Assembly: GCA_977020255.1 (NCBI GenBank) | Contig: CDROCS010006113.1 | Span: 124,001 to 188,000, forward strand | Direction: 5' to 3' | Source of the DNA: Obrimoposthia wandeli | Taxonomy: Eukaryota | DNA length: 64,000 bases | Shown here: positions 1 through 64,000 of the stretch, piece after piece | Layout of the letters: each line of letters opens with the position of its first letter | How positions within the stretch are numbered: position 1 is the first letter of the stretch | Translations under genes and position numbers: made by a program | The notes under the pieces: model-generated | What the model was told of the DNA's origin: nothing | What the model saw: only the letters and a program-made list of their open reading frames with translations | Databases searched by the model: none

Positions 1-1569
1 GGGTGTAAGTCTTCAAGACTATAATGAGGCCCGTAATTTTGGGATAATGATTGTCGAAATCTTCTAGATTATATGCTTTATTAGATGAAGTTAGACATTT
101 ATCTTTTAGCTGATGTTTTTGAGTCCTTTCGTGAAATATCTTTAGCAAAAGATGGGCTAGATCCCATGCATTTCTTTAGTTTACCTGGTCTTTCATGGGC
201 AACATCAATAAAAACTCTTAAAATTAATATCGAGTTACTGCAAGATCCCGCGATGTATCAAATGTATGATTATGGTATACGCGGTGGAATGACTTTTGTC
301 AACAAACATCATGTTGTCAAAAATCAATCCACAGAGATTCTGTACATCGACATTAATAATTTGTATGGGTGGGCGCTTACTCAACCTCTACCTCATGTCA
401 ACTTTAAGTGGGTTTATGACAAGGAAGAGTTGAATAAGTTGATGACAGATTTGGCTACTGTTGATACAGTTTCATCCGACGTCGGCTATTTGGTTGAGGT
501 GGACATAAAAATCCCTCCCAATGTGCATGATAAATTAGATGATCTTCCAGTAGCGCCTGTTCATCAATGCCCACCTAATTCAAAGGTTTAGAAATTATTG
601 TTAACACATGAAGACAAGTTGAATTATGTGGTGCATTGGTGGCTTCTTCAATTCTACTTAAAGTTGGGAGCAAAAGTTACTCGAATTCATCATGCTATAA
701 GCTTCAGTCAAAACTTTGTGTTTAAAGATTATATTGAGAATAATTCTAGAAAATGTAATTTGGCCACTACCAAATTTGATCGAGATTTTTACAAGTTAAA
801 AAGTAATAGTCTCTTTGGAAAAACTGTAGAGGACTTGCGGAAACGTATTTGTCTACGGTTTTGCAATGATGAGCGAAAACTAATAACATATATTAGCAAG
901 TACAACTTTAAGCGTAGTTTTACAATAGCAGATGACTTGGTAGCAGTGTTATTAGGAAAACAGAGTATTTGTCTCGATCGACCAAGTTATATAGGTCAAA
1001 GGGTTTCAGACATTTCTAAACTCAGAATGTACGAGCTGCAATACATAGAATAAGAGAAATATCGACAAGAATTCAATTGTGAGATCAAAATCGCAGCTGG
1101 GGACACTGACTCTTTCTTTTTAGAACGTAGGAATGTAAGTTTAGATAGTCCATTATTACCGGCAATGTTTAGGGACAACTTACTTGATATCCATAAATAT
1201 ACCATTAACCATTCTCTACACTCTATGAGTTTAAAGGATATTATCGGGAAATTTAAGGATGAAAGCGACGGTTAGTTTTCGTATGATGATTGTATTTTCT
1301 TCCGCTCTAAATGCTACAGTTTACATGCATCTAATAATACATGTTCAATGAGAGCAAAGGGTGTGGGAAGAAACAATCTTACACATGAGGCATACCGGAA
1401 AGTGTATGATACTGGGTGTATTGAAAGCATTGAGCAAACTAGATTTATTTCAAGAGCCCATCAACTGTATTCCAATAAATCAACCAAAATCGCTTTGAGT
1501 AGTAATGACGACAAGCGCTTTTGGGTAGAAAAGAACGCTAGCCTGGCTTATGGACACTTCCGAATTTAA
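1..1569 (+). pseudogene. Protein-primed family B DNA polymerase (pPolB), C-terminal part with stops/frameshifts
   Basis: Motifs across ORFs 85-591, 598-1053 and 1348-1569: LLADVFE, GIRGG, YIDINNLYG, KLKSNSLFGK, GDTDS, GKFKDE, RSKCYS, DDKR. Confidence 0.95.
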
Positions 1570-1747
1570 ACGGTTTTCATTTTTTGTTTTTTTTTGTTTA
1601 GTTTTTTAAGATTTTAGATCCCTATGGCTCCTTGACTCTAACTTTTTGTTATTTCAATACTTTTTTAGGTTGGGCCTTATCTTTGATGACAGATCTCGTT
1701 GTGATATTGTTTTTAATAAATATATTAAAAAAATTTGTCTTATGTGA

Positions 1748-3240
1748 CATATTTTTATTCTAGCATATTCTAATCTCTCTTTGTTACTTTGTTAATGGTA
1801 CCTTTACCTTTTTTGCAACTGATATTCTCATCGGAACTAACTGTATTAAATACATCAAAATTGGGATATAGTTCTACAAATTTGAATTTCTTCAGTTCAA
1901 TGTTGAAAAATTGATCGTTTTTCTTTAATTATACTTTTACGACTGATTTTTTCAATTACCATTTCGTTCATCCAAATCTCCATGATGATCAATTAAACTT
2001 CCAATTCTTAGATATCTTTTGTATACACATTATAATTTATTGTACGTATATTTTGAGAGATTCTGTATAAATATGCCATTTAAAAATTATGAAATGATTT
2101 TCATCGGATAAATTTTACGTGTACTTTCTTTTCACCTCTTTGTTCTGCATCCTGGACTCACATTTTTTCACCACCATCAGTACAATTGTTTAATATTGCA
2201 GCTGATGCTCTACAGCACCTTCGTAAGCAAACAACAAGATCAACAGCAACAGAAGCCTGCCTCAAGTGACCAGGCTAATGGTGCCACACTGTCATCATCC
2301 AGCAGCAACCCTTGCTTGAGAGATCGAAACTCCAGCATGGATAGAAGTGCTGCCGCACGACGGGGCGCTTCTGCTCGCTCCGATGACGTCAGCAGCAAGG
2401 CATGCAGCATCATGTGATGTCACTGATGCAAAATGTAGCTTCAGGTCACCTCAACTACTCACCATTTCACATTCCAAAAGTTTTCAGTGTTCACTATGTT
2501 TGTTTGCTATATTACTCATTTAATTCATATGAAAACATTTGCAAAAACGGAGATTAAAATATCATCAGTTGTTCTACTCACTGTAAAAAGTAAGCATGAT
2601 ATTAACGTTTTATGCACTCGCTTTATTTAATTGTTACATTGTTTATTTTGTGGAAATGAAGTCAAAGAAATACTTTTATGGTCAAGATTTCATAAATTGA
2701 AAGTATGAAACAAAAACTTCTAAAAGTAATTAGTTAAATAATTTTTCAAAATAAGTTTTTTATTAACTGAAGAAAATCTCTAGTAGTTTTGATCATTAGG
2801 AAATATATTCTCACACGAAACTGCTTTTAAATGTGATATTTATACTTCTATTTGTTTCAAATGATTGACTATTTTCTTTGCGTTTGTTATATTTTATATT
2901 GTAGAAAATGTTTGAAAAAAATGAAATCAGTCTAATAGTGCTGTTTGCTTTTTTTAAAGATAAAATATCGTATTGCTACATTACGTTCTTATTTAATTAT
3001 GAAAAAATTATTGATTTTTCAAGAAATTTCAACTTTTATTTTGATTAATTAATAAAAGTCAAATTTGCTTTTAACAATTATTAATTAGTCATCTAAATAC
3101 ATTGACTTTAAAAATGATTGATTTTGACTAATTTGATCATACTGTATCAATTTAGAAACTGCACTATTACATTTTTTCAGATATTGATATGATTTTGTTA
3201 ATTATTGAAAAAGTCTGAAACATTCCTTAACTTAAAAGAC
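1748..3240. repeat. 1.49-kb inverted copy of 9759-11252 inserted between pPolB and the capsid gene
   Basis: Near-identical reverse complement of 9759-11252 with only a few substitutions/indels; the same 73-aa ORF appears at 2196 (+) and 10582 (-). Confidence 0.95.
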
Positions 3241-3261
3241 ATAAGTTATGTCTTTTATTAT

Positions 3262-4080
3262 TTTACCCTTATTAAAGCTGCATTGAACTTAATTTCTAGT
3301 CGTAAATTTCCATCCTTTAGTAGTTGGCATTGGTTTATATCAAAGTCTGGTGCCAAACCAAATGTAAAGAAGTACTTTTAAACTCAGTGAAAGAAATACC
3401 ATTGTTTATATTTTTATCTAGTTGACCCAAATTCCGAATAATAGATTGGGTATAAGCCAAAGCATAAGCGTCACCTTTGAAATCTGTTTTATATGTTTCG
3501 CGATAATCAGTATTTCTTGAAAGTGTCACTGAACCTACACTAAGATTGTCAAATTGAGTTGCATCTGTCGTATAATTTCCTAGAAACTTTGCAGTTTTTT
3601 GAAAAGAAATTAAAATGAATTTCGGTAATCTTACATTACCAAAAATTTGATCCTTATTAAATGCTTGTGTACCCGTACCTAAAGAGTTGGATATAAGTTT
3701 AGTTTCTCTAATAGGATAACAAGCATTGTTTTTTTCCATTCCTATATTATGTGCCATTAAAACTGATTGCTCGGTTTAAACTCTTCGGACATACAATTTT
3801 GCATCCAAAATATCAAGTCTAGGTTTTAGAACGTCTGTGCTTATCAAAGAAAAATTCCATTTATTACGTTTCAAACAAAGATGTACATTAACACCGGGAA
3901 TTAAATATTTCGGTTGTTCAAAGAAATTCAATCTCATAGACCCACATATTTCGTAAGCTTTAGATTTTTTAATTCATACTTTGCGAGTTGCAGCCGTTTT
4001 AATGGTATTTTGATTAGTATTTTAGTATTAGTATCAGTACTATAATTCAATAGACTTTCAATCAAAGCTTGTTTTTTCAT
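3262..4080 (-). pseudogene. Polinton major capsid protein (double jelly-roll) relic, N- and C-terminally truncated
   Basis: Translation QALIESLLNYS...RLNFFEQPKYLIPGVNVHLCLKRN...DAKLYVRRV...DQIFGNVRLPKFILISF...GNLRLEIKF matches the Polinton/adintovirus MCP pattern as recalled; in-frame stops present. Confidence 0.8.
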
Positions 4081-4089
4081 GATTAAATT

Positions 4090-4266
4090 ATTTTGTAAAA
4101 TAAATATGTGAGTTTTTTCTGATAGTAATTGGAGAATAATAAAAAGAAAATTCTGTTAAAGCCGCTTTATAGGATTTTCCCAATCGATAATAAAGCTACT
4201 AGCGTCATTATCTGGTTGAGTCTTCGGGCATCCGTTACTAGGTAAAACTATATACATTGACTTCAT
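4090..4266 (-). pseudogene. Minor capsid (penton-like) protein N-terminus, truncated by deletion
   Basis: MKSMYIVLPSNGCPKTQPDNDASSFIIDWENPI..AALTEFSF resembles the Polinton penton start (Y.TLPSN...N..S.F...EVAL.E). Its ATG overlaps the integrase TGA (ATGA, 4263-4266). Confidence 0.65.
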
Positions 4267-4895
4267 ATTATATTAGATGCTGATATCCAAGTTGGGTCTG
4301 AATAACCATGCCATTTAACAAAGTATTGTTTATGTTCACCGGCACCCTTAGATTTTAATATTTTTGAATGCGGAAAACGCTAGGTTTATTTGATATTACT
4401 TGTAGTTCTTGCTCGTAAAATTTACTGTGAACGATATTATTGTCAGCATCTTTAATAGTATACATTATTGGATTACTATTTTGATCAATTTTACTTATAC
4501 AAAATATTTCATGGCTCCAATTCTGATCAAAGATTTTAATAAATGGAGTAGAGCTAATTTTAGAAATTCGAACATATTCGTTTTTCTTATATTTAGCTTT
4601 TTTAATATTTTTTTATTATTCCTGTCCATCCAAATATCCATATAGTTTTTATTAGTAATATCAACAGGTTTCATTCCCTTGAGACCTCTATGTTCAGAGT
4701 GATTATATGCATGTATTATTTTAGGTAAAACTTGGATACATTTTTTATTTCCTTCTTTTGTGAAATACATTTTTATTCGATCTCTTAAAGTACGATTAAA
4801 TCTTTCTACTACTGCTGCTTTGTACTGTGAAAACACTGAGTAGTGATTTATATTATTTTGTTTAAATAATGAATGAACTTGCTTATTATAAAATT
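4263..4895 (-). pseudogene. Polinton retroviral-like integrase, C-terminal half with chromodomain-like tail
   Basis: AAVVERFNRTLRD, AYNHSEHRGL, then after a frameshift YVRISK...NWSHEIF...FYEQELQ...VFRIQKILKSKGAGEHKQYFVKWHGYS. Confidence 0.92.
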
Positions 4896-5043
4896 TTACT
4901 CGACACAAAACTATATTATTCAAAACTTCCAATAAATCATCTACAACAAAAGATGGAAATGCTTTAAGAATAATCATTCTCTTATGAAAAGAGGCTTTGA
5001 CCAAAGCTTTAAAATAGGGTATGCTTCTATGTATTTTCTTCAT
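4896..5043 (-). pseudogene. Small Polinton ORF (MKKIHRSIPYFKAL...) fused in frame to the integrase by a deletion
   Basis: The first ~50 aa of ORF 4495-5043 do not match the integrase N-terminus of copy 3; identity to copy 3 resumes at aattttataataagc (~4895). Confidence 0.6.
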
Positions 5044-5169
5044 TTTAACTTTTATTTTTAAATACTGATTTGATTAATTTATTCACTTCTTTATTCTTAA
5101 TGATTCTTTTTTTGATTTATTAGCCTTTGCTTTACGTTTTACTATCAACTTCTTAAAAGGCATTGCACA

Positions 5170-5817
5170 TTTATTTTTATAATTGTTCTCTATTTGTTTA
5201 TAAACAGTTACTCCCTTAGAATTAAATATGTATGTTAAAACACGTAAATCATCTGGGCAAGCTTGTGTAAAGTCAATAAATATATACCCATGTGCTTGTT
5301 TAGCAGCATCATGGAATGAATCAACTAGAAAGTTCTTATTTTGGGAAAATGCCTGTCTGGCCACAAAATCTACAACTGTTTGATCTCTAGGATTTTTAAA
5401 TAAAACTAAGTAATGTACATTAAGATTTCTTGTTCTACGCTGACCTCCTTGGTGAAAAAGATTTTGAGTGATAAATATAACTGTTACTTCACGATGTCTT
5501 GCAATCTTTGTAAATAAATTATTAAATTCCGATTCCTTGTTAGCTTCCTGATACAAATCATCAATTATTATTACATCTTCTTTTTTCTATCTTTCACACC
5601 AATTTGAATCAAATCCTTCAATAAATTGTATTCCCTTCAACTTGCAAACTTCTGTTTTGGTTAATCCGCTTTCCCCTCCTCCATAATTATGCCAATAAAC
5701 ATTTTTGAAACTAGAATTGAAAAGAGATTCATTTTGCAACAATTTACATACGAAATGTGTCTTTCCACTTCCACTGGGACCAACTATTTGAAATACAGCA
5801 TTATTATTTAGCTCCAT
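5170..5817 (-). pseudogene. A32/FtsK-like DNA packaging ATPase (disrupted)
   Basis: Walker A GPSGSGKT, Walker B IIIDD, IARHR and ITQN motifs, FKNPRD; split by a stop/frameshift near 5587. Confidence 0.92.
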
Positions 5818-5854
5818 TACATATACTCTTTCATTTTTAATATTGTTTATATTA

Positions 5855-6136
5855 TCATAGAAGTTTCCTTATTGAAATGTACAATTTTAGAGCTATTGTA
5901 GATGAAATACAAAAATTAATTAATGAATATTTGGCTATAATTTTATTTATTTGTGTACGATTTCTAAATTCTCGAATAACGTGTGATCTAACCAATATTT
6001 CAATGTTATCTCTTGTTATATCATTATTTTTTAATTCTGATAAAATTTGTTTACCCCTAATTTTTCCAAAAAATATTTTGTCGAAAAGACGATCCACTTC
6101 ATTGTCGGTATATATAGTATTATTAATTTGAAACAA
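5855..6136 (-). CDS. Unknown ~90-aa Polinton ORF between TBP-like and ATPase genes
   Basis: Open in copy 1; homologue at 62392-62664 carries one internal stop; no recognisable motif. Confidence 0.55.
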   Translation of the reverse strand: MFQINNTIYTDNEVDRLFDKIFFGKIRGKQILSELKNNDITRDNIEILVRSHVIREFRNRTQINKIIAKYSLINFCISSTIALKLYISIRKLL

Positions 6137-6155
6137 TAGGTTTAAACGGGTTAGT

Positions 6156-6658
6156 TTATAGAAAAGATAACAAGATGTAATAATATATATTTTCTAAAAT
6201 CAAATCAACAATGTCTTGATAATCAAAATTTTTTAATCTCAATATCATAACTTTACCACTGGAAAATATATTTACACATAAAATATGTAGACTTCAAATA
6301 ACTGAGAGCAGGAAAAATTTCTGGTTCAAACATGCATTCTTCTTTCATTTTCTCTGCAGTATTTAAAAAATTTATCTGTTTCCCAAGATTAGCCAAAATC
6401 GTGATTGATTGTATTGCAGTGTTTCGAATTCTAAATGGTAATTCAAACTCAAGCATAGGTATTTTGCATCCCATAACACGACAATTTCCTAAAATAATTT
6501 AATATGAAAATAAAATAAAAAAACTAACCTGCAGGAAAAATAACAACTGTGAAATTGTCAAATTTTATCAGATATTGTCTCGGCTTCCATTCATTGAATG
6601 GTAAGTACGAAACATCATCTTCTATTCTACCGTTATAATTTATATTTACGAGTTTCAT
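6156..6658 (-). pseudogene. Spliced TBP-like gene, copy 1 (exon 6529-6658, intron 6489-6528, exon 6156-6488; late frameshift)
   Basis: MKLVNI...TVVIFPA-G / GNCRVMG...FEPEIFPAL; 40-nt GT-AG intron; frameshift after YLK relative to copy 3. Confidence 0.85.
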
Positions 6659-6934
6659 TAGACTAAAATTGTATTCTTCAAAATCTTCTTTATATATGTC
6701 GAAACCTGCTTTTTTATTACATGTTTCTTGTAATTATCTTACAAACCTATTACAATTGGATGATATATTTCTTCCAAACAAATTTGATTTTTGATATGGA
6801 TTTAGTCCAATAAAATTCAATGCTTTAGTTATATTAACCAATGAGATTCATGTCTTTGTTAGAAATTAGTATAAAAGAATGCGCCATTGGAGAACAAATC
6901 ACAATAAATGCATTCATATCAAAGACAATTATCA

Positions 6935-7390
6935 ATGATGGACGATAGCCAACGGATATTAAGCGGTGACGAAGATAGAGAAATGTTTGAAGAATCGGAT
7001 AAGGATATGTATGAAGAAGTGAAATAATATTTCAAATACAAAGTCAGGTTCTTGAAGAAGGCTCAACTGATTGCTTTAGTAAATCCTGTAACAATTGAAA
7101 GAAGAAAGTTGAGCTATTATCTATCAAATATACAAAAACCAGATTTTCAATATCTTAAACAGAAAGTTGAAAAGACAGTTCCAAATTTTACTTTCAATAA
7201 GAACGAATTTTATATTCGAGAAGCCGATGCAGCATATCTAGATGACTATGGAAGAGAAATAGATGTTAATGCGTTTCCGAAAAAGAAGTAATGGACTGTA
7301 ACAATTCGACTTTATGGTTACAAGAAAGATGAAATGGGAACAAAGTTGCCTATGTTGAAAATTAAACGTGCTCATATTGCTATGTTTTAA
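6935..7390 (+). pseudogene. Polinton accessory ORF A (~150 aa, unknown; paralogue of ORF B)
   Basis: Two TAA stops (near 7024 and 7289) that are CAA in other copies; also present in copies 2 and 3. Confidence 0.7.
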
Positions 7391-7514
7391 CTTTTTTTTT
7401 CATTTTGCATGTAATAAATTGTATTCATTTTTACTTTGTTTCTTTCATTTGGCAATTAATAATCAGTTTTATTTTTTTTAATATTTGTATCTTATATGTA
7501 TTTTTTTATAAACG

Positions 7515-7950
7515 ATGCTTTTTAATCAGTTTCCTTATTTTAGAATGGATCCTCTTCTGAGATGTGTAGGAAATTTTTATTATCCAGAAATAATTTCAAA
7601 AGGAAAACTATGTAATATATTAAAGAGGCATCAAATCATACGAGTTATGAATCCTATGAAAATATCAAAATTGGCCAATAAATATTTCATCGAAATTTTA
7701 ACAACATCTGATATTGATCAATTGAAAAATATTTTGGGATTTTACATTCCTGATTATGTATATGAAGGAAATTGTTTCCAGTTTGAAACTGATCCCAGTC
7801 TGACTTTTAAAGATGATCTAGGATATTTGATTTCTCCAATTCTAGATGAAGAACTATGGAATATCTCAATACGTCTCAATGGATATTTTGCTGATGACAG
7901 GACTCTTTGAGACTCTTTGAACTTTGAGTGAAGCCAATATGGTGTTTTAT
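7515..7950 (+). CDS. Polinton accessory ORF B (~140 aa, unknown; paralogue of ORF A), C-terminus frameshifted
   Basis: 131-aa ORF; copies at ~19400-19817 and ~60640-61020; copy 3 gives the C-terminus IRLN.YFADDGEMQPLWTLSEANM. Confidence 0.7.
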
Positions 7951-8249
7951 GTTTATTAAATGTTTTGAAAATAATTTTGACTTGTATTTTGTTTTTTCTC
8001 CTCTAAATTATATAGATCTATTTTTTCTCTTATAAATCTGACCTAAATATTAAACATGTAATTTATTAATCTTTCTTAAAAATAGTAGTAATATATTCAT
8101 ATATTATTTGAAATCTCGTCTGCAATAAGCCACCGGGGCCAATATGGATTCCCTTGGTCTTCTCTAATCACTTTTGAGATTCGCAGTAAATTTCAAAGTA
8201 AAAAAAAAATTGTTGGGGACACCCCCTACTTCACCCTTTGGGTGTAATG

Positions 8250-8349
8250 GAGACACACATGCACGAAATTTCACTCCACACACATGCACGGTATTAAAGG
8301 ACAGTGGTATCCCCCCGGGGGTTGATTAAACCGGACACATCCACCTACT
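8250..8349. repeat. Terminal inverted repeat of Polinton copy 1 with subterminal GTGCATGTGTGTGGAGTGAAATTTC units
   Basis: Matches the ends at 19128, 21838 and 60172. Confidence 0.9.
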
Positions 8350-8559
8350 AAGTTATTTTTTCATTCTGTTTGTCATTTTTATATTATTTGTTTACCAGAA
8401 GATGTAATAAAAATACAAATTTACAAAAAATACAATCCTATTTTAACCCCAGATTAGTAAATGATTTTGGTGAAACTGAACTATCTTATGAATTTTGTTG
8501 AATAAATACTTAGGGTTAGCATGTAAAAATGTATTCTTTAATATACATTATCAGCTCGA

Positions 8560-9150
8560 AATTGTACTAAATTTGAATCATTTCTAACAAGTGTATTGCA
8601 TATAGCACAACTTTGAATGTCTCTTTGTAATGTTGAGTCAAGCAGGTGAAACTGTACAGACCATTCAAACATGAATTTACGACCCAAACTGGTAAACATT
8701 ATCGACGATTCTACAAATGTACAAATGAGCTGTTGTCATAGGATCGAGATTATACCGACTCGTGATTACAAAGACGAAAACTATCTACGATCTCTGTCAA
8801 ATATACTCGGAAATGATTCTGATAAGGAAGCAATTTAACATCGACCCAAATTCGATACCAGATCCTCATCAGGTAAACAGCGGTATATTTCAAGCAGTGT
8901 TACTTATCTGTGAAATTCTTTAAACAAGTAATTTGCTTGCAAATCAATGAGCTCCAACTGTAGTTCGCCTGACATGTCATGAAGAGTACCACCAAACAAA
9001 TTCTGAAACAAAAGAATGACGCTCTCAATTTTGTTGAGATCTGAAAATTTCTTCAAAAAATTCCTTTTCATGTCATGAATAATCTTTTTCGGAAACTCGA
9101 AATTCCAAAACAAATCTCTTTAAAACACTTCAAATGAAAAGTTTGAAGTT
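8560..9150 (-). mobile_element. hAT (SPIN/Buster-like) transposase C-terminal relic
   Basis: KKFSDLNKIESVILLFQNLF...ELQLELIDLQAN resembles the hAT C-terminal LQMELIDLQ motif. Confidence 0.55.
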
Positions 9151-9758
9151 CAAGCCATTCAAGTGAGATGGGGTAACTAATAGTTAACTAAAAATGACAA
9201 CTCTGACAGTCAGCCAGGTCCTGATAATACCGAAATATTTCCAATTATGTGATCGTTAAATTAAAACGCATTTTTACACAAACTGTTTTTCAACTACGAT
9301 TTCTTAAAAAGCACTTGCTGACAATTTTTAACCTAAGTTAAACGTATTTATTCAGTTAAATTTATTTATCCACCCCTGATCTAAAGGTTTAAAAAGAAGT
9401 AAATCGTAAAAATTTAATGAAACACCTTTAACTGCCCGAAAACCTTTTCAGTTTTCTTATTTACACCTATAATTATGATTTCAACAAAAATTGCCCAAAT
9501 GTGCTACTCAGCAAACAAAATATTTCAAATGAAAAATATTGAGCTAATTTTTTTCTTCGCAAAAACTGATATTTTAATTTACATTTTTTCTTTAATAAAA
9601 TAATTTAGTAAAATAAACAAATAGACGTATTTATTAAAATTTTGAATGTTGAAAAGTTCACAATTATTGTTTAAAGGCACACAACATTTAATAATAGAAA
9701 ATTCGAAAAAAAATTAAAAAAACATAGAAAAATATTCGTTATCACAACAAAAGTATCA

Positions 9759-11252
9759 GTCTTTTAAGTTAAGGAATGTTTCAGACTTTTTCAATAATTA
9801 ACAAAATCATATCAATATCTGAAAAAATGTAATAGTGCAGTTTCTAAATTGATACAGTATGATCAAATTAGTCAAAATCAATCATTTTTAAAGTCAATGT
9901 ATTTAGATGACTAATTAATAATTGTTAAAAGCAAATTTGACTTTTATTAATTAATCAAAATAAAAGTAGAAATTTCTTGAAAAATCAATAATTTTTTCAT
10001 AATTAAATAAGAACGTAATGTAGCAATACGATATTTTATCTTTAAAAAAAGCAAACAGCACTATTAGACTGATTTCATTTTTTTCAAACATTTTCTACAA
10101 TATAAAATATAACAAACACAAAGAAAATAGTCAATCATTTGAAACAAATAGAAGTATAAATATCACATTTAAAAGCAGTTTCGTGTGAGAATATATTTCC
10201 TAATGATCAAAACTACTAGAGATTTTCTTCAGTTAATAAAAAACTTATTTTGAAAAATTATTTAACTAATTACTTTTAGAAGTTTTTGTTTCATACTTTC
10301 AATTTATGAAATCTTGACCATAAAAGTATTTCTTTGACTTCATTTCCACAAAATAAACAATGTAACAATTAAATAAAGCGAGTGCATAAAACGTTAATAT
10401 CATGCTTACTTTTTACAGTGAGTAGAACAACTGATGATATTTTAATCTCCGTTTTTGCAAATGTTTTCATATGAATTAAATGAGTAATATAGCAAACAAA
10501 CATAGTGAACACTGAAAACTTTTGGAATGTGAAATGGTGAGTAGTTGAGGTGACCTGAAGCTACATTTTGCATCAGTGACATCACATGATGCTGCATGCC
10601 TTGCTGCTGACGTCATCGGAGCGAGCAGAAGCGCCCCGTCGTGCGGCAGCACTTCTATCCATGCTGGAGTTTCGATCTCTCAAGCAAGGGTTGCTGCTGG
10701 ATGATGACAGTGTGGCACCATTAGCCTGGTCACTTGAGGCAGGCTTCTGTTGCTGTTGATCTTGTTGTTTGCTTACGAAGGTGCTGTAGAGCATCAGCTG
10801 CAATATTAAACAATTGTACTGATGGTGGTGAAAAAATGTGAGTCCAGGATGCAGAACAAAGAGGTGAAAAGAAAGTACACGTAAAATTTATCCGATGAAA
10901 ATCATTTCATAATTTTTAAATGGCATATTTATACAGAATCTCTCAAAATATACGTACAATAAATTATAATGTGTATACAAAAGATATCTAAGAATTGGAA
11001 GTTTAATTGATCATCATGGAGATTTGGATGAACGAAATGGTAATTGAAAAAATCAGTCGTAAAAGTATAATTAAAGAAAAACGATCAATTTTTCAACATT
11101 GAACTGAAGAAATTCAAATTTGTAGAACTATATCCCAATTTTGATGTATTTAATACAGTTAGTTCCGATGAGAATATCAGTTGCAAAAAAGGTAAAAGCT
11201 ACCATTAACAAAGTAACAAAGAGAGATTAGAATATGCTAGAATAAAAATATG
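9759..11252. repeat. Probable source of the 1.49-kb inverted duplication (partner 1748-3240)
   Basis: Reverse complement of 1748-3240; its 3' end continues seamlessly into a Tc1/Tc3-like relic, whereas the other copy stops abruptly. Confidence 0.9.
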
Positions 11253-11360
11253 AAAATGTCGATTGCAAGGATGAAAGATGATTTAATTTGGATGGTACCG
11301 ACGGTTACAATTTTCAGCGGTATGGTTTGAGGAAGGATGGGGAAATATTTTCAAAAAACA
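10960..11360 (+). mobile_element. Tc1/Tc3-like transposase relic
   Basis: KLPLTK..KERLEYAR..ENV..DE..FNLDGTDGYNFQRYGLRKD resembles Tc3 SDEKKFNLDGPDG..YW.DLRK. Confidence 0.65.
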
Positions 11361-13359
11361 AAACAAATAATGACATAGGCTAGTCTTACAGGCGACGGAA
11401 GATTGAAATTCGCATCTTTGAGCATATTATTTAATTAACGTCTAATCAAATAGATTTAATGCCTACTTTCTTTGTAACAGCATACGAGAAAATGTCTTCC
11501 AACAAGATACATAAATCACAGGTCACTTTATAGTTTATCATCGCTTAATTAAGAAATATATCGTTTTAATAGATCATCGACGTATAAATCCCAATCTCAA
11601 TTATATTGAAACCTGCTCGGGATTTAATAAAAGTCTGTTTATCAAAATGAGCCTATTAATTCAAAGAAACAGTGTCAAAACGACTAACACGAAATCATGT
11701 AGTTCTAATCAAAGATAAACGTTATTGAAACTTTCTTAATAGCAGTATAGAGCTTCAGAACGTATGCCAATGAACATAATTCATGAATTTGAAATCCAAT
11801 TTTTAAAACCTCCATTGCATTTGATTTAAATTTGCTTATTTGTTTTCCTGTTATTTATCAATACATATACAATAAATATTTGTCTAAGCTTCAGCAGACA
11901 TTGAATGAATTTTATTCATTTATGTAGAACGAATTTGAAAACAATTTTTAAGACATACTTTGTGAGGGATATCAATTTCAATAGTAAAGATGGTTATCAC
12001 AATTTCAGAAGAAAAACGTCTGTCGATATCCTAAAACGGGTTATCACCCATATTGTTTTCAATTATCCAATTATCGCCCAGCTTATCAAATTATTTATAA
12101 TGTCCGCTAAATCTTACTTAGTAACTGAGTTTAAACAGAAAATTATCTTAAAATATTTCACCCCATAAATGAATACTCACGTTCTTCCAACTGCATTCAC
12201 ATCGCACAATTTGTACACCAATAAGAGCACCTTAATATCTTTATTGTACTTTTTCGCAACAGGAGGACAAAGTAGATTTTAAAAAACACATGTTTAAATA
12301 AATTTTAAAAAAAGTTACCAACATTAAAAGCCGTTTAAAAAAGTGTCTAAATGCCGAAAATAAAACGCATAAAAATTTATACATTTTATTATACATTCAA
12401 ATAAATTGTAAAAATGAATAAATCGGCATTCATGAAGAATACATTTGCAAGAAGTTTAAATTATAAATATTTCCCTCTAAATATGGTTTATTATACCTCG
12501 TTCAGTTGATTGAAAACGAAATCGATTTGAATAAACACCCAAATATACGGAAATAACATATCTACAAACTAATAAATATTTACAAATCTCGACATCTATG
12601 AAACAGAAATTTTATTGGAAACTAAACATTGAAAATGTGTGCAAAATTCAAAGCATATGGAGCACTAAACAACAGTACACGAACACAATCTGTATTAACA
12701 AAATAATCAATTCAATAATAACAGACATGTTTCATTATAAAAAAAATAATATATTTTACATATTTTACAAAAATTAATGAATGCATTTTAAATATCAAGC
12801 AGTGCTGGTTAGAGAGTCAAAACTATTTTAAGATGTCAACACTAAATAATTAAATGCGAAGTTCTTAGCGGGATAAGTAGCAGAGTAATGAAGTAAACTA
12901 TTGAATCAAAATTGAAATGAACAAAATAATATCAAATCTAACCCCCAAAAAAGAATCATTTAACATGTTAGCGAACATCTAGATTAGCTTTCTGAACCCT
13001 TTCTGGAATTGGCACCCAGTAAAAACATGGCACCTTTATCTGTCAAAAGAAAATCATAGGCTATGTTAATATCAACTTGTGTGTACAGAGATAGAATACC
13101 GTATCTGTGGGGCAGATTATTACGAGCAAAAGCTTGAAGATTTGGACAAAGTGGGATAATGTTAAGGGAATCGTGACAATGCTGCAATGAACAAAATAGC
13201 CTTGATGTGAGAATATTATGGAAACAGTGTTCCATTATTTCAATCTACAACTTCAGAGTATACAGTGTGCCAAATAAAGTTCAGTAATTGTGTAATTAAC
13301 CACTGTGGAAAATTCGGTCATTAGAAAAGCGTGATTAGCATGGCGAAGACGTGACAAAC

Positions 13360-13460
13360 CTGGTCATGGTAGGTATCTAAAGCCTCATCGTCAAGGTCAT
13401 CTTCCTGGCACGGTGTATTTTGTTTGTGAGAGGCACCGAAAATGGCATATTTGGATAAAA
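13360..13460 (-). CDS. Possible further kinesin exon (tentative)
   Basis: GC-richer segment flanked by ttttag and CAG/gtttgt reads LSKYAIFGASHKQNTPCQEDDLDDEALDTYHDQ, but in phase 1 while the previous traced exon ends in phase 0; unresolved. Confidence 0.25.
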
Positions 13461-13544
13461 CTAAAATGAAACAGTAAAATAAACAATGTCTCAACTATGT
13501 TTAAAAATAATTCATTAAAACTTTCAGAGGCTAATGATATATAA

Positions 13545-13545
<1 letters not shown>

Positions 13546-13592
<47 letters not shown>
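13546..13592. repeat. (TA)n microsatellite
   Basis: Pure TA run. Confidence 0.98.
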
Positions 13593-13594
<2 letters not shown>

Positions 13595-14589
13595 TTTTTT
13601 TATTAAATGCCATGACAGTTATATCAATATTCACAATGTACCCTAAATATATGACAGATGTATACCTTATTTTTCTGAAAAAAAGTTAATTTTTTGATAA
13701 AATGTACATAAAAGAGTAAATCATTTAATAATAACAATTTTATATTCTCTTAAATTGTTAAATTTTTCAGCAAACTAATTTGAAAGGTATTCTTCGACAA
13801 AATTTACTGAAAAACTGTACGAAGTTATTTAATAATTACGGAGACTCTCTTCATCATACTCATAAAACTGGAACGCATTTGATTCGGATTAAAAATGTTT
13901 CACATACATATTTTGATCATTGATCTGTTAAACTGTATGTAAAACAAATATCAAAGAAATGAAAACTAACAATATGTTTTGTATTATAAATGTTCTTTTG
14001 AATGTATAAATAGTGTTTTTTAAATTTTATTTTCGTATAATAAAATGTACTAAATTTATATTGAATATTGACAAAGCAATTAACTAAATTATTTAAAATT
14101 CGTAATATTGAATAACAATAATACAAATTTGAATGAACCAATGAGAGGCTTATACTACTGTTTTGTATTGTAATCACCCAATGTGCGCCTAGTTTGCTGT
14201 TTGGTCAACTAATCATGTGTTGTTTTCGATATATTATAGTGTTACAAATAGTCGTGCTGCAGATTACAGAGACAGTGGTTGGTTATAGGAATTGATGAAG
14301 TAAAGTTGATATGACAATAGATTATGATAAATTTTCTGACTACGATTATGAGTATAATGATTGTGACGAATTATTCTGCAGAAACACAACGTGATTAAGT
14401 TAGTGAATGGGATAATGTTGACTTAGCATTATTGCGTACCAGACCATTATGAAGCACATTGAACAAATAGCGATATCATGATACAATAATGCTAATTTAA
14501 ACGATCAAACAGGAAAGTCTGATCTGACAACATAAATAGTTGATTCTAAGAGGCTACATTAGGAGTTTGAAGATGAGCAAAAAACAAAC

Positions 14590-14715
14590 CTGGCCAACAA
14601 TCCTACTGTCTGTGCGAAATTTTGCGGCTTCACTACCGTAGGATAGGGCCCACACAGCATTGAAAAAGTCTTCATACTTTGGGTTAGTGAGAGACTTCCA
14701 CTGCGAACACAGACT
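14590..14715 (-). CDS. KIF28: KIF28-like exon (SLCSQWK...RIVGQ), phase 0-0
   Basis: tgcag acceptor, CAG/gtttgt donor, 42 open codons. Confidence 0.65.
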
Positions 14716-17700
14716 CTGCATGATACGAAAAATATACGTAATGATATATTTACATTACATATACTATTGATAAATGTAAGTAGATTCAAAGTAATTTTTA
14801 ATGATATGCTTTTACTTTCAGGCATCTGTCTTTTCTCTCCAGACGTGAAAGTCGCTTGTTGAGCAGAGCGATCTCAGACTTGTATTTGGTAGCTTCTCCA
14901 GAAGGGTCAGAATTGACAAGGACGGATAGTCGTCTATGGTTGTTTTCTGAGAAGCTGCCAACTGTCAGGGTCTGAGGGAATGTGTGCTGCATGCAGGCCA
15001 ATAGGATTTAACCTCCATTTTCAATTGGACAAAAAATATTAAAAACTTAATATACAAGATTAAAAGACACTAAATCTGCAGTAATTAAATTGTGTAAGAA
15101 ATATTAATTTTTTCTCCCTTTAATGAAATATAATATTTCTAGTTTAATTGTGTAAATGCTACTGGATTTATCGGTAATTTACATTTTAATTAATCCTTAC
15201 TTATCAGTGAATTGTTACAGAGCTAATTGCAGGGACGAAATCATATTTGAGTCGGATAACGGTTGAGAACATCAATATCGACCTACCACAGGCATGCTGT
15301 CGCGCTGCTGAACGTAGACGCGGAATGTAATGAAATTATGTTCGAAGTAGTCAATATGGTCCTCGCTGATGCGTGCGAATGAGATGACCTTGTTGTGATT
15401 GAATTTGGGGTTACACGTGTCGCGTATGAGCTCAGTTTCGGTCAACTTGTCATCCTTGAAGACGCGATACCGTACACGGATACCCAGCTTATAACGCGGG
15501 TTGCTTAGCTCCACTTGGGCTATTTGTATCTGTCAAACAATCAGAGAATAAATCCCAATGTTCTTGAAACATTCAGAGAATATTTCTAAATCGGTTATTT
15601 GAATTTATTTCAAAACATTTCTGCAAGAAGCATTTTTCAAAAACTACTCTTCAACAATCTTTGATCTAAACAAAAGTTTTTATTTTGCTTTTTGAGTAAC
15701 ATATTTTGTAATTTATGCAAAATATTTAAAAGTTAAGCTTAAATTATACATAATTGTATTACTTATAAATAATTAAAATAAATTATACATAGTAAATATT
15801 TTTTTTATATTAAAAAGGATTTCGGTTATTCGGTTTCTATCTCTTAGATTCCGATTCGATTATTGAATCAAATACTGAAATTGATTGAATTCGATATTCG
15901 ACATTCGACAATTAATTAACTTTTTTAATTTTAAATATAAAATCAATTTATAATATGTGATTTGTCAAATATTAGGTTGTTGCATAATTAATGTAGGTTT
16001 ATAATAGACATATATTAAAACAACTATTAATCGAAATAAAAAACTTCGGATTTCACATTTTTCTAATGTTTTGTGAAATGAGTTTGATAAAATTCTGAAT
16101 TTCTAGACTCCAAGAAGTTGCATACCTCCGACATTATACTTTCTATATTATCAGTTTATGTCATCCAGAAATGACGATAAATGCTTAAATATATGAGTAT
16201 AGATAATGGAGATGTACTTCATGCTTCAAGTTCCTTATTTTCGCCTGAGTTTGAATCTAAATATGGGGTCTAACGTTATCATATAGCTAACTGGGTCCTT
16301 TCCGATTAGCTAAAGTGGGTTGTTTTAATAAAAATTCTTATGACATATATAAATTTCGTTGCAATATGAGTCTGATTTGGTAGTTTCAACTGTAGTTTAC
16401 AATCTGTAGTGTGGCAGTACTTGCCATAGACTAGCAAACAATTACCATGATCGTTTTTGAAGGAATGGGTTTCGATATTCCCCTGGGTGCTTCATTCGTC
16501 TCATATTGTTGTAATTTATCCATTTTCATCACGTTATTAAACGTTTAAAAACTACATTCTTTTTTTTAAGTAAAGTGACAAACAAATCGTAAATAAATAT
16601 ATATTTTTTAAATTCTGTTAATTTTTGAGGTACCAATTTGTCTACATTTTTCACTATATTCATTGTAGACAAAGGACTCGAAATGGTTGAGTAGTGTACC
16701 TGAAACATAATTGTGAGTTCCGGACACGTTCTATAAGGATTTGATTTGACAGTTTGCTGCAGGTCATCTTTATCTACAGTATTAGAAGCTCCATAAACGG
16801 CGTTCACATGGAAACGTGTACGTGTACTTAATTTATTTTTATTTCACTGGAAATTAGAAATTTTCGAAAATTTTATTTTTCGTATATAGTTTTACAAAAG
16901 TCAATTTAGTTTATTAAATAAAATTCAAAACAGTTCTATTTCTCGGATGAAAGAATGACTAAATATTATTTGTATTTATCTTATTATAAAATTATCTCGC
17001 AGGCACACACATAATTACATCACGGGCCACTTGCGAATCGCGAGACGCGGGTTGGTCATGTCTGCTTTTGTGAGTATTGAGAAACAATAAAAATGTAAAT
17101 ATTTTTGTAAAGTATAAAAAATAAAACTTCTATTATGACTGGTTAAAATTCAATTGTAGCTCATATGCGTTTTCTTGCACACCTAAGTTCTCGATTCTAA
17201 ATTATTGTAAATTACTTTTGTTTTGCAGCAAATTTAATATTCAATGCTAATCCATCAATATTTCATTTTAGAGGATTTATTTGATATCATTAATTATATT
17301 TTAAGATATTCTAATGTTTTCAACGATTTTCATATGCGTTGTGTTTTAAAATTTTAATGTTTAGTGACGAATTATTAAAAGGAAATTCACTATTCTCTTT
17401 TTGTTTTGTAACATGCGGCATACATGAATAAAAAAAGAATCTTAAACTGAGATTTGTAAATATTTACAAAACTTTGAATGTTGTTCATTATTATAAGTGG
17501 CTTTGAATTGTACTCAAAATCTTGTCGGTTAACCCTTCTTTTAATTCAGATAAACCACAACGAAAAGTACCCACCTTTAAGTGATTAGAAAAAATCATTA
17601 TGTACTGAAACAGCAGCAAAATAGACAGCCACACATTTATACAAGAAATTATTGCTACAAATTCTGCTTTTTATCCGCTACATATGAAGTTATCCATTTA

Positions 17701-20700
17701 TACAAAGATTCACACACTATGAAACATCCATAGTGATAAAGTAAATGATTCTGGGTCAATAGTGTAAAAGGTTTGCGTACCAAGAAATGAAAAGTTCGCG
17801 TCAGCAGAGCTTTAGGATTCTCGACAAAGTTAACATCTCCCTCCAGAGCCCGACCATTGGCGGAGCAGGGATAAATGGCAACCCGTATCAAGCCTTCCTC
17901 CTCGCCATCGTAGCTTATGATCGGAATTTCGTCGTCGAAGTCGAGATTGTAAGCCAAAGCTTGCAAAAATGCATTGGCTGTGCCCACCAACACCTCTTCC
18001 ACCGGCTCCCAGAAGGGGTCATCTTCTTTTCTAATTTGTTTCTGAACTCCAGTTTGTTTGCCTTTACTGTTCGTCGTCTCCAAGTACTTATGGTACAGCT
18101 CCTAGAATAGAAAATTATAATTGGTATAAAGAACTCTTCTATCGTTCCAACTTAATTATTATTAAGTAAATTACTTAACTATTAAAGTAACTTTCTGTTC
18201 TTAATATCATCAGTCATATTTTTGACGATCTACGGCAAACCACGGTGCAACTCCAGATGTAAGAAATTTAGAATTGCAACTATATAATGCTAATTATTGA
18301 TATAGATTTATATATATAGAAAATAAGTATTCATAAATAACGACATAAAGTTTAAATAATGAATTTTCTAATTAGTGATAAAAAAGTGAATTGTATAATT
18401 TTCAAATATTTGGAGCAATCAGTATCGCCTGGAATATACCGTTAATTGCATTGGCTGCATGAATATTGATTTTGCATATTTTCCGAATAAAGCTCTAATT
18501 AAAGTTTGAGAATTACTTTTTAAAAATAAAAAACAGTGAATTCTATGATTTAAAAATATTTTTGAACTGTTTAAAAATTACAGTATTTCATTATATACTT
18601 TATAAGAAACAAAAATGCCACATAAACATATTCCGAATTCGTAAAATTTATTTGAGGTAAATGATTAAACGATGTAGATTTTTTTTAATTCGTAAAGTAT
18701 ATTACAGAAAAATAACTAAATTACATTTTAAAACTTATAACAGAACTTATTCTATTGTTTATGAATCCAACAGTATTTTCTAAGGTAACATAAAATGCAA
18801 CTTCCGGGAAAGTTCTATATTATTTAGAGTTTTGTCAGGATTTAATTTATAAGGTACGTACTTGCATCAAGAATCTTCGATTCATGAATTTTCCTCGTTC
18901 CCAGAGCCAGAAGTTTCCCGTTTTAGTGTCTGACACTTTTATCATAATCCTGAAATTCAAGATAATTTTGTCAAATTACCAATGAGTAATGCTCAATAAA
19001 AATCCTAAATATAAAAACGGTTAGTACTATCTATCATACCTAATCAATCAATGTATATATAAGATAAGATAAGAAAACTGTATTCATAGTAAAAACATGC
19101 AGAGAATTAAATTCTCTATAGCAATACAGTAGGTGGATGTGTCCGGTCTAATCCACCCACTCCCCCCACCCCAAAAAAATTTGCCCCTTCCGGGGAGAAT
19201 CACCCCACCCCTCCCGCTTCTTAGGGGCGGGCTCTATTCACACCCTCCGGACGCGAAAATAACTACAAAAATCTTGCCCTCCGGGCGCTACAATATTTTT
19301 CATTAACTTTATCCATCTACACATACCCTACCTCTCACACATCGTGTCATATCACTAAAAATTACGAATTCCTTAAATCTATTTTTAATACCATATTAGC
19401 TTCACTCAAAGTCCCAAGAGGCTGTATTTTCTCGTCATCAGCCTAATATCCATTGAGACGTATTGAGATATTCCATAGTTCTTCATCTAAAATTGGAGCA
19501 ATCAAATATCCTAGATCATCTCTAAAAGCCAGACTGGGATCAGTTTCAAGCTCGAAACTATTTCCTTCATATACATAATCAGGAATGTAAAATCACAAAA
19601 TATTTTTCAATTGATCGATATCAGATGTTGTTAAAATTTCGATGAAATATTTATTGTCCAATTTTGATATTTTCATAGGATTCATAACTCGTATTATTTG
19701 ATGCCTCTTTAATATATTACATGGTTTTCTTTTTGAAATTCTTTCGGGATAATAAGAATTTCCTACACATCTCAGAAGAGGATCCATTCTAAAATAAGGA
19801 AACTGATTAAAAAGCATCGTTTATAAAAAAATACATATAAGATACAAATATTAAAAAAAATAAAACTTATTATTAATTGCCAAATGAAAGAAACATAGTA
19901 AAAATGAATAAAATGGATTACAATTTATTACATGCAAAATGAAAAAAAAAGTTAAAACATAGCAATATGAGCACGATCAATTTTCCACATAGGCAACTTT
20001 GTTCCCATTTCATCTTTCTTGTAACCATAAAGTCAAATTGTTACAGTCCATTGCTTCCTTCTCGGAAACGCATCAACATGTATTTTTCTTCCATAGTCAT
20101 CTAGAAATGCTGCATCGGCTCCTCGGATATAAAATTCGTTCTTATTGAAAGTAAAATTTGGAACTGTCTTTTCAACTTCCTGTTTAAGATATTGAAAATC
20201 TGGTTTTTGAATATTTGATAGATAATAGCTGAACTTTCTTCTTTCAATTGTCACAGGATTTACTAAAGCAATCAGTTGAGCCTTCTTCAAGAATCTTTAC
20301 TTTGTATTTGAAATATTATTTCACTTCTTCATACATATCCTTATCCGATTCTTCAAACATTTCTAAATCTTCGTCACCGCTTAATATCCATTGGCTATCG
20401 TCCATCATTGATAATTGTCTTTGGTACGAATGCATTTATTGTGATTTGTCCTCCAATGGCGCATTATTTTATACTAATTTGTAACAAAGATATGAATCTC
20501 ATTGGACGTGAGACGGCATCCTGCTGCCCTCGCGAATCTGGAAGTATTGCCGGTTGAGGTGTATCCAGTTCCGCCAGGAATTCGTCCAATCCAGCTTCAT
20601 TCCAGGCCCTCTTCAAGTTCTGGCTGGTTGTTGTCAGAGGAGAAGCAGTCTCCCAAGCCCAGGCCAAATTTTGGTTTATACTCAATGAAGCCGGCGATGT

Positions 20701-23700
20701 TTCCTGCAGGCGTCGTTAACTCGGTGGCGGACTAATCTCGATCAGAGAGACATGTATTCTCTCGTACATAATTGGCTCGTCGTTCACTGGAGATGGGAGA
20801 ATCTTCTACTGGCCAATCACCGCCTCAGAAGAATTGAGCTTTGTGGTACGACATTTTCTCGAGCGCTTCGTTTTCCGAACCTCTGCTTTCTTCGTCCGTT
20901 TCTTGGGGAAAGGAGTAATTTCTCCCCAATTATCTGAACGGGTTCCTGCAACAACAAAAAACATTAATAAAATTTAAACATATAAATAATTTACCTCCAT
21001 GACAGGCAGGTTAGCCTGTTTTACCAACTTGGTCTTCTTCTGATGAACCGTCTGGATTTTGACCCGATGGCGTCGCGGTTTCCTAACCGCCGCTTGCTTC
21101 CTATCTATCGGTCGCATCTTCGAGAAATTTCTCCACCTATGTGAATTATTAAATTTATTATCTAATTAAAAAATAATTTACCTTAACATTATCTGGAGAC
21201 GCTAGGTATCGGAGCTCACTCCTTGGCAGCTCCTGGCTGCATTGACTCGCCAAGTATTGCGGTTCTATCAGTTTCTCCACCGTGGTCACCGACGGTGCTA
21301 TATCCAGTTGAAATTTCTGAAAATGAAATTAAAAAAACATTTTAAATAATTGAAGTCTAACCTCATTCATTGTCTTTATTCTGCTAACAGCACGTATCGG
21401 AGATTGCGGCCTTTTGAATGGTTCAGGCACCGTATTATCCGCTATCGGAGTTGGAGTGAGACCATCCCAATCGTCAGTGAACAGGCACCACTCGTCCTCA
21501 TCCTGGAGCTCCAATACTTGGCTATATCCATTCGTCGATGAGTGGAGTCCTGTCCTCCTCCCCATGCGACGGTACGTCATCGGTGAACAGCTCCCCGTCT
21601 GAGTCTGGTGCGAGGACATTCTCCGGCTGAGACAGAGGGATCAATTTCCAGGGGCGTTTGATTGCCACCTCAAAATTGCCGCTTTTAAATTTTTTTTTAA
21701 AATTTCACTACACACATGCACGAAATTTCACTCTACACACATACATGAAATTTCACTCCACACACATGCACGGTTTTAAAGGACAGTGGTAGCTCCCCCG
21801 GGAGAGGGGGTGTATTAGACCAGACACATCCACCTACGCAATACACAGTAAGGTGTCTTCTACTTCATGTAGGACCAATGAATCTCCATGGGAGATTGTT
21901 TGTGCGACACTGCTTGGTGGTAATAATAAATAATAACTCACACAGTACGCCGAACCGTGCCGTACACAGCATCCTGTGAGTTGGGAGGCACTAAAATCAC
22001 AAAGAACTTCTTGAATTTCCCCAGCTCTTCTGAGATTGCATTCACTTCTCCGACCATGGGGATGATCTCGAGTATTTGTTGCTGTACAACTTGTTGATCT
22101 GAAGAAATGAATTCAGAAAAATCAATCTTATCTTATGGATGTTTTAAGAGTTGTCTTAGAATCGTCAAACTCATCAATGATTTTTACTTCAAAAGAAATC
22201 TTCGTCATTCAAATTTATAAAATAAACATACGTAAGAGATCGTAAATTGAATATATGTTGTAAAAATTCGTCGCTTTTCCAATACGATTCAAAAATGTGA
22301 TACGGGAAATTTGCCGTGTCAAATAGCGAGATTCTTAAATAAAATTAGAAATATTATCCCATTTCGTTTAAGACACACTATATTCGTCACGTGACGAATG
22401 GTGATGCAAGATTATATGTGTGATGAGGGAGATATCGACTTTTCCATATTATCTAAATGTAAAAAATAACGACAATTGAACATTTTCCCGTGCCAAATTG
22501 AAAGTAGAAATGGCAAAGGGAATTTTCCCGTGTCAAATAGACGGCAGAATTGAAGTATTTAAATGCTTCTTTAATAAATTTTCTCTACACTTGAATTTAA
22601 ATTTAAAGTTTCATATTCAATTTGATGGAAGTAAAGAAAATGTGAATTTGACATATTGAACGCAAATTATGATTAAAGGTCATTTCCTTTCTCTGTTCGA
22701 CGACGTTCACTAAAAGGGTCGTTGTTTACTGAGTCATTTACACTAGAAATTTGGTTATCTATGTGAATGACACAAAATAATATTTACTGAAAATTTGAAA
22801 CAATTTCATTCAACAAATAAAAAGTTATTATCGGTTTGTAATCGTTTATGTTTCTCTCAATAACCTTTACTAATATATTGGCCTTTAAATAAAAAATATT
22901 TAGTAATTCTATGAAGTATTTAATCACTTTGATATATTTAGCAAACAAAAATTTCTAAAAATTTAATTTGGAAAACAATTAAATTATCTAGATCTAAAAT
23001 GGAAATGACCTAAACTAATCGTTCGACAACAGAAAGTAACTCCAACCTTTGGTTAGGCCTTTGACATTTTCAGTTTCTAAGTTTGACTAAAAGCAAGAAA
23101 ATACACAACTTCGAGGACTTGAAAGAGGCAGTTACCATGAAAACTTTAAATAGACACGAAATAGAGAAAGTAAGAGAAAAGTCCACTTATTTCGACAGTG
23201 GAAATGAAAATTCGATTGGAGTAGAAGTCGTGGAGTTATTCACACGCAAATAGAAAAGTTATATTTATACACAAGTGTGTGAAAATGTATTTGGTGGGGT
23301 AATTTTTTCGAGGCCTCTCAATCATAATGAATGCCTGCAGGATTTTTTTCCTATCATTTACGATCATACCGAAAACAGGGAAAATGTGTTTTTTCGAAAA
23401 TCCAAAAATCTCGGTTGAAAAACTCGAATATTTATAATTTTCCAATTAAATCTTCACCACTGTGTAGCCAGAGACGCCTTCTACCTTTCTTACTATAATT
23501 GTCATTAAGTTCGAACAATTTTATTTAACACTTTAACGCAAAAAGCCGAGAAACAGCTATTCTTTTCAACTTTCGAGGTCAATTATCTAGATCTAAAATG
23601 GAAATGACCTCAAACTAATCGTTCGACAACAGAAAGTAACTCCAACCTTTGGTTAGGCCTTTGACATTTTCTGTCTCGAAACCGTCGGCTTGAGCAATTT

Positions 23701-26700
23701 CTGCTTGTGCGAACTCCCAGTCAATTAGTTTTGGCAAATCTTCAGACCCGGAATTGCGTTTATGGGGATCCATAAATAGGTACATATGATTGGAGCCTGC
23801 GAACAAAATAGTTACAATTAAAATATGTCAGTTTCAGTATTTATAGATTTATCTAAAATATGTGAAAGAAAATATTTAAAGTCAATAAAATTTATTTTAT
23901 AGAACAATGTGAGTTAATAATTTGTTCATACTTTTTAGGAAATATTATTTTTTTAAAGTTTCATTTAAAAAATGAAAAACTTTTTTTTCTAAATATAAAT
24001 TTAGTACTCGAATTATGGTTTGGCCGCTATAATGCTGAACAGGTTCAGTTTCTGGTTTGGTTTGGTTTCTGTTCCAGTGGAATTTAATTCAAATATATAC
24101 ATTTGTATTTTAGAAGAAGACTTAATACCAATTATTGATGGAAAGAAATTTGTTTCCAAAAGATAACGCCCTTGCTCGTCTCCAAAGAGTTGCAGGATAA
24201 CGATTGCGAAACATCAACTTATCGGTTATGGAGTGGCCATCAAATCTGATTTAGAATACATGGGGAGTGTTGACCAGCCAAGTTTATTTAAGCTCCTGAA
24301 TCTAATAATATTAACGAACTTCTCTATGTGACACTAAAGGAATAGTTAATTATGGAATAATGCATCTCTATAATCCTTTATAAACGTTTTCTTGAAAGTC
24401 CCTGTGAAGTTCCCAGAAATGTTAAAATTATAAATTTGTGTTTATTGGGAAAGAGTCGAAAATTTACCTTTTTCAAACTTAAGAAATATTCGAAACTAAC
24501 ATGAAAGAAAATCGGTATTTAAGTCGTGTTTGCACATAATCAGTAAAATATTTGCCGAAATTTATATGCTTATTGAAAGTATTCATGTATTTTAACTGGT
24601 TATAATGTGTGTTATGGGAACTTTTATTGACCAGTTACGTGAAAACAACATACATTCCTCTTCGACATGGTATTACAAATAACACGCCTTCTACTATCCA
24701 CATTATCAGGAAAACTACGTTTTGCATCATGTCTCGACCCATCACAGTCCTCAAACTTAGCATCATCTCGTTTACCAACGCAATGGTACTGTTATTCTAC
24801 ACTCGCATTTTAACATTGTTGGTCATAATCTATACACTCCTCGTCGCAATGAGAATTTTCATAAATATCCATTATTCAGACTTACTAAATTTATTTCCTA
24901 GTGTCATAATACCTTTACATCAATAATTGACCATTTAACCAAAAGAAATTGTCATCATCAACATTAACAAAACTATTCAAATTGTATACAGAATTGTTTT
25001 ATTACACTAACCGGTAATACCAGGCTTTTAGTGATTTTTTTATTCTGTTGCTAAGAGATAACTAATTATTACGCAATGACCTTGGTATTGTCGAAAATTA
25101 GGTGCAATCTAAGCATTTTTTAAACGTCCATCACATTGATGGTTACAAGATTCAGAGAACATTTCAATTAATTCTGTGAACGCACCGAAGAGAATGCGGT
25201 CCTTGTGTCGTATAAATACGTCAGCCGTCACCATGGCTCCATTAACCTTGATTTTGGCACCAAATAAGGCCGGCTTCAGCACGAAGTCTGTGGATTTGGC
25301 GCGCCGCTCCAGAAAAGCGTGTTTGTTGCTGATACTGAGACCCTTCAGCGTGATCCTCTGGTCTGCTTGGTGATCATGACCGCGTTGCAGCTGCTGTTGT
25401 TTCTTCTTGCTGTCGCCATTGCTGGTCTTGTATGTCTTCTTCACTGTTGTGTTATCATCGCTGTCGCTATCCTCGTCATCCTCGTCATCTTCGCCGCTTG
25501 GCTCGTCCTGTCTCGTTACCAGGATCTTGTGACCCGTCAAATAGTGTACAATCACTCCTGAGAACAGATAAATGATTATTTCCATTATTTATAAATAATA
25601 TTTGTTATTTACTGCAGACTATTACAAGATATTAACAGAAAAAATTCTACCTTCATCCTAAACATGTCTGAGAGGAACAAAATCCCCCAACAGCTTCTTT
25701 ATTTGATAATCCATTTAGCTATCCATATATGTTTTCAACCAACAGTATTTTTAATTCTTCTCCATACACCGGAAAATGAACAACTCTATTACACACTTAA
25801 AGATACAAAATACTTATTTTCAAAGTTAATCCTAAGTTTTATTATAAATACTGTTTATTATCAATAGAAAAATATCATATAAAATTCATTTACTTTGAAG
25901 GTGAGATAGTTTTTAAAGAATGCCTCACCCGTTACTCTGTCAAATTGATCAAAATTGAAGTTTATGTATGTACAGGGTGAATCAATATAACTGTTACAAC
26001 TTCAATTCAAACAGTGTAACATATCTATTTCACACTTGGGTTTTTCCTGTGAAAATTATGTAAAGAGAGATCTTATCCTCATTTTTAATTGTTTCGTTTA
26101 ATTATACATATTTATGTGAAGCACACTTTATAAATTTACCCGCTTAATGCATTAATTTTGACTTGGAATGCAATTTTGCAAGAATAATCTCTCAGTTAAT
26201 AAATCCACGCCCTCACTTCGTAAATTTCCCTTTTCTGGAAATGGGTTCTGTATGAGTTAAGCAGCCTACAGCAAGCATTGTTAGATGGTCTGGCAGAAGA
26301 GGAATTTGAGAATTGGTTATCCGTAGATGATGGTGCTGTTTTGGCTCCAAAAATGAAAAATGAAAAAAACTGGGAGAACTCATTCATAACAATCTACAGT
26401 TTAAGGCGAATGAAATTAAAGCGAGTGAACCAAGCGATTCAGACGATGATGACGATGAAGGAGTAGGAACTAAGTCTCCAAAAATCGGTTAGAATGCGGT
26501 CTTGAAAATTTTGGATTCGGCGAAATCCAGCTTTTTGACACTCCCAGGAAAAACATCAACGCTGTTTAACGAAAATCTTTCTACTGAAATAAAACTCAAG
26601 CTTTTCTAGTGATGAAACTGATCGTGTTTGATTTTGGAAATATTCTTTTTGGTACTGATGACAATTGAATGTTGATCAATAAATTCTATGGAGATCATTC

Positions 26701-29700
26701 GGAAATTTCTTTGTTAAGACACTTTTATTTTCTAATTCCGCGATCAATCGTGAGAGAATAGACCTGGATAGAGAAGCGAATGTGTCATATGATATTTTGT
26801 CCCATTCTTACGAAAATTTATTCGATGCATGGGCTTTAATTCATAGTTCTGGTTAGACCCAAACAATTTCTCTGGGCCCTAAAGAAGGCCAGTGTAAGGT
26901 ATTATTATAGAAGAGATACGTTGATTTAAGAAATTAGAAGGAAAGAGACACATTTTAGAGACACATCTGCACGTATCGAAGTTAATATCTCGTCCAAAAC
27001 ATCAACGCAACCTTGTTTCCGTAGTAAACAGTTAAATTAAACAATTGTTTTTGCTCCCAGTCCATTACCACTAAATATAGCCCATTCTGTCAATTTCTTT
27101 CTCTGATTGAATTATAACACTGGTGCGATACGAAATTAAGAAATGGGCTTCCCCATTTGATTTGATACACATGCAACAAATTACTTTAATTGAGTTTTGA
27201 TACAAACAGTATTATAAAAAGTTATTTTAAATAACCTTATATCATTGTCTACGCTGTTGCCCAATGAATTTGTCTACCCTATACCGACAAACAGTGCCTC
27301 TCTCTGTCAAGCAAAGGTCGCTTGTGCGCTTGGGGAATTAATAAAATATATTAAGAGACGACAATGTTCCCAGAATAAGAAAATAACACAATTTAAAATA
27401 AATATCTCTATCACACTATATTATGGGATTAAAATGCAACTCTTTGCATGTTCATTGAGTACGTCAATCCCCCCTCAAAGCGTTCTTATGAGAGCGATCT
27501 AAGCCTCTGAAGTGTTTTATCGAATAGCATGCAATTCATTTGTAACAGCTTGAACACCTGACGACAACATTAGTTAATACCTGGACTGAGTGAGACTTTC
27601 CTTTATTCGAGGAAAACTTACTATTTTCACGAGTTCCCTGGTAAGGCTTGAAACATTGTCGTATTATCCCTGGACAGCCTGATACGTTTTGTGGCAGCCT
27701 CTGATATTAGGACCCCGTCAGATTGACCATTTCAAAATGCCAGTACGACAATTTGCTAAACGCTTTCTGCTAAAATTAAACCTTACTAAGATAGCTGAAA
27801 AGTTCAACTGCACTTTGCTAAGTTTGAAATCTATCAAGAGGTAAACTGTTCAAATCTTCTTTTAAATGATATTTAATCATGCCAGGGCCTCCAGACTCAA
27901 TTGTCAATGTTCTTCTCGTACAACCATTGTACCAAAATGCCAACGGTGTTTGTTCTAATTGGGAATTGGGAGCTGCTTCCCAAGAATATACGTGTTCTCC
28001 AGCATATCGATTACTTCGTCTAATCCTTCCATAGCACATGTCATCAGTTTGCCAACGCAGCTGCAGCATGCATCTCGTGAACAAAACCTAACGCTAGACA
28101 AGAATAAAAATTCCATACGCAGCTGCTAACTTTCTTTTTCAACACAAGTTGCAGCAATTCGGCATTGCTAGCAAAGTTACGAAAACTAAGTTTCCCAGAA
28201 CTCACTGTGTTAAAATTGCCGACAACTTTCATCAATTAATATCTCTAGTTCAACTTCTGCTTTAGTTTTTCCCTAATCAGGAGCATATGTGTGCTCACCA
28301 ATTCTTTCCCATTCATCCTCAATTTCATTATTCCATAAGATTGCCATACATTGTCTCTTTTTATGCATAGCTGACGTGATCGGACTGTTGACATTGCCAG
28401 CAACAGTTGGTTGTACATTAGGGCGTGCAATAAGGGTCTTAATCATTAAGCGTTTATATTCATATTATCTATGTTACTTAAGAACTTTAAAAGTGTACAA
28501 AATATGTATTTTATTTTGTACTGATATTACGGAAAGTAAATAAATGTTAAATACGTATTGTTATACTTTTAAATACTCTATATTTTAATATTCTAAAAAT
28601 TAAATTTAAACCGAAAAGAAACGATTTTCATTTAAATAAGTTGAATCCTATTCAGAATTTCAAGTTGGAAATAAAATACCATCAATTTTGGGATTTTTAA
28701 AAACATATATTAGAGGAATTATTCGTCGAAAGAAGAAGCTATTAATAATATTTTAATAGAATTACAAGATTTATATGGCAAAGTTGAAGTCAATATACGT
28801 AAAAGATTCAAGACTCAAGTGTTAAAATTAAAAATCTTCTGGAAAGATAAGAAGAAACTTTAAAAAGAATTAACATCAAGAATCACTCAAATGATTCATC
28901 TGTAAAATTATGTATGTCAACAATGTTTTATGAATTTAAACATGACAAATTAATTTTCTAGAAGATACAAATTATTATAATGATAAATTATGGTAATAAC
29001 TTAAGAATGACTGATGTGTCAAAAACGCAACAACAAAAACCAGAAACTATACTAAAAAGAAGCAAGAGAAAGTTAATTTTTAAACCTAATCTCTGACAGC
29101 CAGATTCAAATTCGTATAAGCCTAGAATTTCTTCTAAATCTAAAGTATGCGTGATTTCTAATAATACAGAAAATAATTATAATGAGGATTCCGTTAAATG
29201 AAGAAATTTAAATTTATCTAACTGCAGCCAACGTGAATTGGCCAAATTTGCCAATATTCTAGGAAGTACATTCCATTACCAAATGAATAAAGAGATCCAG
29301 AGTAGATTTGAACCCTATGTTTTATATATAAAAAGTTATAATGATAAGTGCGTAAATTGTAATACTTATCAAGTAGATGGAATGGATATAGATAGAAGAT
29401 TTTCAATTGTCGACTCTGAAGAAGATGTGATTGACACAACAATCAAGGAATTTACGCTAAAAGAGCTTGACGAAATTTTTCGTGATTTTGAATATCTCAA
29501 GCAGAAAAAAAGAATAAAGATTCCCGATGTTGATCGTGCAATGAAGGTGCGTCGTGAAATAGACCGTATAATTAACTGATAAAAAAGAAGAAAAATTCGA
29601 AGCAATCAAGTTTGCTACAACATTTTCTTAAAATTTTAAAAGTTCAAAAGGCGGCTGCAATAATTAATATTTTCAAATTAATGTTTCGTTTTGATTTATT

Positions 29701-32700
29701 TCTTCAATTCAAATGATTTTCGAAAACTCAGCACAAATACTGTATATTACATCTATTACAGTTCTCGATTATTGCGTTTTTCTGCTATAATCGGACAGCA
29801 TTAACCGCAATAATCGGGGTATTTCTGTATATATTAACATAGGAATAATTGGTTCATTTAATTTATGTATATATATATACATATATATAATCTCGGCGTA
29901 TTACGTATTATTAGAGCGAAGTTAAAGAAAAAATAATAACAAATATTGAACAAACAATAAATTATTTTGTATTAAAAGATAAAATTATTGGATTAGTGAG
30001 TGACACATGTAATATCGTGTTTGGAAGAACAAATAGGATACAAGTGTAACTCAAAGAAAAACTGAATTGGTGGAGTGTGCCATGTCGCATCAGTCATTAG
30101 ACTTGATTCTTCGAAAGATTTATGAAACTCTGGAACCCGATAAATCACCGGGTAAAACATTAGATGGCTGGACTGTGGATGGATTACAATCAGTTTATGA
30201 GTTGAAATTCGAAATAATATTGAAAGTACAGATTGTTTAAACATTGAAATATTTTAATTGAAAGTATTATTTTAAAAAATAAAGTGAATCTGCAGGAAGA
30301 TCTTTGAAAAATTGATTACTTAAGTAAGATATTTATGAAAATTCTCATTGCGACGAGGAGTGTATAGATTATGACCAACAATGTTAAAATGCGAGTGTAG
30401 AATAACATTTAAACCCACTTTGACAACATTGTAATAATATGAAAGACAGTTGTGGAACAAAAGGACGGCATTGAAGATTCTTTGGAAATACTTCAGAATC
30501 ATATAACATTGGAATGGATTACCATTATCAACGAACAACTTACAAAATGGAATCTATTTTATCTAAACAGAATGACGAAAATGCTTCGTGGGTACAATCT
30601 GTGAATGATACAACTGAGAGAGCATTTTCAAGATGTAGAAAATAACAACAAAAATAAAGGATTACTCAAAATGAATTAAAACGTCATGATATGAAGGCAC
30701 AAAAATTATTATTTGATAGTTGTTTGAATTTTTAAACACATTTTGAAACCTGAATTTTAAATGACTAACGCAGTCGTAATTTAAAGTTGATTGATTTGAA
30801 TAGTATAATAATATAAACACAAATGGAATACATATATTATAAATGCAATCGCATCTTAGAAAATTTTGGTTTAAAAAGTTGTTCAACCCTCGTAGCATTG
30901 CATTTATTTATCTTAATCCCATCAATGCAGAAAAACGCAATACTATGATGGGTTTGATTTGTCAACTTGACAAAAACTTTCCTCCTACAAAAAACATATC
31001 ACCACAAATTTCCTAGTTTCATATTTTATCATTTTTCTCCACTAAAATTTTACACATTTATCATTTTTGACATTAGCAAATAAACCACCGACAAAATGAT
31101 ATTATTAGCAAATTGTCCCGACTTCAGCAAACTGACGTAGACTCCTCTTATTACTCCTCTTCCTGACAAACTCTATATGTCTGTATGTCTCTGATGTTAC
31201 AGTCTTTGGGGGTTGACGGTAATATACATTTATTGAAAACTTTTCATCACAGTAAACACCAATCAAAATAACAAGAATAAATTTAATATAGAACTAAATC
31301 TAATAAATCGAGGATTTATTACTCAACAGCGCTTGAATTCATTTCTATTCGCAATATTTTCTGATACGGTTTATTTAATCCATCGATAAAGTGTTGTAAA
31401 GATTCAGTGCATAAATTTCAAATATTCCATCATTGTTTCTTATTTGAAAATGTCTTAACCAATCTGCAACCAGGCTCCTAAAGATCATATAAATATTTAG
31501 GGTTTTCTATCTATAAAATAGTCCATCAGTTACCAAAGAAGCTGCATTAAAAGTACTAACACTTTTCTTTAATTTGAATATAATTCGGACTGCTTTGTTT
31601 AAATTTTTTTGAAAGCAATATAATTGATGAGCTGGAATATTAAACAGTAGATAATTCTGAAAATCAAATCTTGATGTAATAATCGCATGCATTAGTAAGG
31701 TGTTTTTTATTAGTTTTTTAGATATGACTATTGCAGTTTATTGATTTGAGAGTTCATTGTAATGTTTCATGGAGGATGCAATCAATGTAACGTATTTGAA
31801 TTTTTAATTTAATAATGAAATTTCCTTTTTCTTTCATACAGTCTATATGATACTTATATTCAAGTAATATAGTTTGGGTTTTATTTTCATACATCTTCAG
31901 TTGTCTTGATTAGCACCAATATTTATTGATTGTTCAGTTTCTGCTCAGGGACTTTAGTATTGGTTGAAAGTGATGACGTTAAACTCTGATATATTTCTTT
32001 CAAAATTCACTCAACTCTCTCTCAACAAAACTGATGATTTCATTAACCCTTACGAAGTCCAAGACCTTGGGTAGAAACTGTGTATTGATTTCTAATGCTA
32101 TATCTAAAATCTGAAGAGTAAAAAAAATATATTTGCATTCATACATGTACTAACAGAAGACGCTTGGACTAATGTAGAAATATTTAATTTCCAATAAATG
32201 TTCCAGGCACCAAAGTCTTAGTGAATTGGTGGACTAGTGAATGGCAAATTGAATTAGTTAATAGAGAATTTAATCTTTCATTCCGCTGCAGAAAACACAA
32301 AGTCCGCATACCCTCGGTATTGAAAATAAACGTTGAATAAAGCAACATAGTGAACTAAATCATCTCTGTCACCATCAATCATAGATTCATGCCAAGCTTT
32401 CACGTTAACAAAATGCTTGGTTTATCTAGTGAGGGGATAGTTCTCATTTTCAACATACAAAAACGTCAAGCAAAAAAATGTATAGCAAGAATTTTGAAAA
32501 TTTTGATTAAGATAATGTTAGGGTTAATATATTAAAGCAAACGCCTAAACATGTTGTAGAAAAACTGATATTATAATTGGATTCAGTAAATGTAATTTAT
32601 ACATTAAAAAAGTCTTTCTTCTGTATACTAATTAAGCAAATTGAATTATTACTTATTAATTCAAAAGACATTGTTTTAATGATTTAATTTTTAAAATTGC

Positions 32701-35700
32701 TTTTAATTAAAAAACACAGCAAACATTAAAATTTTCTCATTATTTTTATCGAATATTTCATTCTGGATAATGGTAATAAATTTAATTATAGTAATCATCA
32801 AGTACTTAATATTATTTTATTTGAACAGTCAATAATCCTTTTTAGTTGTGTGTAATACTCTTGTGCTGATATTAATATTATACTATATCATAAAGATACA
32901 TTTAGCATTTTTTAAATCCCTTCCACTTGGTCTACATCCACACACACACACATACACACTGCACACAAAACAATACTTCGCGCTATGATTGCCAATTTGA
33001 ATATTTAAAATGATCAACTATTTTAAATGCCTTCCACTTGGTCTACATCCACACACACACACATACACACTGCAAACAAAACAATACTTCGCGCTATGAT
33101 TGCCAATTTGAATATTTAAAATGATCAACTATTTATCGAAACCTATTTTTAAACTATCTTGCGATAATTATTATTTTCATAATTACCAACCTGAAAGTTG
33201 AGGATCCTCGTTGAGATTAATAAGATGCGGTACTGATTTCCGTTTTACGCCTTCAGATTTCTCCTGGCGGGTGATTTGTTCAGCCTCTTTTCTCGCTTCC
33301 TCAAGCTAAAATAGGCATTTTATTGTTTTCTGTAACTTTTTCATTAATTTTATTGGTTTCTTTTAAAAATGTTACAAAGCTATCTTGTTAAGGTTTAGTC
33401 AGATTTTAAATGTTGGAATTAATATTATCGAAATTAAATTATGTTTTTAACTTCACAAACTGCTTAGAAAGAAGGAAGAAACAGGTCGAATTAAATGTCA
33501 ATAACACTAAAAGAGAATTTTCGACTTTCAAATATTTAGTAATATAGTTTTTTTCTAATATCTGGCCCAACAAAGACTCCTTTTTTAACTTGGCTTCTGA
33601 AAGCTTAGGAAATATTCCCTAGGAGTAATTTAAATGCTTTACAATCATGATACATTTATAAATAAATCCCATTAATATGTAGGGCAAAAAAGAATATTTT
33701 TATACAATTTTAAAATCCTTTTTTCCTGTATTTAATTCTAATTAATTCTAACTAGCCAATTAAATTAACAGTAATGATCTATTCTCGATCTACTGTCACA
33801 AAGACAAATAAAATAACATAATTTAGTGTAACCTTGTTGCTATAACTTCCAAGTTGCCACCAGCATTCCAGTACAACTTATTATAATGAATCAAATCAAA
33901 ATTGGCATAATTCAGTTGTAGCATTATTTTATCCGCCTTGAATAAGTTACTGGTATAGCAGGAAATGCGTACTCTTTGTGTAGGATAACTGCTGTAACAC
34001 TTGACAAACTTCGCACAATAAAAATTCAACAAGATATGAAATTTTGTGTATGTGCTCTTTATTGAAAATTCCAACATATTCTCTGTCTTGTTGCCTATAA
34101 TAAGTAACAAGTCTTGTATCTGGCTCGAGTACTCCAAAGTATCTAATTAACGTTAGTTTATCTTTTTAGCATTGTTTTCATCATGTTCCCCGTCATCTTT
34201 TGTTTTTTCATATTCAAAATTATTATCATCATCATCAGAAATATCCCACCTGAAAGTATTAGCAGGAACAGGAAATGTGTCATTTGTTTCTTACGGTTGT
34301 GGTCCGATAGCTGACATTAAATAATTATACTCAAAAAGCTCAGTTGTTTTCTTGTTGTAGGTCTTAGTGTTTGTCACACCGCAATTTTCAAAATGAAATT
34401 GTGCAATTTGTTAAAATCTCATTGTTTGCTCCATTATTTTATGTCGTTAGAAAAAAAGAAGAGTATCATTTTGTTGTGTATCAACACTATCCAAATACCA
34501 CGATATATTTCTAGAGAAAATTACGCTCTCATGACTTAAATTTATGGAGAAATATCTATACAATATACCGCGAATAGTAATAAAAAATGGCGTAAAATAA
34601 CGAAAACTAGGTCATTTTTTTAGTTTTAACTTTTTAAAAATGTACATTAAAAATAAAAATTATAAAAAATATTTAAATTAATTTCGCTAAAAACTACAAA
34701 ATGCCATAGGTTGAATGTACTCCTGAATGAAATGTAAAGTTGTGAATGGTTCAGATAATTATAAATTTCAACAGTTTGATTTATATTTACTTTTTTTTTC
34801 GGAGTTAAAAATTTCTAAAAATAAATATTCTAAACATTTACAAATTTACACCATTTTTAACAGTTAAAAAGAGGAAATCCCATCGAAAAGGTTCCACAAA
34901 TGCAATAGGTACTATAGACAAAGGTGTATGATACAGATTAGAGCTGTATGGAGTAACTGTTTTAGCGAATACCACATCTACCTACTAAAGGTTACACAAG
35001 GTTACGAGCATGAAATGTATTTTATAGAAAGCGTAATTTTTCTTTAGAAACTTCGTTTGTAAAGACATTCCTTGCCAAACCGATTCAACATAAAGTTGTA
35101 GCTATTCCAGTACATCATTTCTCCCCCTATTCTAATCATATTGCGTTGACAAAAGTACGTACTGTCAACACAAATACTGTACCTTTGTTTTGAATGCATG
35201 AATATTCACTTTAATGCAAAATGGATACAACTTTGAGTGTGAAGTTATTAAGAGTTCAGGGTATACTAGTCTGTACCAGTCTATAATGGGTATATGTACG
35301 TTTTGGTACAGACTCAGCTTTTCAACTGCATTTTAACGAATTATTTGAAAACATCACAAAAACATAAAAATATTTATGACACAAAATTATCCACACCCAC
35401 AAGAATGCATAATTAAAAAATTACTTTAGCGTCCCAATTTTTTGGATCTTCAGTTTTGATAATTTCTGTATTTTCCTTTAGCTGTGCTTTAAGTTCATCC
35501 ATAATTTCTTGCCGCATTTTGCTGACTTCTGTAAATGATGAAAATAAATAGATGAAATATCCTGGATTGAGAAATGTAATTTAAAGTGATTTTATTAAGT
35601 ACAGTTTTATTATTATAAAGTAAAACCAGTTTTGAACAAATTATGAATCAAAAATATCCGTGGATCATTTGTAAATACTCTATTATTTTCTATTTTGTAC

Positions 35701-38700
35701 TTTAGCGGTTAGCTTATGTTTGGGGTAACTTTAGGTTTTGTTTCTAACTCCAAGAGTTTAATTGTAATCACTAAAAAAATTGCTCACTGTAGTAGCTCAG
35801 TTACCCAAAATTTGCAAATTATTTTATTAAAGAAATTAAACATATGATAAACTCTTCAAATAAGTTTGTATGACGTATATATTGACAATGAGTAAATAAA
35901 GTAAGCAAATATACATAAGTTTTAGTGAAAATTATTTGGGTTTAACTGGGTTACCCGAACCATTTTACAATTAGTGTTGTTTTATAGTACAGAAATATTT
36001 TACAAAAGATTAATTCATTCAGTTGTTTGTTTTAAAAATTCAATTTTCACTCACAAGGAAACATTTTTGATTCGAAAAGACAAATTTATTTTATATTCAT
36101 ACAATAAAATTATTTAGATCTCACATGAAATTATGTATAATTTTTATCGGCCAATCTCTATTAAGACTAAAAATATTAAATGTAAGTTTTAAAAATTAAC
36201 TAATTTTTCAGAAACAAATTATTAGGTTCAACTCATTTATTTTGTCTTTATTTTTAAGTATTTAATATAACAAATTAATTATAACTTCAAAATTTAGTAA
36301 TAATCTGAAACATATTATTAAATAAGAATTGATGTTTTAAATAAAAAATTAATTGAAAAAGGTTTTGAAATAAATTTTTGAAAAATAATATATTTAAAAT
36401 TGTATGCAAAGTCTTTTGTAATATTCTTATAGTAAAACATATTAATACTATTTATATTTTAATTTGTACATTAATAGTTTTAACTAGATACAGATGGGCA
36501 GATAAAAACTCTACAAAAGTTATTATAACATCAAAATAATTTTATTGTATGAATATAAAATAAAATGATCATCTTGAATCAAAAATGTTTTTCTCTGACA
36601 TAAGTTAATAATTTTAATGGTTTTAAAATTTCATGTAAAAGTACAATTTTTATATAGTAAATTTTTGTTATTTAAAGTTAATGAAGAAAATATCATTATT
36701 TAATTACTATAAGGAAACTTTTCATTTATATTTGTTGATTGATAAGAATTAAAAATGAAAAGAAATATTTTGAGAGTTATTGTAATTTTTTACAATTACT
36801 TTTTTTATTGCATTAAGTTTTTACCTACCGTCGTTACTCAGCCCTTGAGTATTCATCATTTGGGGAAGATTTCCCGTGGAGAGTGCTTGTTTTAGCTTCT
36901 CATTTTCTTCCTAGAATAAAAGTTCAGCACATTAATAGTAAATGAAATGGATTTCAAAATATCAAAGCCAAAAAAATTCTCAATTTTATTTTTCAACACA
37001 GCTAATGACAAAGATAAATTAATTCAGGTGTAGAAAATAAGCTTTTTATATAAAGTGAACCCCACCTTATAAATCCCTCTTGAGGTTGGGTTATCTTGGA
37101 TTTATTAACATACGCTTTCCCTTCAATGAACAGTCATCCTTGTTTTCAGCCTCATGTCAGCCTCATTATTCAGAGAATCTTGAGGAAAATCTCTTGAGTG
37201 GTTTGACCAAGACTTTCTGTTGATCTTCATTCCTTTGCACATTGTAATTGGTTTATTAAGTGTTGGTAGGGATTTGTTGGCAAGGAGATTGTACATGTCA
37301 AAATTCTGTCTCGAGCCAATATGGATGCATCAAGCGAATGGGTGTATCATCAGTGGTTTTATAAGGCCAGGTATTTGCTCTCCATGGTCAGCAAACGCTT
37401 AGCCACAGTTGCATGAAATATAAAATACTAGCAGTTTTCATGTGTACAATATTGGAAAGCAGAATCAGTGATTGCTAGTTTGTCCAACCATATACTCCAA
37501 AAGACTCTAATCAAATTGCGTAGGAATAATGAATGTTTTTAGAAAGGGTGTTATCAAGAGAAAAAGGTGCTCCAATTTGTCTATTGAGACAAGTGGGCCA
37601 ATAGCACAAAACGTTGTACAGCCGAAAGAGTAAATTGTATTGGATCATTTAACTCACGAAAGCGCTGCAGAAGAACAAAAACAGCAACGACAAAATTATG
37701 GTCTTGTCATATGACGAATATCAATGAGTAATCGCAGAACTTCAAAGTCCCAACTCCATAAATCAACAAGAGTAAGCACAAGGACAGTCACCAGAAAGCT
37801 TTTAACTGAATTGGGCTTCGATGTTGCAGGCCAGCTAAACAAACGCTGTTGTCAAAGAAAAACCTTCGTTATCGATTATCAATATGTGAGAAGTATGGTA
37901 GTTGGACTCCACTAGATGGGGGAAAATTCCCTGATGAGTATTCTATAGAGCAGCTCCGATCAAATGAGACATTTGCAAGAATACGCCTAACATGCGTCAT
38001 AAGATCCATTACGGCTGCTCAAGGGTTAAACATTTCATTTCCTTAATAATCTGGAGTTGTGCTTCTAATAAAGGAACTGGAAGCTTGTGGTCGATATCTC
38101 CTACAACAATAAATGAATAGGTCCAATGTGACATTATAAAGAAACTTCCAGGAAAACATTGCCACTTTTAATGCACAATGAAGCTCCTTGTCACAACAAA
38201 CGAATTGTGAAGAACTGGATCCATCAGAAACGAATACCATTGATAGGAATATGGACTGAAAATCATCCTGACCTTTTTCCTATTGAATAAAATCCTTAAA
38301 TATATAGGGGATGGTGCCGAACTATTGTTTCTAAAATTAATTACTTTTTAAATATCTCCATGGATGAAATTGGAACAAAGCAGTGATTTGTTGCAAATGT
38401 TCATGGGTACTATAAAGGGGCCTAGACAGACTCACCCTGAGTTCTCGCATCAGCTTCTCCACTGGGTTCTCGTTGACGACCGCTTTGTTCTTGATCTGTT
38501 TGGCGCGGTCCGCGTATCGGAGAGTGCCCAGCGTCTCGTCGTAGTTAATGTCGGCCGGAGACAGAGCTGCAATCATCACTGTCTTGCTGCGGCAATGCAG
38601 AAATATAATTAAACCAATTTCTATTCCGAAAAAGGTTTGGTTAAAATCCCCAGTTAGTTACAATGAAGTAGAGCAGTGATCTCAAACTCAAATTACAACC

Positions 38701-41700
38701 GAACCGGATCTTTTGCTCAAGTTAAACACTTAACATTATCGTAATAAAATATTTATCCGTTTTCACTTTCGATTTCAGTGCCACAAATTTGCCCTGATTT
38801 ACAGCTCGTTCACGAAAAACATTTATTATTTTAATTACTGCTCACGTACCATTATCAATGTGCAATTTTCTTTGTATAAACAGTTAAAGAATATCCGCGA
38901 AACATGTATAATTGCCTCACAGATCGCCTATTTGAGACTTCTGAACTGACATGCAGTCAAAATTAAATACAATGCCTTTTTTCTTATTACATCAGTACTT
39001 CTTAACCTTAACACAAACCGCTGCGCCATGTCGTATTCACCCCTACGCCAAATGTAATTAGCATTAAAAACTATAATAAAGGAGGTTCAACCATGTAAAA
39101 ATGTCAATTCTCATATAAACATTTTGACAATAAAATATTGATAATGGGAACCTTGAGTCTGATGCTGGATGGCCAGAGTTTCCATATCACGTTCAAATTC
39201 GGTTAGCTTCAAGCAGAGATCCACCCTCTTGCAGACCGCGAGCCAATTCCGTTTTGCTGTTGTGAAAATGTCCATATATTTCAGAAAGTCTGCACTCCAT
39301 CAGGTAAGATGTCGAGAAGGACAATAAAACAAGTTACGATTCCGAAGAAAGATATGGGTACTTCGTCCTGATTTCCTGACTTAGACAAATGGAACTAAAA
39401 ATACTAATCCAAAGGATCATGAATAAATGGTCATGTATGAAGGGTTATGTCAACCAAAACGACATACCCCTTCAAACGTCTTCTTCTTCTACAGGCGCTG
39501 GAAGTAATCGAGGGGATGGGCTGCGTGTGGCAAATGCTTATTCAGCAAATGGGATTTTAGCTTGACAGGTTTCAAGGAATCATTGCACAAAATGTGATGT
39601 TGCAGAACAAGTAGAATGGCAAGCGCGAACCGTGAACTACCGCGACAAAACGAAACGTGAGATAATCATATGAATATTACCGCATCTTCAATTTCTCAAT
39701 GCCAGTCATCGGTATGCACAGAGGCAGACTTTTGTTGCAGCCAGATCGATCATACAATCGAATGGGAGACTGAAAAATCCTTAGAAAAAGAACTCTTACT
39801 TTAAGATGATTGGAATCTTGAAAGGGGGTCACAAAATGTTCTTGTTTTATGCGACAGTCGGGCTCAGCAGTACTGGTATGAAAGAAACAACTTTGCATCT
39901 TATGGAGCAATTTGTAAAGACACAAAATGCAGACTGCAGCATTGAAATATATTCGCTTTAGTTTTCCTAAGATGTCAGACATCAGACATCAGGCATCATG
40001 TTAAGAAAATGCTCCAGTAAGATGATCAAGAAAACAAAAGAAAAAACGCATGAAATGCGAACATCTTTGGAAGTAAAAAAAGGGAAAATTACATAACATC
40101 GTGAGGGGATGCAACCAGACGCAATAAAACAAAAACAAGAAAGTCGGTTCATTGTTATGTTACTTAATCGTTAAAAAATAATTTAATTCTTCAGAGTAAA
40201 TATGACATAGTAACCATTACGTAAACATAGTAAACAGTAAATAAGCCAAACGGAAATGTAGACATAAATATTCACAAAATCTTATCGATACCCTCTTTGT
40301 TTAACTTAAATTACATTATAATAAGAAAAAGAAGCATATTTAACATTCTACAGTTAAATATATATATTACTTTATTATAAGTAAAATAATATAACAATAG
40401 AAACATAGAATATCATTTAATTATTTGTACACTTCACTTAAATCGTTGAAAAGGATTATAAAAATTTACCTATTGTATTTATTTATATTGCATTAACAAT
40501 TTGTTTTCCCAATAGAGATTGAAAATTAAAACTTCCTATTGAATTACGTATATTTCAAAACTTTCATCTACACTACACAATACAAATTAAATGCAAAAGT
40601 AGTATTTAATAATTATATACGTTCTTTCACCTTAATGTATTTTAATTGGCTTATGACTAAATGCCAGTCCGATAACTGGGGATAAACTTTTTATTGTTTG
40701 TAAGATAGATTTTAAAGACATTCTAGACGGGAGTTTATTTTTCCAGTATGGGAAGTTTGAAGTGTGATCATCATTTAATATAAAGTTCCATGTTATATTT
40801 TAATGATAGTTCCCATTATTTTGATTTTTAACTGTTATCATTTTTTCCAACAACTTGTTAATTAAATTGCTATAAAATTATTTTTATTTATAACTGAAAA
40901 TATAACTAAAATTAAATTTCTAAACAAATAACAACTGACAAACCACTTACACACACAATAAAACTGGAGGGAGGGGAAACTGTACATCAATACATCAGTT
41001 GCAGAGTTGTTACTATAATTTTTATCAGTGATTACACCAAATTATGATTATAAAATGTAATGCGGATTTTATGATTAAATTAAAGATCAGTAAAAAACGA
41101 AACAGAAAAAGAAAAAAATCACATATTACACATTCATCTTCCTCATTTTCTTATTCAGCATCAGATGCCAAAAATGTTCCTCTTCTTAGTGATTTCGTGA
41201 AGAACTTTAAAACGTGCATAAAATATTCTTCCATGACGGAATGACTTTCTTTCTGCAGTTCTATCCTAATGACGCTCTTCATTACTTCTTTTCTTTAGAC
41301 TGTTGTTGTCATCCCTTCCATGCCTGCATTCGTCGTTGCATGTTCATGCTTCTTAAGGACGGAAACATTCATTAGGCTCAGTCCTCTACATTACCATAGG
41401 CTCCCACTAAAATCATATTTTATAATATTAAAAAAGTTACTGTTTCGTTTCTTTGACAGAAACATAATTGTTTCCTGTATCTCTTTGCAATATCTGCCCC
41501 TTTACCAACAGTACTCCCTTCATCACCTAAGATCCCTGATCGTATTTCATTTTTTTAATCATGTTACATATGCACAAAATCATACACAACATTTTGTTCT
41601 ACTCCTGTTAGTGTGTTTGTTACACTTTCATAAAATTTCGCTATTCACTTTTTATTCGCTTGCTGATACCTATATTGTATAGCCACTCGTCGAATATAAC

Positions 41701-44700
41701 ATTAGTATTGTGTTTTTTTGCTGACACCTGTCGAAACTCGATAGTCAAAATCATCAAAGTTGAACATTACCTATATTAAATTAAAAATAAAATTGTGAAT
41801 CTGAATGAACTTATTATAGGTCTAAGCAGGGCCTGGGTCGTTTGACATGGGCCTCTGAATTCAAGAGGCCTCCAAAATTTAGATATAATTTTTTTAACAA
41901 ACTATGCAAATCTTTTAAAAAAATTATTTAATATTTTTACGTAGAGCAACAAAAAATTTCCTTATAATAAATCTAATACAACTATGAGAGGCCCAAATTT
42001 TTGGCATAATTCTACTTTCCCTTGCCCCAAGATCGTGTAAATGGTTTGGCAACGCTGGATATTAATTGGGACATAGCGAGAAATTAGGACTATTCCCAAA
42101 TAATAAGTTCATTCGCAGCTCTAAAGACTTGAAAAGCGCTTTTACAAAAATGTTTCAGTATAAAGGGGGCCACATATATTACCTGACATGGGCCTCCAAG
42201 TGGATCTTACAGGGTCTAAGCACACAAACCTTAAAATTGACGATGACACCACAAGGCACATGTAGACACAAAAATAACGGATTGAATGCGACGAAGCCTT
42301 TATTTTACATTATAGAAAAATATTCAATATATGCTGACACATAAAGGGTCAATTAATTAACGTTTTGTGGTCTTTAAAATATGTTATACTCTTATATTTT
42401 TACTCTCTACAAATTATTCGTTGTATTCTTTTTCGGTTCGAATTGATTTAGTACAGCTTTCTACCTTTGCAGGTTCAACTTCAGTTTCTTGTTTCCCTTG
42501 TCTTTTAATATTTTTCCCATTCAGACATTTTTTGCTCACTTGATCCGTCCATTTTTATGGTCAATTGTATATTTTAATGTTTTACACAACTTAATTAAGA
42601 TGAAGAAAATTAATACATGTAGAATAAACTAGAATAAAAATGTAAAAATATCAAAAATTTTAATTTTGTTTCATTAGAACAACAAAACTATAATGTTTGT
42701 AGTTTGTTTTCAATTTTTTTGAATCCAAATATTAATGCATTTTATTACTTACATCATATTTTTTCACAAAAAACGTTTTCGATATTAAATTCCAATTTTC
42801 ACAAACACTTTGAAGAAAGAACAAATGAAGAACTGCGAGAGCAAAAATTATTATCCATGTACCAGAACGCTTTTTAGTACAATAACGAAATTAAATAGCT
42901 TATTATGATTTGAAATTTTACGTTTTTGGCGCTGCAGAGATTCGAATATATTTCTTAAAAGGTTCTTTATTGCCACAAATTAGAAATAGAAACAACAAAA
43001 TCCAGTGCCTTCAGTAGGTAGAAGGATGGAGTCTAGATTACTTGACCCCCCCTGTGTGCGCACACAATGTTAAAGGATTTTTTTTCAACATAAGGGTGTC
43101 TTGCCACACCATAAGGGTATATGTTGCCTCACCATAGAAATGTCACACCATGAAGGTATATGTTGACTCACCATAAGGGTGTCTTGCCACACCATAATGG
43201 TCTGGCTCAGAAAGGTTAAGATAGGGGGGAGGGGGGAAGGGTCAATTGATCTAGTCTCCACCCTTCTTTGGTATACCACTAAAGGGTTGTGGTCGTCCAT
43301 AATTTAAAGGGTCAGGCATAGTTTTGACTTGAAGGTTTTAAGGTATGGTCATGACCGTCTATGGTTGGCCATCACATCTAAAGGGTTGTGGTCGTCCATA
43401 AATCAAAGGGTCAGACTCAGTTTTGACTTGAAACTTTGAAGGTATAATTAAGGTCAACTATGGTTGGCCATAACATCTAAAGGGTTGTGGTCGTCCATAA
43501 ATCAAAGGGTTGGGCTAAAAAAAAAAAAAATTAAATATCAAGGTTTTAGTACATGGTTGTAATCATCTTTAGAAGGTGAATTCACCCATAAAGTATGGCC
43601 GTCCATAAATCAAATGGTCGAGCTAAAGATCAAATCAAGTTTTAAATGTCAAAGTTTGAATACATGGTTGTAATCATCTTTAGAAGACGAATTCATCCAT
43701 ATAGGTATGGTTGTTCATTGATGAAGGGTTAAAGAAAAGTAGGAATTTCATAGTTTCAAGTACATGGTTGTATTCGTCAACATATTACGAGTTTATTCAT
43801 GTAAAAATTTTATGGTCGTCCACAAGTTAAGGGTCAGATTTGGCATAAGTTAAGGAATTATATAGTAATTAATCAATTATTCTATGTGAAAGTTCACTCT
43901 TAACAGTTAAGGAATGTATTACGTAATCACACACACACTATTCTATGTGAAAATTTAGTCTAAAGTTCACTCTTATCAGTTAAGGAATGTGGTTATTAAC
44001 ACACACACTATTCTATGTGAAAATTTAGATCAATGTTTTTTCCTAGGCTTACACATCTAAAGAATTATGATAAAATTTCTTTAAATAACTTAAATTATAT
44101 ATTAAAATTTAAAAAAAAATAATAAGAAAGAAGTTAGAAAATAATACAAAATTAAACATATTTATTATGTAATTTCATAATATCATCTTCAACTCAAGTG
44201 AATAACATTTGCAAAGTAAGAAAATCCATTCTTTATACATTCTTTCCGATTTAACGACTAAGTTACAGCGGAAAAAAAAACAAAACACTAAGTTTAACGC
44301 TATGAATGGAAATTAGTAAAATATTAATTTATTTGAATATTTGAATGATAGTTTGAATAAATGAGAGTTAGATTGAATGTAAATGAATACAAGTATGAAT
44401 CCAAATGAATGCAAATACAAGTAAGAGTCTTAGCAAGTGAATGTAATTTAAAAATAAGAGTGTCGAGAGTATGATTGAATGTAAGTATAATTTAGACTAT
44501 AAGTAAATTAAAATCGATTTTCGTAAGAAACTATAAGAAGCAGTGATATTGAGTTATGTTAAAAGTTAGAATGACTAAGTTACAGCAATATTAATAGAAA
44601 ACAATACTATGTTTGACGGTATAAGTGAAAATTAGGAGAATATTAATGAATTTGAATGCTACTTAGAATGATTGTAAATGAATACAAGTATGAATCCAAA

Positions 44701-47700
44701 TGAATGCAAATACAAGTAAGAGTCTTAGCAAGTGAATGTAATTTAAAAATAAGAGTGTCGAGAGTATGATTGAATGTAAGTATAATTTAGACTATAAGTA
44801 AATTAAAATCGATTTTCGTAAGCAACTATAAGAAGCAGTGATATTGAGTTATGTTAAAAGTTAGAATGACTAAGTTACCACAATATTAATAGAAAACAAT
44901 ACTATGTTTGACGGTATAAGTGAAAATTAGAAGAATATTAATGAATTTGAATGCTACTTAGAATGATTGTAAGTGAATACAAGTATGAATGCTAGTATGA
45001 ATGTCAATACAAGTAAGTGTCTTAGCAAGTGAATGTAATTTAAAAATAAGAGTGTCGATAGTTTGATTGAATGCAAGTGTAATTTAGACTATAAGTAAAT
45101 TAAAATAGAGTTTTCGTATGAATAAAGTTATGTTAAGTTACAGTTAGATTAATAACAAGTAAGCAACTATAAGAAGCAGTGATATTGAAGTATGTTAAAA
45201 ATTAGAACGACTAAGTTATGGCAAGATTAATAGAAAACAACACTAAGTTTGAAGATATGAATGAAAATTAGTAAAATATTAATGTATTTGAATGTAATTG
45301 AATGATAGTTTGAATAAATGACAGTTAGATTGAATGTAAATGAATGCAAGTATGATTGAATGCATCTACAAGTACAAGTAAGAAAGAATACGACTGCAAG
45401 TGCGAATGTCAATTATGAATGAAAATTAGTAAATATATTAATGAATTTGAATGCTAGTTTAAATATGATAGTTAGAATGAATGTAAGTGAATGCAAGTAT
45501 GAATGCAAATACAAGTAAGAATCTTTGCAAGTGAATCTAAAAATGCAAGTGAGTACTAGCTAATTATTAAATTAATACTATCAATCAATGAAGATGATGT
45601 AACAACCTGATGAAGTTATAATAATTAAGATGTTAACTTTCATATTTTCACATAGTTTACCCCATGTTAAAGTTAACCTTTCATACACACTCATGCAATT
45701 AAATAATTAAAATGTCTTATCTCGTTTAATAACATTCCTTAATTGAAATATTTTAAAATAAATAGATAAATTTAAATTCTTTATTTTTTAAATAACTTGA
45801 TTATAAAATTATATTCGTAAATATAATTGAAATTATCATTATTCGTTTCTCTTTTTAACTATTCGAAAATATATTTATATACAAATTTAGTAAATTAACT
45901 CAACAAACAATTTTATTTTTTTTTAATTACTTCATATTTTTGCCTTTCTCTTATCAATATAATATGAATATTCAATTATTTCTTCAAAAATTCTTTTTTA
46001 TGTTATATAATATTTCTTTACCACATAATGTGGTATTTTATCAAGTGATTTTAACTTTAAACTATTAAAATTATTTTAATTATAAAGTTAGTACCTGTAC
46101 CCCACCGACTGCCTATAATATAAATTTCAAATATAAAGTACTATTAAATGTATTCTTTCAAATAGTAAAAGTTCTTTCGAGTTATTTAGTTTTGTTTACT
46201 AGACATTCGAAAATTGACTTGTAAACATAATATTTTTTTGCATATATTTAGTTTAACATTTCTATGGTGAGGCAACATATACCCTTATGGTGTGACACCC
46301 TTTAACTTGGTGTGCGCACACAGGGGGGAGTCAAGTGATCTAGACTCCATCCTTCTACCTACTGCCTTATTGTAAGCGCCCGTGTTAAATCACCCGTCTT
46401 CAGTCGGCACTGCATACATATTTGTATTATAAAACATTTAATAGTTACGTTGCAGCAAAATATGGCTGACATATAAAAAATACTAATATAGAAAATAGTA
46501 TTTTTCTTCTCAATAAATCAATGATTTGCCACACTTTTCAAACTGAGACACTTATTTTAAAGATGAAAATCCGACACACCAGTAAATTTTTAAAAAATAA
46601 AGTCGAAATACGGTAAATAAGAAAACAACAAAATTCATAAATTTGTATTAAATAAAAACTAAAGAGAAACCGGTTCTCATTACAAAGTGCATATACTTGA
46701 AATTCTAAGCTTACTCACATTTCTTCGAAAACTGTCTTTAGTCGCTCTCTCTCTCACTTTCTGTTTGTTGTTGTAGCTAATATTTATCAGGACAGAAAAT
46801 CTTGATTCGCAGAGATAAAAACGGAATAAAAATTTTCAGGGCCAATTTCAATCATGTCCATCTGGATTTTCTACTTTTAATGTAAAGTAGTTTCCAAACT
46901 CTGTTGTCTCTTCTTGTTGATTAATGCTTAAATTCATTCCTTCACATTCCAAAAGCTACAATTTTTAGGAATGGGTTTCCGACATAATCGGAATTGATAG
47001 TTAATAGGTTTGGATATTAATCATTCAAATGTTTCGAAATTATTTTAACTGTACCCACAAATTCTGATAGGAAACATTTCCTATTTACTTTAGGTTTTAA
47101 AATTTTGTATTTTTGCTGTTAACACTTTTAGTTTGTCTGAGCTAGTTAAAATATTCCCCCCTCTGCTTTGAAAACACAAATGTTAAATCTATTGAAATTT
47201 TTGAATACACCTGTTAAGCACACGCACCAAACATTTTCCAAATTCCCTTTTCATTCTTGTTTAAATGTAGTCGACATTTCTTGCTGCATTTCAGAAGCTA
47301 TATCCCAAGTCTTTCCTCAGGATAACCGTCTCATTTATGTATGAAGAAGAAGTAACAACTGTAGAGTACTTCATATTCTTGATTACAATTGTCTACTCAT
47401 AATAGAACTTATCATATCGACATCATACGCTGTAGATGTAACCCTAATGCTTTTACTATTCATACTTGGATATTAGATCTAGACTTTGATTTTTCGCGTA
47501 TTCAAGGAAATCCTTAAATTTACAGAAGATATCAAATAGCTAAACGATAAGAAACATTTTTAAATTGCAACAACGAAAAAAGATTTCAATAATTATAAAT
47601 TTGAAATGAATAAATATCCATTTCTACCAAGTGTGGGCAATTATTTATCCAATAAACAAGAGATGATCATAGAACCTTATTTGATACACTATACAGATAA

Positions 47701-50700
47701 TTCAAATTTTTGTCAACATACCAAAATGTAATCAACAAGAAAACAGTACGATTAGTACATCTGTGAAGACCGCTACCCTGGTGTATAAAAAGTGTCTGGT
47801 TCTTTTTTTCCTTTAGAGTACATGATGATTTTTTTTTAATTGAAATTTTCATATAAGCAGAGTATATTTTGTGGCACCTTCAAGATTCTCATAGCCCCCG
47901 AATGCGCATCACGGCTAAACTATATTTAACGAACATACGACTACTTGATTAAGAAAGCGTGTCGAACTAGCATTAATACAAAACTAGTCAGACATTTAGA
48001 ATAGGCCTAGATCCAAATAAAATACAGATTTTGTGCTTTAATCAAATTCAAAATTACTTTAAAAGATGAGAAAGAAAACTCATCACTTTTTTTCAATGAT
48101 GCTGGTGTATGAAACTTCTTACAACAATCTCATGAATATATTTTTTGATTGGAAGATTAACTGAACTGAAATCGGTTACATTTAAACACAAATATTTATT
48201 TTCAAAAATTACACTGACTAAAATTTTGAATGAAATTACATTTCAACTTCCACATTTTAAAATTGACCATACCATATCTCATGTGTGCAAAATCAAATCA
48301 TGGAGTCCTTTTTCGATAGCCACTCTTTGGCAAATTCAAATCATTAACTTAATCAGCAAAAATCACAACATGTTGACTACTTAGTATATTGACAAACCTG
48401 TTACCACCGAGCGCATTCTGCAGGAGTTTGGTGAGCACGGAGTCTCGGTAAGGTACCATAACCTTCTTCTTGCCATTGGATATATCCGCCAGAGCCTGAG
48501 TTAGAGGTACATCATGAAGTCTAATTATGTTTGAAGTAAAAATTGGTTTCGATTCATGTGTTATATCAGTGTTACTGAATTTTATTACATGTTCTTTAAT
48601 TTTTCATATCTAAATTGTTATTTTTTAGTCACTTCGATGTACTCTTGCGAAAATATTACAGCTGAGCAGAAATGACGTAATGACAAAAATCAATAAACAA
48701 GTGATATTTAAAAAATACTATATATATATTAGAGTGGTTGAAAAACCAAAACTTTATAAATCGCTTTCACACCCTTGATTTTCTTGTTCCATATGTATAT
48801 ATTAGTCTTTGTGCAAAATTTCAAGTCCCTAGGACAATGGAAACCACTCCCCCAATTTTGCAAGATATAAAAAACTTTAATTTTACATTTTTTTAACTAA
48901 AGTTGTGAAAAGTGTATGTGGAATCAAAAGATATTTCATAAAATCGTAAAAGCAGAATAGAAAAATATTTAATCTATATTTCAGTGTTTCAGGAGCTTCT
49001 TTATAGGCTTTGGGTGTACCTTCCTATGGTCTTCAACAACCTGCGACAGAAACTGGCGATGCTCTTCGTCATGTGTAATCACTGAATTGTACTGGCTGAT
49101 CAGCGCCACACCCCGTTCAGCACAATCGTTGACAATCTTTAGTTGGCGTGCGGAAGCCATACACCTTTCGTAGATGGGATTGGCAGACCAGTCTGATGGA
49201 TCCTCTTCTAGGAAGCCATGTGCATCTTCTGGGTCTTCTAATATCAGCCGGAACAGGGATAATGACTGTGATTTCACGAAATTCTTTAATGTTGCAACAT
49301 ACAAATTGTTTATTTTACCCAAGCGATGTAGTCTGCCTTCCGGGTTCGGAGCACGGTGTAAATTGCCAATCATTGAACTCTTCAGTTCCAAAGAGACACC
49401 ATCATCAAAGAGGGTTAGACCAATTAAGTCCTTTGACAGATATCATAGATGTCTAGAAAAATAGTAAGTGCTTGTTGTGCAACTTGCTGATTGGGATAAG
49501 CATTCAGCATGTTCACCATTAATAAGTCATTTGCTGGTGCCTTTGGAACCATCATTGCTTCATTCCAGAATTTAACGTACAGAGTGGTGACGAAGATGCA
49601 AAGTTATGTGATGTCACCCAACTGTTGATCAGTAAGTTGAAACTGCTTGCGAAAGAGAAAAATATTTATTGCGTAAATTGCTTTGGACATCCATCGAGCA
49701 TTACTCATTGACCCTGGTGCCCTGAAACTAACATCACCACCACCTTCAGAACCACGGATGAACAAGAGAGATAAATGCAAAAGCTCTTTGTAATCCTCTC
49801 GTGGGTGATCTCCATTTGCTAACACTTCCTGAAAGTATGGGATCATGGCCACTATGTGATCTTTGTATTCGCAATTGAGGTACATCCATGCCTCTTCCGG
49901 TTGTATGGTTTGAAAATTGTTCACGTCCAGATGTTCATTGCCTTTGGAACTTCTTGAAGATGGCTATATCTGGCCCAGAGCTGGCTCCAAGTGCTGCCTT
50001 GAGCACTTCTCATATCACTAGTTCCATCATATGGTGGCGGGATGCAAACCAAATCAATTATTTGTTCAATTTCTTTTCAATAAGAATACATGCACCTTTG
50101 GTTAGTCCTATATTTGAGGATGTCGTGTTGAGCACAACGCCTGAATATTGTCCTCAAGGCTCCAATCATTGATTGCTTTGATACAAGCCACATCCTGACG
50201 TTATCCAGTACCACTGTTTATTTTAGGAACCGCTAGTAATTTGTTACTGCCACCTTCAGATACTAATATGGATATTTGATCTACTTTTGACATGTGTTGA
50301 CAGAGGTCCGGTAATAACTGAAGCCAGCATCCGGAGTCTGACGCAGCTTTCTAGCTATATTTAAACCTTGTCAACCATACAATATGCATGGCATTTATAT
50401 CAAACTATTTCAATGAATTAATGATTTTAAAATGATTTTTTTATATCTTGCAAAATTGGGGAGTGGTTCCCATTATCTTAAGGACTTGAAATTTTGCACA
50501 GACTAATATATACATATGGAACAAGAAATTCGAGGGAATGGAGCTGATTTCTAAAGTTTTGGTTTATGCATGTAGTTTTAAACAACTCTAATATACATAT
50601 ATGAATTTTTAATTAAAACTATTAATGAATCAAACATTTACTTTATCAACGCTAATAATTAACTCAATTAAAAAAAACATTTATTTAATAGTTATAATCC

Positions 50701-51398
50701 AATTATCAGGTGAATATATTTTACAATCGATGAAATAAATTTAAATTATCTCAATTTTTAATTGTGTTTGGGCTTTTTTCAAATTTAATCCAATTATACA
50801 CAAATCCATGACGAATTAAACAGATAGCTTATCTAAATGTAACATAGTGGATGAGAATATAGCTGCAATAAGAAAAAAATATAAACACAATGTTGAAGAA
50901 ATAACATACGAGGAAAAACCCATGAGAGATGCCATGACTCTTCAATAATTACGTCTTTACTTTACGACATATGAATTGACCAGTCGTGTTGTTTGGCCAA
51001 TTGATCATTGTTACTTGTTACTAACTCTGGGCTACATCAAATTCAGCTGATTGTTGTAGTAGTTAGTGAAAAGTATGACAATGGATTACGATTACTTCTC
51101 TGACTGCGATAAAAAGTGCATAAATTGGGAAGAACGATATACTAATTTATGTGAAGAACAATATGATCACATTATGATACACACTGACAACACCGATTTT
51201 AAACTCTAAACCAACAATTATGTGAGTATATTTTTGTTTCATAAACTAGAATTTTAATGAAATAGAACTAAGGCATAAATACTCAATCTAAGTGACATAC
51301 CGAAATGACGTTACCAAGCACCGAGAGGGATCGGTTGATGTTTGCTCCCTCCTTTAGTCGGTCTCCCACTGCTCCAGTGCTGTCAGCTCGCTCAGATC
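14590..51398 (-). CDS. KIF28: Kinesin-3 KIF28/KLP-6-like gene (partial; 14 exons traced, 5' exons outside window)
   Basis: Spliced translation: [98 protein letters not shown].../[17 protein letters not shown]-like/...[24 protein letters not shown].../C2-like. All junctions are GT-AG with matching phases. Confidence 0.9.
14816..14986 (-). CDS. KIF28: KIF28-like exon (HTFPQ...[16 protein letters not shown]), phase 0-0
   Basis: atgcag acceptor, gtaaaa donor; coiled-coil-like. Confidence 0.75.
15287..15529 (-). CDS. KIF28: KIF28-like exon (C2-like region), phase 0-0
   Basis: gacag acceptor, gtaggt donor; [14 protein letters not shown]...TCNPKFNH. Confidence 0.88.
16150..16830 (-). mobile_element. 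Mariner transposase relic
   Basis: NPYRTCPEL...[11 protein letters not shown] (WVPHEL-like), EAP..KP...[19 protein letters not shown] (HDNARPH-like). Confidence 0.8.
17781..18101 (-). CDS. KIF28: KIF28-like exon (ELYHKY...EDDPFWEP...TFHFL), phase 0-0
   Basis: ttctag acceptor, gtacgc donor; the DPFWEP motif is typical of kinesin-3 stalks. Confidence 0.92.
18862..18949 (-). CDS. KIF28: KIF28-like exon ([29 protein letters not shown]), phase 2-0
   Basis: ttcag acceptor, gtacgt donor; not in the ORF track. Confidence 0.9.
19400..20408 (-). pseudogene. Accessory ORF A and ORF B copies within Polinton copy 2
   Basis: Reverse-complement match to 6935-7950. Confidence 0.85.
20506..21619 (-). pseudogene. 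Spliced terminal Polinton gene with three micro-introns (21317-21361, 21137-21181, 20946-20994)
   Basis: GC-rich exons separated by 45, 45 and 49-nt AT-rich GT-AG segments; exons 1 and 2 join in frame (86+45 aa); later exons disrupted. Confidence 0.7.
21942..22098 (-). CDS. KIF28: KIF28-like exon ([26 protein letters not shown]...), phase 1-2
   Basis: cttcag acceptor, gtgagt donor. Confidence 0.9.
22982..23073. repeat. ~92-bp direct duplicate of 23581-23673 (exon 3' end plus splice donor)
   Basis: aattatctagatctaaaatggaaatgacc...tccaacctttggttaggcctttgacattttc occurs twice. Confidence 0.93.
23647..23796 (-). CDS. KIF28: KIF28-like exon ([11 protein letters not shown]...[12 protein letters not shown]...GLTK), phase 1-1
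   Basis: cgcag acceptor, gttgga donor. Confidence 0.92.
24790..24869. repeat. 80-bp inverted repeat, partner at 30328-30407
   Basis: No mismatch found by eye. Confidence 0.9.
25186..25557 (-). CDS. KIF28: KIF28-like FHA-domain exon, phase 1-1
   Basis: GVIVHYL...[13 protein letters not shown]...KIKVNG...KDRILFG; ctcag acceptor, gtgcgt donor. Confidence 0.9.
26200..26640 (+). mobile_element. Possible pogo/Tigger transposase C-terminal relic
   Basis: [12 protein letters not shown] acidic segment typical of pogo-type C-termini; weak. Confidence 0.3.
27500..28450 (-). mobile_element. Degraded hAT transposase relic
   Basis: Frameshifted fragments ELLQLVLKK (AHTLQLV-like) and [17 protein letters not shown] (TRWNS..M..R-like). 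Confidence 0.4.
29238..29620 (+). mobile_element. pogo/Tigger transposase C-terminal relic
   Basis: [16 protein letters not shown]....[13 protein letters not shown] resembles Tigger C-termini (FTLK.L.EIF.DIE...DPN.ERSM). Confidence 0.55.
30328..30407. repeat. 80-bp inverted repeat, partner at 24790-24869
   Basis: Exact reverse complement; sits within a weak integrase-like relic (VDNGNPF ... HPQS). Confidence 0.9.
31340..31800 (-). mobile_element. CR1/L2-type LINE ORF2 3' relic
   Basis: [19 protein letters not shown]...[12 protein letters not shown] matches HALITSRLDYCNSLL...Q..QNAAARLI. Confidence 0.7.
32910..33134. repeat. Tandem duplication, 111-bp unit containing a (CA)n tract
   Basis: tttaaat.ccttccacttggtctacatcc...atgatcaacta occurs twice (32911, 33022). 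Confidence 0.93.
33191..33305 (-). CDS. KIF28: KIF28-like exon (LEEARKEAE...[14 protein letters not shown]), phase 0-1
   Basis: ttttag acceptor, gttggt donor; conserved PHL.NLNEDP motif. Confidence 0.93.
35425..35528 (-). CDS. KIF28: KIF28-like exon ([17 protein letters not shown]...KNWDAK), phase 1-0
   Basis: tacag acceptor, gtaatt donor; phases match both neighbours. Confidence 0.82.
36829..36910 (-). CDS. KIF28: KIF28-like exon ([10 protein letters not shown]...GLSND), phase 0-1
   Basis: ttctag acceptor, gtaggt donor. Confidence 0.85.
37700..38010 (+). mobile_element. Tc1 transposase relic
   Basis: [41 protein letters not shown]...DE is the classic Tc1 N-terminal pattern. Confidence 0.8.
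38436..38586 (-). CDS. KIF28: KIF28-like exon, end of motor domain and neck, phase 2-0
   Basis: [50 protein letters not shown]; cgcag acceptor, gtgagt donor. Confidence 0.96.
41827..42212. mobile_element. Probable hAT-type MITE
   Basis: Starts CAGGGCC; flanked by an 8-bp direct repeat ggtctaag (41819-41826, 42213-42220); right TIR degenerate. Confidence 0.45.
43279..43620. repeat. ~99-bp subterminal tandem repeats
   Basis: taaagggttgtggtcgtccataa at 43280, 43379 and 43478, then degenerate copies. Confidence 0.85.
44381..45130. repeat. 295-bp tandem repeat (~2.5 copies, degenerate continuation to ~45560)
   Basis: Unit starts at 44381, 44676 and 44971. Confidence 0.9.
48398..48495 (-). CDS. 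KIF28: KIF28-like motor exon ([33 protein letters not shown]), phase 0-2
   Basis: ctcag acceptor, gtttgt donor; kinesin PYRDS motif. Confidence 0.96.
48730..50590 (-). mobile_element. hAT-related (hATm-like) TIR element, internally deleted, transposase relic on minus strand
   Basis: ~150-bp TIRs starting TAGAGT; 8-bp flanks atatatat / atatacat; transposase fragments [10 protein letters not shown]...ARWMSKAIY and [14 protein letters not shown]. The hATm subgroup assignment is from memory. Confidence 0.75.
51301..51398 (-). CDS. KIF28: KIF28-like motor exon (switch II region [25 protein letters not shown]), phase 1-0
   Basis: ctgcag acceptor, gtatgt donor; not in the ORF track. Confidence 0.96.
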
Positions 51399-51500
51399 CT
51401 GCAGAAGTCACAGTTAACTTCACACTAAATATACTCGAGACTCATTGTTCTCAAATTGCAAAAAGCAATATCATATAAAACCTATCAAATACCTAAGTTT

Positions 51501-51572
51501 TGCGATCAGAAACCGGAGTTATCTTACTTGCAATAATTTATTAAAATACGGGAATTTTATATTAGAAAAACA
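51501..51572 (+). repeat. 5' LTR (72 bp)
   Basis: TG...CA, followed by taac and the PBS; matches 55762-55833. Confidence 0.8.
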
Positions 51573-54500
51573 TAACTGGCGACCACTTCGAAATAAATGT
51601 AGTTACGAGAAGTCAATCAAATAATAATATCCTCGAGACTATGCCAAAAGAGCAAATAATGATGTTTCAGTATGACATAAGAACATACGATGGAATGAGT
51701 TCAAAGTAGGTTAAAATGGTTAAAGGATATAGGAGAATGGGTTAACGCAAATCAGATTAATATAGGGGATGCATTTGAGTTGCTGTTGACCGAAGAAGCT
51801 GGATTATTATGGAAGGATGCCAGTGAAAGTTCAAATTCAGAAGTCGAAGTAAAAAAATGGTTTGAAGAAAATTTCCTAGAAAGGAATTCCATAGTTGACA
51901 AAGTTTGCGAACTTGCAAATGTGAAGCAAGTAGAAGGCGAACGTTTCTCAGCGTTCAGCATTAGAGTGAGAAAATTCGTTGAGGCTATGATGGAAAATAA
52001 TGTTAGCAAAGATGAGCTGACTGACGCTTTTATTAAAGATAGAGTAAGAAGTGAAAAACTGAAAGAGAAGTTCTTATTAAAACCGCAGATGTCAAAGGAG
52101 AAATATAAGCGTTGGCAAAGGTTTATAGCGAAATTGAGAAAATAAAAACCGTGATTGCACAAGTTCAGAATACATATGCAAATATAGTAAAAAGAGAATA
52201 CAACCGTCTGACAACCGTCATTTCTCAAACAATACGAAAAAACACCCAGTATCAGTACCAGTACCAGTATATCAGGAACAAAAAATTATGTTAATGAAGA
52301 AAAAAGATACATAAATAGAGACGCCCAAAATCAAAATAATAGGAGACCAATACCGAGGTTTTCCTTAAAACAAATAGCTAAAAGAAAATATAATTTAGCC
52401 AAGGGACTGCCTGTCACAAAAGTGAAGAACTTCAGCCAGGAGCATGTTTTTGTTGTGGTGAAAAAGGTCATTTTCGAAATCAATATCCTCTCAATCACAA
52501 ATGTTTGATTTACGGAAAAGAAGGTCACAATTTCAACAGCTGCTATATTTTAAAGAACCCACATCAAACTTCAAGAGTACTTTGTATAACAGAAGAAGTG
52601 AGAGGAAATAATCAAGATTTAGAAGATTGTAATAATGACGACATGATAATACATTATGTTAATCAGGGAAACGTGAGCGATCCCATTGCTCACATTTCGT
52701 CGGTGGGATCGATTATATAGAACCAAAGCGGAATGAAAAGATGTATTAGAAGAATGATAGTCGTGAATGGAGTATAATGAAGATTAATGTTGTAGATGTG
52801 GAAATGCTGTGGGACTCCAGATCATCAGTTACTGTAATGAGTAAGGATTGTTGGAAGAAAGTAGGTTGTCACAAAATGAGACAGAGTAATTTATATCTGA
52901 GTGGAGTTTTTTCGAATAATCATCAACAGCCCTTAGGTAGGTTTAATACTAAAGTGTTATGGAATGGAAAGGAGAATGTTTTGGAAATAATCGTTGTAGA
53001 AGAAATTAAACCAGAATTTATTGGTGGAATCGATACAATGAAAACATTTGGGATAAAGCTGCAGGACATATGTAATTTGGACTCCTCTTGCATGATGAAA
53101 ACGTTTTCCTTGAAAGAAAGAACAGATAAAATATGTAATTCTTGAAAATGCGATAGAGACTCAATTCAGGACATTATATTGAGGAATTTGGGAAAATATT
53201 TATGTGTTCTAAATTTGATCTAGGATATACCAAAATTATCTCTCATAAGATTGAGACTATTGCCGATCCTATTTGCCAAAATCCTAGACGACAACCGATG
53301 CATTTAGAAAACCAAGTTGATGAAATGATTGAAAATTTACTCAAAGTAAACGTAATTAAGCGTTGTGAAAGTCCTTGGAACTCGCCATTTGTCATTGTAA
53401 AGAAGCCAGACAATACAATTCGAATGTGTGTTGACTACAGACAATTGAATACTGTAACCAAGAAGTTTACATTTCCCATACCGGATGCCCAACTCTCGTT
53501 CGATTGTCTAGGTGATGCAAAAATATTTACGACATTAGATATTGGACAAGCTTATTATCAGGTAGATCTACAGAATGAGTATCAAGCAAAAACGGCTTTT
53601 AGTACAAAATTAGGACAATTTTGTTTCAATCGCATGCCATTTGGGTTGGCTACAGCACCGGCTACATTCCAGGGTTTGATGCATAAAATATTGGATGGTT
53701 TGCTGTTCAAAGAAAAAATTGCATATCTGGATATAAATTATTAAGAGAGGTATTCAAAATAAATGCAGCTGCAGGTCTCAAAATAAGCCCTAATAAATGT
53801 TATATTGGTCAGAAACCGTTAAAATTCTTAGGTCAAACCATAACAGAAAGTGGAATACATACAAATCAGTCGAAAGTCTACAAAATTATAAATTTCAAAG
53901 ACCCATCTTGTAGCGGAAAACTAAAATCATTTTTAGAAATGGCAAACTATTATCGAAGACTTATTAAAGATTATGCCAATATTGCAGCCCCACTATATGC
54001 AGTGGGATCCGGAAATAAGAAGTCAATACAATGGTCCCCGGATTGTAAAACAGGTTTTTCACTCCTGAAAGAAAAATTAACAACAACTCCCATATTAGAT
54101 TTTCCCAGGCGAAATAGAAAATTTATAATTGATACAGACGCAAGCTTTGGTGCGATTGGGGCAGTATTGAGCCAACTGGATGAAATGAGAAACGAAAAAG
54201 TGATTGCATACACTTCAAGACATATGACTTCCCATGTGAAAGGAAAATAAATTTTAGTGGTATACGAATTTATTATGCATTTCAAACAATATTTATATGA
54301 AACAGAATTTTGGCAAGAACATATCATAAAGCATTAAAGTTTTTAAGAACGACGAAAATAACAATCAGTCCTCAATTTCAAACATGGCTGGCAAATTTAT
54401 TAGAATTTAATTTTAAGTTAAAACACCGTAAAGGTATTAACCATGGTAATGCCGATGGTATGTCAAGATTAAAGGAAACAGTTTGTGCTCAGTGTGAAAC

Positions 54501-55761
54501 TAAATATATAGATACACAAGAGAAGAGATCTAAAATAAGATATATTCACTCACTAAATGAAGACAACTTCTTGAGTAAGATAGGGAAAATACAACAAGAA
54601 GATATTCACGTGAAAGAAATGAAAGTTTTCTTTCAACTGTAAGTAAAAATTTATCAGAAGAATGCAAAGAAGTTGGATTTATCAGATAAAAGAAAAACTC
54701 TAACTCTGCGATGATATCCTTTATTTTAATCAATATTTTACAGATTTAATTGTCATACCTCTAAAAAACGCTAATGAAATTATTAATGAAATTCACCAAT
54801 ACCTTTGTCACTTAGGAATGCAAAACGTTTATAACTATATAAAAGATAACTTCTATTTAAAAGGAATGTTTCAAGAAATAAAAGATTGTATATCAAAATG
54901 CGTTTTCTGTGTCTAAAGAAAAATTTAAACAAGCAGAACAAAATAAGTATATAATCATATAGTCAAAGTAATTTTTTAGATTAAATAGTTGTCGATATAG
55001 CACATGAAGAAAGGAAGATCTAAAAAGAAATATATGTTGATAGTAATATGATAGAAATATATGATTTAGTAAACTTGTATCACTATCAGCAACTACAAAA
55101 GAAGATAAAATAACAATTACTAAAGCTCTCGAGACAAAATGGATATATAAATTTGGAAATCCTAAGAGCATTTTAACAGATAGAGGACGAATATTTACTG
55201 GAAATTATTTTCAGAATTTGCTACAAATATTTGGTATTGAACAGGTGCTTACAGCACCTTATCAATATCAAGCTAACGGTCTAGCAGACAGAGTTATACA
55301 CACGGTAAGAGATATGATTGTTACGACAATAGCGTCTACTAAAACAGGAAAATGTTGACACGATTTATTGTCACAAATTGAATTTGCTATAAATGTAACA
55401 GTAAATAGTTCTTCAAAACATTCACCGTTTGAGGTCATTTATGGAAGAAAAATAACAATTCTAGCATCAAGTACAACAACAAACAAAGAAGAAAATATCA
55501 TTCAAGACGTAAGGAAGAACCAACAAATCGCAGCTGAAAAGTTAAAGAAGAGAGGAAATAATATTTGAAGTAAATGAAAAGGTGCTTGTTAAAAAGGACC
55601 CAATTAAAAGAAGCAAGGATAGTGACCAGTATGAAGGCCCATATAGAATAATAGAATTCTTGAGTACACGACAGATATCAATTCAGTTTCCAAGAGGAAT
55701 ACTCCCCAGGAGAATCGAATGGCTGAAGAAGTATAAATTTGATTTGTGAAGGGGAAAGTTA

Positions 55762-55833
55762 TGTAATCAGAAACCGGAATTATCTTACTTCCAATAATTT
55801 GTTTAAATACTGGTATTTAATATTAGAAAAATA
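55762..55833 (+). repeat. 3' LTR (72 bp)
   Basis: Immediately after the PPT; about 10 mismatches to the 5' LTR by eye. Confidence 0.8.
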
Positions 55834-58800
55834 TAAATTGTGTTGTGGAATCTAACTCTTGAATTATGTCTACGATAGAAAACCTAACTATCTTATATCA
55901 AAATAACTCAAAGATTCTTCTTGTATTTCGTTTAAATATCATAAGATGTAGAAATACTTCACATTCTTTTCAAAACAATTCAAATATGAGACATAATTTT
56001 ATAAAGTTATTAAATGTGAATCATTATAAAAATATAAAGCGCAAAATAAATATTTTACTATTACACAAAAAATGTATAGTTAATCTAAATTAGCTGTTAG
56101 AATAAAACTTACATTATTATGAAATTGATGATTTTGTAAAAATTGAAAAGGAGCATGAAATACCGTGATTTAAATAATGAAGAAATATCTTTATAATCAT
56201 AATAAAATAAAACAGTAATTTAAAAAAAAATAATCTATTGTTCATGCGTGTTCTCGATGATGCTATAAATTCCCTCTACGAGCTTATTAATTTATTTCTT
56301 TACATGAAAAGAACAAAATATTTTTTCTTTAGTCAAAGCTAACAATTTGCGAAAGAAGCTAAACTAAAAATCAAATCTCTTTCTTGATAAGATTCGCATA
56401 ACTACAGAACCATATATTAATAATAATGATTTGAATATTACGCGTGTTCAGCCTAATGACGGACACATGCTTGAATTAATTTGGTGCCGTAATTTAGTCC
56501 TTTAAATAGCATCTGACTTCAATTAGGAACCGCTTCTATGTATGTTAACGAGTATCAATTCGAGGGCAGGTCTAGTGCCTCGTCAATTCGATCATCCGTG
56601 TCAAGTTACCTACTGGGGCACAGTTTCACCGAAAATATGAATTATTAAATGCTTCCTAGAAACGATTGAGATTATTTTCTCTTTCTGTTACAAATGCAAA
56701 ATTTTCGTCAACGCTACTTTCAGGTTTACAAATTTACCGAAAATCTGTTTCAGACTTTACCAACGATTGAATATATCAGTGCTTTCCAATCTTCACATTA
56801 CTACGCCCCCTATGAGAAAGATCTAGTATTGGCGCTTTGCCTACATTTAATCAAGTATCAGAGGCACATTAACGGAATAAAAACAAAGATTTACCCTACA
56901 TATTCATATTCATTTCTAATGCAATGGATGTGCTTGTTTAATATAGTTTATAATAATATCCTAAATATTAATTTTGTTCCTTGACAAAAGCATATCTACA
57001 TACATTTTTATTTATATAGGTTATGGAAATTACATTTCATTTAAACTTCTCGCGCCTCCTTTCGCAGTTTGGAATTTACCGAACATTTTATTTTTCATTT
57101 TATTTAAGTTTGCAATCACAATTCATTGCAGAACAGACTTTCATGTTAAAATAGCACAACAGAAATTGTAGAAATTAAACAAAAATATTTGTCCAAAAAT
57201 CATTATATTCTTGAAGAAAGTCTTGTGGGATAATTATAAAATAAATTAGAAATTAGAACAAACAAGAAGTGAATGCTAAGCATAGTTTAAAACACGCAAA
57301 AGTTAGATTCAGACGATAGATTGTATTATCAGATTGCGCAAAGAAATTCCCTGATACATCACGTAAATAGGAAGTGATAGTGTTTAATGTTTATCTGTTA
57401 ACAATAAAAAGTAGATAAAACATTTCTACTATTACACATATTTTGAACTATTAGCCCAGCCGACTTTTAAATGAATGTCATTGCTGATACCAAGATGGAC
57501 AATGTGAAACAGCTTAATTGCGAAATAAATTCCCTATTGACTGAGAAGATCGTTTGTTTCTCATTCCAATTGTTATTAGGCCGGTTTGAAACATACCAGC
57601 AATACGGGAGCATGTAAGGTGTATGTAGATGTGTATTCAATTTGGTGTTCAGCTGCTACTACGGCTGGGATTGGGGCTGGAGCCTATTGTTTGAATGAGG
57701 ATGGGCAGCACACTAAATGGAATATCTATTATTAGAAGCAACAGTGATGGAAGCGAAAATATCGACACAACTGCAGCTTTGTGGTTGGTAGAACTATTGT
57801 GCCAGAATGAAGGAGAAAGGTATATTGGTTAACATAAATTGAAAGGAAGAGAGAGAGAGAATTAGAGTTGGGAAAAGTATCATTTTGGTGTAATTTGTAG
57901 CAACATGTTGCCAAGTTGCCCTGAGTTACCGAAAGCAACAGTGGCAGACAGAAAAAACTATCAAAGTCAGAGAGGAACTCACAGAATCTAATGCATTGTC
58001 ATCGTTAATTTGTCAAAATCAGAAGAAGAGGTTGGTCACTGTAGCACGATTTACAAAAGAATAAGATGCTAATGATACTGCACGATGAATCGATACTTTC
58101 AGAGTATTGATGTCTACGGAAGATTATCGGAACCCGTCTGGTCATTATATTGTGGCTAGGTGTTTTTTAAATTAGACCAGGGCAAAGAGCTATTACATAA
58201 CTTCTAACAGTTAGTTGTTTTTCTAATTAATCTTAAAATTAATTAAAATTAAAAACGTTATAGCAATGTACAAAATAATTTTCATCATAGTATACTTAAT
58301 TAAAATAAATTTATAGCTTCAAAATGTTTTGATCGGTAAATTTTTATAATGGAAAATTATTTACAATCTGCAATAATACAGTTTGTAAAAAAATATGTAG
58401 TTACTTAAATTAAGACTAAATAATTCACATATTGATTAAAATTAATGCATTTTAAAACAAAATTACTTTTAGCTACAAAAAAAAGTACTGTTAAATTATT
58501 TTTAACGGTAAATAACAAATTACAGTGTTGTAATATTATTAATAAAGTAACTCATATATTCTTCTTTTTTTTGCATATTGACATAACATCATATAAAATT
58601 CGTCATTAGAAACCGGTTAGAAAATTAGTTAAAACATTATCTAATTTCTTTTTCAATTGGTATATCATCTGTTGTATAAAATTTAGTTACATCCATATAA
58701 AAGTCTTATGTTTTGGTTCTGCTAGATCGCGATTCTTTCAATGAATCACCAATACTTTTCTGAACATTTTTCTGCAGTAATCTGTGAGTTCTACTTTTAT

Positions 58801-59899
58801 GTGCTCGCTTATAGAACAGGATACATGATTATTTCAGATTTTTAAAGTGAATCCACATGACCGATAGTAAATCTTACCGAAATCATATATCAAACAGTCA
58901 TAATCATTAACAGCATTTAACAATTTTGATTTTAAAGATTTCTGCATTCAGGTTTCTGAATATTAATAAGTTTTTATTTAAAGAATTATTCAATTTAGAA
59001 TTTCAGATTATATAAATTAAATTATTTACTTTAAAAGAATGTTAACTAAAAAAATACTGTATATTATGTTTAAATTTTTTTAAATTGTCATTTTTCGGTT
59101 TTTTTCGAAATTTCGGTTAATTGTCTTAATAATGCTTATTTTCGATTAAAACCGGTGACCGAAAATCTGGACCCTAGTCATTACAAAACATCCCAATCAT
59201 AATTCTTGTCTGGGTATTATATGACATTTACAATGACCACCCCACAGTCGCAGAAACCTAACACACCCCAATGCGAACACTGGTATCGAGCAAAAATTAC
59301 TTAAAATTGCATAATACGACACTGGCCTCTTATTAGCCCATTCACATTAATTGCTGATTACTCAAATTTGCTTATTCAACAATTAACTATCAATATACAC
59401 CCAACTATGATCAACCATAGTCAACCAAAACAACACAAACCAAAATCGATCTCAACAAGCCCATACAAGTTCTCAGCTAAGCAACAAAAATACGTCAAAC
59501 TCGGCACCCTCTTGTACTACTTCTAAACCACAAGAGAAAATGTTCATCTAACACGTCAACCAATACAAATGACATATTGATCTTATCATATCCTTCCTTT
59601 TCCCAAACAATTTAGCCACTGGGAGTCCCGCCATCAAAAACCCATATAAAAACTCAGAATAAAATAATAGATTAAAAATAACACCACTGTCAGTGTCTAA
59701 GTTTTCTATAGTTCCGCAACCGTCGACTGTACCAGAATGGGAGGGACTTCTGGAGGCTTCCACGTGCACTGCCGTCTAGAGTCCAAATTACCCCCGTCAT
59801 CGGCTCTACTTCCTAGCAGCCGTAAACCAGGATCCATATATAGCTTTGTAGGAGCTTCTTGGCAGCTTTCACAGCAGCACTCATCATCTTCTCGTCATT

Positions 59900-60171
59900 T
59901 CTCTTATCAATTCTTTTTTGAATCTCCACTTTTTTGCCTTTGTCTTTAACAATCAAGGTATTTTCTTTAGTCATATCAACTTCTCGGACTTTGGGTAAAT
60001 CATTAAGTTGAACATTTTCCAACTCGAAATTTATAGTTTCATCACAAAAATCTAAGCCACAAGTAGCAATAGCTATATGCAACATTGTATTAGTACGATT
60101 ATCACTAAATCCTGAAGCTTTCACTGCACAAACTTGAAGATCTAACTTCAACCGATTCAAAATAGGAGCTG
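59900..60171 (-). pseudogene. HSPD1: HSP60/chaperonin-60 fragment, cut by Polinton copy 3
   Basis: ILNRLKLDLQVCAVKASGFSDNR...IAIATCG...LENVQLNDLPKVREV.MTKE..KGKKVEIQKRI aligns with HSP60 [23 protein letters not shown]...MAIATGG...[31 protein letters not shown]. Confidence 0.88.
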
Positions 60172-60639
60172 AGTAGGTGGATGTGTCCGGTCTAATCCAC
60201 CCCCCTCAACCCTGTCCTTTAAAATCGTGCATGTGTGTGGAGTGAAATTTCGTGTATGTGTGTGAAGTGAAATTTCCTACCCCACCCCCACTGTCCTTTA
60301 AAACCATGCATGTGTGTGGAGGTAAAAATTGAAAAAGCATCGAAGAGGAGGGAGGGGGGTCCTCCCCATATTTTTTATTTTACTTGGAAATTTACCACGA
60401 AAGTGGTTAGAGAAGACCACGGGAATCTATATTGACCCCGGCGGCTTATCGCAGACGAGATTTCAAATATATTACTAATATTTTTAAGAAAGATTACTAA
60501 ATGTTAAATATTTAGGTCACTTTAGAATTTATAGGATAAAAAATCGGTCAGATCTATATAATTTAGAGGAGAAAAAACAAAATACGAGTCAAAATTATGT
60601 TTCAAAACATTTATTAAACATAAAACAACATATTGGCTT

Positions 60640-61610
60640 CACTCAAAGTCCAAAGAGGCTGCATTTCCCCATCATCAGCAAAATATCTATTGAGACGTAT
60701 TGAGATATTCTATAGTTCTTCATCTAGACTTGGAGCAATCAAATAACCTAGATCATCTTTAAAAGTCAGCCTGGGATCAGTTTTAAGCTGGAAACAATTT
60801 CCTTCATATACATAATCAGGAATGTAAAATCCCAAAATATTTTTCAATTGATCAAAATCAGATGTTGTTAAAATTTCGATAAGATAGTTATTCTCCACTT
60901 TTGATATTTTCACAGGATTCATAACTCGTATAATTTGATGCTTCTTTAATATATTACATAGTTTTCCTTTTGAAATTCTTTCTTAATAATAAACATTGCC
61001 TACACTTTTCTTATTCATTCTAAAATAAGGAAACAGATTAAAAACAATGTTTATAAAAAAATACATATAAGATACAAATATTTAAAAAATAAAACTGATT
61101 ATTAAATGAAAGAAACATAGTAAAACCGATTACAATTTATTACACGCAAAAGTTAAAACATAGAAATATGAACACGTTCAATTTTCCACATAGGCAACTT
61201 TGTCCCCATTTCATCTTTCTTGTAACCATAAAGTCGAATTGTTACAGTGCATTGCTTCTTTTTCGGAAACGCATCAATATCAACATATCTTCCATAGTCA
61301 TCTAGAAATGCTTCATCGGGTCCTCGGATATAAAATTCGTTCTTATTGAAAGTAAAATTCGGAACTGCCAGTTCAACTTATCTGTTAGAGATATTGAAAA
61401 TCTGGTTTTTGAATATTTGATAGATAATAGCTGAACTTTCTTCTTTCAATTGTCACAGAATTTACTAAAGCAATCAGTTGAGCCTTCTTCAAGAATCTGA
61501 CTTTTTATTTGAAATATTGTTTCACTTCTTCATACATATCCTTATCCGATTCTTCAAATATTTCCGAATCTTCGTCACCGCTTAATATCCGTTGGCTATC
61601 CTCCATCGTT
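60640..61610 (-). pseudogene. Accessory ORF B and ORF A copies in Polinton copy 3
   Basis: Reverse-complement match to 6935-7950, with stops/indels. Confidence 0.85.
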
Positions 61611-61862
61611 GATAATTGTCTTTGATATGAATGCATTTACTGTAATTTGTCCTCCAATGGCGCATTCTTTTATACTAATTTCTAACAAAAACATGAATAT
61701 CATTGGTTAATATAACTAAATCCATATTAAAAATCAAATTTGATTGGAAGAAATATATCATCCAATTATAATAGGTTTGCAAGATAATTACAAGAAACGT
61801 GCAATAAAAAAGCAGGTTCAAACATATATAAAGAAGATTTTACAGAATACAATTTTAGTCTA

Positions 61863-62363
61863 ATGAAACTCGTAAATATAAATTATAAAGGTAGAACAGA
61901 AGATGATGTTTCGTACTTACCATTCAATGAATGCAAACCGAGACAATATGTGGAAAGGTTTCACAATTTCACAGTTGTTATTTTTCCTACAGGTTAGTTT
62001 TTTATTTTATTTTCATATTGAATTCTTTTAGGAAATTGTCGTGTTATGGGATGCAATATACCAATGCTTGGGTTCAATTTACCATTTGGAATTCGAATCA
62101 CTGCAATACAATCAATCACAATTTCGGCTAATCTTGGGAAACAGATAAATCTTTTTAAAACTGCAGAGAAAATGAAAGAAGAATGCATGTTTGAACCAGA
62201 AATATTTCCTGCTCTCAGTTATTTGAAGTTTAAACCGCTATGTGTAAATATATTTTCCAGTGGAAATGTTATGATATTGGGATTGAAAAATTTTGATTAT
62301 CAAGACATTGTTGATTTGATTTTAGAAAATATATCTTATTACATCTTGTTATCTTTTCTATAA
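61863..62363 (+). CDS. Intact spliced TBP-like protein, 153 aa (exon 61863-61992, intron 61993-62031, exon 62032-62363)
   Basis: Repeat 1 KLVNI...TVVIFPTGNCRVMG; repeat 2 IQSIT.SANLG..INL...FEPEIFPAL...KPLCVNIFSSGNVMILGLK, compared with TBP YEPELFPGLIYR..KP..VLLIFVSGKVVLTGAK. The 39-nt GT-AG intron contains an in-frame TAG. Confidence 0.85.
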
Positions 62364-62391
62364 ACAAACCTGTTTAAACTTATTGTTTCAA

Positions 62392-62664
62392 ATGAATAAT
62401 ACTATAAATACAGACAATGAAGTGGATTGTCTTGTCGACGAAATATTTTCTGGAAAAATTAGGGGTAAAGAAATTTTATCAGAATTAAAAAATAATGATA
62501 TAACAAGAGATAACATTTAAATATTGGTTAGATCACACATTATTCGAGAATTTAGAAATCGTACACAAATAAATAAAATTATAGCCAAATATTCATTAAT
62601 TAATTTTTGTATTTCATCTACAATAGCTCTAAAATTGTACATTTCAATAAGGAAACTTCTATGA
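62392..62664 (+). pseudogene. Unknown ~90-aa ORF (homologue of 5855-6136), one internal stop
   Basis: Colinear with copy 1; GAA->TAA. Confidence 0.55.
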
Positions 62665-62701
62665 TAATATAAACAATATTAAAAATGAAAGAGTATATGC
62701 A

Positions 62702-63349
62702 ATGGAGCTAAATAATAATGCCGTATTTCAAATAGTTGGCCCCAGTGGAAGTGGAAAGACACATTTCGTATGTAAATTGTTGCAAAATGAATCTATTTTC
62801 AAATCTAGTTTCAAAAATATTTATTGGCATCATGGTGGATGAGGGGAAAGCGGATTAACCAAAACAGAAGTTTGCAAGTTGAAGGGAATAAAATTTATTG
62901 AAGGATTTGATGCAAATTGGTGTGAAAGATTGAAAAGAGAAGATGTAATAATAATTGATGATTTGTATCAGGAAGCTAACGAGGAATCGGACTTTAATAA
63001 TTTATTTACAAAGATTGCAAGACATCGTTAAGTAACAGTTATATTTATCACTCAAAATCTTTTTCACCAAGGAGGTCACCATAGAACTAGAAATCTTAAT
63101 GTACATTACTTAGTTTTGTTTAAAAATCCTAGAGATCAACCAGTTGTTGATTTTGTGGCCAGACATGCATTTCCCCAAAATAAGAACTTTCTAGTTGATT
63201 CATTCCACGATGCTGCTAAACAAGCACATGGGTATATATTTATTGACTTTACACAAGCTTGCCCTGATGATTTACGTGTTTTAACAGACATATTTAATTC
63301 TAAGGGAGTAACTGTTTATAAACAAATAGAGAATAATTATAAAAGATAA
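62702..63349 (+). pseudogene. A32/FtsK-like packaging ATPase with two premature stops
   Basis: GPSGSGKT, IIIDD, IARHR, ITQN, FKNPRD. Confidence 0.93.
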
Positions 63350-63356
63350 ATGTAAA

Positions 63357-63470
63357 ATGCCTTTTACGATGTTGATAGTAAAACGTAAAGCAAAGCCTAA
63401 GAAATCAAAAAAAAGAATCATTAAGAAAAAAGAAGTGAAAAAATTAATCAAATCTGTAGTTAGAAATTAA
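63357..63470 (+). CDS. 37-aa highly basic micro-ORF
   Basis: MPFTMLIVKRKAKPKKSKKRIIKKKEVKKLIKSVVRN (16 K/R); homologue at 5045-5163 has a 1-nt poly-A deletion. Confidence 0.55.
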   Translation: MPFTMLIVKRKAKPKKSKKRIIKKKEVKKLIKSVVRN

Positions 63471-63479
63471 AAAAACTTA

Positions 63480-64000
63480 AATGGCTTAAATATATCTAAA
63501 AGATCCAATTGCTACACAGGAGTTTCAAAATAAGCAAAAAGAACAAAACAAAATTACAAGAAAACGCAGAAATGGCTGAGCGACCAGTTAGCCTACAGTC
63601 TGAACAAGCCGATGAGAAGAAGGTTTATAATTAGAGCTTACAAAACCAGCGGTCTTAATCATTTATGGAAAATGGATTTGATGGAGATGATTCCATATTC
63701 TTCCATTAATAAGGGATATCGATATATTTTAACATGTATTGATGTATTTAGCAGGTTTGCTCATGCAATTCCAGTTAAAACAAAGTCTCCAATTCCTATG
63801 CTTGAAGCCATTAAAGAAATATTAAAAGAGGACATTCCACAAAATGTGCAAACTGATTTAGGAAAATAATTTTATAATAAGCAAGTTCAATCATTATTTA
63901 AACAAAATAATATAAATCACTACTCTGCGTTTTCACAGTACAAAGCAGCAGTAGTAGAAAGATTTAATCGTACTTTAAGAGATCGAATAAAAAGGTATTT
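63480..64000 (+). pseudogene. Polinton integrase (N-terminal and catalytic core, one stop; continues beyond window)
   Basis: WLSDQLAYSLNKPMRRRF...WKMDLM...ILTCIDVFSR...QTDLGK*FYN...VVERFNRT. Confidence 0.93.

Follow-up and report, generated by a model that had tools for sequence, protein, structure and literature searches.

The window, the whole 64,000-nt stretch of DNA from the flatworm Obrimoposthia wandeli that was analysed, holds the broken middle of a gene inside a ~2.7-kb Polinton deletion derivative with a 6-bp target-site duplication (TSD). This 2.71-kb derivative (19128–21838) has Polinton termini and is flanked by identical TSD copies at 19122–19127 and 21839–21844. Its left terminal inverted repeat (TIR) and subterminal sequence (19128–19386, plus strand) start with the terminal motif at 19128, and parts of 19170–19390 match DNA near both ends in other copies. 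The adjoining sequence of the ATPase/integrase-side arm (19387–20505, plus strand; 88–94% identity to window 6838–7946 and 60629–61706) is fused directly to the cut gene, which lies on the minus strand. The 3' half of exon 1 (21362–21678), acidic with W/F patches and with a frame break near 21500, is followed by predicted intron 1 (21317–21361, 45 nt), exon 2 (21182–21316; 45 codons, open in this copy), predicted intron 2 (21137–21181, 45 nt), the K/R-rich module of exon 3 (20995–21136; frame break near 21110), predicted intron 3 (20946–20994, 49 nt) and the 5' part of the last exon (20506–20945), which carries a basic module, an S/T-P-rich stretch and an acidic LDEFL helix; all three introns are phase 0. 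In the last exon the frame breaks again near 20930, and the cut at 20505 leaves ~95 codons missing at its 3' end. On the outer side, the right TIR and short internal repeats (21679–21838, minus strand) match termini at 8349 and 60172 and contain TTTAAAA at 21689. Residues 128–185 and 190–246 of exon 1 fall in different frames of the window copy (tblastn), which lacks both SIM-like motifs along with the family start codon and promoter. The window copy of the gene is a dead fragment.

Several elements of the first-pass annotation of this fragment were borne out: the three GT-AG segments are present as described, retention of intron 1 or 2 introduces an in-frame stop, exon 3 runs into a stop after 11 codons of frame 0 and stays open in the following frame, and the sequence switch at 20505/20506 is real. 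Its guess that the region represents the other end of a Polinton family was also right. The proposed gene model needed revision. The ATG at 21619, taken as the start, is private to the window copy (0/28 other aligned copies), and the first ~35 codons of the proposed 86-aa exon 1 are read out of frame, since 29 nt near 21500 that 25 of the 29 other copies have are missing from the window copy. TTTAAAA, read as a promoter, belongs to the terminal repeats and not to the gene-homologous part, whose start is at 21678; it stands near the gene only because the window copy has lost the promoter region, the distance from the terminus to 21678 being 160 nt here versus 624–1050 nt in 15 of the 18 other copies with a terminus. 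Instead of the suggested 4-nt ATAG duplication, exon 3 has lost 11 nt (142 nt versus 153 nt in 26/30 loci).

Across the family, the AT-rich GT-AG segments align in position in 30/30 copies examined (locus L050, with a wrong flank, was left out). In the window copy, intron GC is 0.11–0.18 compared with 0.50–0.52 in exons, and whereas three AT-rich GT..AG segments were observed, even one appeared in only 1/1000 dinucleotide shuffles. Donor and acceptor dinucleotides were GT in 29/30 and AG in 28/30 loci for intron 1, GT in 28/30 and AG in only 24/30 for intron 2, and GT in 27/30 (GC in 1/30) and AG in 28/30 for intron 3, and exon 2 measures 135 nt in 22/30 loci. Thus GT-AG ends are conserved and the frame is kept across junctions, as for U2-type introns. 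The family reading frame begins ~470 nt farther upstream than the window-copy gene model, and the family gene is predicted to encode ~580–640 aa with 3 or 4 tiny introns, measuring 43–50 nt and 76 nt. A start was found in 20/30 copies, and a TATA box precedes it by 41–48 nt in 19 of the 20 three-intron copies with a start. In four DNA-like runs of unknown kind, from one sample of one study, intron depth equalled exon depth, and none of the joints listed (15 of 775 and 15 of 19) skips a predicted intron, a result that speaks neither for nor against splicing.

The family comprises hundreds to thousands of copies in the O. wandeli genome. All 40 scored candidates matched the gene DNA, and exon 1 was matched at essentially full length by 150/150 scored matches, these being the best 150 copies. 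Elements read from the terminus through ~0.8–1.1 kb to the gene, small ORFs and pPolB on the same strand, with MCP, integrase and ATPase converging from the opposite end; the gene is therefore the first from one terminus, pointing inward and upstream of pPolB. Among 20 copies picked for an open exon 1, a terminus was found within 1.2 kb upstream in 15 and a same-strand pPolB downstream in 14, with an exact 6-bp TSD pair in five and a one-mismatch pair in two more. In copy 1 of the window, the gene lies 460 nt inside that copy's other, TSD-matched terminus, just beyond the window. The pPolB family PF03175 was matched at window 85–588 (26.7 bits, above the cut-off) and 592–1050, and decayed integrase, ATPase and capsid fragments gave rve_3 at E 0.003, Pox_A32 at E 0.02 and a double jelly-roll-like match at E 0.07, all under the curated cut-off; rve integrase, A32-type ATPase and double jelly-roll capsid were linked within one element, which we counted as marking a Polinton. 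At the family level, the gene adjoins the terminus, reads inward, is coding and of low complexity and has predicted splicing, as first proposed. Every sampled copy is damaged (0/24 whole-length four-intron rows are lesion-free). Three other Polinton families of the O. wandeli genome, searched in partial, nested pieces, yielded no homologue beyond two 32-aa matches at E 0.07–0.1, and the gene is therefore not universal among Polintons.

We next separated changes in 65 aligned rows into singletons and those shared by at least four copies. In the spliced frame, omega was 0.37 for states common to at least four copies and 1.04 for singletons, whereas the shifted frames gave 1.09 and 1.24, so purifying selection is confined to the spliced frame. 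Exon 1 (omega 0.32, p 2.7e-12) was constrained in all four of its blocks (0.27–0.36), making this acidic exon, and not the basic repeats, the most constrained part. The last exon reached 0.53 (p 3.8e-5); exon 2 (0.49, p 0.11) and exon 3 (0.46 for shared changes, p 0.067) were not significant alone, and the extra exon described below gave 0.79 (p 0.79). As positive controls, pPolB, ATPase and MCP gave 0.16, 0.18 and 0.44. Exonic indels were multiples of three in 7/8 shared versus 41/124 private cases, and shared 1–2-nt indels lie in introns. The reading frame of the gene is kept under purifying selection at the family level.

A sister subfamily carries an extra 177-nt phase-0 exon, one copy having a diverged 171-nt version. 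Exons 3 and 4 and the beginning of exon 5 repeat one another (scores reached by 0, 0 and 3 of 2000 shuffles); these basic modules are tandemly repeated in variable copy number, and exons 3–5 are 20–25% K+R. In a midpoint-rooted tree without an outgroup (60/65 rows; five dropped for low cover), extra-exon copies fall in one clade together with some copies without the exon. Exon number has changed within the element lineage, by gain or loss.

In a charge-hydropathy plot, all five exons lie on the disordered side of the boundary, and AlphaFold pLDDT was low (46 and 52), although the shallow alignments (13 and 7 rows) would be expected to lower it as well. The protein carries acidic aromatic (W/F) patches, the LDEFL helix, basic modules and a C-terminal KPGRPK, whose core is without the flanking arginines of a canonical AT-hook. 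Two SIM-like motifs, YIDLT (51/65 rows, gaps in 6) and YIDLL (48/65 rows, gaps in 7), are each followed by SQDS and have Tyr where the SIMb core has Val; that core is VIDLT in PIAS1 (PMC3901395). No match to LXCXE, CR1 (DEN)(LIMV)XX(LM)(FY), CXXC or PxDLS was found in five natural exons; the pPolB leader instead bears a Cys motif and acidic Trp repeats. In homology searches, four exons drew no Pfam family at E 0.1; a word-index protein search at near length with the last exon gave 0 matches among 526 candidates, a search of longer proteins with exon 1 gave 0 among 3781, and viral_contigs and metagenome_contigs yielded no homologue. Phmmer against 1.84 billion representatives gave three matches, all repeat artefacts, and the best ESM Atlas scores (0.76 and 0.78) serve as leads only. 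No search showed sequence similarity to adenovirus E1A/E4, and a literature search outside Repbase and most subscription papers found no description of the gene.

The wider question is how integrated Polintons become active, and whether, like their adenovirus relatives, they follow a regulated early/late programme. We hold with roughly even confidence that this selected, predicted-spliced gene, the first inside the terminal repeat, encodes a probably disordered early nuclear hub that helps to activate or un-silence the other genes of the element. Host RNA polymerase II would transcribe it from the TATA ~41–61 nt before the family ATG, and removal of 3 or 4 host-style mini-introns would yield a disordered protein of 580–640 aa. 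To judge by its motifs, the protein could enter the nucleus through its basic clusters and grip the AT-rich DNA of the element with the AT-hook-like KPGRPK core and the exon-sized basic repeats, two or three in number. Co-activators may be recruited by the acidic W/F patches and LDEFL helix, and the two YIDL(L/T)-SQDS motifs may be docking sites for chromatin or silencing factors modified by SUMO. Its mode of action would then resemble that of adenovirus E1A or herpesvirus IE proteins, to which it is unrelated. We infer this hub function, like the label 'regulator' given at first, from short motifs, which are common in disordered proteins, and the pPolB leader, with its Cys motif and acidic Trp repeats, could be the activator in place of the first gene. 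An orphan, selected, multi-intron gene that sits where an immediate-early gene would be expected provides a concrete candidate regulator.

Alternatively, the product of the same gene might condense DNA as a core protein or bind the ends to help replication or integration; its repeated basic modules would coat or bridge linear DNA, with the acidic half as self-chaperone. The K+R content, tandem repetition and variable copy number of exons 3–5 would suit such a role, as would the fact that none of the ORFs listed between the gene and pPolB was identified as a histone-like core gene. However, the gene shares its strand with pPolB and is distant from the convergent MCP/ATPase block, the strongest constraint is in acidic exon 1 instead of the basic repeats, and condensation would presumably need no tandem SIM-like motifs; we consider this explanation rather improbable. 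Slightly less probable still is a captured host gene with introns, kept for its effect on the host rather than for element expression, like the wasp proteases and krma kinases that are intron-bearing cargo of nematode Mavericks (Widen et al., 10.1101/2022.07.12.499685). Those elements are described with a high-GC, poorly conserved, intron-bearing 2–5-kb region beside the TIR, and in that study the intron-bearing genes are read as host cargo. Host CCT genes of the flatworm have exons of 40–50% GC and short AT-rich introns with the same donors as the element gene, and the failure to find the gene in the pieces of three other Polinton families would also fit capture. The region is high-copy and lies inside TSD-bounded Polintons, contrary to what a single-copy host gene or absence from other copies would predict; a single-copy host source could still sit behind the element copies that saturate own-genome searches, as could a lineage-restricted host orphan, these searches returning only the best 150 element copies. 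Against capture, public protein sets and Pfam yielded no homologue, exon number changed within the element lineage, and the pPolB leader has the same predicted intron style as the first gene, with its introns under selection, so introns are no sign of capture here. That the region is GC-rich spacer DNA without coding function, whose AT islands look splice-like by chance, would be in keeping with the damage to all sampled copies and the lack of homologues in the databases searched. This reading is largely refuted and very improbable: purifying selection is specific to the spliced frame, shared indels are triplet-sized, a phase-0 exon was gained or lost, and both TATA and ATG are conserved.

For the reading as an early nuclear hub, E1A offers an analogue. 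Adenovirus E1A is terminal in position and disordered. Like it, the flatworm gene is the first inside the terminus of a protein-primed linear dsDNA element and is predicted to be TATA-driven, spliced, acidic and disordered. The E1A/E4 analogy first drawn stands for position, disorder and predicted splicing and fails for LxCxE, CR1, CxxC and PxDLS: the flatworm protein lacks Rb, CtBP and zinc-finger motifs, is about twice as long and has basic repeats and SIM-like motifs, and its early expression is only presumed, whereas E1A is a first-expressed, spliced, multifunctional transcription factor (PMC9499273). The 'Oncoid' ORFs of adintoviruses (Starrett et al. 2021, PMC8502044) are likewise accessory ORFs upstream of PolB, a position that the flatworm gene shares, with a host-regulating role read from short linear motifs. 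However, the defining features of Oncoids are LXCXE/CK2, CR1 and paired CXXC, and the flatworm gene is without LXCXE, CR1 and CXXC; the main text of that paper does not contain 'splic'.

A further-reaching reading, which we regard as tentative and rather doubtful, is a Polinton family whose early arm is spliced in the manner of adenoviruses. The first gene would encode a modular immediate-early protein, new to this lineage, in which tandem SUMO-binding motifs and acidic activation patches are coupled to basic DNA-binding repeats that arose by exon duplication. This protein would act against SUMO-dependent silencing of transposons, and pPolB would likewise be produced from four exons, the first of three codons. 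If true, an E1A/IE-type switch would have arisen convergently in a Polinton, and intron-free ORF annotation would be under-calling Polinton gene content. Nematode Mavericks, in the account of Widen et al., similarly have a high-GC, intron-containing gene adjoining the TIR; yet their cargos are folded enzymes with numerous host homologues, in contrast to the predicted-disordered orphan of the flatworm, and their core genes are described as intronless, whereas the flatworm pPolB has the same predicted introns as the first gene. Vertebrate Mavericks (Barreat and Katzourakis 2021, PMC8097293) resemble the flatworm family in their 12–25-kb length, TIRs starting AGTAG, 6-bp TSD, two convergent modules and accessory regions flanking the core; the genes in that survey are reported as free of introns. 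The flatworm gene, previously unnamed, is of a kind that ORF-only annotation misses, and it offers a case of exon-sized repeat gain or loss inside a virus-like element.

The minus strand of 20506–21678 has a GC content of 50–52% and is broken by three GT..AG segments (45, 45 and 49 nt; GC fraction 0.11–0.18). A single such AT-rich segment occurred in 1 of 1,000 dinucleotide shuffles and three in 0 of 1,000, in agreement with the three short AT-rich interruptions described in the first-pass annotation. Its statements that retaining intron 1 or 2 brings in a stop codon and that exon 3, read in the frame of the exons before it, meets a stop after 11 codons also held on this copy. The gene fragment is enclosed by a 2.71-kb insertion (19128–21838) with a terminal motif at each end and an identical 6-bp duplication outside. 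The left part of this insertion (19387–20505) corresponds to the ATPase-side arm in the other copies of the window, so the window copy is a deletion derivative joining both arms. Compared with 29 other copies, it lacks 29 nt near 21500 (relative to 25 copies), 11 nt near 21110 (19 copies) and 10 nt near 20930 (26 copies); it has also lost the gene's promoter region and its 3′ end. The window copy of the gene is a dead fragment, and the N-terminus originally proposed was an off-frame reading of a copy without the 29 nt near 21500.

In a DNA search of the Obrimoposthia wandeli genome, we scored 40 of 10,915 first-look candidates (candidate counts are not copy numbers); all 40 matched the gene DNA, and 30 loci were kept, the window copy and 29 others with 85–88% identity to it. 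All 150 scored matches to an exon-1 protein query in the same genome were essentially full length. When the window exon–intron model was projected on the 30 loci, the donors of introns 1, 2 and 3 read GT in 29, 28 and 27 loci (plus one GC for intron 3) and the acceptors AG in 28, 24 and 28, with exon 2 measuring 135 nt in 22 loci and exon 3 153 nt in 26. The ATG first taken as the start (21619) occurs in none of the 28 other copies aligned there and had to be given up; the family reading frame opens ~470 nt further upstream. This family start was located in 20 of the 30 loci, with its ATG intact in 18 and a TATA box 41–48 nt before it in 19, and the last exon comprises ~240–250 codons, extending past 20505. 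In a second subfamily the exons measure 738/135/165/177/~702 nt and the four introns are all of phase 0; one copy carries a more diverged extra exon of 171 nt. Among 45 start-to-end copies, three AT-rich islands were present in 22, four in 22 and one in 1. Mean identity was 0.886 among three-intron copies, 0.921 among four-intron copies and 0.849 between the two, predicted protein lengths are ~580–590 aa and 639 aa, and every one of the 24 whole-length four-intron rows carries at least one lesion. One ~55-aa acidic-then-basic module is repeated in exon 3, in the extra exon and in the opening part of the last exon (repeat scores reached by 0, 0 and 3 of 2,000 shuffles); exon 2 is not a copy of it by the same comparison. 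We have little doubt that this is a real gene with the predicted splicing pattern given here; it is an apparently undescribed accessory gene of a Polinton family.

Layout was surveyed in 20 copies selected because their exon 1 is open. A terminus lay at most 1.2 kb upstream of the gene in 15, the protein-primed DNA polymerase gene (pPolB) lay downstream on the same strand in 14, and target-site duplication (TSD) pairs were exact in five and had one mismatch in two more. Elements with exact TSDs span ~8.6–19 kb, the longest holding a nested insertion, and at the opposite end the major capsid protein (MCP), integrase and ATPase genes converge toward the gene/pPolB arm. Polinton copy 1 of the window ends at 8349, and its opposite terminus, with the matching TSD, lies ~5 kb ahead of the window (L130:4947 on G000:C6113, the same genome); this TSD-bounded element is ~13.4 kb long and carries the gene 460 nt inside its far terminus. 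The terminus-adjacent position in family copies and in copy 1 bears out the earlier suspicion that the region is the unseen other end of the family. The pPolB match to Pfam was over the cut-off, those of integrase, A32 ATPase and DJR capsid were weak and on decayed fragments, and by these matches the element fits a Polinton/Maverick. Two fetched loci, L041 and L042, have fold-back or nested layouts in which the gene stands at either end, one copy inverted relative to the other. A 1,438-nt perfect inverted pair (1803–3240 and 9759–11196), one arm of which lies inside copy 1 between pPolB and MCP, is probably a young inserted transposon. On the ATPase-side arm, a minus-strand ORF at 6253–6498 carries the motif FEPEIFPAL, which we take to be TBP-like. 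Between gene and pPolB, another copy (L088, flipped, 3626–4546) holds two ORFs that by eye are a ~100-aa basic coiled-coil-like one and a DEDD-exonuclease-like one.

Pfam and database homology searches returned no family or homologue for the gene's protein. All exons fall on the disordered side of the charge–hydropathy line, and AlphaFold models from shallow alignments had pLDDT values of 46 and 52, with short helices only, in the last exon. Exon 1 is 19% D+E and exons 3–5 are 20–25% K+R. Acidic W/F patches are present, 47 of 65 rows have an LDEFL helix, and the KKPGRPKK at the terminus is exact in 16 rows and gapped in nine; these features resemble an activation domain and an AT-hook. Two YIDL(L/T) motifs, each followed by SQDS, are kept in 48 and 51 of the 65 rows, and no non-synonymous change shared between copies falls within them. 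The tight SIMb core of PIAS1 is VIDLT, with flanking acidic residues that matter (PMC3901395). The host SUMO exon had its best named matches in Macrostomum and schistosomes (72–80%), which identifies the host as a flatworm. For function, the most likely reading, at about even odds, is a disordered nuclear hub whose gene would be transcribed early by the host and spliced: basic repeats and a hook-like C-terminal end may anchor the protein on the element's DNA, co-activators may be recruited through its acidic aromatic patches, and the tandem SIM-like motifs (putative SUMO binding) may engage SUMO-marked silencing or chromatin factors. A DNA-condensing or end-binding protein is less likely, and captured host cargo slightly less likely still.

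Returning to the accessory gene, we estimated selection by a simple site count over 65 aligned rows, which is not a tree-based model and to which CpG hypermutation adds noise. Omega was 1.04 for codon states in one copy, which is decay after insertion, 0.61 for states in two to three copies and 0.37 for those in at least four; shifted frames gave 1.09 and 1.24 in the shared class. For states in at least three copies, omega was 0.32 in exon 1 (p = 2.7e-12), 0.49 in exon 2 (p = 0.11), 0.46 in exon 3 (p = 0.067), 0.79 in the extra exon (p = 0.79) and 0.53 in the last exon (p = 3.8e-5). Applied to other genes of the element, this count yielded omega values of 0.16 (pPolB), 0.18 (ATPase) and 0.44 (MCP), and no selection signal for ORF 7512–7907 in its listed frame. 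Shared exonic deletions were multiples of 3 in 7 of 8 cases versus 41 of 124 private ones, and shared intronic deletions were 1–2 nt. That the stretch is non-coding DNA is very improbable.

The front of pPolB, on the same arm, is a second predicted-spliced gene, whose first coding exon is 9 nt long and whose introns measure 47, ~80 and 47 nt. Across 22 rows, gaps included, its donors read GT in 16, 18 and 17 and its acceptors AG in 19, 16 and 20; omega was 0.28 in exon 2 and 0.16 in exon 3. With a TATA box, predicted exons and selection in the polymerase frame (L088, flipped, 4730–6500, and 21 further rows; upstream of window position 1), the family's pPolB gene appears to consist of four exons: a 3-codon first exon, one that bears Cys motifs as well as acidic Trp repeats, one of 87 nt, and an Ala/Ser/Thr-rich last leader exon that continues into the polymerase frame. 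Adenovirus pol/pTP have a parallel 9-nt first exon. Host CCT genes contain short AT-rich introns (41, 70 and ~84 nt seen) with donors GTTAGT and GTAAAT as in the element. Introns are thus a trait of the element, in a core gene as well, and agree with the way the host splices.

In intact vertebrate Mavericks, Barreat and Katzourakis observed no introns (PMC8097293). Nematode Mavericks have high-GC, intron-bearing cargo beside the terminal inverted repeat and intronless core genes (Widen et al., 10.1101/2022.07.12.499685), whereas introns are predicted in pPolB here. Oncoids lie upstream of PolB and are defined by LXCXE, CR1 and CXXC (Starrett et al., PMC8502044), motifs that, like PxDLS, are missing from the exons of our gene. 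In dinoflagellate Polinton-like elements, most introners were inserted after integration (PMC11957031); in contrast, the introns of this gene are common to copies and frame-preserving. The accessible text of PMC11161782, 10.1101/2024.03.25.586562 and PMC6431247 does not mention a gene of this kind. E1A is a first-expressed, spliced adenovirus activator (PMC9499273), and the first-pass analogy to it stands for position and build, not for descent.

A second Polinton family (L045:2393 to L123:6799, and L126) is 14.4 kb long with a 6-bp TSD and all core genes on one strand. Its pPolB shows 45–60% amino acid identity, and further ORFs resemble by eye IAP (BIR+RING), TBP and a dual-specificity phosphatase. 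Each of two further families numbers at least 150 copies; with pPolB copies 98–99% identical in amino acids, both are much younger than the window's family. Besides spliced CCT genes, ~20 intronless, near-full-length (~550 aa) Cpn60/TCP1-family ORFs lie on different contigs, possibly carried by a mobile element. L181 (G000:C2050:143400-145000) and similar matches are tandem arrays of diverged ubiquitin-like units with a ~270-nt period and a stop ending each unit. Repeat arrays at 43013–46363, with periods of 295, 99 and 111 nt, recur beside other copies (L008, L042) and are likely another mobile element.
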